From Schmidtea polychroa (Eukaryota): a DNA stretch of 64,000 nt. Positions 1-64,000 of this stretch are shown here, one piece after another (the first letter of the stretch is position 1; the number at the start of each line of letters is the position of its first letter). A program made the position numbers and the translations under genes. The stretch covers positions 12,650,001 to 12,714,000 of the forward strand of contig CM097885.1 of NCBI GenBank assembly GCA_044892525.1, written 5' to 3'. Under the pieces are notes generated by a model. The model saw nothing but the letters and a program-made list of their open reading frames with translations. It did not search any database and was not told where the DNA came from.

Positions 1-2
1 GT

Positions 3-3000
3 ATGATAGATGACGTAGTCATGATGTACGACAAAATAATATTACGGGCTGAAGGCGACACCTCGTTAAGTGAAATGGGAATGTGGGATAATCATCAAAT
101 CATCAGAATATTGCCCATGGACGAATTCCGAACAAGAGATATAACATACCAGAAAGAAATACGAGACAGGATGAAAACGCTATACCAAAAATCAGTAGAG
201 ATAATTGAAATTCATCAACAGTGGCTAAAAGAAAAAGAGCTTCAAGGAAAAATAAAGAAACTGAGTACTAGATCCTGCAGACGAACCCCATGGGAAAGGA
301 TGTGGAATGCGGAAAACAAAGAATGGGAAATCAGGAAAGGGATTTTCGTAGAAACAGACATTGGTGAGACAGAAAGTGAATCAGAAGAAGAGGAAGATGA
401 ACCTCCAAAATACGAAGAGGACGAAATAGAATCGATATCGGATGACGAAAGCGAAACGGATGTTACGTCAGAAAGTGAAACGGAAACCAGACATATTCAT
501 GCGATGAGAAAGAAAGAACGCGAATATGCTGATATGGACAGCGAAGAAGCGATGGAAGCTCGAGAACGAGAAGAGAAGGAAAGATATAAACAATTAGGTG
601 ATATCTTAGCAACGGGAGCAAAAAATCAAAAACGACAAGTAATAGCATTGGCTAACATCATCCTAAAGACATCAGAGAATATCCACAATCTAAGAGAAAT
701 GGCGAAAGCGATTGAGGAATACCGACAATATAACGAATGGTACCCAGAACAGCTAGAACAAATTATTAGGAAATGGAGAAACCAAGAATGGGCACAAGAT
801 ACCCAGGAAAGGTATCGTATCCGAGTCAAGTATCCCGACAAAAGCATTGAGGATACAGAAGTACATCCAACAACAAAGATCAGAGAGTTAAAAAAGAAAT
901 TAGCATACGAAACTCCATTTCACCTACAACTATTCGGAAAATCGTTGGATGATAATGCAGATGTCGGAATAACACCCATGAGATTGGGGGAGATCAATGT
1001 ATTGACAATGGCAGAAACATTGGGAAAACCGATTAAAAGGAAGAGCAAATCCAGTAAACCTACGAAAGGTAGCTTGAGTACACCAAGCCCTAACAAAGTG
1101 GCGAGTAAATCAAACGAAACCGAGGAGATCGAGGAGATCATATTGGAAGACAGCGATGAAGGAGCTGGGGAAAGATCACCAATTCTGGTAAGATGGCCGA
1201 CAGGGGCCGAAATATGGACAACAAGCCAACCATCAACTAGCTATCAACAACCAAATAAGCTGAACATAGAGGAAATTGTCGATAATACGACAGAAACCGA
1301 AACTGACGAACAATTTCAACGACAAAAAGGACCAACGAAAGCAATACCAGAAGGTCAAACGGACAAAATAATAGACGAATGGAATGAGTGGCTGAGAAAC
1401 AACGCTAGCTCATTGCCAAGAACAGATAACGAGAGAAACCCGAATTATGAAACGACAAGAGAAGCCGGAACAATGATGGAGAAACGGGCAAAAGGAAGAC
1501 CCAAGAAGCAAGGAGAAAAACCAGAATTTAAAACCAGAGAACAGTTGAAACAGGAACAAGGACAAGTCAGATTAGAGAAATTGGATAAAATAGTATGGGA
1601 CCTAAAAGAGGCCCAGCCAACAATCGAAAGAGGCGAAAAATGGATACGAGAGCTAGTAAAAGATATGCTAATAATAACGAACCCACAATTGCGACGGTTA
1701 TGGCAACGAAAAGTAGCAAGCGTAGATGCCAGACAGCTATGGAATACAATATCCGGAATAATTCCGAAATTAATCAAAGAGAAGACAAAAACCACTAAAA
1801 CCGATTGGGAAGAGACAAGAAGAGTAATTGAACAATTAACTTTAAACGCAAACGACGACGAACATCATTTAGTAGTATTAACGTATCTAATGTACAATTT
1901 GATGGGATTAGCAGCAAGGAAAATACCTAACAAACAATTCGCAAATCATGTAGAAATGACCGTTACAATCATTGAAAATACAATCGAACCACATATTATC
2001 CGTGCCGGTGGGTGGAAAAGACTCATACAAGCGCCACGAAAAAACGAGCAAGAGAGATCAATGCAAATTCGGTTGAAGAAATTGCTAAACGAGCTGGAAT
2101 GGGAATTGCCATTGAAAGACCCAGCCAGCAGAAAAGCGTCGATTAATTCACTAATGATGACCATGATGATATGGGTGCTCTGCACCAGTGGAGCCGCGGG
2201 ATTTACAATTTACGACTGTGACAATTCGATAATGGGAGAAAAATATTCCTTGAGGGATATAGAGGAATGTAGACAAGCATCTCCGAATAAATTGGATGTC
2301 GTGAAAAAGAAAGTCTCTTATCATGTATACCAAGAATCAGATTTTATTAGAACACAAGCAAGAGAATGCGTAGTATCAAAGAAGGTGTTGGCATATTACT
2401 GTGGACAATATTCGTATTCAACTCTTATATTACCCGGATTAGATAAAGAAATAGTACCTATACAACGAGAAGACTGTAAAGAGCTTTTTAGAACTGGAGC
2501 GATGAGAATCAGGGATGGAGTAACAATACACGGACAAAGCGGGATGATCAAGACTGAAAGCATCTATGTAGCCGGACGAGTAAAATCGACTGATGGATCA
2601 TGTAACGGAGGCACATACACGATCAGAGGAGAAGTGATCTCGGGAGTAGTAGTAATTGAGTCCTACACAGTGGAGTTGAAGGAATACGAAGCGCAATTCG
2701 ACGCAAACAACTATCAAATGAAAACCAACCCAGCATGTAGAGCCACGGAAAACGTGTGTAGAACGGGAATTTCGACTATAATCTATGAAGCTAACACCCA
2801 AAAATGCCGACTCCAATTGTTAAAAAGTGCTTTGTTCAACGAAGTAAAAGGAGAAATTTACGAAAACGAGGATGACGATGAAGAGAATGGAAACGTAAGG
2901 ATGCGAAATGGGAAACCAGTTCCACCATCCCCCAAAGAAAAGAGACTCACAACACAAAAAACACCAACGGCATTAATTACAGATGATCCAGATATCGGTA

Positions 3001-6000
3001 TGAGATTCATCAGAGAAAAAGAGACCACCAAATGTGACAGCATAGTATATCGGACGAACTACGCAGGTATTTACATGTCAAGACAAGTAATAGACCGAGC
3101 AGTGGGAAAGGTAGCAACAGAGGACGTAAAATTGTACCTGTACGCCAATAACAAAATGGACTTTTTATTCCATCGAGGACAAACGACAATGCAAAAAGTA
3201 TATTACGATCTTATACAAAATGACTGTTCATTGAATAAAGAGATACTAAAAACAAAATTAGCCATCGCAATAACACACCCAGATAACACAATGCCATCAC
3301 TCCCGTTACCGGATGGACATTTTGGTAGAATGGTGGGAGAGGTAATGTATACATATGCATGTACCAAGACGTTTGCGCGACTGCCAAGAAAGCCCACAAT
3401 TCCACCAGGGAAATGCGCAAACGAGTTGGAAATTAGTTACAAGGGGCGAAACAGATTCGTTCAACCCGTCACTAGAATTATGAACCCAATTGGATTTTAT
3501 CCGAACACCTTTAACTGTTCAAATGCATACGGACCGTTATATGAAAAACCCGATGGGAAATGGATAATGTTACCGGTAAAAACCGAAGTACAAGAGCCTA
3601 AAAAGTTTGGATTAATAGAACTCGCAACAGAGCAAGATTTCAAACCAATTGATGTGTCAAAAGCAGGTATGTACTCACCAGAGGATTTAGAAACAGCACG
3701 ACTAAACGTACTATTCCCAGCAAGGCGAGAATCCATTTTATCGAATATGGTTACCATAACCGGAGGAACAAATTTTCAATCAGGTCCAAATTATGAATTA
3801 TTATTGTCACCCGATCATTTTCAACAAGCCACGTCAAACATGATGAAAGCAATGTGGGGAAGATTTCTAGTGTTTGGTCAGATGATGGCAGGAATATTGG
3901 GAATCATCTTGATTATCCAGATTGTCAGAGTAATATTGACTCAAATGTTAGCGTGTTTTGATATCTATAAGAGGGAAAAGAAAGTAAATTGGAAATTGAT
4001 AGTAGGTTTTTTACCATTTTTGGCGAAAACAATGGTGTTGCACGGTCATTCTAAAGATATACACAGAATAAAACGATTAATCAAAATACTGACAAAAATA
4101 AAAGGGACTGACGAGGAAGTCGGTAGACGATTTCGGAAAACAATGTATGATGAAGCAACAAGGACGCAACTGAAAAAGAACAAACCAAAATTTTTAGACA
4201 GATTTAGAAATCGATCAAACAGCAGCGATAGTGATGATGATGATAACGGGAATGACAAATATCCATATCCAAGTAGAAACCCGAACGAAAGGCAAATAGA
4301 AACAGCACCATTTTGGGAGAAAGAAAAAACAAATACCTGGATAGCTAACGGGAGCTATATACCACCAGATATCGTTGGACAACAAACAGCTTTGACCATG
4401 ACACAAAATATGTATCCACAGTTACCAAGTCAACCAGGAATGAACTATATGCCAACCCGAAGAACGAAAAGCGTAGACCAAGCTGATGACGTTCGAACAA
4501 TAGCAGTAATGAGTTCACCAGGAGGCGCGGCAGTAACAGTCATGATCCAAATCAACGGGAAAGAGACAAGCGCAATGATAGATACCGGAGCAAATGTATC
4601 AGCAATAGCAATAAACCAAATACCCAGTAAATGTTGGAAAGACATCGAACAAACAACTATCCATATTATTGCATGCAGTAAAGAAACCGTAGACGTAGTA
4701 GGAAGATGGTGGACTACGTTACGATATCAAGATAATGAAATTGAAACGTATCTAGCGGTGATACCCAAACTGAGTGAACCATGTATAATCGGAACGGATT
4801 TAATGCCGGAATTGTTCAAAGAAGTAGTAATAGATCTAACAACAATGTGCCTAAAAGATAAAATGGGTAGAATATGCAAAATGAACGCAATAATCAGATG
4901 TCCGGAGAAAATAATTGTACCAGCAAAATCCCAGATGATATGTCAAATAAAAGTGGATGCAGGAATGGAAGGAGAAGCCATTTTTGAGCCAAGTAAATCA
5001 TTCGAAAAACGACGAGAATTACCATTAGCAAGAGAAATAATAACAATAAATGACGAAGGGGAAATACCAATTAACATCACAAATTTCGAGGAAGAAGACA
5101 AGATCATATATGAAAATGAAAGATTGGGTAGATTGACACCCATGATAGACATCGAATTACCAAAAATCACCAATGAAACAACGAAAGCTGACGAATTATG
5201 GATAATCGATAGCACATTGCTAACGGAAAAAGAAAAGGAAAGACTTCAACAATTATTGATAGAATATAAAGATATATTCGCTATTTCGGACTTAGATTTG
5301 GGAGCATGCGATGTTACATTACACGCAATACCATTAATAGACGAAACTCCAATCGCACTACGTCCATACAAACTAGCAGAGAAGCAAAAAGAGATAGCCG
5401 AAGCAGAAGTACAAAAAATGCTAGATGCACAAGTGATCGAACCAAGTTGTTCGCCATGGCAATTTCCAGTAGTCATGGTGAAGAAAAAAGACGGTACTCA
5501 GAGATTCTGTATCGATTATCGGAAACTAAACGCAGTAACAAAAAGAGACACATACCCGTTACCAGACATCAATGAGATGTTACTTATGCTGCAGGGGGCC
5601 GCATATTTTACGTCTTTAGATCTAAAAAGCGGATATTGGCAGATCAAAGTTAAAGAGGAAGACAAGGAGAAAACGGCCTTCACGTTGGGTCGAGACCTGT
5701 ATCAATTCAGGAAAATGCCATTTGGACTGACCAATGCCCCAGCATCATTTCAGAGATGTATGAATTTCGTCACGCACGGGATCAAGCAGTGCATGGTATA
5801 TATTGATGATTTATTAATATATTCAGCAACATTCGAACAACATTTGGAAGATATCAGAAACGTGTTCGTTCGATTACGACAATGGAAATTGAAACTCAAA
5901 CCATCAAAGTGTGATTGGGCAAAAGAAAAAGTTACGTTCTTAGGACACATAGTGTCAGCAAAAGGCAAAGAACCAGATCCAAGAAACATAGAAAAAATAA

Positions 6001-8390
6001 AAACATGTCCAGCACCAAAAACTGTCACCCAAGTTCAAGAATTTCTCGGATTATGCGGATATTATCGAAAATTCATCAAAAACTACGCAGGTATTGCGAA
6101 ACCAATACAGGAATTAGTGAAAAAGGATATTTCATTTATTTGGGGTGCAGAACAACAAAAAGCATTTGAGACATTGCGAGATAAATTAATTGAAGCCCCA
6201 ATACTGGTACATCCTGATTTCAAGAAACCGTTCTTATTAGCAACAGATGCAAGTGGATATGCAGCCGGAGCAATATTAGGACAACTGGATGAAGAAGGAA
6301 AAGAAAGAGTGATTGGATACTACAGCAGAACGTTTAAAAAGCACGAGAAAAACTATTCCGTAACCGAGAGAGAAGCGTTAGCAATTATACAAGCGATTAA
6401 ACATTTTCGATATTTGTTATGGGGACACGAAATATGTATCACCACAGATCACCAACCATTAGTATGGCTCGGTCAGCATAAGGAGGCGTCAAGCAGATTG
6501 ATGCGATGGGCAATGCAGTTACAAGAATATTCACCGTTCATAAAATTCAAAGCGGGAAGAGCGAATGCCAATGCAGATTGTATGTCAAGATTTATCTTTC
6601 CAGATTTAGTAGATCACGAAATGCAACGAATATGTCTGATGGTGGCGGAAGATTTAGATTTTTGCCAATTACGGAAAGACCAACAAGAGGATACAGAGTT
6701 GAAGCAAATCATTGAATATGTGAAAACAGGGAAAGCAGAGGTATATGAGAAAGATCAAAAATTGAAGGAGCATATGGATAAACATCGACATCGATATATA
6801 ATAGAGAAAGATTGGTTATTGATAATGGATGGCGAGAAAAGACTGATGTGCATTCCAGAAAATAGACGTAAAGATTTGCTAACGCAATATCATGACGGAA
6901 GACTCGGAGGACATATGTCATCCAAAAGGACGTTAGCCCGAATGAAACAAAAGTATTTTTGGCCTACCTTGACCGAGGATGTAACGGAATGGGTGAAAAA
7001 TTGCATAACTTGCGCCACCAGAAAAAACACGGGAACAAAATGGAAGGCACCATTAAAGCCAATGCCAGTACCAGCAGAACCAATGACAATGATATCTATG
7101 GATGTAGTCGGTCCATTACCAGAATCAGATAGAGGGAATATATATATATTGGTGATTACGGATTATTTGACGAAATTCCCCGAAGCATTCGCTATGGCAG
7201 ATCAGAAAGCAAGAACAATCGCGAAAATACTAGTAGAGGAGATATGCTGTCGATATGGAACACCAAAACAGATATTAACTGATCAAGGAACAAATTTCAT
7301 GAGTGAAATAATGAGCGAAGTCACCAACTACTTCAAGATCGCAAAATTAAGAACATCACCGTACCATCCACAAACTAATGGTATGACAGAAAGATTCAAT
7401 GGAACATTGATTCAAATGTTATCAAATTATGTCGATCGTCACCAACGGGATTGGGATGAGTATATAAAATTGTGTTTAATGGCTTACAGAATGTCAATTC
7501 ACGCGTCCACAAAGATGAGTCCGTTCAAGTTGATGTACGGCAGAGAATGCAATATGCCAATGGATTTAGAATATCAGCCACCAATATCACAGTATATGGA
7601 AATAGATGATTATGTAACCAAGTTCAAGGAAAGAATGCAAGAAATCTGGGAAACTGCGGGATTAAATATAAAGTTTTATCAGGAAAGTTACAAAGATCTG
7701 CATGATAGAAAGAAAAACGTTAAACAACATACATTTCAAACCGGTGATTGGGTGATGATCGAAACACCAGAATTAATTCCAGGAACCACCAAAAAATTAC
7801 AACGAAACGGCAAAGGTCCGTATGAGATTCTATTCGTCGGAGAAACCAATGTGAGAGTACGATTGGTAAACAACCCCTTCACGAGGCCAATATATGTAAA
7901 CGTGGCACGATGTAAGCCAATACCGAAAACAGCCACCAGCCAGCCGGAAGGGCGAACATTAACAACAAGATCACAAACGTATAGAATAAATATGTTACAG
8001 CAGATAAACGAACCAACAGGTAACCGATTGGGGTTACAACCATCAGAAGCCGAGAAAATCATAAAGGAAGTGAAAGCTAAAATGCCCGGATGGGCAAAAG
8101 ACAGATTAGATTTTGAGATATTGGGAGGTCTGCTAACCATGATCGAAAACTATGCAAACCGAGAAAGAACACACCCATTACTCAGGGTAGTAAAAAGTCA
8201 ATGGCCTATATTATTTACGATCACAGACCATTATGGAGATACACCGCTGCACAAACTTTTAAAGGTCGGGAATAATGAACAAATACTGGAAACGATCGAA
8301 GCATTTCGCGACTGTAACATTTCGACGGATCAAGAAAACAACCAAGGTTACACTCCACTAATGATAGCAGCCAATCGGGATAAAGCTTAA
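3..8390 (+). CDS. pol: Retroelement polyprotein (UBL, Bcl-2-like, glycoprotein, aspartic protease, RT, RNase H, integrase, start of ankyrin repeats); frame open at window start
   Basis: AMIDTGANVS (DTG at 4581), RFCIDYRKLN, LDLKSGYWQ, MPFGL, YIDD (5799-5810), ATDASG, H-x6-H...CxxC, DVVGP/TDQG/ERFN integrase motifs, GPY motif. Confidence 0.97.
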   Translation: MIDDVVMMYDKIILRAEGDTSLSEMGMWDNHQIIRILPMDEFRTRDITYQKEIRDRMKTLYQKSVEIIEIHQQWLKEKELQGKIKKLSTRSCRRTPWERMWNAENKEWEIRKGIFVETDIGETESESEEEEDEPPKYEEDEIESISDDESETDVTSESETETRHIHAMRKKEREYADMDSEEAMEAREREEKERYKQLGDILATGAKNQKRQVIALANIILKTSENIHNLREMAKAIEEYRQYNEWYPEQLEQIIRKWRNQEWAQDTQERYRIRVKYPDKSIEDTEVHPTTKIRELKKKLAYETPFHLQLFGKSLDDNADVGITPMRLGEINVLTMAETLGKPIKRKSKSSKPTKGSLSTPSPNKVASKSNETEEIEEIILEDSDEGAGERSPILVRWPTGAEIWTTSQPSTSYQQPNKLNIEEIVDNTTETETDEQFQRQKGPTKAIPEGQTDKIIDEWNEWLRNNASSLPRTDNERNPNYETTREAGTMMEKRAKGRPKKQGEKPEFKTREQLKQEQGQVRLEKLDKIVWDLKEAQPTIERGEKWIRELVKDMLIITNPQLRRLWQRKVASVDARQLWNTISGIIPKLIKEKTKTTKTDWEETRRVIEQLTLNANDDEHHLVVLTYLMYNLMGLAARKIPNKQFANHVEMTVTIIENTIEPHIIRAGGWKRLIQAPRKNEQERSMQIRLKKLLNELEWELPLKDPASRKASINSLMMTMMIWVLCTSGAAGFTIYDCDNSIMGEKYSLRDIEECRQASPNKLDVVKKKVSYHVYQESDFIRTQARECVVSKKVLAYYCGQYSYSTLILPGLDKEIVPIQREDCKELFRTGAMRIRDGVTIHGQSGMIKTESIYVAGRVKSTDGSCNGGTYTIRGEVISGVVVIESYTVELKEYEAQFDANNYQMKTNPACRATENVCRTGISTIIYEANTQKCRLQLLKSALFNEVKGEIYENEDDDEENGNVRMRNGKPVPPSPKEKRLTTQKTPTALITDDPDIGMRFIREKETTKCDSIVYRTNYAGIYMSRQVIDRAVGKVATEDVKLYLYANNKMDFLFHRGQTTMQKVYYDLIQNDCSLNKEILKTKLAIAITHPDNTMPSLPLPDGHFGRMVGEVMYTYACTKTFARLPRKPTIPPGKCANELEISYKGRNRFVQPVTRIMNPIGFYPNTFNCSNAYGPLYEKPDGKWIMLPVKTEVQEPKKFGLIELATEQDFKPIDVSKAGMYSPEDLETARLNVLFPARRESILSNMVTITGGTNFQSGPNYELLLSPDHFQQATSNMMKAMWGRFLVFGQMMAGILGIILIIQIVRVILTQMLACFDIYKREKKVNWKLIVGFLPFLAKTMVLHGHSKDIHRIKRLIKILTKIKGTDEEVGRRFRKTMYDEATRTQLKKNKPKFLDRFRNRSNSSDSDDDDNGNDKYPYPSRNPNERQIETAPFWEKEKTNTWIANGSYIPPDIVGQQTALTMTQNMYPQLPSQPGMNYMPTRRTKSVDQADDVRTIAVMSSPGGAAVTVMIQINGKETSAMIDTGANVSAIAINQIPSKCWKDIEQTTIHIIACSKETVDVVGRWWTTLRYQDNEIETYLAVIPKLSEPCIIGTDLMPELFKEVVIDLTTMCLKDKMGRICKMNAIIRCPEKIIVPAKSQMICQIKVDAGMEGEAIFEPSKSFEKRRELPLAREIITINDEGEIPINITNFEEEDKIIYENERLGRLTPMIDIELPKITNETTKADELWIIDSTLLTEKEKERLQQLLIEYKDIFAISDLDLGACDVTLHAIPLIDETPIALRPYKLAEKQKEIAEAEVQKMLDAQVIEPSCSPWQFPVVMVKKKDGTQRFCIDYRKLNAVTKRDTYPLPDINEMLLMLQGAAYFTSLDLKSGYWQIKVKEEDKEKTAFTLGRDLYQFRKMPFGLTNAPASFQRCMNFVTHGIKQCMVYIDDLLIYSATFEQHLEDIRNVFVRLRQWKLKLKPSKCDWAKEKVTFLGHIVSAKGKEPDPRNIEKIKTCPAPKTVTQVQEFLGLCGYYRKFIKNYAGIAKPIQELVKKDISFIWGAEQQKAFETLRDKLIEAPILVHPDFKKPFLLATDASGYAAGAILGQLDEEGKERVIGYYSRTFKKHEKNYSVTEREALAIIQAIKHFRYLLWGHEICITTDHQPLVWLGQHKEASSRLMRWAMQLQEYSPFIKFKAGRANANADCMSRFIFPDLVDHEMQRICLMVAEDLDFCQLRKDQQEDTELKQIIEYVKTGKAEVYEKDQKLKEHMDKHRHRYIIEKDWLLIMDGEKRLMCIPENRRKDLLTQYHDGRLGGHMSSKRTLARMKQKYFWPTLTEDVTEWVKNCITCATRKNTGTKWKAPLKPMPVPAEPMTMISMDVVGPLPESDRGNIYILVITDYLTKFPEAFAMADQKARTIAKILVEEICCRYGTPKQILTDQGTNFMSEIMSEVTNYFKIAKLRTSPYHPQTNGMTERFNGTLIQMLSNYVDRHQRDWDEYIKLCLMAYRMSIHASTKMSPFKLMYGRECNMPMDLEYQPPISQYMEIDDYVTKFKERMQEIWETAGLNIKFYQESYKDLHDRKKNVKQHTFQTGDWVMIETPELIPGTTKKLQRNGKGPYEILFVGETNVRVRLVNNPFTRPIYVNVARCKPIPKTATSQPEGRTLTTRSQTYRINMLQQINEPTGNRLGLQPSEAEKIIKEVKAKMPGWAKDRLDFEILGGLLTMIENYANRERTHPLLRVVKSQWPILFTITDHYGDTPLHKLLKVGNNEQILETIEAFRDCNISTDQENNQGYTPLMIAANRDKA
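810..1010 (+). other. Ubiquitin-like domain within polyprotein
   Basis: YRIRVKYPDKSIEDTEVHPTTKIRELKKKL...QLFGKSLDD follows the ubiquitin pattern (I.VK...; V.P..TI..LK.KI; L.F.GK.L.D). Confidence 0.65.
1600..2040 (+). other. Bcl-2-like helical domain within polyprotein
   Basis: BH2-like EPHIIRAGGWKRL, preceded at Bcl-2-like spacing by a hydrophobic helix HLVVLTYLMYNL; canonical NWGR of BH1 absent. Confidence 0.55.
2148..3960 (+). other. Env-like glycoprotein (class III fusion / chuvirus-G-like): internal signal, Cys-rich ectodomain, TM anchor
   Basis: Signal LMMTMMIWVLCTSGAAG then FTIYDC...YSLRDIEEC; ~550-aa Cys-rich ectodomain; TM MMAGILGIILIIQIVRVIL. Confidence 0.75.
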
Positions 8391-11219
8391 GATATTATTA
8401 TCGCATTACTTGAAACTGGGTCAAAGATAACCACACAAGATCACAACCAGAAAAATGCACTACATCATGCAATCGAAGGGAAAAGTACGAAAGCCTTCAT
8501 AATCTTAGTAGATCTATTATCATACGAGGATAATAGGGAGATAGGAAACATGTATGACGGGCTATTAACTGCAATCAAAGAGAAATTAATAACAATTGCT
8601 GGATTACTAATTGCATGGAGGAACCCGATCAAAAACGATTATATGGTAGATATAAACGAAACATTTACCAAAGGAGAAAACACCTTGATGAGAGAAGCGA
8701 TGAGAGGACATCACCTATTCGAAATTCCAAATCAACTACTACAACGTGGCATAAAGTTCTCAAATCACAAAGACGAACAACTAATTAGAAAACGAATTAC
8801 CAACTTCGAAAAAGCTATATCTCAATTTACCGATAAAGTACAAGTAAAATTTTGGGAAACCGTGAGTGTATTATATATGATGGAAAATATGAATAACATT
8901 CGAGAAACTTACCTAAGCATTATTCAAGTTCTAACGGCAGAGGAACGCATTAACAGTTCGAACAAGAAAAAGATAAAAATCAAGAAAATAACAGCAAGGG
9001 AGTCTGAGAAACAAGTCAATCAAATAATAAGCGATATAGCAACAACAAGTAAACCAAAGATAATAAACTCCGACCAAGAGATAGTAGTACGTAAGGCTAA
9101 AGAAGTATTCTTGGAAGAAATGCAAGATCTATCCGATGAAGTGATACTAGCAAAAATAACAAAAACAGTACACACCTACGCAAGAGACCAGACCACAAAT
9201 CTAGACATAGGAAAAATAAAAACATTTATACCACTCGCATTCACCTTACCAACAAAAGATTCAAGAACACCATTACAACAAGCCATTTTAGCAGCAAAAG
9301 AAAACAGAGCAATAACCATCATAAGAATTCTTAGAGACTTCGGAGAAGAATCTAATGCAAAAAATGAATAAGGAGAAACAGCAATGATGTATGCAGCAAT
9401 AACAAAGATACACCCGAAAACCTTACATATACTACATCAATCAGGTTCGAGACTTGACGAAATATCAAACGAAGGAAATTCTACCATGGATTGGGCAACA
9501 ATACAACCAAACTTGGAAATGATTAGATTCATTTGTAAAAATGCTACAAGAACTGAGGTAGAAAATATCTGTAAAAACACGTCACAGTTCCAATGGAACA
9601 CGATACGGATGAACTTAGAAGCCATGAAGTTATTGCTAACATGGAAAATACCGCAAAGCAATAAATATGCAATAAATATAAATGAGTTCTACGAAAACGG
9701 AGAAAATGCTATGGTTAAAAATACACTAACAAAAGGAGGAACTCCGAAAATCATAATGATCGTATTGAACAGAGAAGACCTCAAATTCACGCAAAATCTA
9801 AACGAACAAAAGCGAATCGGAAAACATCGCCGTATACAATTGAGAGAACTGGTAAAAGAATGGAATAGAAAGAGACATGTAGCAACAGGCAGAAAAGAGT
9901 TTGAATTCGAAGCAAAATTAGCAAGAAACAGAGTGCTAACGGCATACCGCAGATTGTTGAATGATATAAATGTCGAGGACGACATTTTAAACGATAGCGG
10001 GGGAGATGAAGACGATAAAGACGACGATAATAATGAAAAAGGTCGAAACGGGAATAAAGAGAAAGAGAAATCAGAGGAGAATAATCAAGAAAATAACGAC
10101 GCGAGTAGGAAAAAAGAGGAAAATAACCCGGGAAACCGAATGAAGCAAGAAGAAAAGACGAATAGTGGAAAACAGAGGGTATGCCTACTTTTTACCAACA
10201 AAGAAATGGAGACAAATATGATGATAATGATACTCGTATTAACAATGGTGGAAATGATAACAGCCCAGGGAGGAATGAGAACGATAAAAGAAGCCAAAGA
10301 AACGGAAAATAAGGACAACAAAGAGGAAGAACTAAAACAAGAAAAGAAAAAACAAGTACAAGAGCAGCAATGGGATCTAAAAGAAGAATGGGATTTAAAA
10401 GAAAGGTGTATATTAGGAAGATGTATGTCTAGAGCTTATCAGAGACTAGTGTTAAAAAATGAAGATGCAGAACCAATAACGGAAGTGGGAATACAAGAAG
10501 CGTACCAACATCGAAACGGGAAGAAGATAACAAAAGTCAAATGGAAAGAGGTACACCTGAGTAAAGGAGGTGAAATAGTGATAACACAGCTTCAACCAAG
10601 AAAAGAGCACAAAGTGTGTATTTCAAGGCTAGGCCCAGGAGAAAATTGTCTACAATATGTAACGCAACAACAACCACCAAAGGAATATACGGTCTGTATC
10701 CTGAGAAACGGTCCAGAAAGAGAATGTCGACGATACCCTGGGAAAAGAGGGAAGAAAAGAAAAATCAATGACGAAAAAGATGAGCAAGGAAAACGCAAGA
10801 AAACCAGTGAGAAACATCAGGACAATTATGTATCCGAGGAGGAGATGGAGAAAATACAAAAAATGGCAAAGGAAGGTATGAACGAGGAAATAGCAAGAAT
10901 ACGAGGAATGATAAAAGGAAATGGCAAAGACGGTAATCTAAAAAGCACAGAGGCAATATCAACAATAACGAACAAGGAAAAAGCGGAAATTATAAGCGTG
11001 AAACAGATGATGTGGATCAGCGGCATAATAATAACAGGGGCCTTTTTAATCATAACGAGGGGGACAATAAAAATAATCAAAGATAGACGGCATCGCGGAG
11101 AACTAGAAATGGCCAGAATAAGAAATTTTCAACATCGTGTAAAACGACCAAGTAATATCAAGCGGGAACAGTGGGTGGAGGCCTGGAATGCTCAGCGCCC
11201 TCCAAGCTCACGTATATAG
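8391..11219 (+). pseudogene. In-frame continuation of the polyprotein: ankyrin repeats, acidic linker, second signal peptide + ectodomain + TM; broken by TAA at 8388-8390 and 9369-9371
   Basis: ORFs starting 3, 8550 and 9384 share one frame; stops fall inside ankyrin repeats (GYTPLMIAANRDKA*DIIIALLETGS; SNAKNE*GETAMMYAA). Confidence 0.85.
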
Positions 11220-11387
11220 AAAGGATTATGACTGTATATAGATTGTAAAAAGTAAGTAGATAATATTTATTTATATAACAGTATGATATATTTTTATATA
11301 ACCGCGGTATCAATATTATATAACGATGGGGATAAATAATATAAAAATAAAATTGGATAAGGGTTGAAAAGTATATATAAATTAAGA

Positions 11388-11747
11388 ATGGAGCGAATAG
11401 GCGAGGAAGTAAATCACAGTACGACAACCGAGGAGATGTGGAAACAACAATGTGCAATGTTAACTCAAGTGATTTCGAATTTACAGGAACAAGGACTCGC
11501 TGTACAAAGAAGCTTAGTCGAAAGTTTAAATAAAGGCTTCAGTTATGTAAGAATAATCGAAGACCAACGAATAAAAATAGAACAAATGCAGCGAGAGATA
11601 GACCGAATATCACGACACAGCCAGGTGCAAGAAGAGGAGTTAATAAGAATCGCGGAAGAGATGGAGCGAGAGGAGATAGAAGACTGGTCAGAATGGTTAA
11701 CCAGTAGGGAAGAGGGCGGACAAGAGGCCGACTCTTCCAGCCAATAA
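11388..11747 (+). CDS. Accessory coiled-coil protein of the retroelement
   Basis: ATG at 11388 within ORF 11364..11747; E/Q/R-rich heptads; composition like the polyprotein. Confidence 0.6.
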   Translation: MERIGEEVNHSTTTEEMWKQQCAMLTQVISNLQEQGLAVQRSLVESLNKGFSYVRIIEDQRIKIEQMQREIDRISRHSQVQEEELIRIAEEMEREEIEDWSEWLTSREEGGQEADSSSQ

Positions 11748-11836
11748 ATATAACCTAAAATAGCAATGTAAATAACTGTAAATAAAAATACGAAACTGTA
11801 CCAGTAACGAATATATGTATATATATAATTATAGAA

Positions 11837-13225
11837 ATGGATAAGCGACAACGAGAAGAATTCAAAGAAATTGTTGAACAAGTCAGAAAGTCCACCACAA
11901 TTCGAATACACAACCATGTAACGTGTGGAATATGCAAGAGCTTATTAAGAGAACCTCACCAAACCAGATGTGGATGCAGAATGTGCAGAGAATGTGTAGA
12001 GGAGATAATAAAGAAGGGACCACAATGGTGCCCAGTATGTAAAGAAACCATGATAGCAAGTTTGGGAGATACAAACGAAGATAAAGCAGCCGTGAAAGAT
12101 ATGTTAAATTCAAATTTAGGATGTAAAAACACCCCATGCAATTGGCGAGGAGTGATATGGGAAGTGAGGCAACATATGGAGCAATGTGAGTATAAAATCA
12201 GTCAATGCAAACGTTGCCAAGAAGAGATTAAAGTCAATGAAGAAGCAGAACATCAAAGTCGATGCGAAGAAAGACTGGAGAAATGTGAGTATTGCGGAGA
12301 AACCGACACCTGGAAAAAACTAATCAGTCAACATCACAACATACAAGAGGAGAAAGTGTGCGCAGGGTTCAGAGGAGAATGTCCCAATAAATGCGATAAA
12401 TCTGGAGTAATAAGACTCGCTCAACATCTCAGAGAATGTGAAAGGAAAAAGATAACGTATGTGCTAGGAAAATGGGGATGTCAGAAACAATTACACCGAG
12501 GAGAATTACTCCAACATCTAGCAGAAAACGTATCAACACACGCGGAAATATGGTCAACGGTATTACAAGAAAACGAAAGGAAAACCGAAAACTTAGAGAA
12601 AGAAATGGTCTCGCTAAAAGCGTTGGTAAAAGAGTTATTGGAAGAAAAGGAAGCATTTGAAGGGGCGAGAACAAGTACAAAGATACAGACAGATCTAGTG
12701 GAAACTAGCAACATTATGGTGAAAGAACTACATCAAAAAGTAAGCGAATTAAACCTCAACGAATTAATACCAACGGCTCCATACATATGGAAAATAACGG
12801 GAGTAAAAGAGAAGATGCAGAGAGCGAGAAATGGAAAGGATACAACATTACTAAGTCCAGCATTCTACTCATGGAAAAACGGGTATAAAATGAAAATGAA
12901 AGCATACCCCAATGGGGATGGAAGTGCATACGGAACGCATTTCTCAGTATTCTTCTTGATGTGCAAAGGGCTATACGACGAGTTAATAGAATGGCCATTC
13001 AAAGCAAAAATAGACCTCGCAATGATGAACTATCAAAGTATACATGAACAGAGTTTCCATACAGCGGGAAACCTCGTATGTTACCAAAGGCCCTTGGAAG
13101 AAGAAGGACCAGCAACTGGAGCACCGAATTTCATCCTACAGCGGAAAGTAGAAGACATGACGAGAAACGACACTATATACATAAAAATAGCGGTGAGGCG
13201 AGACGGGAAGAGTAGGACTGAGTAG
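11837..13225 (+). CDS. TRAF-like protein (RING, TRAF zinc fingers, coiled coil, MATH), intronless
   Basis: CGICKSLLREPHQTRCGCRMCREC...CPVC; CKNTPCNW; MATH YIWKI...LLSPAFY...GYKM...YPNGDGS.YGTHFSVFF...EWPF...DTIYIKI. Confidence 0.95.
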   Translation: MDKRQREEFKEIVEQVRKSTTIRIHNHVTCGICKSLLREPHQTRCGCRMCRECVEEIIKKGPQWCPVCKETMIASLGDTNEDKAAVKDMLNSNLGCKNTPCNWRGVIWEVRQHMEQCEYKISQCKRCQEEIKVNEEAEHQSRCEERLEKCEYCGETDTWKKLISQHHNIQEEKVCAGFRGECPNKCDKSGVIRLAQHLRECERKKITYVLGKWGCQKQLHRGELLQHLAENVSTHAEIWSTVLQENERKTENLEKEMVSLKALVKELLEEKEAFEGARTSTKIQTDLVETSNIMVKELHQKVSELNLNELIPTAPYIWKITGVKEKMQRARNGKDTTLLSPAFYSWKNGYKMKMKAYPNGDGSAYGTHFSVFFLMCKGLYDELIEWPFKAKIDLAMMNYQSIHEQSFHTAGNLVCYQRPLEEEGPATGAPNFILQRKVEDMTRNDTIYIKIAVRRDGKSRTE

Positions 13226-13443
13226 AGAGACGAATAATTTTGTATATACTAATTGTAAATATCGGCATATATACCCCGTAAAATATTATATAGTAGTGTA
13301 GAAAAATCCCCCAAATCTACTAAAGGTAAACTTAAGCGTAAAACTCCTAAAACAACTCCTATAACGAATTGTAAAAATAAATAAATAATAAACCAGATAT
13401 AAGCGTACAACGTTGAGTTAATGATATCGTTATTTAGACAAAG

Positions 13444-14480
13444 ATGACTCAAGATCAAACGGAAGCCCCAAATAACGAAATAAACATCAGTAGAATACAT
13501 AGAGAAAGATGGGCCAAAGTGATGGCACAATTATCAAATCAAACACGAAATTACCTCGAAGAAGCGAGAGAATGGGAAAACCACCAGTTCCAGTGGTTAG
13601 TACAGAATTTACGGACGGAGGCCGAGGCCTGCAAAAGAGCCGCCAAATGGTCTGCATTAGAAAATACCAGGCAAGAGGCACACGGGCATTACCTGAAGCA
13701 GCTGGTACAGGAGTCAAGAAAAAGACTAACGGATGAGAATAAGAAGCGGGAAATAGAAAAACAAAAGGGGAACGAAAGACCCGCCAACTATTAGCAGAAG
13801 CCAGAAAGTGGAAAAAACAACATATAGAAATCCAAAAAGAGATGAGAGAATTGCCGCAGAGATTGGAACACGAGAGTGATCAAGGGAAATGGGAAGAAAA
13901 CCGGGATCAGAAAGAAGAGCTAAGAAGGCTCCGGAAAGTAGCAGCTAGAAGTCAAACCTGGCAGACCAAGGCCATGGAATTTGAAAAGCATCTGGCCATG
14001 AAACTGTCCATGAAGGAACAGGAGAATACCGCCATGGAAGAGATGATCCTGCAACAGTCAGGTAGAATCGTCGAACTCGTAAACAAGGTGGCAGACCTTG
14101 AAAGAGACAATAACGGCTATAAGGGGGCACTAGAACAAAGGAATATAGTGCTAGCCGGTAAGAACAAGAACTTGGAAAACGAGAGGAAGATGTATGACGA
14201 AAATATCAAGAACCTCGAAAAGGAGATCAAAAAATGGGAGAACGGCGAAAAAGCGGAGGAGTTAGAAAAACAGATAGAAGTAAGAGATGATGAAACCAGG
14301 TATCTGACATACCTGTTAGACGAGGAACTCAACGTGTCAAGAGCGCTAAGAGACGAAGTTCAGGAGCTTAGAGCGCAGATTCCCCGGTACTACATCCCAT
14401 TCGATCCCATCGCAATCCAACTACAAACGTCAATAGACAGCGATGAAGGGTATGTAGGCCAGGAAGAAACCTTTGTATAA
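13444..14480 (+). pseudogene. Accessory coiled-coil protein, probably one gene split by a frameshift near 13770-13790
   Basis: ORFs 13444..13794 and 13842..14480; the second frame is open upstream (LLAEARKWKKQH), echoing YLEEAREWENH in the first. Confidence 0.55.
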
Positions 14481-14531
14481 AGATAAGGAGAAAAGATAAA
14501 AAAAAAATATAAAAAGCGGGACCTGTATCCC

Positions 14532-14557
14532 AAAAAAAAAAAAAAAAAAAAAAAAAA
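14532..14557 (+). repeat. Poly(A) tract (A26) in accessory-gene spacer
   Basis: Direct reading. Confidence 0.9.
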
Positions 14558-14672
14558 TTATTAGTACGATAAAAATATTTACGGGACTGTAACCCTGATT
14601 ATATAAAATTACCTATAAATGTATAAGTATAAGCCGCACTGTAGCGCACTATTAATTGTAAATATTGTAGAA

Positions 14673-15380
14673 ATGAAAATAGAAGAAATATCCACCATGA
14701 CCGAGCTAGAAGAGGGAGAAATTGAAACAGACCCCATAAAAATGAAAACGCCGAAGGACGAGTTGATAGAGGAGAAACAGGAAAAAGAAAGGATGATAGA
14801 CAAATATATGGATGATCGAAGAATGATAAAGGTGCTAAAAAGGGAATGCAAAACATTGGAGGAAATAAAGAAAGAAGTAGAAGTAGAAAACGAATGGCTT
14901 CACGAACAAAGAAAGCGAGGGAGAAACTGGGAAAAGATCGCGGAAGAATTATGGCAGGAGAGAGCCAGTTTCAAGGCAAACGAAGTAATTGAAGATTATT
15001 GGAAAACGGAAGCAAGGAAACGACAAGAAACCATCAAGGAGTTAGAAAACCAGCTGGAAGTAAAAGTACAAGAAAGTACAGAAATGGAGAAATGGAATAG
15101 TAAATATCGAGAAATAGAAACAAAACGGCAGAAACAAAACTCAAAGACAAACGACCCAGAGGAACATGATTTCCTACAATGGGAACTGGAACGGAACCTG
15201 AAAGAAAAGAAGAAGGAGATAAAAACCTTGAAAAGAGAGATAAGACACTTGACAGACAAGGTCCACGAGAAAGAGAGACAACTAGAAATGTTGCCGGAAC
15301 TCCGACATAGAGTCATTAAAGCGGAGTCTAAATTAATGCGAATCCGGGAGAAAAACCCTAAAAAGAAACGACAAAATTAA
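14673..15380 (+). CDS. Accessory coiled-coil protein with basic C-terminus
   Basis: ORF 14619..15380, likely ATG 14673; long E/K heptads; ends KNPKKKRQN. Confidence 0.65.
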   Translation: MKIEEISTMTELEEGEIETDPIKMKTPKDELIEEKQEKERMIDKYMDDRRMIKVLKRECKTLEEIKKEVEVENEWLHEQRKRGRNWEKIAEELWQERASFKANEVIEDYWKTEARKRQETIKELENQLEVKVQESTEMEKWNSKYREIETKRQKQNSKTNDPEEHDFLQWELERNLKEKKKEIKTLKREIRHLTDKVHEKERQLEMLPELRHRVIKAESKLMRIREKNPKKKRQN

Positions 15381-15424
15381 AACCGACAAAAAGCGATGTA
15401 TATAAATGTGTATAAAATTACTAA

Positions 15425-16099
15425 ATGTATATCAGTAGTATGAGAAACAAACCGATCATAGTAATCCTGATGATGACGATAGTCCTTGATCTGGCAAGGC
15501 GACAACCCGTAAAACCCGAAATTGAACATATTCGAGACAGCAGAAAACCCAACCAAAAGACCGAACCAACAGCCAAATCATGCATCTATCCAAGTATCAT
15601 AAAAACCCGTCTTACCGACAATATTCGAGCCACCCGAACGTACGTCAACAATATCAGATTAATGTGTAATAACCACCCCATGTGCAAAATTATTGATAAA
15701 AGAATCCTGGACCAAATTCACCAACTCGATCAGCTGGAACAACAGGTCCAACATCAAGAAATACAAAACCCAGTCGAACCAGTAGAAATCGCCAAAGAAA
15801 TAAATGACCACCATGAACTCCTCTACGTAGTAATCGTCGAAACCACCGTAATCATGGTAATCATCCTCCCAAAAATCCATAATATCTACCAAGTTTGGAA
15901 GAAAAGTCACCCCGTACCGGAAAGATCGTCTCGAAGATCCCAAGAAGCTAATATGGCTGACGTAATCCAAGAAAATCTCCGACAACGAACCTCCATCGCA
16001 GAAACAGTCAGACCGTCCACAAGTCGCCGAATATACTACAACATCGAAACCCAACCACCAAATCACCCATCATCAATGGCAACCGAACAACAAACATAA
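15425..16099 (+). CDS. Accessory predicted membrane protein
   Basis: N-terminal hydrophobic IIVILMMTIVL, three Cys, TM-like LLYVVIVETTVIMVIILP, cytoplasmic tail. Confidence 0.6.
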   Translation: MYISSMRNKPIIVILMMTIVLDLARRQPVKPEIEHIRDSRKPNQKTEPTAKSCIYPSIIKTRLTDNIRATRTYVNNIRLMCNNHPMCKIIDKRILDQIHQLDQLEQQVQHQEIQNPVEPVEIAKEINDHHELLYVVIVETTVIMVIILPKIHNIYQVWKKSHPVPERSSRRSQEANMADVIQENLRQRTSIAETVRPSTSRRIYYNIETQPPNHPSSMATEQQT

Positions 16100-16354
16100 C
16101 ATTTCGAACTGTAACTATTCACAAAATTTTTGCTGTTTTATTATCTTCTGATGAAACCGGTCACCTTAAGTGGCCACTGCTTGCTTATATTTGTCATTTT
16201 CTCTGTTTAATTAAAGTATTTTTGTGTTAATTTGATTTTATGTTTGTGTGGATTTTGATTGTGAGATTATGGGTTATACCGAAAGAAGGTATGATCTAAA
16301 TGTATGATATTGTGTGAATTGCGGGACGCAATTTTAACGGCCCCCGGAGTGATT

Positions 16355-17114
16355 TGTTGGGCCAAGCTCTGAAGGTGTTGGAAAAACGAACCCAGGAAGA
16401 GACAGAGTAAATAAAATAAAAACATATAAAAATTACGAGAAATATAGGAAGAAACAAATTAAACATCCATAAAGAGACAAGAATAACTAAATAAAATAAC
16501 AAAACCTGTAAAGGGGAAATAAGACAAAAGGGAAGGCACCCAATGAGCATAACAGTAAAAGAGAAATAAAATGGCACAAAATTTAAGAAAAACAAATGAA
16601 AATTAAAGGAAAACAAAATAAAAATAAAATCATCCATAAGGTTAATTAAAACAAAAAATGAAGTTACAATAAAATAGCAATAAAACCACAGAAAAATAGG
16701 AGAAAAATAATAAAAAATAGGAAAATAAATAAAACAATAATAGAAATAGGTAGGGTCATTAAAATATAATATACTACGATAAGAAAAACATAAAATAATA
16801 ATAAATAACAAAATTACAAGCAAGGTGTGTCCTGATTGGACGGAAAATAATATATAAAGAGCAACCAAACTCTGTAGAGTATCATTCTAACCCGAAACTC
16901 TACAGGTAAAATTTATTTAAAAATTATCATTCTAACCCGAAACTCTACAGGACGAAACTAGGAACCACTCACGAGCACAGACTTACGAACGATATTCATA
17001 CTTGGACATAACAGATAGTACTTAGAGGCAAATAATAGTCGAGATCGAATCCAGTTGAGAAGAACCAGTCTAACTAAGGAAAAATTTGACAAAACTTTGA
17101 TTTCAATCCCAACA
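16355..17114 (+). repeat. Probable 3' LTR (760 bp)
   Basis: 7-bp inverted termini TGTTGGG/CCCAACA; internal TATATAAA near 16850; ~27-bp internal duplication (16880, 16925); 5' LTR not in window. Confidence 0.6.
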
Positions 17115-19290
17115 CCTTCGGAGAATTTTGGTAAATTATGTTTTGAATTTTAGTATGATAATTTTAATGTTTACTATGAATTTAATATCAAAAGACGTTT
17201 TATGTTTCAATAAAATTTATATTTAAAAACAAAAGATGTTGCTTTCTCTCTATGATGCTGGCGACGACGCCTTTTGGAGTTCGGGTATGATGCGGCTAAA
17301 TTACGTGTGCATTTCAGAGAGAGCTTATGAATATGAATACCCAGAAATTGAATTGACAGAACCAGCCAAGGATCTACATGAACTTGGGTACTATGATGAT
17401 TACTTAATGAATGTAAAAATGTACGATGGCAAGAGTCATCATACCCGGAATCCAGATGGCGTGGTCGCTAGGTAAACGTTTATTTATTTGATTTTTCTTT
17501 TAATTTCATTATTCCCATATTTGTTTGACAGTAATATGAATTTATTAATTGTACATTTATTGGAGAAGGATTTGAGATAAGTCGGGTCGAGTTGTCCTTC
17601 ACGACGGTCCAAGGGCAGTGGGCAGAAATGCGTACTGTCCTTGGGTGGGTTGTGAGGGGTGAGGAAACCCTGTGAGAGAAAACGAATCGAGTCAATGATC
17701 TTTCCATCGAGTGCTATCTATAAAATTAGCCGTCGAAAGCTTTCTATTGAGGAAACTTCTGAGCGATACTGTTTCGATGCCGACAACGTGCTGACCGAAA
17801 ATTCTAGGAGATCGACGACATTTTTCGAGATTTAATCCGAGTTTGAGTTTGGCTATATTCAATTCAGAGCTAAGTTACTTCTTTTCGTCAGAATGTGAAT
17901 ATCGACTATCCTTGAGGGTAATGAAATTCTCGAACTTCACTGATAATTCTAACGTCCATTTTCGTTTCTTGATGAATGATAAAAATCTAGAATATTCTAT
18001 ATTCCTAAGAATTGATAAATTAAGAGAACGTTAGCGATTAAACCCATCGCGGTGATATGTCAGTTGACGAGTAGGAGACTTAATTATCAACCTTCGATTA
18101 GCTGCTGTCATCGATAAGAATTTGCCCTGACAGAAAAGTAAATAGCAAAGTTCTAATTAATCATAGGTACTTACTACAGTCCTAAAGGAAATTATCAACG
18201 ACCATTTCGAACAAATTATCGATAAATTTTCCATCTGATCGAGAAACGACTATTGCAGGGAAGCAAGTAGCGTAGATAAAATATCCCAGCAGTTCGATTG
18301 TGGAACGACATGCGCCAAATCGATGAGACGATTAGGTTTTTTGAGAATAGTCAACATTCACGAGAGAGACAGGAGTTAAATCCATTCTTACCCGGTAACA
18401 GATTTGGGCAATCTTGAAATCATAACAATCGTTACTTCTATAAGCCGGACTCATTATCTTCCATCCGTCTAGCCCATCTGCTAGTAATGTTATAACTGAG
18501 ATAAGCAGACCCAAACCCATACACAGATAAATCCACTAATACATGGGACGTGAGTGAGTCGACATCATCATTGCGTCATAGTAGAATGTGTTAGTAGGCA
18601 TGCATAAATAAGCGACGAGATCAAAGTACACTAACAGACACAATGTCTAGAATTTGTTAAGAGAGGACAGCGATAATTGAGTAAAACGAGATAATACACA
18701 TTAGCGCACATCAGGTAGAGTCTGAAACCAGTACACAACTACATACCGATACGCGTCGTTATGACAACATGAAATGCGAAAATTTAAATAATTAAATTAT
18801 AATTTATGAGGGAAATTAATACTAATAATAATTTTTAACAAATTCGTTTTAACCTAACACAGCGCAAAAATGCATCAACAGCATGGAACTACTTCTTTTA
18901 AATTAAAGCAGGCATAACTCAATAAGCCATAAAAACCAGGGAGTAGACCCACCTTCAATAGGTCATAATAAATAAAAGTAAAAAAATATATTAGTGGTAA
19001 GGAGTAACTTATTGCGATTAGATGATAACTGTCGACCCAGGAACCTAGGTACAATATCAATATGGGTAGAGAAATAACGTGTGATGGTTCTCATTTTCTC
19101 TTCATTACGAACGATGTGATGAGTTGATTTGAAGGTTTACGGTTTGGATGAGTTAAGTGATGTCAAAGGTATGGATGTGGGGGACAATCCTGATTGTATG
19201 CATATGTGGTAGGATAAAGCCCACGATAAAAAGAAAATAAATAGTAGAAAGGATTTTAATGATGTAAATAACGGACTTCTCATTCTTTAG

Positions 19291-20052
19291 ATGACTACTC
19301 CTACAACTGCTGAGAAAACTCTTCGCCCATGTTTCTCCTGCGCGGATAAAAATGCAGATATCGCGCAGCTCCATCTATACATCGGGGCTTTAAAGAAAAG
19401 AATCGACCTTTACGAAGGCACGTGGTTCTCCCCGCCACAAATGAAGGAGGAACGAAAGAAAATCCTCCGGTTAGAACATTGTAAAGATAGCTTGCTGGAG
19501 GAAAGCCGATGCCAACGGCTTACAATCAAAGCCCAATCAGAAGCCCTCCACAAGGTTTATACGGAGGCAGAACTCGCCAAGCGGGTACGGGAATTTCCCG
19601 TCATAGAGAAAATGAACGTTTTCCCTCTTCATCATCAAGTATCCGAACCGACTGCTACGAGCCGCCAAGGGCATGGATCGTGCCTACCGCCCATTCCAGC
19701 TCCAATCTTATCGGGTTCTCAACCCTTGGTAGGTAGACCTACCGAGCCCATCTTGGCTCCAATCTTGGGGGCAACCGTCGTCACCCCGCACACTGACAAT
19801 CCCCCGTCGTCTCGCAAACGGAAACGGCCGATCCGAGCCGAGAAAAATCAGAAACGCCGAGATGCGATGGCTGCTCTCGAGGCGTCACTATCTGTAGCTC
19901 AATCTACCATAAGAGAAATATCCTCCAGCCATTCCATCCCATCAAAGGAAATCTTTCGTGTAATACCGGCAGAAGGCATCAAGTACATTTCTAACCCACG
20001 ACTGCCGGTCGATATCGACGCAATGCTTGCGGATGGAGAACCCTTCGATTGA
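19291..20052 (+). CDS. Hypothetical protein (CxxC, coiled coil, Pro-rich, NLS-like RKRKRP)
   Basis: 253-aa ORF in GC-elevated DNA, preceded by acceptor-like CTTTAG. Confidence 0.5.
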   Translation: MTTPTTAEKTLRPCFSCADKNADIAQLHLYIGALKKRIDLYEGTWFSPPQMKEERKKILRLEHCKDSLLEESRCQRLTIKAQSEALHKVYTEAELAKRVREFPVIEKMNVFPLHHQVSEPTATSRQGHGSCLPPIPAPILSGSQPLVGRPTEPILAPILGATVVTPHTDNPPSSRKRKRPIRAEKNQKRRDAMAALEASLSVAQSTIREISSSHSIPSKEIFRVIPAEGIKYISNPRLPVDIDAMLADGEPFD

Positions 20053-20595
20053 TCAATTCAAAGGTGCCTTGTTCTATGCATGGTCCCGAAGTGAACTTGC
20101 GTGTTTATAAATGCTGTATGTTTGCATGTAAAACAGTTCTTGATTATTCTGCGTGTAATGATTTGTTATAAGTTAATAAATCTTTTATTGTTTCTGATGA
20201 TTGATTTTAACAGGTGAGGTATCGAAGTTGATACGAGTGAAAAGATGATGTCGAATTAGGTGATAATACAAGGTCGTCCCCTTGGACCAGGGTCGGACCG
20301 AATTGTGTATGTAGGACTGGGTAAGACCTTCTAAGGCACCATAGAACCCGTACCGAGAAAGGGTTAGGAGTAGTCTTAAGGCAGAGGCTCACCTGCTAAC
20401 CTTTTCCAACCCGTGTGGGCAGCACCAACGTGGAACACCACCACGGGCCCATGCGTGGGAATATGTACATGATCATTTGGTGTATGTATGGGGAGTATCT
20501 GAGCGGAGTAATGATGCAGGGTGTGTGAGATGATGATGTGTGCAATAATTTCTTTTTCCCCACATATGCCAACAATAATAATTCAGTATTTTTCC

Positions 20596-20600
<5 letters not shown>

Positions 20601-20660
<60 letters not shown>
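20601..20660. repeat. (AAT)n microsatellite
   Basis: Direct reading. Confidence 0.95.
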
Positions 20661-20664
<4 letters not shown>

Positions 20665-20942
20665 ATTTTTACAAATAATTACTATTATTATAAGAACTTT
20701 TATTTCTTCCAATTTCACCACTGATTATAATATCCATTGAATTGAAAAGAGACTTTGAAGATTATAAATCAGTAATATATCGATCTTTGTCGACTCTCAC
20801 AAATTGTCGGCACTGCCTTGTTAAGTGAATTTGATCATTATTACATTAAATATTTATTGTTGGATAATTACATTTAAAAGGTTCAACCAATTTCATAAAT
20901 CAGCTTTGAATCACTTTAATATAAATCTTCATAAGAAATTAC

Positions 20943-21074
<132 letters not shown>

Positions 21075-21310
21075 ATTTACATCAACTCAAATTTAACAGG
21101 GTTAGTCACACAAATCGAATTCTGAAATCAAACAAATGCATTTAATAAAAATTAAAATCATCGACATACACAACCGCCGCCCGCCGCCCGCCCCGAAGGG
21201 GCTGGGCGGTAGTTTGTAAATTTGGTTTATTTTGAATATTATTATTTGATACATAGTTTTATTATTTACAATATTCAAAGTATTAATAACAAAGGTAAAG
21301 AAATAAATGT

Positions 21311-21871
21311 TTAATAAATGTATATAGTATGATACTCATTAATATACATTGAACATGCTTTACATTTGCGAACATTTGAATCATGGCATTTAGAACATAC
21401 AATTACATGTCCGCAAGGTAAAAACAAAACCGATACTTGATTTTCTTTACAAATGTAACAAGTTAAATACATTTTCCTACCATCATTGAGTTTTTTCCTT
21501 AGCTTATTTTCAATCAATTCGGATTTCGATATCCATTCATAAATCAATCTACTACTATATCCTGGTTCCAGCCTTAAATCCATACAATTCCAAAAGCATT
21601 CATTCAATGAATCATTATCTACTATTGCTTTGTCTAAATGCATCAAATAAATCGATAACTTCAAAATGCATTTATTGTAATTAAATAAATCAATCAAATA
21701 TCCAATGGAGGAATGTTTGAAAATTTCTAAAATTTTTATGGTTTCCTTTTCAGTGAAAGTATCATAATTGTTCATAAAATCTTCAACGGTGCAGTTTAAA
21801 AACTTGAATGATCTCGTGGTCATCAGTAATTTCTTAATAAATTTATGAAAATACTTATATTCTGCACACAT
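21311..21871 (-). CDS. Protein with C-terminal IAP-type RING finger, no BIR domain seen
   Basis: CYICKENQVSVLFLPCGHVIVCSKC...CKACSMYI...IYIY at the extreme C-terminus. Confidence 0.8.
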   Translation of the reverse strand: MCAEYKYFHKFIKKLLMTTRSFKFLNCTVEDFMNNYDTFTEKETIKILEIFKHSSIGYLIDLFNYNKCILKLSIYLMHLDKAIVDNDSLNECFWNCMDLRLEPGYSSRLIYEWISKSELIENKLRKKLNDGRKMYLTCYICKENQVSVLFLPCGHVIVCSKCHDSNVRKCKACSMYINEYHTIYIY

Positions 21872-22232
21872 TTATAAGAGATACATTAAAACAACTCATT
21901 TATTAAACAAGAAAATAATTTAAAATCAATAATGGTAATTTTAAGGATTATCTTCGATAGATTTTATTGAATAATGGTTCATTAAAAAGGTCTTGAAGAG
22001 CTCTATCCAATGGTTATATATTTGAAGATATAATGTTTGTGCACAATATAGTAAGTATTATTATTTTTATTATTATTTTTATTAACAAACTACATTCTAA
22101 TAAAATACTTTTACACATCAAATTATTAAAAAAAAATCAAAGAAATAAAACCGATAATTATAAAACGAAAAAGAGACTTTACAATAATTTCTATTTTACA
22201 AAAATTCAAACATGTCCGATCACAGAATTAAA

Positions 22233-23807
22233 TTAATCTTGTAGATGTTGATTGATGAGATCGGGATCTGCTCCTGATTGAATATCATTATCGTCATTAT
22301 CAATGACATCAACCCCTAAATAATGACCATATGCAAAACTAGAGTTTTTCTCTACCCAAGCTCTTTTATCATCATGATTAGTTAAAGCAATCTTTGAGTT
22401 TTAAAAGGTAAAAAGCTGATGATTTCGGGTTCCTATTCTAGTCTGAGGTACAGAAATAACTGTGTTGTTGTTGTAACAGTCTAAATAGGATTGATGTTTT
22501 ATATCTGTACCTGGTAATTTTACGCCCTTAGCTCTCATAGTAGATTTATTTCCTAAAAGACTGTAGCACTTTGGTCGCAAGAAAACCCACTCACTATATC
22601 CTACACCCTTACTCTCATCCTTAAACTTTCCTATAACTGAGTCGAGTCTCTTAGAATATAAAGGATGAGAGGAATCATAATTTGAGGTGTCTAACAAGTC
22701 ATCCGAAATCATCGCTGGCAAAAGAACGTCAAGCTTTACATTTTTGACCTCTAAGAAGAAACTATCGGTATCACCCGCAACTATATTTATATCACAGTTA
22801 AACTGACTCCTATATTTTGCTAATTCTATGTACTGTAATTGATACATCCTTAGTTTGGATAAATCCAGCACTGATTGTCCGATGTAGCTGGGTCTATCCA
22901 AACATATAGACTCCTTATTGAGATGTACACCAAAAAGATCATCATCAATTTTGATGGTTTTTCTAAATGATGGTTTTGATGAATATGTAATTAATTTTTC
23001 CGCGGAATTACATAGTCGTAAATTTAATCTCTTCTTAAGGTTTTCAACGGATTTACCGTACAAGCTATTATTATACAATTTGAATAAATCTCTGTACAGT
23101 TCACTGCTTGCTTCAGCTCTTAGCTGTGTATTTTTATTTATATAATTTTTAAAAATCGGTGCTTGCTTGAATTTTATAGCCCTATGGATGTGTACAACTT
23201 TGGCACCAAGAGACAAATAAAGCTTGAGAAGCCTCCAATGAAGAACATGGTTCTTCTTTGGCCAATGCGTGAGCATCAACTTCTCAACTTTCGAACCAGG
23301 CGGGCACATTTTCTCAGGAACAAGAGGAAAGTCATTTAGAAAATCATGAAAAATTTCTGGAACATCTATATCCACTTCTATGGTATAACCATAGGGAAGG
23401 ATTTCAATGTCAGCATTCATGCACTCAAGCAATACATCATTCAATTCATCATACACCCAAGTGAAATCAGCAAAAGGAAGATTTTGGCTAAGATCCCAAC
23501 CATACAGATTATTTATATCAATATATAATAATTCTGTATTATCAGAAGCAGCAACGTAATGTTTGTTAACAAATGTTAACCCACCACGTATTCCTCCTTC
23601 GTAAAAATTGAACATTTCCATGTCCTGTAAAAGTTCTATAGGCTCAGTTAATGTCATAAGCGCTGAGGCCCATGACATACCCGGAATACCATAAAAGTTT
23701 AGAGGTTCTAGACCATTGTATGCAATGGCCTTGGCACGGAATTGTTGGAAATAGTCCGCAAGGAGGAATACATCCAATTTTTGATAAGTTAACATATAGT
23801 CAGCCAA
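22233..23807 (-). pseudogene. C-terminal half of Polinton protein-primed family B DNA polymerase (5'-truncated, in-frame TAA at 22401)
   Basis: YIDINNLYG, KLYNNSLYGKS, GDTDS, LRPKCYS; frame continues past the stop (NSKIALTNHDDKR) to TAA at 22233. Confidence 0.93.
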
Positions 23808-23898
23808 TTTAGTACAACTTCATCATTATACGACACAGATATTTTGAGTTGAAGAATCATTCACCTTCGCTGACGAATTATATATTGATAAACTTGAT

Positions 23899-24372
23899 GT
23901 GTTACTTAAATATTTAAAGTACAATTGTTCACACATATTTAAAAGTTTGGACATTGTGAAAGATTTGTTATTTACATTCAGTTTGAATGATGATATGTGC
24001 GAAGTTACATTTGATAAAAATTTTACAATTACACTTAGATTAGAGAAGCAGCAATATCGTGAAAAATCGGCTGGTATACGTAAACCAAGAATACTTGAAC
24101 ATCATCAACAAATGTTCATATATACTAATATTATTGAGCCTATAATAGTTGGTGATTCCAGTGTTCCTCTATTGAAATCGGTATGGATTGGAAAATACGA
24201 ACATGATGAAGTTATCAATATAAATATAGATAATCCTATGTATTTACCAATTTCAAGAACATGTATAAACAATATAGAAATAAATATTCGTGACGATAGT
24301 GGAAAACTTATAAACTTCCCAAAAGACTCAAAAACTCATTTGACACTACATTTTCGTAAAGTAGATGGCTAA
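23899..24372 (+). pseudogene. Polinton minor capsid (penton-like) protein, 5'-truncated
   Basis: MFIYTNIIEPIIVGDSSVPLLK...NPMYLPI...NIEINIRDDSGKLINF...LTLHFR. Confidence 0.8.
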
Positions 24373-24727
24373 TTCCGATATTATTAGTATGTATAGTGAT
24401 AGCCAATCTGGCGGTGAATTACCATTTTTTATTGGTAAACAGTACGGATCAGGTTGGTTAAAAACAAAAGGGAGATTTGCACTTCCTATTCTTAAACGTA
24501 TTGGTAGTTTTGGCATGAAAACTGCTAAAGATGTGATTATGAATGAACAGAAAATATTACCATCCCTAAAAACAAATGCTTTAGCTGAGTTAGGGAAGGT
24601 TCTACCTGGAGTTGCTGGAATGTTTCAAAAAGATACGCCTCCAGCCCCAGCTCCAAAACGTAAAGGACATGGAATATCGCGTATAAACAAACGAATGAAA
24701 GGACATGGAACTATATTTGCAAAATGA
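24365..24727 (+). CDS. Small basic Polinton protein (putative core / membrane-active precursor)
   Basis: QSGG and QYGSG followed by an amphipathic helix RFALPILKRIG; overlaps both capsid genes. Confidence 0.7.
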   Translation: MANSDIISMYSDSQSGGELPFFIGKQYGSGWLKTKGRFALPILKRIGSFGMKTAKDVIMNEQKILPSLKTNALAELGKVLPGVAGMFQKDTPPAPAPKRKGHGISRINKRMKGHGTIFAK

Positions 24728-25947
24728 TTTGTGGTAAATCCGAATTATGTATATTTGATAGACCATCGCCTCAAGCGGTAATCGAATTTGGGGCCTTTGA
24801 GGAAGTTTTTCCTATGAATTCAATTACTGGTAGTAGAAATGATATCGAGTTTTATATTAATGGTTCGCAAACTGAATATTTAGATTTGAACGATACGTTA
24901 TTGACTGTTCAGATCAAAGTTGTAGATAAAGATAGAAAAGTTTTGGATGCCAATGCGGATGTATTACCAAACAATTTCATGTTTCATACTCTTTGTAAAG
25001 ATGCAGTGTTGGGATTTAATAATATCAAGATTGAGGGCGGAAATAATACATTCATTCACAATTCTTTGATAGAAACTATTTTAAATTAAAATTCCGATAC
25101 TAAAAATACCTGTCTTACACCTATGGGTTATGCAGCAGCAGATGATGAAAGAAAAAAGTGGGTTAAAGGTTCAAAAGTATTCACTATGTGCTCATCATTA
25201 CAATTTGATTTTATGGATCAACCGAAATATTTACTACCGGGAGTTAATGTACATATTAGATTGAAAAGGTCCGATTTTGCATTATCTCTTACTAGTGCAA
25301 CTGGTGCACCAATATGTCAATTAGTTGATGCAAAATTATTGATGAGAAGAGTTCGAGTAGACCCGTCAGTATTAGCTGGTCATCAATTGGGTCTTAATTC
25401 AAAACATGCAATTTATCCTTTAAAAACAAAGGAAATTGTACAATTTGCTATTGCTAAAGGTGCTTCATCATTCTATAAAGAACAAATATTTGGTGACAGA
25501 AGAATGCCTAATTTTATTCTGGTAACATTTCAAAGTGAAACGCAATATAATGGGTCTTATACTGCTTCCAGCTCAATTTTCAAAAACTTTGGTGTTACTT
25601 CATTGACTTTGTCAAAAAATACTGATTATAGAGAAACATATATTCAAGATTTCGAGAATGACAATTACTGTGCGACATATATGCAGAATATTGTTAGAAA
25701 TCTTGGTTATTTAGATAAAAACTTGAATTGTGGAATAACTCTAGAAGAATTTAAAAGCAAATACCCATTTTTTACATTTGTTTTAGCTCCCGATTTTGAT
25801 TTAAATCAGAGTCAATTACCACAAAACGGGAATTTACGACTGGATATAAAGTTTGCAAAAGCCATTACTGATCCTGTGCATGTTTTAATATATGGAGTAT
25901 TTGAAAATGAAGTTCAAATTACTGCAAATAGAACCGTGCTAGTATAA
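24724..25947 (+). pseudogene. Polinton major capsid protein (double jelly-roll), in-frame TAA at 25087
   Basis: CGKSELCIF, YLDLNDTLL, QPKYLLPGVNVHIRLKRS, GNLRLDIKFAK; ORFs 24724 and 25123 in the same frame. Confidence 0.88.
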
Positions 25948-26052
25948 ATGTATACAGAAATATAGAAAGTTGTCATGGAGTAAGTTTTTTTTTGATACTG
26001 TTTAATTTATTAAAGTAGTTCTGTTCAGGTCAATAGAATTGGAAAACAGATA

Positions 26053-26361
26053 TTGGGAAATGAATTTGTAGGAGTTTTTCCTCTTGATAAAATCCCATAT
26101 TTGAGCAATAATCAAGCCATAATCGTCAATACTCAATCGTCTCATCTTGGTGGAGAACATTGGATTGCTATATATATGAAATCTAGTAATATATTTGTGT
26201 TCGATCCAATGGGTTTCTATTACCCTGCTTTGTTGGTCTCAAAACTACAAACAATGGGGAAACCTATTGTATATAATAAAACTATGTTTCAAAATCCATT
26301 GACACAAACATGCGGTCAACATTGTTTAGCTTGGTTGTTGTATAAAAAATTTGATGTTTAA
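26053..26361 (+). CDS. Adenain-type cysteine protease (5' end uncertain)
   Basis: VNTQSS..GGEHWIAIY, FDPMG, FQNPLTQTCGQHC (His-Asp-Gln-Cys). Confidence 0.9.
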   Translation: MGNEFVGVFPLDKIPYLSNNQAIIVNTQSSHLGGEHWIAIYMKSSNIFVFDPMGFYYPALLVSKLQTMGKPIVYNKTMFQNPLTQTCGQHCLAWLLYKKFDV

Positions 26362-26384
26362 TAAATGTATTTTGTATCCTTTGT

Positions 26385-26412
26385 TGTTATTATTATTTTA
26401 ATTATTATTGTA

Positions 26413-26445
<33 letters not shown>

Positions 26446-26487
26446 ATTATTACTATTATTATTATTAATAATATTATTATTAATATT

Positions 26488-26556
<69 letters not shown>

Positions 26557-26634
26557 ATTAATATTAGTATTATTATTATTATTATTATTAATATTATTAC
26601 TATTATTATTATTAATAATATTATTATTAATATT

Positions 26635-26665
<31 letters not shown>

Positions 26666-26700
26666 TTATTATTAATATTATTATTAATATTATTATTTTT
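26385..26700. repeat. Compound (ATT)n microsatellite with higher-order duplication
   Basis: Direct reading. Confidence 0.9.
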
Positions 26701-26819
26701 AATTAAATTTATTTTGAAAAATATTATTATCCAAATAAAGACAACACATTCATTGAGCATGCACAGCACAAAGTCGTGACTAACAAAGATAGTCAATCCT
26801 ATGAAGTAGATACCATATG

Positions 26820-26911
26820 ATTGGCTGATAGAGGAAAAATATTCAGTTTATATGGGAATGTGTCTAAATTCTGATTGGTTGAGACAGGGAAATATTCCTG
26901 ATCTATATAAA
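26820..26911 (+). promoter_or_regulatory. Putative Pol II promoter: two inverted CCAAT boxes and a TATA box
   Basis: ATTGG at 26820 and 26874, TATATAAA at 26904, ATG at 26979. Confidence 0.55.
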
Positions 26912-26978
26912 CATTCACAAATTCCAAATTCATCACAATTATTCTTAAATTTTACAAATAACGAAATTTAAAATTAAA

Positions 26979-27596
26979 ATGGACGGAGAATTAACAAATA
27001 TTTTGAATGCCATGTTGATGGGCGAAAATGGTAATTTATTTTTATTTTTAATATTATTATATATCTTTTAGATAATTTATGGTACGAAGTTACTGAATTT
27101 GAAAATAATATGGACGATGCTCCGATAATTATCATTAGTGATGATGATGGTAAATAAATTTAATTATTTGTTAAATTATTTAACAAAACATTTAGATTAT
27201 TGTGAAATTGTTATGGCGAATGAAGGTGGTCCAATTATTATTAGTGATGACGGTAAATTATTTTATTTAATTGTTAAATTATTTAACAAAACATTTAGAT
27301 GAAAACATTCATATAAATGATGAAAATGTTGCCATAGAGGAAAATGTTGCCATAGAGGAAAATGATGCCCCAGAAATTGTTATGTCGACTGAAGATTGCC
27401 AAATTATTATTAGTGATGATGGTAAATTATTTTATTTAATTAATTGTTAAATTATTTAACAAAACATTTAGATGAAAACATTCATATAAGTGATGAAAAT
27501 GTCGTTACAAAGAAAAATGATGCCACTACTGCTATTGGAGAGGATTCAGATGATGATTCCGATGATTCTGATTCCGATATGGAATCAAAATGTTAG
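26979..27596 (+). CDS. Five-exon acidic protein (144 aa) with repeated SUMO-interacting-motif-like IIISDDD; may be the spliced N-terminus of pPolB
   Basis: Exons 26979-27030, 27072-27149, 27196-27252, 27299-27421, 27472-27596; four GT-AG phase-1 introns of 41-50 nt give an open frame. Confidence 0.75.
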
Positions 27597-27944
27597 TTTT
27601 ATTTATTTTTAAAGTATATTTTAAAGTAAATTTTCAATTATTTTAAATATTTAATTATTTTCTTAACAACTTAATAATTTCTTTAAAATAATATGGAAAT
27701 TGAAGCTTAAAATGTTTATGAAGATATTATGAAATATTATGAAATGGAAAATATTATGAAATGCTTCTGAAGATAAAATGTTTATGAAACTGATCCGGAA
27801 ATAAACTACATTTCTTCTCATATAATAATAATGCTTAAATTGTTCCTGAAATTATTAAGTTGTTAAGAAAATAAACTACATCTCTTCTCCCATTTAATCC
27901 CATTTAATATAATAATTTATTAGGTATTAATTGCCCTCTTTAAA

Positions 27945-28203
27945 TGTAGTCTGCATCGAGCATGCAGCTACATCAAACAATTTATTTATTTATTAGGTAA
28001 TAATTACCCTCTTTAAATGTAGTCTGCATCGAGCATGCAGCTACATCAAACAATTTATATATTTATTATGTAATAATTGCCCTCTTTAAATGTAGTCTGC
28101 GTCGAACATGCAGCTACATCAATCAATTTAATACTTATTGTGTAATAATTACCCTTTATTAAATTTAGTCTGCAGTGAGCATGCAGCTACATCAATAATA
28201 ATG

Positions 28204-28296
<93 letters not shown>

Positions 28297-28431
28297 TTTT
28301 TATTCCATACATATACTCTCTTTATAATAATAATATTATTTTAATATTTTAATATGTTTAGTTTGCAGTTAGCATGCAACTAAAGACTCTTATTATATAA
28401 ACATGTAGGTTACAGTGAGCATGTAACTACA
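27945..28431. repeat. Array of six 28-bp imperfect palindromes (first four at 73-bp period), interrupted by (AAT)n
   Basis: TGTAGTCTGCATCGAGCATGCAGCTACA-like units at 27945, 28018, 28091, 28164, ~28357, 28404. Confidence 0.85.
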
Positions 28432-28436
28432 GAAAC

Positions 28437-28467
<31 letters not shown>

Positions 28468-30245
28468 TCCCTATTATAGTTTACAAGACTTTATTTTTAT
28501 TTTACAATTATTAATATTTATTTCATTTTTATAATGTTTTTAAATGAAACATATATCAATAATTGTAAAATCCTTATAAGAACTAAATGATAATTGCGTA
28601 AAAGAAATATAAATGTTATATAAATACAATTTCATGACTAATATTAATTTATAAATATATTTAACAGGCAAATTTTATCCACATTACTGCCAGGCTTCAA
28701 CTGGTATTTCAAAATTATGTCACAAAGTGATGAAAAAATATTATGGTCTTAAATTTTATGGCATCAAGTATTATATATGCCCAATATGCGAGACCTCCCA
28801 TAGCATTAAATATTTAGAGTTTTACAGTAGAAATAAATCCCATTTAAATCAGTTCTCTTTAAATAAAAAGGATTTATTTAACAAACTGCAAAATACCTCA
28901 AAACCTGTAAATAATACAAAACATAAGAAACTTGTAAATAATATTACAAAACCTGTAAAACCTGTAAATAATATTACAAAACCTGTAAATAATATTACAA
29001 ATCCTGTAATTAAAACTAATGTAAATAATACAAAACATTTAAAACCTGTAAATAATATTACAAAACCTATAATTAATAATAATGTTATTAATGTAAATAA
29101 TAATATAAATAATTTAAAAAGACCTGCTGTTAGTATTGGGTCTGATGCTCCCTCTAAAATTAATAAATTAGATCAAATAACTGACAATGATGTGGTTAAT
29201 AATATTCAAGTAGGCGGTTCAGTCGATATTGACGATGAACCTGAAATCGAAATTAATTTTAAGGGGGTTCGAAAGAATCTACGATTTAATGTAGAGAAAG
29301 ATAACATCATTCAAATAGCTATAACAGATAAAATTGTTAATAAGTTAAATCATGAAATAATCGGAATGGGGTTGGTGAAAATACAATTCACCGTATTGAT
29401 TCAATTTGAAAAAGATGGTGAAATTAAAGATAATTTCTTCTCGAATAGGGCAGAGGCTATTTCAGAGAGTTTTCTAAGTGAGGGGGTTCACAAATTAAAT
29501 AATAAAATAGAAAAATTCACATATTTAGGTAGTGGATGGCGGGTTGTTAGAATCAAAGAAATAGATTTTATATTAACAAAATTTACGCATATGAATAGGC
29601 TAGCTGGACATAGTTACATCCCCACACCATATGCTTTAAAATCTAAAAATGCAATAGTAAACGTAAATAGTAAATTTTGACCCCATTTCCGACTGTCCAA
29701 TGAAATTATGTGATATTCCTAAATTCGAGATGAAAAATAAGGATTTAAATTTAGCAATAAATGTTTTAACTTATAGAACGACCTCAGCTAAGCCTTTTGA
29801 AAATATAGTTGACGATAATTATATTCCACATCATCCCAAATTGGATATAATTCACCGATCAAAGGTTATAGGTGGTGAACCCTTATACTTACTTTTATTG
29901 GAAGATGGTGATAATTTTCATTACACCGCAGTTTTTAACTTACAAAGATTAATGAATTGTCACTCTAACAGTGACTGCGGTGTTAGAATTAAAGTGAACT
30001 GGTGCCCCCATTGTCTTAACGGATTTAGACATAAAAATGCATTTGATATTCACGCTGCCTTATGCATTAAAAACCAGATAGGGACAACTCTATACACACT
30101 ACCTAAAGATAAAAACCTTACATTTAGTAATTTCGCCAAAACCATAACTCCGCCATTCGTGATATATGCAGACTTTGAATCAATTTTACCGGGGGATATA
30201 AAACACCATCAAAAGCATTTGCCAATAACAGCAGGTTTATTATTA

Positions 30246-32610
30246 CCGTATTTTAGCGGATATAGCGCACCCCCGCGTATAACGCGTATCCCTGTATACC
30301 GCGCGGATTTTATTGTATGTGTAAATACAAATTTGTATAACGCGCCCTGGCCTATAGCGCGCACCTACCTGATGCTGGAAAATTTCCAAAAATGTGGTTT
30401 AGTATACTTATTAATTATTCTCCATAAATTTTATTTGTAAAATAATTCATAATCTCAATATTAAACAGCGTTACATTCCGTGTTTGTTTATTGTTGCTGT
30501 TTGCATCACGTATTATTAATCACGAGACTCCGCGACAAAACAAGCCGAGTCATAAATTTAAAGTTCAGCGATGTAACAAACCACGTGTGAAATTCGTTTA
30601 ATTTTATTGGCTGGGTTGTCGGCGTGTGATGACGTCGTCAGCCTGATAAATTGCCACGTGGTTAGATCCGTTTAAAACTATTGGTCTTACTCCAACGGCT
30701 GACAAAATAAAACAACGAATTCTCTGTTCTCATAGCACAATATAAACTCATGATATTTTAAAACCCATCATAAATTATTCGATATGCCTAAAAGAAAGTC
30801 TTACACAGCTGATTTTAAGCTTCAGGTGATTAAGTATGCGAAGGAGAAGGGAAATAGAGCGGTGGGTCCGGAGTTTGGTGTTGGTGAGAAGTCGGTTCGA
30901 GAGTGGAGGAAGGACGAGACAGAGCTGGAAAGTATGAATCCGAGAAAAAGAGCAAGGCGTGGCGGCAAGGCGAGATGGCCACATCTGGAGGCGAATTTGG
31001 TGAAGTGGATTTTGGCTCAGAGAGAGAATAATCGAGCTGTATCGACGGTGGCAATTAAGGCAAAAGCAAGATTGTTGGCCGTTGAAATGAAGTTAGATGA
31101 TTTCGTACAATTGGGTTTACAAATTTATGCGGCGCAATAATTTGTCGATGCGTGCTCGAACAACAGTCGGCCAGCGACTTCCGGATGATTGGGAAAAGAA
31201 GTTGGATGATTTCAGAGAATTTGTTCATAAGGAAATCAGCCAACACGATCTCTCACCAAATGACGTCATCAACATGGACGAAGTGCCCATGGTCTTTGAT
31301 ATCCCTCCAACGCGATCAGTTGCTGAAGTCGGGGTTAAGACGGTCGCTGTTGCTACGACAGGACATGAAAGAACTTCGTTTACCGTCGTCTTAGCCTGCA
31401 CCGCTGGAGGCCAGAAACTCAAGCCAATGCTTATCTTCAAACGTGCGACAATGCCACGTGAACAGCTTCCAAGTGGTGTTGTCGTTACATGCAATAAAAA
31501 GGGTTGGATGAACACGGACGTCATGGGGATCTGGACAGACAAATGCTTCCGCACCAGGCAAGGCGGATTTTTCAAAAAGAAATCTCTCCTTGTTTTTGAT
31601 GCCATGACAGCTCACAAAGAGTCATCTGTTCAAAAGAAGATAAACGCAGCGGGCGCCCATATCGCCGTCATCCCGGGTGGCCTCACTTGCAAGCTTCAGC
31701 CACTGGATGTCGCTGTAAATCGACCATTCAAGACGTTTGTTCGTGAGGAGTGGGACAAGTGGATTTCAAGTGGGTCCCACACATACACACCAGCTGGTAG
31801 ACAACGCCGTGCCACATACGTTGAAGTATGCAAGTGGGTCATAACTGCATGGGAGAAAGTGAAGGTGACAACAATCACAAATGGATTCAAGAAGTGTGGA
31901 ATTATGCCCAGTAACGTTCCCGATGTTAGCGCCGATGACTCGACAGATGGAGAGGGAGACAGTGAAGCATCAAAAGCAGAGGGAAATGATGTGGCAATCG
32001 AGGAAGAGCGCCTACAGCGAGTCATGGACATGTTTCAGGCCAGTTCAGATGACGAGACCTTTGAAGGTTTCCAGGAGAGTGATGGCGAAGAAGAGCTTGA
32101 GGATGGCGGAGATTAAAACAGCAACAAGTTACTGAAATGACATGTGGGATCAAAAATAAATAAAAAAACATCGAAGTTTTATTTATTATATCTATAAAAA
32201 AAATTTAATATAAGATAACGTGAACATTAAAATTTATAATTTCTTTATTTCTATTTGTTTTCCTGACGTGTCAATACGAACAATGCAACTCCGGCTGGCG
32301 CCATTCGATCCATATTAAACACAAACTCGGTATCTGAAACATTGCTACATAACAGAAATAAATAGCAAATTATTATTTAATATTATAAAAATAAAATAAT
32401 TTGTTTAACTAAAAGTAAATCTGGTTGCAATCAAACGTAACATTAAAACCGATGGTAGGGTTACTGTCACATCATAAAAGTATTTCCACTGGCAATGCCG
32501 CCACGTGTAAAATATAAATCATAAAGCGCGCACCCACAGATACCGCGCATGGGGGGTGCGCGGTTTGTAAAAATGCGTATAACGCGCGCGTTATATGCGC
32601 TAAAATACGG
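30246..32610 (+). mobile_element. pogo-superfamily DNA transposon (2365 bp) with TIRs and TA TSD
   Basis: TA|CCGTATTTTAGCG...CGCTAAAATACGG|TA; removing it restores the pPolB frame (AGLLL|INNYNNSKFYYEFVG). Confidence 0.95.
30784..32116 (+). pseudogene. pogo transposase (Brinker-like HTH, CENP-B HTH, DDE_1), one frameshift near 31100
   Basis: RKSYTADFKLQVI; WVYKFMRRNNLSMR; NMDEVP, KGWMN, LLVFD, LQPLDV.VN.PFK. Confidence 0.93.
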
Positions 32611-35449
32611 TAATAAATAATTATAATAATAGTAAATTTTATTATGAGTTTGTTGGGGATGATTGCATCTTATCTTTCTTGCGTAAGGTGGAGGAAATTG
32701 CTATGACAATTGTCCTGCCATATTAGGAAATTAATGGGAAAAAGCCCATGCAAACCTTGTCTTTCGCTAAAGAGCGGGCCTTTCGTGATTCCAGAACTGT
32801 TATCTTTGTAAAAAAATTATTAGAAATAGAGTTAGGGATCATTGCCACTTCTCAGGTAAGTATTTAGGTGCTGCTTGTAGGAACTGTAATGTGTCTCGGC
32901 GAATTCAGAGACAGTTACCTGTGGTTTTTCACAATTTGAGGGGGTATGATCTTCATCATATTTTGAAGTATGGGCTAAATAATTTTCCTTCTTGGGAATT
33001 AAATATTATTCCGACCACTACCGAGAAATTCATCTCCCTCATCGTGTATATTAACAAACTACATGTTCGTTTTATTGACAGCATGCAGTTTGTTAATTCA
33101 TCTTTAGCAAAAGCGGTTAAGACTCTTTCCGATCTGCCTTTAACTTCTTCTGTTTTCGATGGCGCAATTGTTCGAGCCAAAGGTATCTTTCCTTATGACT
33201 TTGCCACATTTCTTGAGGTTCTTGAATCGACTCTTGAACTACCTCCGATCTGGGATTCTGTGTCTAATGATGAATATGCATTAGCCCAAGTTATTTGGAC
33301 TCAGCAAAATTGCAACAATATGTTAGATTACATGTTAACTTACCTGAAGTTAGACGTGTTTCTCCTCGCAGATTATTTTGCTTACAATGGTCTGGAGCCT
33401 CTTAATTTCTATGGAATTCCCGGTATGTCATGGGCCTCTGCGCTTATGACATTAACGGAATCCATTGAACTTTTGCAGGACATGGAAATGTTTAATTTCT
33501 ATGAAGAAGGGATACGGGGTGGGTTAACATTTGTTAACAAACATTATGTTGTAAGTTCTGAAGACACAGAACTCTTGTACATTGATATCAACAACTTGTA
33601 TAGTTGGGCTTTAAGCCAAAATCTGCCTTATGCAAACTTTGTTTGTGTGTATGAGAATTTTGATGGTGTGCTGAATGAATGCATGAATTCTGATATAGAT
33701 AACCTTCCATATGGTTATACTATGGAGGTATCGATATCCCTCAGTGTGTGCATGACTTTCTGAATGATTTTCCGCTTGCTCCGGAAAAGATGTGCCCGCC
33801 AAATTCGAAAGTTGAGAAGCTGATGCTCACGCATTGGCCAAAGAAGAACCATGTTCTTCATTGGAGGCTTCTCAAGTTGTATATCGAATTGGGGGCTATT
33901 ATTAAAAATGTACATAGGGCAATTAAATTTACGCATGCACCTATTTTTAAACAGTATATACATAAAAATACACAATTAAGAGCCAATTTCACGTGCGAGC
34001 TGTATAGAGATTTGTATAAACTATTTAATAACAGTCTGTATGGGAAATCCGTAGAAAACCTTAAAAAACGGATGAATTTGAATTCATCTGAAAAGATGAT
34101 TGTATATGCGTCAAAGCCGACTTTCAAGAAATCTATCAAAATTGATGATGACTTGATTGATGCTCATCTCAATAAGGATTCTATATGTTTAGACAGGCCT
34201 AGCTACATTGGCCAAACGGTGCTAGACCTGTCTAAACTGAGGATGTACCAGTTACAGTATATAGAATTGGCTAAATATAGAAATGAATTTAAATATGAGA
34301 TAAATTTCGTTGCCGGCGATACTGACTCCTTTTTTCTTGAGGTTAGGCACTCTCTTTTGCCGGCAATGATTCGTGACAATCTTTTAGACACTTCCAACTA
34401 TGACCCTGCACATCCCTTATACTCTAGAAACCTTGATTCTGTGATAGGTAAATTTAAAGATGAAAGTAAAGGTCTAGGGTATAAGGAATGGGTTTTCTTA
34501 AGACCCAAGTGCTATAGTTTGTTAGGGGCTAAAGATCATTTAAAAGCAAAAGGAGTCAGGTTAATAGGTACAGAAATTGGGCACGATTCATATTTAGAAT
34601 GCTACAATAACAACGTAGTATTTTCTGTGCCACAAAGTAAGATAGGGACGCGGAACCACCAATTGTACACATTCAAAAACAATAAAATCGCGTTGTCAAA
34701 CAACGACGACTAGCGGTTTTGGGTGAGGAAAAATTCCAGTCTCGCATTTAGTCATTATTTAGCACTAGATGACATAAATGATGATCAAATATTTGAAGAA
34801 GTTGGGCCACTATTCGGAGGATTAAGTCCAGATTTTGTTTCTGGTGATGAGGAAGTGGGTCCACTTTTCAATGGTTTAAGTCCAGATTTCGATTCTGGTG
34901 ATGATCCTAATGATGATGATGAAATAGATATAGATGATATTTTATTGTCAGACTAAACTGTGATATATGTTAATATATCGTTTTATTTTGAAAATCATTT
35001 CTTCTACATTGTTTTATTATCTAAAATTTTTATTGAAAACTCGTTATAGTTTTCACAATTCTTACAATTGTTAAACACTTGTATAAATATATTTATTAAT
35101 ATTGTTAAAGTTTTTATAAATCATGTAAGTGTTTAACTATTGAAAGAATTTGGTAGAAATATTTATTTGAAATGAATGTTGTAGTGAGCATACAACTACA
35201 TATATGAGTTGACAATATTAAAAAAAAAATAAGAACTATAAACTTGTATTTAAACTTGTAACAGAAAAAAAAATTTAGTTTGAGTATATATATATAGTAT
35301 AATATTTAGAATTTCTTTGTTAAAGTTTTGCCTTGAATATTTTTAGTAGTAACTTTGTGAACAGTACCCATGTGACTTGTTGAGCGTGACCAGTACCCAT
35401 GTGTGCAGTACCCATAGGGGGACAGAATATCTTGTCGGATAAACTCGGA

Positions 35450-35980
35450 GTATATAATAATAATAATATCTTCCACGCGTGCGTTAATATTTTTAAATTT
35501 AATAATGATTATAAATATTTCTATATCTCATTAAAAAGGTTTTGCACTGGGCTTTAAGATGAGCTATAGATCAATAAAATCTGTTGGTGGGAACATTAAT
35601 TTTTAGGATGAAAAAATGGTATGGGCCCTCTGGACCAATTAATAATATTTTGAAACATAATAATAATTTTACTTTGAAAAGATGGTGGTCATCAATTGTT
35701 AATAACATTAAAACTATTAAAGATATATAATATACATATAGTACATCTTAAAGGTCTTGCATTGGGCTTTAAGATGAGGTATCGTCCAATAAAATCTGTT
35801 GGCGGGAACATTAATTTTTGGGATGAAAAAAAGTATGGGCCCTCTGGACCAATTAATTTATAAAAAAAGACCTTGACCTTGACCTTTTATTTTTAAAAAA
35901 ATATTTCCCGGGGAGGGGAGAGGGGAGGGGTATATGTGGTTCAGAGGGCCCCTGGTCTGGATGGCCCCCTTCTATCTACT
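35450..35980. repeat. Probable right TIR region of Polinton A with ~100-bp direct duplication and (GACCTT)3
   Basis: Duplicated block at ~35542-35642 and ~35757-35856; GACCTT x3 at 35869-35886; terminus AGTAGATAG.. on minus strand; inner boundary uncertain. Confidence 0.55.
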
Positions 35981-36406
35981 GTCATTGTTAAATATATTTT
36001 TATAAAAAACTTAAATAATTCTGGAAGTTTAGGTCACCTCCTATTTTAGTTCTTTCATGTTTTGCTTTATGAGATTTGGAAATGTTTTTGTTACATGTTT
36101 CACAGAAATATTTGCATCACATTTTATAGATTAAAATATTAAAATATTTAAAAAAAATAAATTTCATTGGCTTATAAATTCTATTTTTTTAATATTTTCA
36201 ATTTTTATAATTTTTAATTTTTTTAATAAGAATTTTTTACTAATTAGAATATTTTTTTAATTTGAATATTCAACTAACATGTCATGAAATTGTTGATTAG
36301 ATTATTTATAGTTACTTAAATAATTCTATGCGTTAATATTTCGATAATTATATTCATGTATACGTAAATACAGAAATAGATTAAAATTTTTATATTTAAT
36401 AAACTA

Positions 36407-36604
36407 TAGTAGCGGTGAAATGAGCGCTGTAAGGCAGCGCGCCTGCGTTTTGCTGGTTGCACAAGTTCAATATCTTTCTAATTTGAAGTTTCAAACCAAC
36501 ATGTTGTAGAAATTGTTGGTTATTTCGATGATGTAAATGTATGTATACTTGCATTTTGCTGTGAGTCGGTGCGTTGGCTTACAATGCTCATTTCACCACT
36601 ACTA
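36407..36604. mobile_element. MITE-like element (~200 bp)
   Basis: ~37-bp imperfect TIRs TAGTAGCGGTGAAATGAGC.. / ..GCTCATTTCACCACTACTA. Confidence 0.7.
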
Positions 36605-39499
36605 AGGTATCTAAGGTATATATTTTTTAAATGGAAATACAAATAATCATGCATTTAAGGGTTAAGCCTAAAGTTAACATGATCTAGAATTCGATAAAAT
36701 CGTTTCGTTATGGGATAATAAGTATAACTTTGACTTGAATTCCAATATAACTTTAACAACGAGACGTATTAAGTAAGACGGGAGTTACTACCAACCGGTG
36801 GATAGCGAGCGAACTTAGAAGTTAACCGGAATGAGTTACAGTACGCTGAGGGATAAAAGAAGAAATATCTAACCCCACCTAAACCCATGAAAGATTGATC
36901 ATGTGTATGATTGATGTTTAGTGAGATAGATTATTTTCTTTATATAATTTATAGAAGATGCAAAAGAAAAACGCAATATCAGGCATCTAATGAGAATGAT
37001 TTTTTCTTAATTTGAATTAAATCTTTCTAACTTCTTTTAAAACTTTTTGTCGAAATTCCACATCTTCTTCTTCATTCTACCATTACTTGGATATAAGGAA
37101 GATTTTCAGTATCAATATTGGATTTTCATTTAATTCCCAATACTTTAATTCGTCTTCGCTTCGATATGCTAAACTGTTCTCACCGGATACATGATTTCTC
37201 ACTCTTAATAGAAGAATGGCTTTTCATCGAGACTTAAACTCCTATGCAAAAGACAGCCTAAAAACCTTTTTCATATTGACATAATTAATCGACCAAAAGT
37301 TTTGAGAACCAAATGAATATAAATATTTTTTTTATATTTATTTAACCCTTTAAGCTCGGAATAAAATTTCATAAAAAGTCAGGAAATATGTCAATAATCC
37401 GTCAAAATGAAAGTTAAAGATATAATTGTGATTTGAAAATTTGAAACACGTGTAGAATGACCAAGTGAACATAATACATTCAGCATATATCAAAAAAAAT
37501 ATTTTCCCGAAGTACAAACTAACGTCTATTCAATAGTATTCGGATTTATCCGCATCTCACATCTATAGTGTAAAACAAATAATTAAAAAAAAATAATTCA
37601 CTTCTTTGAAACAAAAATTTAAATTAATTCACTTATTTAAAGAAAAAAATAATTGAACTCCCGCAGAACATTTTCGAGGGATGTCTCAAGCCAAATATGC
37701 AACGGATCAAACTCCTTATTACACACTAGTAGCATTTTAGACTTTTATAACCTTCGGAACCTCTGAAGTCTCAAAATAAAATTTGCTTGACGAGGAATTC
37801 GATAAAACATCGGCTGAAGATAAAAAAATCAAGGTGATTTTATTATATTTGAATTTATATTATTAATTTTTTTGTATTTCAGGCTATTGTTAGAAAGGAA
37901 TCAGAGACGAAATTCATCCAAATTCAAAAAGGAGATAAATGCGACAATTCAACTAATATTACTGGGCACAGCCAATGTAAAATTTGTTCATTTGACCAAT
38001 CAGATAAAATCTAAAGGAATATAAATTTATTGATTATGACTATTGAAAACAATTAATAATAAAATATATTTTGTCACACAATAATATTATGTAATTAATA
38101 TAAATTTCGGATTTTAGTGAGAAAAAATAAAAATTCTTGAGAATAGAGATTTATTCAATATGAAAATGAGAATAAAAATAAGAATTATTTAAATTAAATT
38201 AAATTATTTTAATATTTCCTGCTAAATAGCTATCTTAATTTATGTGAAAATTTTAAAACATTTTAAATTCCCATCAAATAAATATCTAGAAAACTGAAAA
38301 GATCTGAAATTCTGTCAAAATAGACAAAGCCAATCTAAAACTTATATAAAAAATTTGAGATGTCATTTTATTATTGAAACGGCCGCTTTATTTGGTAAAT
38401 AGAAAATGTGGTAAATAAAATAAATTTTATTTTGAACCAATAGGATAAGCAGAAAATGTATAAAAATGATTTCACTTTCAACTATTTGAAACAGCAATGT
38501 AAATCATTAAATCAATAGCTTATGAAATATCGGAAATCGATAAAATTTCATAGAAAATCTAAATTTCACGCTTCGTTATTACTTTGACAAATATTTCCAA
38601 ATTTTGAGTTTATCTATAGGAAGCCCTTCAATGTTATAATAATAAAGTATTGAAATATTTCTCTATTTATTGTAAATTATTTTAAGCAATTTTTATTTAG
38701 AGTCAAGGGATAGTTATAGTTAATTTCAGCATTTGACAGTTTATTTTTATCATAATTAATTATATATTTATAGGGGATTTTATTATACAATGTCAAGAAC
38801 CTTATAGCATTAAATATTTGTCTTTTTATTGTAAATAAAATTTACATTATAGTAGCTGATAGTAATTAAATTATGATAATTTTTAGCTTTTATAGGTTAT
38901 TTTTATCATTGTAATTTAAAGGAGATTTATAGTTCGATAGCAATGAAGGTCTTTATAGAAAATAAATAAATATTAATTTAAAATATTATTTACTTAAAAA
39001 ATTTAAAAAAAACTTTCAAAACTTAAATATAATTATCGATGTTCTTTATATATCGATAATACAATTTTTATCATTGTATTTTAAAGAAAATTTTTGGTTC
39101 AATAAAAAATATAAATAATAATTTAAATATAAATAGTAATTATAAATAAATAGATTTTGAAAACAGTAAAATAATATGTAATTAATATAAAACGATAAAT
39201 ATTAATTTAAAAATTTAATTTAGAAAAAAAATATTTTTTATAGTAGATTTAAAAAAAATAAAATATTTTCAAGCATGTAAAATGGCTTTCAAACCAAATC
39301 CTGCAGGTCAATTTATTGCTTCACACTGACACCATTCACATCGATATGCACTGTTAAAATCAAAATTCTTTAAGGGGGTCTCACAAAAAAGCCAAATATC
39401 ATAAGTTTTGAGATTTCATTTAAACAAAATTATCTAAAATTCACAAACAATAAACACAAACATAAAGAAATATAAAATGAAAGAGTGACATTCAAATGA

Positions 39500-40975
39500 A
39501 TCTCACGTAGAAAATTTTCGCTTATAACAGATCTAATTTGGAAATGGTGTAAAATAAATATTTTATTATTGGTAGATAAATGTTGCCAAAATTGCATTTA
39601 TTTCATATTTTGTTAAAAGAAAAATATTTATTAAAAAATTTAAAAAAAATTGAATAAATATAAAAATAAATCAATACAAAGAAAACATTTATTTTGAACA
39701 AGTGACAAACATAAAGAAATGTAAAACGAAAGCGTTCAAATATTTGATAAACTCAGTGAAAATGAGAGAATATGTGACTCTAACAAAACGTTTTGATGTT
39801 GAAATGTTTATTGTTTCTATGGATATTGTTGTTGGGAATGTTATGAAGATTTCAAGGAACTCCTAAAGGTCGATTGGCCATTCAGAAAATCTGTCATTTA
39901 TATATTTTACATTTGCTAATTCTGTTTCAACTTGCCGAATTTCATTGGCGCATTTCGCCATTTCAAGCTGCAACTGAATCTCAAATTCAAACATTTCAAA
40001 TAATCAATAAATCACCTTTTCATTCTCCTGTTGCAGCCGCTGCTCGCATTTCTCTTTCATCTCATCAATTTGCTGTTGACATTTTGATTCAATCACATCA
40101 ATTTGCTGTCTGACCTGCTTTGCATCAATAATAAATCAATAACAAATCAAATCAATATACAAACTTGATTGATTGATCCAATATTTGTATCCATCTCCAT
40201 TCTCAATGAGCGATTCTCATTCTTCAATGCCACCATTTCCTCATTCAATTCTTCTATTTCTTCTCTGTTCTCCGCCTCTTTCCTTTCAACATTGCACAAT
40301 TTCACCTACAATCACAAAATATCAATAAAATTAATTACAAATAAAAATTACATGGATATAATCAAATTGTTGTTTGAATTGCGTCATTTCTCCTTTCAAT
40401 TCGGTAATTTCGTTATGCAATCTCACATTCTCATCTCTCATTGATTGCATTCCATTGCATAAATTACTGATGTGATCGATCAATAATTTGCTATGGGCTT
40501 CATTGTTCTCATTGAGATGGACTTTCATTTCGTCCTTATCCACCTCATTCGTTTCGCATCCAATTCTATTGAACGGACATCTGATTGGTTGCTTGTTGCA
40601 TGTTCTCATGTGGCTCTCCATCATGCACAACTCGGTTTTCAATTCACAATTTTGCATTGGGCATTTTACAATAACTTCAGATATTTTTAAATTGGCTACA
40701 TGATCCACAGAAACATCATTAGTGAAAAGAATCGTTTGAACTTGACAATATTTTGCTGCTCCTGGACAGAATTTATCTTTTCCATCCAAATAATGTTCAA
40801 TGCAATCAGAACAAAAGCGACAACCGCAAGGAGCTTGGCAAGCTTTTATCATTAAACATTTGCAGATTTTGCATATCAATTCACTGCTGATTTCATTATC
40901 AAATTCAAATTTATTTCTCTTCATTATTTCCCATACATTTGCAAACATTTTATCTAAAATTAACAAAATTATCAA
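39500..40975 (-). pseudogene. Host-type TRAF-like gene (RING, TRAF zinc finger, coiled coil); downstream exons appear degenerate
   Basis: LICKICKCLMIKACQAPCGCRFCSDC, VKCPMQNC, HMRTC..QPIRCPFNRIGC in ORF 40331..40975; GT-AG introns and coiled-coil exons follow; no intact MATH found; 3' boundary approximate. Confidence 0.7.
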
Positions 40976-42399
40976 AATATTTCAACATTTTTCCTCTGGC
41001 GTTTACAATTACAATATTTATAATTTGTATTTGAGCGCAATTTAAAATATTTTTTTATTTTAATGTTAATTTTCAGTGTTTTTCTCATTTATTTTAAATC
41101 ATACAAAATTATTTAAATTAAAATTTGATAACAAAACGTAAAATTTCTATGGAAAATAAAATAACATTTTGTAACGGAGAATCCAAATTAATAATAGATC
41201 AAAATATAAAATCAAATATTTTCATAAATAAAATTTATTTGAACAGATTAAAAAGGAATTCAAAATCATCAGAGCAAAAATCGAAATTCAAATAAAATTA
41301 ATATTATGAGAACTTTTTTTCCAATTTCACCATTGATTTTGTTCCATTGAATTTATTAAAGAGCTTGAATACTATAAATCAGTAAATATCGATGCTTTTG
41401 ATATATTTACTCATTTATAGTCTTCAAGAACTTTTTAATAAAATCAATATTGTTTTTTCAAATAATTTTCAACAAAATTTTTCATTAATTTTTAAAGAAA
41501 AAATTGTTTAAGATTTGAATAACATTTTACTGGGTAACGCTAAACGGGTTATTAATGTATTCAGAAATTGTGGGGTTTCGGCCTTTGATCTCATGATCTC
41601 GTTATGGTTATAAATATTGGGAATGATCCATAATTGGATAAGGATATTTCACTCATCCAAATATTAGAATATAATTCACTCAGAACATTTAATCTAAATC
41701 TTGTATCAAGAATTTTATGAAATAATTAAAATAAGTCAATCGGGAAAATGAAAGTTTGTAGTAAAATGAATAAATAAATAAAATATTAATATCTGTAAAA
41801 ATGTTAAAAATCTAAAAATTTTATCAGATAGTTCAAATCAATAAATCAATTAAATATTTCATTATTAAAATATTTCAAAGTGTTTCAACATTTATCAATC
41901 ATAAATATAAATAATAATTATTTTCTCTTACTTTTGAAATTTCAATATTTAAAATGTTTTTTGATGTAGATAAACAAACATTTTATAAATATTGGTTTTT
42001 AGCAAAAAAATAAGACTAATGTTAATTTTTCAATTTTTTTCTTATTTATTTGTAACTTAATTTCTAAAATTTTTGTTAAAAATCAAAACTAATATTTTTA
42101 TATATCTTCCAAAATTATTTAAATCAAAATTTGAAAACAGTAAAAATTTATGAGAAATCGTATCAAATGAATAACTGTGTAATAAATGCTAAATTATTTT
42201 GTGTTATTTATTTATAAATGGCAATTACTAAATCTGTGTGTGTGTGTGCTAGACCTAGCCCCAATATACGAACCTATCACTATTGATTTCAATGATAAAG
42301 ATAAATGCATTCAGTGCAAGATATCAAACTCATTATTGGGCGCCCTTGGATAGATAAATATTTTTAGCAATATTAATAATCTATAATTATAAAAGATGA

Positions 42400-43646
42400 C
42401 GATGCCAGCTTCTAGAGCTTTGATTACGAATCGAATGATTTACAAATACTTTTGTTTCAATGTTAAATATTTGAGGTGAAAGCTGCAAACCAAAAAAATC
42501 AATATATTTGATCAATATCAATATTTCAACTTTATTGATCATGTAGACAATTTATTTAATTTCGAATATTTATTAAATACTGATTTTAGAGTGTAAAATT
42601 GAACCATCAATATTTCTAGATCTGGATTGCTTTGATTGTTGGCAAATTGAATATACTGATTAATCAATATTTCCTATAAAACATATTTAATCATGTTGCG
42701 GGGCCCGAAATCTGTCGAGTTAATCATTTGTAAATTACAAAAATTGCAGATCGATAATCAAATGACCAGCACGAATCAACAAAGAATTGATTATATTCAC
42801 ATTAGGAAATTAGGACATTTTAGCACTTGATTGCACACTTGTGCACTCAAAATATTCAACTAAAATTCAATTTTACATGTAAACATCATTTTTTCACTAT
42901 TTCACTTTAATCAATATATTTATAATTGATAAATATAAATAATAATAGCATTTTGTCTAAAAGTCATGGTGGACTGCCATCATATTTCCAGCTTCTATGG
43001 CTTTGATTACGAATCGAATCTATCTACAAATTGTTTTGTCTATATGTTAATTATTTGAGGTGAAAAAGCTGCAAACCAAAAAAATCAATATATTTGATTA
43101 ATATCAATATTTCAACTTGATTATATAGATAATTTCATTTGATTTTAAATATTTATTAAATACTGATTTTTGAGTGCAAAATTAAACCATCAATATTTCT
43201 AGATAATTATTATACCATCTTGACAGGCAATTTATTACGAGTGTAACGATATGGAGATTATTTATCTGGATGGCTTTGATTGTTGGCAAATTGAATATAC
43301 TGATTAATCAATATTTCCTGTAAAACATTTATTCGTGTTGCGGGGCCCATATCTTATAGTCAAATGTTGTATAGTTGGTAGGAAATCTGTAGAGTAGATC
43401 ATTTTTAAATTACGAAAATTGCAGATCGATAATCAAATGCCCAACACGAATCAACAAAGAATTGATTATATTCGCATTAGGAAATATTTTTGGACATTTT
43501 AGCACTTGATTGCACACTTGGCCACTCAAAATATTCAACTAAAATTCAATATTACATGTAAACATCATTTTTACACTATTTCACTTTAATCAATATATTT
43601 ATAATTGATAAATATAAATAATAGCATTTTGTCACAAAGTCATAAT
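42400..43646. repeat. Tandem duplication of a ~600-bp unit
   Basis: CCAGCTTCTA..GCTTTGATTACGAATCGAAT at ~42405 and ~42988, with colinear similarity thereafter. Confidence 0.9.
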
Positions 43647-44470
43647 AGTAGTGTGTATATATACCCAACCAACACAACCCTCCCAACTAAAACATACCTC
43701 CATTATGCTTAAACCATTAGAAAAACAACATAAAACCTATACTTTTATAGTATTTTAACCCCATATTTTAAACAACAACCACCCTTAATCTTTAAAGCCT
43801 CAAACTCAAAAGCTTCAAACTAAAAAGAGAATAGAAAAGAAAATGGCATTATGAAAAAGTTAGAGGGCTATTTGATCTTTATCAGATTATTGAATTTAAA
43901 TTATATAAATTAAAAAATAAATGAAAAATAGTAAAACTGCTCTGAGGAGACAGTGGTATTTTTATTTTTTTTTTCACTGTCCCCTCAACAGTTTTTTTTG
44001 ATCCGGATCATTTTTTTATTTATCAACCTCTTTCGTTTATCGAATCTCTTCCAATATACAAGCTGGCCAGACTCATACATCAGAATCAATCCGATAATAG
44101 CAGCACACCTTATTATTCGCTTCTCGCTCGAATACGATTTCATCGGCGTTTTAAGTGTGCTGCTCGAAAGTACAAATGAATTCGAAAGTGAATCCGAAAG
44201 AGGTCCGAAAACAACTGAGAAATAAATGTGCACATTAAAGAATCGATCCGGGGGTGTTCGAAAGACAGGTGGCGATAATTACCGGTTCGCCACCATCACC
44301 CGTTTCAATAATTTTTTTTTCATATTTATGTTTAAAAAATAAAATAATTAATAAAATAAATAAAATAAAATAAAAATAAATAAAATATACAACTACTTTA
44401 TAAATCTAAGATACCCACACTATTATTTTCAAATTTTTAATATTATTTTATGTTGAAAAAAAAACTAACC
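43647..44470 (+). repeat. Left TIR of Polinton B
   Basis: Near-identical reverse complement of ~57748-58567. Confidence 0.95.
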
Positions 44471-44539
44471 TCAGATGTGATTTGAACCGCTAGCATTTTG
44501 AACCACTGTGCCAGTCTATTCCCATTGCGCCATCAAGGT
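44468..44539 (-). ncRNA. tRNA-like Pol III unit (left)
   Basis: A box TGGCGCAATGG at position 8, B box GGTTCAAATC, followed by a T-run. Confidence 0.6.
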
Positions 44540-44643
44540 TTGAATTTTTGTCATTTTTTAAATTTTTATTATAAAAAATGAATAATATAAATCTTAAAAA
44601 ATAAAATGAAAACAGGGTATCCAATAAAAAATTTTTTCTAAAA

Positions 44644-47600
44644 ATGAATTGTAATATTTGCAATAAAGTTTTTAAAAATAAAACTGGATTAATTTCTCAC
44701 TTAAAATCGAAAGCTCATTTATTAAAAGAAAATAATCTTAATGATACAAATTCAAAACTTTGTCTTAAATGTAAAGGAAGATTTCTACATTCTGGATATA
44801 ATAAACATTTTGAAAATTGTATCGGGAAAAATAGAGAAATATTTACATGTCCTCATTGTAACTTTTCAACAAAACTAAATTTCTATTATTTAGAACATAT
44901 AAAAGAATGTAAAAATAAAAAACAAAATTCTGACGATGAGGAATGTCATTCAGAAGGAGAACCTGATCATGTTGAAAGAGAAAAATATAACTGGGATAAT
45001 TTTAATCATATAAATGAATTTCAATTAAAAATTAATGGGCCTGCAACTCCTGGAGAATATATAAATAAAAATAAAAAAAATATTAAAAATTCTTTCACTG
45101 AAGCTTTTAAAAATTATAAACCGACAAGGTATAATGTTATAAAATATAAAATTATAATCAAAGCAAAATACTGGCGAGGAGCAGAAGAAAAGACAACACC
45201 CTTAGATGTTGAAATTGGAATACCTTTTAAATATTTATTTTCAATTAAAGGATTTGATAAAACCATCAAAGAAATAATTAAAGCAGCAGAAGCAAAACAA
45301 GAGGAAGTAGAAAATGAATTAGGAGATTCAAACTTAGTATTCAACTCTTTCCAAACTTTAGTGATTGATTATTGGAGAGGATTACCACCCAATCCTAAAT
45401 CTTATATTCCTACACCCTTTAAATCTAAAAATGTTATAAATGTACAGAATAATGATAACAAATGTTTCATCTGGTCAATACTTGCACATTTACATCCTCA
45501 AGCAACAAATCCCCAAAGAGTTTCAAAATACAAACAATATGAAAATGAATTAATATTTCCCAAAGGATTCAAACACCCAATGAAACTAGAAGACATTCCA
45601 GAATTTGAAAAATTAAATAATCTTAAACTTAATATTTATGAACATGTTATAGGGAAAGAAATTATTCCAATTTATATTTCAGATAGTGGAACCAAGGATA
45701 ACGGAGCACAGGACAACGAGATATATCTTTTAATCTTGGAACAAGAAAATAATCAACATTATGTTTTAATAAAAAACTTTCAAGCTTTTACATCTCCAGA
45801 GAATCCAACTAGTGGAGGAGGAACATGTAAAAGATGTCTTCATTATTCAACAACTAAAAACTCTATGATTAAACATACAAGATTTTGTGAAAAAGATGAA
45901 CCAGCTTTAATTAAAATGCCTAATAATCCCAAGATGTATTTTAAAAACTTTTCAAATTTACTACAAACAGTTGGAGTTCTTTATGGTGACTTTGAATCTA
46001 TAAACCATAAACAAGATTTGGTTTATCAATATTTAAAAATAATAGAAAAAAATAAACTCATGGATTTATGGAACTCCTCAGGAGAGAAGATGAAACCAGA
46101 GAGGATGAAAGCCTTTCTAAGAAAAAGGAATAAACCTAATAGTGTTAAAAAAACTAAACAATTACCATCTGCTTATAAATTATTATTAAAAAGTAATTAT
46201 CCTGAACTCATAGAATCTAGAGAATATTCAATTCTAGGAGGTACCCCTGAAGAAGTCTTGAATCATTTTACTAAAAATATAAATGATCTAGAACATGAAA
46301 TATTTAAAATATTAAAAACAAAGTATCCTCAAAATATTTCTAATCAACAACAACAAGAATATGAAAATACTTCCAACTGTTGGATGTGTAAACAGAATAT
46401 TCTTCCTGATGAAAAAGTTATAGATCATGATCATTTAAAAAAGGAAAATAATTATCGAGGAGCAGCTCATAAAAATTGCAATCTTAATTGCCATACTCCT
46501 AAATTTATACCTGTTATATTTCATAATCTTTTTGGATATGACATACATCTATTTATTAAACATTTAGCAGCAAATGCTAAAAACTCTTTCAAAGTTATCG
46601 GCTTAACAAAGGAAAAATATAAATCAGTTGAATATGGAAAATTAAAATTTATAGACTCGTTAAACTTTCTTCAAATGTCTCTAGATGGAATAGCTAAAAC
46701 AATGAAACCAGAAGATTTTAAAATCAATCGAGAATTCTTGGAAAAAAATAATATTCCTCTAGAAGAATATCCTACATGTTTAGCAAAAGGAATATATCCT
46801 TATGACTATGTTGACTCGTTTGAAAGATATAATGAAACAAGTCTTCCTAACAAAGAAGATTTCTTTTCAAACTTACTACAATCAGGGATTACAGATCAAG
46901 AATATTCTCGAGCATTAAAAATGTGGGAATTATTCAAGTGTAAAACTTTAGGAGAATATACCAACATGTATTTATCCTTAGATGTTTATATTCTAGCAGA
47001 TTGCTTTGAAGAATTTACAAACTCTTTTGTTCTTAAACCTTATAATTATATAACTGCACCCTCTTTAGCTTGGGATACTATGTTATATACCATTTGGACT
47101 TCAAATATAGAAGATGCTGATAAAATTATAGATCTTTAAACTAAGCTCGATATGTTTAACCAAATTAAAACAAACATTAGAGGAGGAGTCTCTTCAGTAA
47201 TGGGGAATAGAGAAATAAAAGCTAGAAATGCAATAACTACTAGCCGAAGACTCTCTAAACACCCTGATGATCCATATATGAAAATTAACAATGAGGAATT
47301 AAAAGAATTATTAGAAACAATGAAAAATCCTATATTTATACTTTATATAGATGCAACAGCTTTATATTCAGGAATTATGACTCAATATTTACCAATGAGT
47401 GATTTCACTGAAATAGAGAACCCAACAGATGACCTTATGAAAGAAATACTTTCAACATCGAAAGATTCTCCAATAGGTTACTTTATAGAATGTGACCTCG
47501 ACTATCCAGATGATATAAAATCAGGAACAAGATATTTTCCTTTAGCTCCCATAAGAAGAAAGATTGATATCAACGAACTTTCTGAATGGCAAATCTCACA

Positions 47601-48924
47601 AGATAAACCTCCAACAATGAAACTTCTTTGTGATCAAACAGATCGAAGGTTTTATCTTTGTCACTATAGACTCCTCCAATTTTATCTCTCACGAGGAATG
47701 ATATTAAAAAAAGTTCATAGTGTCATAAGATTTAAACAAGCTCCATTCATGAAAGCTTTTATCGAGGAGAACATTAGGTGCCGAAACATTGCAAAAAGAG
47801 AAGGTAATCTTTTTAAAGATAATAATTATAAACTTTTAAACAATTCAGTCTTTGGGAAAACAATGGAGAATGTTGATAAATATACTCATATTGAACTCCT
47901 AACAAATACTACCAAAGATATTAAGCGTTATAATCGTATGCTAGGAAAGCCCACATTTAAAAACGCACAAGTATTTTATGAAAGTCTTACTGCAGTAGAA
48001 CTAAAGAATTTTGAGAAAACATATAATAAACCAATATTTATAGGGTTTTCAATTTTAGAACTTTCAAAATTACAAATGTATGAAACATATTATAACATCT
48101 TACAACCTATATACGGAGCAAATATATCAATGCATGCAATGGATACAGATTCAATGTTTTTAACCATAAGAACTCATGATTTACAAAGTGATATAGCTGA
48201 AAATCCTATACTTTCAAATTTAATAAATTCATCTGGAGAACTTTTTTCATTTAAAGATGAAAAACCAAATACTCCTATAGAAAATGGAATATTTATTCGT
48301 GCTAAACAATATTCATACGAAACATTTACAAATCCTGAATTTATAACTAGATCATTTATATTTAAAACTCCAGAAACAGAATAAACCATTTCACATAGAT
48401 ATCCTATATTTCCTAAAGAAGAAAAACCCGTAAAGGATAACAGATGTAAAGGAATACAGAAATCAGTTGCAAAGAATCTTTCTCATCAAGATTATATAGA
48501 TACATTGAATCCAAATCATAAAGATAAAATTGATGAAATACATCAACTTAAAAGTGAAAACCATGATATTCACTTGATAGAATCTCAAAAAGTATCATTA
48601 TCAAATTATGATGATAAGAGATTCATACTAAGTGATTTAAAGACAACTCTACCTATTGGAAATAATTTAATCCCTATAATAAAAAATCTAGAAAAGTTGA
48701 ATAAGTTATATGATACAAAGATTACTGATCTTGATATTTATAATGTTGAAATTATTTATCCCGAGAGAGAAATCGAGAAACCTTTATATTCTCAAGTTTT
48801 TAATCCTATATGTTTAGAACTTAAATATTTTAATACTGATCCTGAATATATAAAAGGTCTAAGTGATAAAGAATTTAAAGATCATAAATTAATGATTCAT
48901 AGGTTGGCTTTCAACCATAACTGA
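44644..48924 (+). pseudogene. Polinton pPolB with N-terminal zinc fingers; two in-frame TAA stops (47137, 48382)
   Basis: CNIC...HLKSKAH, YGDFES, DHDH, FHNLFGYD, KGIYPY, YIDATALY, NNSVFGKT, DTDS, DDKR; three ORFs in one frame. Confidence 0.96.
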
Positions 48925-49027
48925 AACCAACGATATTTAATAATAAAATGTCGACAATTAATTTAAGCAACTATAGCAACCTGATCTACTTTTTTAAAAA
49001 TACACCCATTTTATAAGTAAGAATTCT

Positions 49028-49606
49028 TTAACCATTTTTCTCGAGATCTTTTTTATTACTTATAACATTAGCCACCATGCCCTCCCTTTTTAATCTTATA
49101 ACCTCATTCTTTATATCTTGTATTATTTGATTTGATTTCATTATTTCTTCGTCTGTCAGGATTCCATCTTCCAAAGCTTTTAATTGAAATAAAAATAATT
49201 TAGAGATTCCTAATTCTATTGATAAACAAACTTCTCTATATAAACTTTTCTTTTTAGAAGTATAAGATAATGAAACTATTTCAGTTAAGAAACCATCAGC
49301 CACAGAAATACTTCCAAGTATTACAGGTGCAAGAGTAACAACTGGTAAAGTTATGGGTAAAATAACTGTTAATATTGCAGATGCAAATCCTAAAGAATAA
49401 CCTATAACTTTTAAAACTGTATTCCCTTTATTCCATCTATTTTTAATTTTTTTATAATGCTTTAATAAATCTTGTAAATGTAAGGTTTCTGATTTAAATT
49501 CTTTTACTCTCATAATTTCAAGTTCTGTGGGAGCCGAGGCCTTGGAAGAATAATATCCTGATGATCTCAATTCTGGGTAAATTTTTTCTTCTCTTACTTC
49601 TTCCAT
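49028..49606 (-). CDS. Polinton membrane protein
   Basis: 192 aa with hydrophobic hairpin VIGYSLGFASAILTVILPITLPVVTLAPVILG. Confidence 0.7.
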   Translation of the reverse strand: MEEVREEKIYPELRSSGYYSSKASAPTELEIMRVKEFKSETLHLQDLLKHYKKIKNRWNKGNTVLKVIGYSLGFASAILTVILPITLPVVTLAPVILGSISVADGFLTEIVSLSYTSKKKSLYREVCLSIELGISKLFLFQLKALEDGILTDEEIMKSNQIIQDIKNEVIRLKREGMVANVISNKKDLEKNG

Positions 49607-49614
49607 TTTAATAA

Positions 49615-50624
49615 TTAAAAAAATAAGACTTTATTCTTCTGAGCACCATCTGGCACCAATACTCGGATATCAAAAGAAACTCTTGTTGAGAGGATATCTT
49701 TATACAATTCTCTCAATGCTTTACGAACTTCATCAACATCAACCTTTTTTTCATAAAATATTAAATCTATATATTGTACAAGTGAACTAGAAAAATGAAT
49801 ATTCTTACTTTTAACTTTATGTAGTCCATGTGAATGAGTATTAACATACCAATCTCCGTGTGGTAAATCATAACTAGTCATTATAACATCACCCTTTTCA
49901 AGCTTACTATTATAATCACATTTCACAAACCATTTCATTCTTTCATTATCATCATCAAACAAAAAGAAATAACGATCAATAATTTTTACAACCATAAAAA
50001 CACCCCATTCTTTACTGTTTGTTGTTATTAAACTTGGTTCTATAAAATGTTTATATGTATGGGGTAATAATGTTTTATTCTGTTCTAATTCAGCAGCTCT
50101 TTTTCTAATACTATGTGTGGTGTTAATGTGTGTTCCATGAGACTCTAAATTTGAAATTCTTTTATTAAATGATGTAATCATCTCATTTATTATATTATAT
50201 ATTGCATTAAATTTAGTATTCATAATTTGTTTATCTTTAGAATTTAATATAGCAGTATTTAACTTTACAACTTGTTCAGTTAACAGACTTTGTAACTTGT
50301 CAAATTTATCATTAAATCGTTGTTCGATATTATTAAGCTTTGATTCCATTGAATCAATTTTGTTGTTAATGAACTTTCAATTCTTGTTGTTGTTAAATCA
50401 GTATATTTTTTAACACCATCTACATATTTCTTATTAACTGCATCAGCTTCATCAGTTGGAAAAGATAATTCTTTTATCTTGTGTCCATTTAAAATTAAAT
50501 CACCCTTCATTGAATCACCTCTTTCATTAATATATTTATTTTCTGTTAAAGTTAATATTTCTTCTGTATTAAACCCTGTTTTTATTGTTCCACCACCTCT
50601 ATTACATGGAATATAAGAACTCAT
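49615..50624 (-). pseudogene. Putative fiber-like protein, split by a 1-nt frameshift near 50360
   Basis: YINERGDSMKGDL.LNGHKIKEL..PT...DAVNKKYVD fiber-type motif, then coiled coil, IRKR site and globular C-terminus. Confidence 0.6.
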
Positions 50625-50648
50625 TTATTAATAATTTAAAATGAATCT

Positions 50649-51413
50649 TCAAACCTGTTTCAAATGTAAATACATTGAAATCTCTTCTCCATTAAAATCA
50701 ATCAATTCTCCTTCTTGATTAAGAATTTTAAAATTAATATCCATTATATATTTTCTACATAAAGGTAAATAATTTGGAGGATTCATTCTTTCAACTATTT
50801 TATATCCCATAGGAACTGTGTTTGAGGGAAAGGAATATAAAACATTTGTTTGTTTACCATTATTATAAGAACCTGTTATACAATCGCAATGAATATTTAT
50901 TGTGTTTGTATTTATTATTTTTATAATATGTTCTGATGTTATTATTTTATCTTCTTTTATTGTTATATCCATATGTTTAAATCCTAAAACTGTGTGAAAG
51001 AAACAATTATCTAAAAAACTAATTTTTATATTCTTCAAAGTCATTACACATTTTGAAGTTGGTATATCCGTTTTAATTTTAATACCTTCATTTGTTTTTT
51101 TAGAAAGTATATCATTTAAATCTTTTATCTCATATGCCCCAGGTTCTATTGTTATAATTTCTGGTTTATGCCCATCACGAGTTTGAATAGTAAATTTATT
51201 ATTATCTTTAGTTATATTAAAAATAGTATTATAAGCACAAAACCATAATAGCCCCAATTCATAATTTAAATTTTGATCTAATTTAATTGAATCTTGAAAG
51301 TTTATAGTAAACTCTGATTCTTTTGAATTTATAGATAAAGTTCTTGAATATTTATCTGACATTATGTTTACCATTTTTTTTAAATTATTTTCCGGAGGGT
51401 TGTGAAGCTCCAT
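50649..51413 (-). CDS. Polinton minor capsid (penton-like) protein
   Basis: YNTIFNIT..NNKF, IEPGAYEIKDLN, NIHCDCITGSY, YLPL, NQEGELIDFNGE...LHLK. Confidence 0.85.
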   Translation of the reverse strand: MELHNPPENNLKKMVNIMSDKYSRTLSINSKESEFTINFQDSIKLDQNLNYELGLLWFCAYNTIFNITKDNNKFTIQTRDGHKPEIITIEPGAYEIKDLNDILSKKTNEGIKIKTDIPTSKCVMTLKNIKISFLDNCFFHTVLGFKHMDITIKEDKIITSEHIIKIINTNTINIHCDCITGSYNNGKQTNVLYSFPSNTVPMGYKIVERMNPPNYLPLCRKYIMDINFKILNQEGELIDFNGEEISMYLHLKQV

Positions 51414-51461
51414 TTCTTTAGTAGTAAATTCATATAGTAAAAATCCTTATAGTAAAAATCC

Positions 51462-52776
51462 TTATAGTAGAGATTCTAGATTATTATAAATTTCTTGAAT
51501 TATAGATTCAAAATCCTGCGTATGCCCCTTTCCCTCTCCCTTATTCAATCTATACAAAACATATAAACTTAAAATACCACATATTTTAGTATTCAAAGGT
51601 TTGAACTTGTAAAGAGTTAAAAGTATAACCATTTGGGGAATCAATCGGAGAACCCCTCAAGAGATAATCTTCAACTTCTTTAGTAGGTTTAATCCCAAAA
51701 GAATCAAAGTAGATAGATTTCTTATATATACAAACCCAATGAGATCCTTTTTCATTTAAATTTTGATAATTGATTATTATATTCAGGGGACTCTCCAGAC
51801 TTGATAATTCATCATTCATTAATATTTTAATTTTTAAATTTAAATAATTTGCATAATCTTTTAAATCAAAATTTGTTTTTGTATTTATTCCAAATGTTTT
51901 TAAAAAATCTAAATTAAATTTATCTTTTGAAATTATTCCTTGTTTTAACAAATCTTTAGAAATCTTTAAAATATCAGAATCTAAATTATTATGTCCTGCT
52001 TTCCTTGCAGCTAATAGTTTTCTTAATTCAATAAAAAGATTGATGGGATTTGGTTTACCACCTTCACTAATTAATCCCTCTCCCTCTGTAACAACATAAC
52101 CCTTTTCATTTTTATCTAAATAATTCTTTAAATCTTGAATATATTTTGCTTTAGAACTAGCTCTTATTAATCTTATTAAATTTAAATATTTTTTAATTTC
52201 TTCAACATCATCTGAAGAATATCCACAAAGTAATCTATAAAAATCATCTGTAAATTCAAAGTCTAAATATTCATTATTATAAACATTTTGTGAATGAATA
52301 CGTGATTTATTTTCTGAATTTGAATATAAAGTAAAGTTTTGTTTATTAATTGTTATTATTTGATATCCTTCAGTATTAGTATTAAATGTGGGTCTAATTG
52401 AAGGAGGTAAATCATCTCTAATTTTAGGATCAACTTTAAGAGGTTTTGTTTTTAAAAACATTTCTTCTTCTTCCACATTAGAAATTCTTCTGCGTTTTCT
52501 TTGATTTCTTTCAGGATGGTTTTCACTGGATTCTTTTTCTTTATCCTGCCACTCTAGTTCTTTTATTTTTTGTTTTTTATCTTCTAACTCTTTCAATTTT
52601 GCTTGCTCATTGAAATCTTCCAACTCTTTTATAGCTTTAATTGTTGGCCCCTGTTGTTGTGTTATTACCTCATTTAATATTATAGATTCAGCATGTTGAG
52701 TTGTATCTTTTTTATTATATTTATCTTGTTCTGATTGTAATTTTTTTAATAGTGCTAATCTTTCTTCATATACCAT
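51462..52776 (-). pseudogene. Adenain-type protease with long N-terminal extension; frameshift near 51600 separates the catalytic Cys
   Basis: IINY...KGSHWVC, YFDSFG, QVQ; KICG in the shifted frame (ORF 51462..51644). Confidence 0.85.
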
Positions 52777-52798
52777 TTTAATGGTATCAAAAATGGTA

Positions 52799-53368
52799 TC
52801 ATAGTTCGAAGGGCTTCAAGTATAATCCTTTACCATTTTTAGTTTTACAAAGGCATCCATTCTTTAAAGATTTACATATTTTTTTTAAATCTTCTTTATC
52901 TTTTGAAGATAAAGATTCAGATGTAGATTTTTGATTTTTTAAAAAATCATTTAAACCTCTACCTTTATAAGGATCAAGATAGAGACCTTTGCCCTGAGAC
53001 TTTTGCCGACTCCTCTCATATGGATTAAGATAGAGACCCTTTCCAACGGACACTCCCCCTTTAGCTTGCCCTACCTTCTTCATTGAATCGATTTCAGTTT
53101 GTAGTTTTTCTTTTTCTAGGTGTGTCTTTTGAGATTCTTTAGCTTTTTGAACTGTAGTTGCAATTCCTCCAGCTATTCCAGCAGCACCTGATAGTCCGGC
53201 AATGATTGCAGGTATTAAAGCAGCTAATGGAAGAATGCCACCTTCTTTAATCTTCGATCTAACTTGTTCTTTTACATGTTTTCCAATAAAATATTTTTTA
53301 CCATCAATTACTACTGATTTATTTTTATTTGAATTTATTAATTCTTGCAAAGATTCTTCAGTTGTCAT
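52799..53368 (-). CDS. Basic virion-precursor-like protein with hydrophobic helix and repeated GKGLYLxP
   Basis: KEGG followed by ILPLAALIPAIIAGL; three GKGLYL(N/D/K)P repeats. Confidence 0.75.
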   Translation of the reverse strand: MTTEESLQELINSNKNKSVVIDGKKYFIGKHVKEQVRSKIKEGGILPLAALIPAIIAGLSGAAGIAGGIATTVQKAKESQKTHLEKEKLQTEIDSMKKVGQAKGGVSVGKGLYLNPYERSRQKSQGKGLYLDPYKGRGLNDFLKNQKSTSESLSSKDKEDLKKICKSLKNGCLCKTKNGKGLYLKPFEL

Positions 53369-54175
53369 TTTATAATAAACAAAATGGATATTTGGAAACC
53401 AATTTTAAATAGACATAAGAGTAAATTTAATAATAAAGTATTTCCTGATAATTTTAGATTATTAATTGTTGGTTCTTCTGGATGTGGAAAGAATGTACTT
53501 GTTTTGAGAATGTTACTTGAAGATGATTTTTTAGATTATAATAATTTAATCTTTTATTCTACAACCATAAATCAACCAGAATTACAACTTTTGAAATGTG
53601 GATTTGAAAATAAATTAACTAAAAAAGCAATAATTGATATTTTTAAAAATCAACATAGGTGTCCTGAAGAAGTTTTTCAACCTTGTGATATGGTTGATTG
53701 GTATAAGGAAAAGATTTTAGAATCAGATATTAGTAATAAAAATGATTATATTTGTGAAGAAGGGCAGGAGGCAATTCAAGTTTTATTCTCTAATAAACCT
53801 GAAGATGTTTTACATTGTGATTTACTTCCTAAAGATAAAAAGAATCTAGTTATATTTGATGATGTTGTTAATATGAAAAATCAAGAGATTCAAAAGAGTT
53901 ACTTTACACGAGGTCGACATAATAATTGTAATGTTATTTATATATCTCAAACATATTATGCTTTAGATAAAAATTCAATAAGAAATAATTCCAATTGTTT
54001 TATATTTTTTAAATTAGATCGCCGTGATAAGAATATGATTTATAATGATTTATTTTCAAATGTTGAACCTGATAAGAATATGTTTGATATGTTTGTTGAT
54101 AATCATTGGAAAGAAAAATATAATTATATTTATTTGGATAGAGAAGAAGCTGAAATATGGAAAAGTTTGTTTTAG
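53345..54175 (+). CDS. Packaging ATPase (A32/FtsK-like); likely ATG at 53384
   Basis: Walker A GSSGCGKN, Walker B LVIFDD, RGRH, YISQ, IRNN. Confidence 0.93.
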   Translation: MQRFFSCHFIINKMDIWKPILNRHKSKFNNKVFPDNFRLLIVGSSGCGKNVLVLRMLLEDDFLDYNNLIFYSTTINQPELQLLKCGFENKLTKKAIIDIFKNQHRCPEEVFQPCDMVDWYKEKILESDISNKNDYICEEGQEAIQVLFSNKPEDVLHCDLLPKDKKNLVIFDDVVNMKNQEIQKSYFTRGRHNNCNVIYISQTYYALDKNSIRNNSNCFIFFKLDRRDKNMIYNDLFSNVEPDKNMFDMFVDNHWKEKYNYIYLDREEAEIWKSLF

Positions 54176-54186
54176 GGCTTGTCGAC

Positions 54187-55590
54187 TTAAAAATCTGTTT
54201 TCTGTAGTTCATTATTATAAAATCTACCTAATATTTTTTCATTATTTAAATCAAAGATGCTATATGTTATTGGAGTTGTATAATGTATTTTATTTATAAT
54301 AAAAATTTCATTTGTCCATTTTGCTGTGAATCCTTTTTCAAATTTATTTTTATATTTAAATATTCTTACTCGGTCACCAATTTTAAACTTTGGTTTTTCA
54401 ATAACATCATTTTCAATATTTACCACTTTAATGGTTTCAGGCTTCATGGAAGCATTTAAAGGTGTTAATTTTATAGAACTATGTACATCATTATTATATT
54501 CATTTACAATCTTTTGTAACAATTCATTGTTCCATTTTTGTTTTCCAATAGCAGTAAAATATTTCCACATTTTATTTTTTAATGTTCTATTTAATCTTTC
54601 AACTACGACTGCTTTTCCTTCGTTTTCTGTTGAATATAATTTAATATCATTTTCATTTAAAAACTTTGTAAAAACTTTGTTATAAAATTCTGTTCCTTTA
54701 TCACACCATAAATATTTTGGGATTCTTTGATTTTCTTCAAATATATTTTCAAATGCTTCTCTAATAGAATATCCTGTTTTATTTTCTAAACATCTTGCAA
54801 AAGCAAATCTTGTATATAAATCTATTACAGTTAAAATTATTTTATATTTTTCAGGGTCTGATGATTTGGGCATAAAGACTAAATCTGCAGACCATGTTTG
54901 ATCTTTTTCATGTACTTGAACTTTTAAATATTTATTATTTTTTCTAAATTCATGGTGTAATTCCTTTGCATATTTTATTTCTGATTCTGTTGGGGTTTGT
55001 AAACTAGTCTTGGCTGTACTCTCGAGGGATCTTTCAATCTCTGCTTGTTCGATAATCTTTTTATAAGCAACATCTTTTGCTTTCCTAGGAAGTCTTGCAC
55101 CCATGGTGATCGGACTGTGTCCTAAGCCTATGAAAATCTTACCTTTCATTGCTAATTTAACTAGAGCTCTTTGAATCTTTTCTTGGGTTGATGGATTTTG
55201 GATACTATTTAAATCATGTATTAAATTCACATCTGCAACATGTCTATCTCTAAGATTTGTTGAATTGTATGCAATGTCATGTTTTAAAGCTGCTTGATCA
55301 ATTCTATTTATTGGTTCTTCTCCTTGTTTGGGATTATTATTTTCATCTAATCTAATATCTAGACTTGTTCCTGGTCCGGTATAGTTGTGTTTAAATAAAT
55401 GTCTTTCACCTGGATATTTTTCTGTAGTAAAAGGTTTTAATATTGAAGATGTTGTTTTTGAAGATTGTAGGTCGCCTCCGGCTCGTGGAATCATGTCGCC
55501 TCCGATATGTTTTTTAGTTTTTAGATGACTTGCTTTATGATGTCTTGTAACTTGACAATTACAACTTTCACTTCTCCAATAGAGAGACAT
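54187..55590 (-). CDS. Retroviral-like integrase with N-terminal parvovirus-type phospholipase A2 domain
   Basis: HNYTGPGT...NRIDQAALKHDIAY; WSADL, CDKGTEF, ERLNRTLK, KFKIGDRVRI. Confidence 0.92.
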   Translation of the reverse strand: MSLYWRSESCNCQVTRHHKASHLKTKKHIGGDMIPRAGGDLQSSKTTSSILKPFTTEKYPGERHLFKHNYTGPGTSLDIRLDENNNPKQGEEPINRIDQAALKHDIAYNSTNLRDRHVADVNLIHDLNSIQNPSTQEKIQRALVKLAMKGKIFIGLGHSPITMGARLPRKAKDVAYKKIIEQAEIERSLESTAKTSLQTPTESEIKYAKELHHEFRKNNKYLKVQVHEKDQTWSADLVFMPKSSDPEKYKIILTVIDLYTRFAFARCLENKTGYSIREAFENIFEENQRIPKYLWCDKGTEFYNKVFTKFLNENDIKLYSTENEGKAVVVERLNRTLKNKMWKYFTAIGKQKWNNELLQKIVNEYNNDVHSSIKLTPLNASMKPETIKVVNIENDVIEKPKFKIGDRVRIFKYKNKFEKGFTAKWTNEIFIINKIHYTTPITYSIFDLNNEKILGRFYNNELQKTDF

Positions 55591-55607
55591 TTTAAAATGT
55601 TAAAATA

Positions 55608-56894
55608 TTAAGAATCTCCCCTAACATTTTCGATTATTGAAATCTTTCCACCATATAATTTCATTTCTATTTTCTTTTCTTCTAATATTAATGTATATAC
55701 TTTAGCTTTAAAATTAGAATCCTTTGTTATATGAAGTGTAATATCAACATTATTTATGGCTAGGCGATCATCTTGGTCTGAAACATTTATACAAAATATA
55801 GAATATAAATTTTTGAAATCTTCTAAACTTAATTGCGGTTCAACTTTGAAATCATAACATGTTTCAATATAATTTAGATATGGGAATATGTTTTCATTAT
55901 TTTCAATATTAAATTCCATTCTATTTATTGGATAATAAGAACTATTTAATTGAATTTGGATTGTTTTTAAATTATCAACTCCAATCTTTTGAATAAACAA
56001 GTTGTTATTTTTTTGGAAAGATTAATCTACTTCTTTGAATCCAATCAAGATATATCTTGGTCGGTATGCTAAATTTGCTACCTTTATAGAATATGTTGAA
56101 CCCTCTGTCATACTAAATTCACTACAGATTCTATTTAAATAATTTACATTTATAGACTTGTTGGAATTTAATCTTTCAAGGAGTTTGATTTCAGAATGTG
56201 GATTTAATGTCCATTCAGGTATATGCCATTCAAGTGTTGATATTTTTAATTTAGCTGTTGTATCCTTATCTCCATAGAACAATCTTTTATCACCTTCTAC
56301 TCTATTACAAACTAATTCTATAAAAACATTATGAAGTATACGATTATAGTTTTGAAGGAATCCAAACAAGTGTTTTAATTCAAAATAACCTTCAAATTTT
56401 TTAGATTTATAAAGTTCAGCTCTTTTATAGTAACCATAATTTATATCTAAACCATCTTTATCTAAATCTCCTTTATTAACATCAGGAATCCAGCCTGTTA
56501 ATTCACCATATTCGTTTTTATAATCACAACCAGTTAAAATAAAATTTAACATTGTAGAATATACTCCTGGATGTAAAACAGTTTCAATTTCTGATGATCC
56601 TAGTTTTAATCTCATATTGGAGAATAAATTTGGAAAGAAATTATTTTCTAGGGTTATATCTTTGTTTGCTTCAATTTCTAATTCGATTTTATAATATAAT
56701 TTGGCATTACAAATATCTATAGGGTTTGATGTTTGAAGAGATTGAAAAACTATATCACCCCTACGATTTAAGTTTGCAATAGATCCTGAAGTTGGGGAGA
56801 TTTTAAGTACATCGTTTTTCTTGATTTCATGAGTAAATTCTTTATTATAATCAAGATTTAATTTATTTTTTTCTTGAATTTTTATATTATTCAT
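55608..56894 (-). pseudogene. Polinton major capsid protein, in-frame TAA at 56022
   Basis: NNFFPNLFSNMRLKLG, LKHLFGFL, RPRYILIGF, LNSSYYP, IFCINVS; two ORFs in one frame (~428 aa). Confidence 0.82.
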
Positions 56895-56950
56895 TTTTAT
56901 ATATTAAAATTTACACACACAAAATAGGATTAAATAAATATATTATGTAA

Positions 56951-57032
56951 GCCATTATAGCGGAGTGGGAATAGGCTTCAATTTTATCACCGGGAGTACC
57001 GGGTTCAATTTTCGATTTTGGTCAATTTTTTT
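56951..57032 (+). ncRNA. tRNA-like Pol III unit 1
   Basis: A box TAGCGGAGTGG at position 8, B-box-like GGTTCAATT, T7 terminator. Confidence 0.55.
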
Positions 57033-57195
57033 CGATATTTTTTTTTTCAACGGAATCTGATTCAGCGTACTGATTTTAGTATTTATTTAAATTTTCAGAT
57101 GGATCTGAGTGGTAGTTGTCGAGAAAATGAATAATTAATTATTAATTTCATCAAAAAATAGTCACACATTAACAACTTATTTTATATTGAGTATA

Positions 57196-57276
57196 GCTCT
57201 AATAGCTTAGTGGTAATATCACTCGACTGCATTGCCAATACCAATGGGTTCAAAGCCCATTTCGGTCATTTTTTTT
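57196..57276 (+). ncRNA. tRNA-like Pol III unit 2
   Basis: A box TAGCTTAGTGG at position 8, perfect T-arm AATGGG-TTCAAAG-CCCATT, T8 terminator; GACTGCA resembles a tRNA-Cys anticodon loop. Confidence 0.65.
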
Positions 57277-57431
57277 CAAATTTTTTTAACGAAATATTGA
57301 TCAGCATACTCGATTTAGTACTTGTACAAATTTTTAAGGTGATTGGTCAACGGCAACTCTTGGAAATTTAAGATCAAAAACGTTTTAACTACCAAAAATT
57401 AATATATCCAATAAAAAAAATATTTATAAAA

Positions 57432-57701
57432 ATGGATGAGTTAAAAGAAAGAATGAGAAATGAATTGAATGAAGTTAAACATAAGAGAATGAAAAGAAGA
57501 GAAGAAGAACCATTAGAATACATCAAAGAGTTGATGGTAGATAATGAAAAGTATCGACATTTTTATATGAAGGCTGTAGATGTTGCTGATATAAGATTGA
57601 AGAAAATGAAACAATTACAGGAAAGAGTTAAAGAACTTGAATCGATTATTTATAGTCTAAAAAATAACAAAAATCCAAACCTAGATAGCGCAGTGGGCTA
57701 G
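57432..57701 (+). CDS. Small coiled-coil protein
   Basis: 89-aa ORF with AAAATG context, E/K/R-rich helix. Confidence 0.6.
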   Translation: MDELKERMRNELNEVKHKRMKRREEEPLEYIKELMVDNEKYRHFYMKAVDVADIRLKKMKQLQERVKELESIIYSLKNNKNPNLDSAVG

Positions 57702-57760
57702 ACCGGCACCGTGGTTCAAATGGATAGCGGTTCAAATCCTAACTGTGGTTAGTTTTTTTT
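57679..57760 (+). ncRNA. tRNA-like Pol III unit 3
   Basis: A box TAGCGCAGTGG, B box GGTTCAAATCC, T8 terminator; diverged mirror of 44468-44539. Confidence 0.6.
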
Positions 57761-58567
57761 CAACATAAAATAATATTAAAAATTTGAAAATAATAGTGTG
57801 GGTATCTTAGATTTATAAAGTAGTTGTATATTTTATTTATTTTTATTTTATTTTATTTATTTTATTAATTATTTTATTTTTTAAACATAAATATGAAAAA
57901 AAAATTATTGAAACGGGTGATGGTGGCGAACCGGTAATTATCGCCACCTGTCTTTCGAACACCCCCGGATCGATTCTTTAATGTGCACATTTATTTCTCA
58001 GTTGTTTTCGGACCTCTTTCGGATTCACTTTCGAATTCATTTGTACTTTCGAGCAGCACGCTTAAAACGCCGATGAAATCGTATTCGAGCGAGAAGCGAA
58101 TAATAAGGTGTGCTGCTATTATCGGATTGATTCTGATGTATGAGTCTGGCCAGCTTGTATATTGGAAGAGATTCGATAAACGAAAGAGGTTGATAAATAA
58201 AAAAATGATCCGGATCAAAAAAAACTGTTGAGGGGACAGTGAAAAAAAAAATAAATACCACTGTCCCCTCAGAGCAGTTTTACTATTTTTCATTTATTTT
58301 TTAATTTATATAATTTAAAATCAATAATCTGATAAAGATCAAATAGCCCTCTAACTTTTTCATAATGCCATTTTCTTTTCTATTCTCTTTTTAGTTTGAA
58401 GCTTTTGAGTTTGAGGCTTTAAAGATTAATGGTGGTTGTTGTTTAAAATATGGGGTTAAAATACTATAAAAGTATAGGTTTTATGTTGTTTTTCTAATGG
58501 TTTAAGCATAATGGAGGTATGTTTTAGTTGGGAGGGTTGTGTTGGTTGGGTATATATACACACTACT
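57748..58567 (-). repeat. Right TIR of Polinton B
   Basis: Reverse complement of the left TIR. Confidence 0.95.
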
Positions 58568-58814
58568 CATAATGGACTGCTAGTAGATTTCTAGTAGACT
58601 TCAAAAATGCAAAAAATGTTTTGACATTAAATTTATTACAATATGAATATTTAAACACAAAAATCATTTATTATTGTGAACTGTGGAACCCATTTACCTC
58701 CAAGTTAACATTTTGACAAATATTTTTTGATTTTAATTATTACAGATTAAATTAAGTACCACAAATAGAGGATAAAATTTACAATTAAAATCAAATAGTA
58801 ATTTTAATTTGAAA

Positions 58815-59342
58815 TCTAATATATAAAGATGAAAGTTTGTTTGTTTTCTAAAGAATTCCACACCGTTGGACCTAGGGTGCTGAAATTTTGCATGTGGCTC
58901 TCATTTGACTTAGGACAGGTCATAGGCTATGTTCCAACCCCAGGTGACCACCCTTAAGGTACCCTTAGTCGGTTTTTGTCTGTCCGATCAGCAATTTTTA
59001 AATAATTTATTATATGCCTGCTACTTGTAGTTGAAAGTAATATAATTTAGTCAAAGGTTTTCAAAGCAGAATTCAAACATGGAGAATTTGAATTTTATTT
59101 GACTAGTGAACCACTTTGCAATTGGAAAAATATTGCCAGTTATTTTTAGATTTAAATTGGAGTGCGTTTTCGATTTTACAAATTGAAATTTATTTTGAAA
59201 GCTTTTCTTATTGTGAATTAAACATGGAATCGAAGCTCTTATAAAATTAATACTAGAACGTAATAACATCACTAAACAAAATTTATTTAAATTAATTATT
59301 ATAATAAATGTAAACTCGGGCGAAGATGGGTACAACAGCTAG
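58815..59342 (+). mobile_element. Non-autonomous Helitron-like element
   Basis: A|TCTAATATATAAAG 5' end; 3' hairpin remnant CTCGGGCGAAGATGGG then CTAG|T; no TSD. Confidence 0.75.
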
Positions 59343-60944
59343 TTATTTATAAATTGAGTTAGTTTAGCATTGATTAATCAATTGCCAAAATATTATTATT
59401 ACAATTTCCTATTATAAGGCTTGTGATTGGACAAATATATTTACTAAACTTTTCAGAGAAAAATGAGCTTTCATAGGATAGTCCTCTTTTTATTTCTAGT
59501 TCAATAAGGCTTTCCGTTTCAGTATAATACAGCAATAAACAAGCATTATAATAACAAATATACGCTAAGTAATTGTAATTTGTATTAAATAATTAATAAA
59601 TATTTCGAAATTTATTCTAAAACAAGTACAAAATAATATATTTAGGATAATCATACTTACGGCCGCTGTGTACCAGTTCACGACTAACCCAGTTATCTAT
59701 TTGCAGAGAAAGGGCAAGTTACCATAGGGTCAGTCAGCTTGTGATAGTTATATATAGTAATCAGTTACCTACAGCCATTGACCAATAACCAGTGACCGAT
59801 TAAAATATGCGTATCAATTGCCAAAATATTATTATTATCAATTGTTATATATAGTAACCAGTGACCAATAGTCAGTTAACCAAATGGAAATATACATTGG
59901 AAATGGTCTCATAAAATAGTAATTAAATATAATATGCAAGCAAATAATTATTATAAATTCCAATCTAGAAATTTATAGTTATTGATAACAACGACATGAA
60001 TGAATTACAAAGATTCAAATCATATCAACAATGAATGAACCATAAAGATCAAAATCATCGCGACAGATCAAGATCAAGTTCAAAACAGTAAATAATAGTT
60101 TGACAGCTATTGGCTACTCCTTGATCACATATATTAATATTCTCCCTCCCATTCATTGATTTGTACGATATTTTTAACATGTCAAAAGAAATTATTGATG
60201 AAAACCCCCATAACTTGGAAATGGTTATTTAGAAGCTGAATTTCTATATTCAATTGTATAGAGATTAATAATAATATTTATTATTGCATTAAATGTTTGA
60301 TTATCGATTGAAATTAAAAATTATTAAATATTCAAATCAATAAATTAAATTCATTTAAAATAGTTTTTGCTATTATTTAACACAGTGCGACGGTTTGAAC
60401 AGAAATCATTGCCTAAATTCGAATATTTAAACACCAATCAATAGAGAAAAGTCGATTTTAATTATTCTTTTTTATATTAAAAATAAAAGTTATGGCAACA
60501 TACAAAATTGTATATTTATTTCACAAAGTTCACAGCAACTAGAGTTTATTCTCCAGAATTCCTACTCAATTAATTTTTCCCATTTCTCGAGAAATTTTAC
60601 TTCAATTCCCGAGAATTATGAGAATTTCAACAAAATTACATTTACAATAAATCCGAGTAAAATGTTGTCATTTTAAACCGTAAGAATCTAGCCTAGGATT
60701 TAATCCTGCACGCTTACAGCTTTCTCAGTCATAATAAAAGGTTATATTGTCAAAATTGATACATTTGACATGCGTCACCATTGTTTTGGTTTGCTTTTTT
60801 ACCCCTGCAGCTACTGTCAATAATTTGCAGTTAAAATTAAATGAACTCATTTTTATATATCATTAAAGGTATTATTTGCATTTAAATTAAATCATTTTAA
60901 ATTACATTCGAACTTTTTATTTCAGTTTGTAATGCTGTAAAAAT

Positions 60945-61690
60945 GTCAAGGAAAAACGAATTTGAATATGTTGATTGCTGGAAATATATCAAAAAATGAA
61001 TCATGAAGCTGCTAATTGTAAAGCTTGTCCTAAGCCCATCTCATGCCAAGGGTCATCCACAGCTGGTTTGCATCGGCATTTGGAGCATGCACATTCAATG
61101 AGACCCATACAAAATGCAGCAATATTTATCCAAATGTAAAACATAGCAAAAGCAGAAACATCAATTTCAGTTGAAAAGTTTTTTTAAGTTCAACGGCCAA
61201 TTGTTAATGAAATCGTTTCTAAATGATCCGCTAAAGGCGGTCTGGCCATATCAGGCAAATATGTAGCAGTGATTTCATACGGAATGGCTTAAACATTCGG
61301 ATTTACTTTATCAAAGCAGCCTAGAGATGTAATGAAACTGATATTCGGCTGCTGCTGCGGTGAAATCAAAGGAAATATAATTAAGAATATTAAAAAAGGC
61401 AGCTAGAAACCCAAAAAGTTAGTTTATCGATTGCTGAATGGGCCAGTTCAAATATTTGCATGCGTATTACAGTGTTACTGATTCTTATAATTTGGGGCTG
61501 GTTAGAATGCATGGCAGCCGCCCCGCAGCGATTTTAATCACTTTTGTTGAAGGCAAGCTTAAATGTTTTGGATTTAGTTGCGATAAAGATATTGTGGCGA
61601 TTACGAGTGACGGAGCCAGCGCAATGTTATTATTTGGTCGATTGTCACCAGCCGCTCATCAGCTGTGCTGCAGCCATGCTATTTGGCATT
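60945..61690 (+). pseudogene. hAT transposase remnant (BED finger and catalytic core)
   Basis: ANCKAC...SSTAGLHRHLEHAH; NLGLVRM.GS, AITSDGASAM, QLCCSHAI; many stops and frameshifts. Confidence 0.85.
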
Positions 61691-62170
61691 TGGCATTTGG
61701 CATTGGCATTTGGCAGCTGGCATTTGGCATTGGCATTTGGCATTGGGCATTGGCATTTGCATTCGCCATTGGCATTTGGCATTGGCATTTGGCATTGGCA
61801 TTTGGCATTTGGCATTGGCATTTGCATTTGGCATTGGCATTTGGCATTGACATTTGGCATTTGGCATTGGCATTGGCATTGGGCATTTGGCATTGGGCAT
61901 TGGGCAGCTGGCATTTGGCAGCTGGCATTTGGCAGCTGGCATTTGGCAGCTGGCATTTGGCAGCTGGCATTTGGCAGCTGGCATTTGGCATTGGGCATTT
62001 GGCAGCTGGCATTTGGCATTGGGCATTGGCATTTGGCATTTGGCATTGGCATTGGTATTGGTATTGGCATTTGGCATTGGCATTTGGCATTGGCATTTGG
62101 CAATGGCATTTGGCATTTGGCATTTGGCATTGGCATTTGCATTTGGCATTTGGCATTGGCATTTGGCATT
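61683..62170. repeat. (TGGCAT/TGGCATT/TGGCAGC)n simple repeat
   Basis: Direct reading. Confidence 0.95.
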
Positions 62171-63342
62171 CCTTAACAGTACTGCCGTATAATATTTCTG
62201 ATGGGTTCTGGAAGGCCGAAAGGAGGTCTTATGTCGGATGTATTCCTTAATAATTTATGGTCATATGAACACTTTGGTAACGAGTGATAACACACAAAAA
62301 CAGATTCGCCTTTGTGCCTTCTTTCCATATTTTGCATATGGCTTGATGTTTGACTTACTGTGATTAAACTCTGATGAAGATCTGATTCAATAACATAAAA
62401 AAGGAAAAGAAACAACATTATTATTTATTATAAGGAGATAACTAATGGTACATTATTTCATAAAATGGTGACGATCACAAGAGGAGGTATCTCCTAATTC
62501 ACATGATCACAAGTTTGATTTTTCCTTTGGAACTTCTCCTGAGGTAGTTCCAGAACGGGCGTGCGCAGATCAATAGTTGTCGCCAGGAGCTGAACTCCAA
62601 AATATGTTCAGATGACCAGTGTTGTCGATGTTGTACAGCATAAGAGAGCAGATGAAGCGAGTAGAGTTACTTCTGAAGCCTTAAAATTATTAGCAACAAC
62701 ATTATCTGGGCAACTATCGAGAAATTTCGCAATATCGAAATCTGTGAAAATTTGAGCGTCATGATATCACTTGCGATTTCACAACTGAATTTAGAAGAAT
62801 TAAAATTTTTTAAAATAGCCAAATAAAAAAAGATGTGTTTAAAATTATCTAGTTTTTGAAAAAAGATTTCCAATAATATTTATTATTTTAATACCACATA
62901 ATAACAACAACAACAACAAAAACATAAATAATAATTTTATTTTAAATAATTTTCAGTTCATAAGAATTATTAATTTATTACAAAATTTCTCTATACACAA
63001 TATTGCGCGTGAATATATGATTGTATATATAGTATAATAATAATAATAATAATAATTATTCATTTAAGTTACTAATAACAATTAATAGATAAATTTATTA
63101 AAATATAACTGAAAAATATATTGAGCGCCACAGAATCAGTGAGTGAGTGAGCGATTGAATGACCTGGACCTTTATAACATATATATTTAAAATTTATTGT
63201 TGATAAAATTATACTATTTACGGTAAATATAAATTATATATAAATACAATAAAGTCTATATAGATGCGTCCTAAGAGTACAAATTGGTATTATTAAAGAA
63301 AGGATTCGAAAAGAGACTAACAATTTCAATAAAACAGATATA

Positions 63343-64000
63343 TTATTTTTCATGTTTTTGAAAATAATTTTTCAAAATAAAAAGACAATTTAAATGTTTG
63401 TCTGTCAAACGTCCTCTTAGTTTGGATGCAAAATTATTTGAAACGGAAAAGTTTCTCTCATTTTCTGTTGAAGTAGGTTTTATAGTCATTATTGCTTCCT
63501 TTAGTTTTTTTAAATTTTCGGTTATATTTCCAGTTGCTTCATAAATACTTATTTCTTGGGAAAGTACACGATATTCGTCATCGCTCACAATTTTGATTGG
63601 TGCCAGTGTTTTTGAAATAGATTCTTCCAATTGCTTGCTCATATTACACATTTTTATATTAGAATTATTATTATTTTCTTGAGTAATTGTAATACAATTT
63701 TCGTCATCATTTTCTATTACCATATCCACATCTTCATCAGTGTTTTTAAACAACCATTTTAAAATCAATTTGGCTCTCTTCATTACTTTTATTTTAGAAA
63801 AATTAATTTTAAAAAAATATCCTCATCCTCATGTTGATCTTCAGGAATACAAAAAGTATTATGATCCAGTATAAATTTAAGCAGTGATACTAACGTAACG
63901 TCTCTTCTTTTTGATATTTGAGTTTTATTTCTTTTAAAAGAGATGAACTTTTTATAATAGTAAATTTTAAATTAAATTCAGTAGCCTCAGTTGATCTATT
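63343..64000 (-). pseudogene. hAT transposase C-terminus (dimerization domain), runs off the window
   Basis: IKPTSTENERNFS.....KLRGRLTDKHLNCLFILKNYF. Confidence 0.85.

Follow-up and report, generated by a model that had tools for sequence, protein, structure and literature searches.

A Polinton/Maverick element in the window (the whole stretch of DNA that was analysed, 64,000 nt) carries four short units that derive from tRNA genes, belong to the Polinton, and are not working tRNAs. The Pol III signals that the units have retained suggest, but do not prove, use by the element. The explanation that we favour, with a confidence a little short of even, is that the units are captured tRNA-gene remnants that may have been kept as type 2 Pol III promoter modules and would act in cis, as DNA.

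Polintons share features of transposons and of viruses, and little is understood of their gene control or of their escape from host silencing. The present case offers a concrete, testable hypothesis, namely that decayed tRNA genes may be retained solely for their Pol III promoter boxes, in mirror-image positions next to the two terminal genes. In the limited literature collection that was searched, tRNA-like Pol III units in Polintons or adintoviruses were not found.

Units at the ends of a Polinton

The element is flanked by a 6-bp target-site duplication, CATAAT (43641-43646 and 58568-58573, read from the flanks), and has, by Pfam and repeat comparison, the constituents by which a Polinton/Maverick is recognized: pPolB, an rve integrase, a packaging ATPase, a double-jelly-roll capsid gene, terminal inverted repeats (TIRs), and the 6-bp duplication. 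The TIR arms are 100% complementary over 503 nt (43961-44463 and 57753-58255) and 98% complementary over 326 nt (43647-43972 and 58242-58567). The window copy is decayed, with an in-frame TAA inside the capsid gene; the capsid gene of a sister copy, L062, is intact and encodes 428 aa. The family has more than 1,000 copies in the host genome. The features of the window copy are as follows.

43647..58567, no strand: complete Polinton/Maverick copy, 14,921 bp (TIRs, flanks, Pfam genes)
43647..44463, no strand: left outer terminal inverted repeat (inverted-repeat comparison)
44456..44539, minus strand: U4, U3-type unit at the left end, outward-pointing; T9 44456-44464
44578..44604, plus strand: ATG-led 8-codon mini-ORF, MNNINLKK then stop, mirroring the capsid start MNNI...
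44644..48384, plus strand: protein-primed DNA polymerase B region, two ORFs (Pfam PF03175)
54187..55590, minus strand: rve integrase with N-terminal PLA2-like domain (Pfam)
55608..56894, minus strand: major capsid protein gene, double jelly roll, with in-frame stop in the window copy (Pfam)
56912..57400, plus strand: U1-U2 module, a 489-bp insertion that simpler subfamilies lack, with 6-bp direct repeat AAAATT as bounds
56951..57032, plus strand: U1, degenerate tRNA-derived unit; A box 56958-56968, GGTTCAA 57002-57008, T7 57026-57032
57196..57276, plus strand: U2, pseudo-tRNA with anticodon loop GCA; A box 57203-57213, B box 57247-57257, T8 57269-57276
57432..57701, plus strand: small ORF, 89 aa, between U2 and U3, conserved as protein in other subfamilies
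57679..57760, plus strand: U3, at the inner edge of the right TIR, outward-pointing; A box 57686-57696, B box 57729-57739, T8 57753-57760
57753..58567, no strand: right outer terminal inverted repeat (inverted-repeat comparison)

A sequence-only reading of the right end had claimed three units, starting at 56951, 57196, and 57679, each with an A box at position 8, a GGTTCAA B box, and a T7-T8 terminator. The positions were re-found, as were the terminators (T7, T8, and T8 for U1, U2, and U3), and all three units are real; the count fell short by one, U4 at the left end having been overlooked. The A-box pattern TRGCNNAGTGG has four matches in the window, all inside units (56958, 57203, and 57686, which are position 8 of U1, U2, and U3, and 44503-44513 on the minus strand), versus 0.23 expected, and 0 of 100 shuffles give four. 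The B-box pattern GGTTCRANNCC has two matches (U2 57247 and U3 57729), versus 0.34 expected. U1-U3 match the A-box pattern without mismatch, as U2 and U3 do the B-box pattern; U4 has one mismatch in its A box, TGGCGCAATGG, and one in its B box, GGTTCAAATCA. The claim of a B box in every unit stands as a canonical box for U2 and U3, but for U1 only as GGTTCAA, which is followed by TTTT. U3 carries an extra B-like box (57713-57723) besides the canonical one, and U1 and the U3 type have TAGCGNAGTGGGAATAGNC in common.

The four units have the geometry of type 2 Pol III promoters, with the A box at +8 and the B box near +52. The A-to-B offset is 43-44 nt, and the T-run lies 66-68 nt past the A-box start in all units. 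The T-runs (T7, T8, T8, and T9) start 1-2 nt past the tRNA-sized body, and each has at least the four Ts of a Pol III terminator.

Each terminal repeat has an outward-facing U3-type unit at its inner edge, U4 being a mirror copy of U3 (85% complementary to 57699-57760). In the simpler layout, both the capsid gene and the polymerase gene have their first ATG 37-38 nt from a U3-type unit, so that the promoters of these two genes must overlap the units. Simpler right ends and the left end have the same arrangement beside the first ATG. At the left end of the window copy, the mini-ORF lies 38 nt from U4, and the arms that contain the mini-ORF (44559-44610) and the capsid start region (56862-56913) agree at 79%. 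Across the genome, the U3-type pattern has 1003 matches, versus 0 for a reversed control, and among the first 100 matches listed of the 1003, pairs 12.9-14.0 kb apart face outward in 11 cases and inward in 1.

The U1-U2 module, bounded by AAAATT at 56906-56911 and 57395-57400, has 1364 starts in the genome. Within it, U1 and U2 show good agreement in three parts (A box, GGGTTCAA core, and ATTT-GGTCA-T-run end) and align poorly between them; their downstream flanks align moderately over ~100 nt. The earlier proposal that U1 and U2 arose by duplication is upheld by these two alignments. The 89-aa ORF, for which no Pfam family matched, overlaps the start of U3 with its final codons in the window copy. 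In the reading that we favour, the ancestral layout was symmetric, with one outward unit between the outer repeat and the first gene at each end (polymerase gene at left, capsid gene at right), and the window subfamily later gained the 489-bp U1/U2 module and the small-ORF module at its right end.

tRNA ancestry and confinement to one Polinton lineage

ARAGORN finds 0 tRNA genes in the window, and Rfam finds nothing at gathering score within it. Against the tRNA model (RF00005, gathering score 29 bits), U2 of the window scores 17.7 bits, which is below the cut-off and is the kind of low-score pseudo-tRNA match that had been expected; U1, U3, and U4 have no Rfam match at E<=10, and for these three the tRNA threshold is never passed, sister copies included. 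Alignment to the tRNA model, from which the GCA anticodon of U2 is also read, gives non-canonical pairs in the acceptor and anticodon stems. These results agree with the initial judgement that the acceptor and anticodon stems are too poor for functional tRNAs. In 17 loci scanned, the U2 of sister copies scores 32.4 bits in L053, L066, and L074, 28.7 bits in L057, and 25.1 bits in L059; relative to the sister copies above the cut-off, the U2 of the window is a mutated copy. Because the sister U2 reaches 32.4 bits, we assign the units a tRNA origin, the window units themselves being below tRNA criteria. A donor search with an approximate pattern for a canonical Cys-type tRNA gave no match in the genome. 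The host tRNAs examined were confined to Lys-TTT and Arg-TCG arrays.

Could the units stem from a later insertion of a host tRNA-derived SINE or MITE into the element? In favour, the U1-U2 module stands out as a separate 489-bp insertion with 6-bp direct repeats and is found in two contexts, and a first look at the genome with the tRNA model gives, as a rough figure, 112,431 candidates. However, of the first 100 module starts listed of the 1364, 98 are at one junction and 2 at a second, with none elsewhere, and the second junction matches a Polinton-internal context, type D, seen in L057. Likewise, 6/6 sampled U3-type matches are in Polinton ends. Because the terminator directly follows the tRNA-sized part, the units have no SINE body or tail. 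On these sampled and listed matches, we reject a dispersed host SINE, and regard a secondary SINE or MITE landing as barely credible.

A 7SL head was considered separately and dropped, since Rfam gives no match for one in the terminal repeat of the window element or in the unit-less lineage.

The units are not a general feature of Polintons and belong to one lineage. In the same genome, 12/30 capsid-gene loci are without units (one of the 12 reads N). In 12 distant metagenome loci with capsid relatives (33-52% identity), there is no tRNA and no A-box-like motif, on contigs most of which are short and may miss the ends. Among viral contigs, no relatives of the element were found. Subfamilies with U3-type units keep the boxes; the other Polinton lineages examined do without units.

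Conservation of the Pol III signals and candidate roles

Conservation was assessed for the U3 type in 48 homology-picked segments, which form 38 clusters at 96%. Over the 38 clusters, the A box has a majority fraction of 0.976, the two B boxes have 0.971 and 0.967, and the T-run, the best-conserved part of the unit among copies, has 0.997; the 5' acceptor part reaches 0.805, the part between the boxes 0.853, and the 3' tail 0.868. Invariant columns number 33/41 in boxes versus 16/41 outside them (p=2.5e-4), and variants common to at least two distinct copies are found in 5/41 box columns versus 22/41 non-box columns (p=1.2e-4), in tests that take columns as independent among copies that are related and reflect few underlying events. 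For U3-type units across subfamilies, these figures confirm the earlier claim that the boxes are better conserved than the rest. Conservation of the second GGTTCAAAT box (57713-57723), which lies away from the canonical position, equals that of the canonical box; a pure Pol III model does not predict a conserved off-position box of this kind.

Shared variants are also found outside the unit, in 4/40 columns where the outer TIR begins (its first 40 nt) and in 5/21 columns of the 21-nt upstream flank. Because these sequences are approximately as conserved as the boxes, the contrast within the unit comes in part from unusually variable non-box positions, and this variability possibly reflects shuffling of two paralogous alleles between the ends.

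According to the hypothesis that the units are neutral relics, once-working tRNA genes are decaying in the element, and the boxes, which started as the most constrained part, stand out for want of elapsed time. Sister U2 copies still at the tRNA threshold, the gain and loss of units between Polinton subfamilies, and an MK-style 2x2 test (shared versus singleton, box versus non-box) that is not significant (p=0.11) are consistent with decay. So is the occurrence of tRNA genes in related elements, with 558 tRNA genes in ~8300 genomes of polinton-like viruses (PLVs) and virophages (excerpts of PMC12220804) and tRNA genes flagged in some related viruses (excerpts of PMC8502044). However, the U3 type is far from any tRNA and nevertheless keeps exact A and B boxes and the T-run in subfamilies with 74-85% identical repeats, in which the stems and middle change; in the divergent copy L085 (TIR ~74% identical), both boxes and a T7 run are kept and the middle is replaced. 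Moreover, singletons are equal in box and non-box columns (0.12 and 0.15 per column), but shared variants avoid the boxes. We consider neutral decay an unlikely explanation, though one to be taken seriously.

The alternative that the units encode trans-acting ~75-nt viral RNAs, comparable to VA RNAs, EBV EBERs, or TMERs, or are a source of tRNA-fragment-like small RNAs, would account for the complete Pol III gene geometry and for the numbers, with several units in each element and well over 1,000 copies of them in the genome, and viral tRNA-like Pol III RNAs are known (excerpts of PMC8223928 and PMC4337559). However, the RNAs predicted from the units show neither a stable nor a conserved fold. 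Fold z-scores versus shuffles are +0.27, -1.41, -0.13, and -1.38 for the window units, with means over copies of +0.71 (U1), -1.70 (U2), and 0.00 (U3); the structure that alifold gives for U3 contains 8 pairs, none with a compensatory change; and in the unit RNAs no fold is better than shuffles and no covariation is detectable. Rfam gives no family match for the units except the weak tRNA match. Conservation is lowest outside the boxes, where the sequence is replaceable, and, because the T-run directly follows the tRNA-sized body, TMER-style hairpins would have no space. The RNA as such appears unimportant, and we hold a trans-acting product to be improbable. The sequence-only reading had raised the possibility of VA-RNA analogues; RNAs of ~75 nt that fold no better than shuffles, lack compensatory changes, and drift or are replaced outside the boxes do not sustain it.

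The boxes might instead serve another machine, as Pol II factor sites for the capsid and polymerase genes or as a cis element in replication, packaging, or integration, with the tRNA likeness being a matter of ancestry. The overlap of the units with both terminal promoters would be as expected, as would the conservation of a pair of direct GGTTCAAAT repeats, spaced 16 nt apart and including one away from the canonical B position, and that of the 21-nt flank and the first 40 nt of the TIR. However, the full set of A box, B box, and T-run occurs at exact tRNA-gene spacing in three diverged unit types, U1 and U2 are not at a repeat boundary, and the status of the T-run as the best-kept part would be left unexplained. 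We judge this possibility decidedly improbable.

According to the explanation that we favour, cis-acting Pol III/TFIIIC modules, one Polinton lineage (Maverick/adintovirus-like) would have captured tRNA genes and retained the A box at +8, the B box near +52, and a T-run directly past a tRNA-sized body. TFIIIC, probably together with TFIIIB and Pol III, would bind to the units, and the result would be a nucleosome-free, boundary-like patch; the patch would shield the promoters of the terminal genes from silencing that spreads out of the repeats or the flanks; and short, unstructured, U-tailed RNAs would be a by-product. Of all this, the observed part comprises the anatomy, the tRNA ancestry, the copy number, the location within the element, and the stronger conservation of the boxes; factor binding, transcription, and any barrier effect we infer. 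Judged by position and conservation, a tDNA-like TFIIIC barrier would fit the anatomy better than a VA-RNA analogy. Pol III complexes are also described as affecting Pol II genes nearby (excerpts of PMC4228148).

Comparison with known Pol III elements

As a distinctly tentative proposal, an adintovirus-like animal Polinton lineage may have made promoter-only Pol III/TFIIIC modules out of tRNA genes that it had captured, and placed them, as mirror images facing outward, at both junctions of terminal repeat and first gene, where they would serve as portable chromatin boundaries or as open-chromatin anchors for the neighbouring promoters. If this is true, it could help to explain how the lineage reached well over 1,000 copies, and the element would be the first virus-like DNA transposon with its own tDNA-type insulators. 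With unit copies well over 1,000, the family could also bring thousands of TFIIIC-type sites into the host genome. Through this case, Polintons are connected with the Pol III genes of viruses (VA RNAs, EBERs, and TMERs) and with tDNA chromatin barriers.

The units resemble tRNA-derived SINEs in having a decayed tRNA head with retained A and B boxes. SINEs keep these boxes because their transcription needs them, have a body and tail, and spread by themselves; in contrast, the Polinton units end at the terminator and, among the sampled and listed matches, are found only inside Polintons.

Adenoviruses are distant relatives of Polintons, and their VA RNAs I and II likewise combine, as Pol III genes, internal A and B boxes with a T-run. 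VA RNAs are ~160 nt long and form a stable, highly base-paired structure, whereas the Polinton units are ~75 nt long and their predicted folds are no better than those of shuffles.

The TMERs/vtRNAs of murine gammaherpesvirus 68 are, similarly, virus-borne, tRNA-derived, and equipped with internal A/B-box Pol III promoters, and TMERs and Polinton units are both present in several copies, clustered near a genome end, with products that are not working tRNAs. TMERs have pre-miRNA hairpins between the tRNA-like part, which folds, and the terminator; in the Polinton units these hairpins are absent, the T-run lying 1-2 nt past a body with no detectable fold, and the host and virus group are unrelated.

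In the wider Polinton-like group, PLVs, virophages, and some midsize dsDNA viruses likewise carry tRNA genes (excerpts of PMC12220804 and PMC8502044). These genes are predicted to work and are discussed as codon compensation, whereas in the animal Polinton only the sister U2 is at the tRNA threshold and the remaining units are promoter-only shells at fixed, mirrored sites.

The final comparison is with tDNA/ETC barriers, for which Pol III-dependent tDNA barriers and TFIIIC boundary sites are described (excerpts of PMC2040200 and PMC3395662). Barrier activity has been shown by experiment for tDNA/ETC barriers and is proposed from position and conservation for the Polinton, which is a mobile, virus-like element rather than a chromosome domain. 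With the tRNA genes that flank fission-yeast centromere 1, tRNA-type boxes border the repeats and the unique centre on both sides (same excerpts); with the Polinton, by motif and position, conserved B boxes lie at both repeat/gene junctions.

A full-length Polinton and its four tRNA-derived units

A full-length Polinton/Maverick of 14,921 bp spans 43647-58567, is bordered on either side by the 6-bp sequence CATAAT, and encloses all of the tRNA-derived units, U1 to U4. Its terminal inverted repeats (TIRs), units, modules and Pfam-identified genes are as follows.

43647-44463, left TIR, 98-100% complementary to the right TIR
44539-44456, minus strand, U4
within the element, protein-primed DNA polymerase B (pPolB)
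within the element, A32-type packaging ATPase
54187-55590, minus strand, rve integrase with N-terminal PLA2-like domain
starting at 56894, minus strand, double-jelly-roll capsid gene
56912-57400, U1-U2 module, 489 bp, with direct repeat AAAATT at both borders
56951-57032, plus strand, U1
57196-57276, plus strand, U2
57432-57701, plus strand, ORF of the small-ORF module, 84-89 aa across copies
57679-57760, plus strand, U3
57753-58567, right TIR, 98-100% complementary to the left TIR

The capsid gene is broken by an in-frame TAA, and this Polinton copy is decayed. The PLA2-like domain of its integrase is of parvovirus type (PF08398, E=1.7e-9); PLA2-like genes are described as a separate virion gene class in an adintovirus account (PMC8502044). 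A segment of the right TIR (57923-58273) and its left-TIR mirror are GC-richer and have summed contig depth in thousands, versus 5-13 over U1-U2, figures that come from contigs of two runs merely guessed to be RNA and that cannot rank expression; a strong hairpin surrounds an A-run at 58225-58273.

The motif TRGCNNAGTGG has four matches in the 64 kb, versus 0.23 expected, a count reached in 0 of 100 shuffles. Three of the matches fall at position 8 of U1, U2 and U3, where a sequence-only reading had placed the A boxes of three Pol III units, and a T7-T8 run closes each unit, as that reading also held. Of the B boxes that it assigned to all three, those of U2 and U3 are the two matches to GGTTCRANNCC (0.34 expected); U1 has GGTTCAA alone. 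U4, which it missed, mirrors U3 from the left end: the U3 and U4 regions are 85% complementary and lie immediately internal to near-perfect outer repeats.

The units are not functional tRNAs, ARAGORN finding 0 tRNA and Rfam at gathering score no match in the window. The low-scoring tRNA-model matches that had been anticipated appear, under permissive settings, for U2 only (17.7 bits versus a cut-off of 29); U1 and the U3 type (U3, U4 and homologues) give none at E<=10 in the window or in the sister copies scanned. Scoring of U2 sister copies, which took in 17 loci, gave 32.4 bits in L053, L066 and L074, 28.7 in L057, and 25.1 in L059, with AATAGCAC as D arm, GGTTCAAATCCC as T arm, and GCA at the anticodon position by tRNA-model alignment; window U2 differs from these by two extra mutations. 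Because TAGCGNAGTGGGAATAGNC is common to U1 and the U3 type, we take these to be paralogues. The proposed U1/U2 duplication is likewise seen, as a tandem one taking in ~100 nt downstream of the T-run.

Host tRNA genes lie in long tandem arrays (G000 C4 at ~76.66 Mb; contigs C140, C333 and C474), with a period of 424 bp in C4 and 278 bp in C474. In loci fetched from these regions ARAGORN finds Lys-TTT and Arg-TCG genes only; genome-wide, the tRNA model gives, as a rough figure, 112,431 first-look candidates.

Elsewhere in the window, 3-8390 (plus) is a single 2795-aa frame with a Monjiviricetes-type viral fusion glycoprotein domain (E=2e-72) and protease, reverse transcriptase, RNase H and integrase domains, and resembles a retroelement that has captured an envelope-type gene. 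Two more pPolB fragments and a DDE_1 transposase (22401-23795, minus; 33083-33763, plus; 31097-32116, plus), left behind by other Polintons and a DNA transposon, lie in the window's AT-rich middle and have no A-box match. RING plus TRAF/MATH-type protein genes lie near mobile elements (11837-13225, plus; 40331-40948, minus), and a tandem array of 13-14-bp units (61640-62190; TTGGCAT/GGGCAT/GCAGCTGGCAT types) yields open frames on either strand.

Conservation and fold of the units

U3-type regions were chosen by homology, not by motif: 57640-57960, used as BLAST query against 55 loci and the left end of the window, gave 51 matches, of which 4 not spanning 57672-57850 were dropped (divergent locus L085 among them), leaving, with the window, 48 segments.

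Majority fractions in U3-type units, computed over 38 clusters at 96% identity
5' acceptor part: 0.805
A box: 0.976
inter-box part: 0.853
extra B-like box: 0.971
canonical B box: 0.967
3' tail: 0.868
T-run: 0.997

Invariant columns number 33/41 in the boxes versus 16/41 in the rest of the unit (Fisher p=2.5e-4), so that for U3-type units the promoter boxes are kept better than the remainder, a pattern that the sequence-only reading had noted between U1 and U2. Among 39 distinct copies, variants seen once are equally frequent per column (box 0.12, non-box 0.15), and probably reflect neutral decay of copies already inserted. At least two copies share a variant in 5/41 box columns versus 22/41 non-box columns (p=1.2e-4); the 2x2 comparison of shared versus single, box versus non-box, is not significant in these copies (p=0.11). 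In the outer repeat's first 40 nt, 4/40 columns have shared variants, and in the 21-nt upstream spacer 5/21; because these flanks are also well conserved, the box contrast partly reflects unusually variable non-box positions. The reading that the units are neutral relics, decayed tRNA genes without a role, is one that we consider less likely while still giving it substantial weight.

Two 3'-tail alleles, of CCTAACTGTGG type and CACATCTGAGG type, occur in several combinations with 5' parts. Divergent L085 (repeat ~74% identical) retains the A and B boxes exactly, together with a T7 run, and the 21 nt between the boxes are unrelated. The extra B-like box (57713-57723), a second GGTTCAAAT that precedes the canonical B box by 16 nt, equals the real boxes in conservation in the window and sister copies, and is joined in many copies to an A-box-like TGGCACAGTGG. 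It stands at a non-canonical position. A reading in which another factor, at the promoter or the repeat boundary, uses the boxes is less likely still but keeps substantial weight.

The four window units fold no better than shuffles (z-scores +0.27, -1.41, -0.13 and -1.38). Mean z-scores over distinct copies were +0.71 for U1 (8 copies), -1.70 for U2 (16) and 0.00 for the U3 type (33), and an alifold of the U3 type gave 8 pairs, with no pair changed on both sides. The suggested analogy to VA RNA fails on length, fold and conservation.

Residence in Polintons and end architecture

The host genome (781 Mb) contains at least 40 copies of an 841-bp region at 97-99% identity, out of 2453 first-look candidates. 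The U3-type pattern has 1003 exact genome matches (reversed control, 0). Among the first 100 listed, 11 outward-facing minus/plus pairs lie 12.9-14.0 kb apart, versus 1 plus/minus pair, a spacing that fits one unit per element end, and Polinton ends surround all 6 matches with flanks examined. The U1-U2 module start occurs 1364 times (control, 0); in the first 100 listed, the junction is that of the window in 98 and a second one, matching the type D Polinton-internal context of L057, in 2, and 0 lie outside these two. The paired spacing, the flanks and the restriction to two junctions indicate, for the matches examined, that the units are part of the element. A dispersed host SINE is rejected on the 6/6 flanks and on the two junctions, which account for all 100 listed module starts.

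Thirty capsid-gene loci, the window among them, sort into modular subfamilies. The simplest right ends (L061, L063, L068, L069, L070, L073 and L077) run from the capsid ATG through a conserved 37-nt AT-rich spacer, an outward U3-type unit and a T8 run to the outer repeat, some with a tandem pair of U3-type units at a distance of 235-245 bp. The left end of the window is laid out in the same way, its ATG-led mini-ORF, MNNINLKK, mirroring the capsid start (MNNI...) at 38 nt from U4. The window subfamily has two insertions at a single point, the U1-U2 module and the small-ORF module. The small ORF encodes a lysine/glutamate-rich product with no Pfam family, kept at protein level in diverged subfamilies (window; L062, 3255-3509; L058; L067; L078), with N-terminal versions MDELKERMRNE, MTDLIERMRN and MNDIIKRMRNE.

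At least one unit is present in 18/30 loci, including the window, and none in 12/30. Of the latter, L051, L052, L056, L064, L065 and L072 form one lineage with a different end, an imperfect ~22-bp palindrome (TAGCA...GCGC...TGCTA) beside the capsid ATG followed by terminus-like sequence, together a fold-back of ~213 nt in L051; L071, L075 and L076 carry other inserts, L078 and L079 the small ORF only, and the flank of L060 reads N. Twelve metagenome loci with capsid relatives (33-52% identity; 31 kb, mostly short contigs) have no tRNA, tRNA-model match or A-box-like motif. The units are not family-wide among Polintons. One metagenome contig has, ~2 kb upstream of its capsid-gene relative, a hairpin (L088, 3810-3889, minus) that fits the mir-754 precursor model at 48.6 bits (E=4e-7), short of the gathering score, 84.

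Candidate role and known systems

On the simplest reading, one Polinton lineage would have captured tRNA genes, selection in active lineages would have kept the A box, B box, spacing and terminator of a tRNA-type Pol III promoter, and the remainder of the unit RNA would have been left to drift. The units may bind TFIIIC/Pol III in cis and form a boundary or open-chromatin anchor beside the terminal promoters; tDNAs and TFIIIC sites offer precedents (PMC2040200, PMC3395662, PMC4228148). Because promoter parts are kept, the rest drifts, and units are mirrored at both repeat/gene junctions, the predicted cis role at the DNA level is favored over a trans-acting RNA; we infer TFIIIC/Pol III binding, transcription and a barrier effect from this pattern. 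The sequence-only reading, which had offered VA-RNA analogues or insulators, holds for its three units, now joined by a fourth, and in part for its interpretation, the VA-RNA half falling away.

In polinton-like viruses and virophages, 558 tRNA genes in ~8300 genomes have been treated as codon compensation (PMC12220804), and some related midsize dsDNA viruses are marked as having predicted tRNA genes, in passages that leave VA RNA unmentioned (PMC8502044). In the literature that we searched, no account of tRNA-like Pol III units from Polintons or adintoviruses came up. Among viral systems, murine gammaherpesvirus 68 offers the nearest parallel in its tRNA-like Pol III genes, which, unlike the Polinton units, carry hairpins. 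Virus-borne tRNA-derived Pol III units and tDNA-type boundary elements are both kinds already known.
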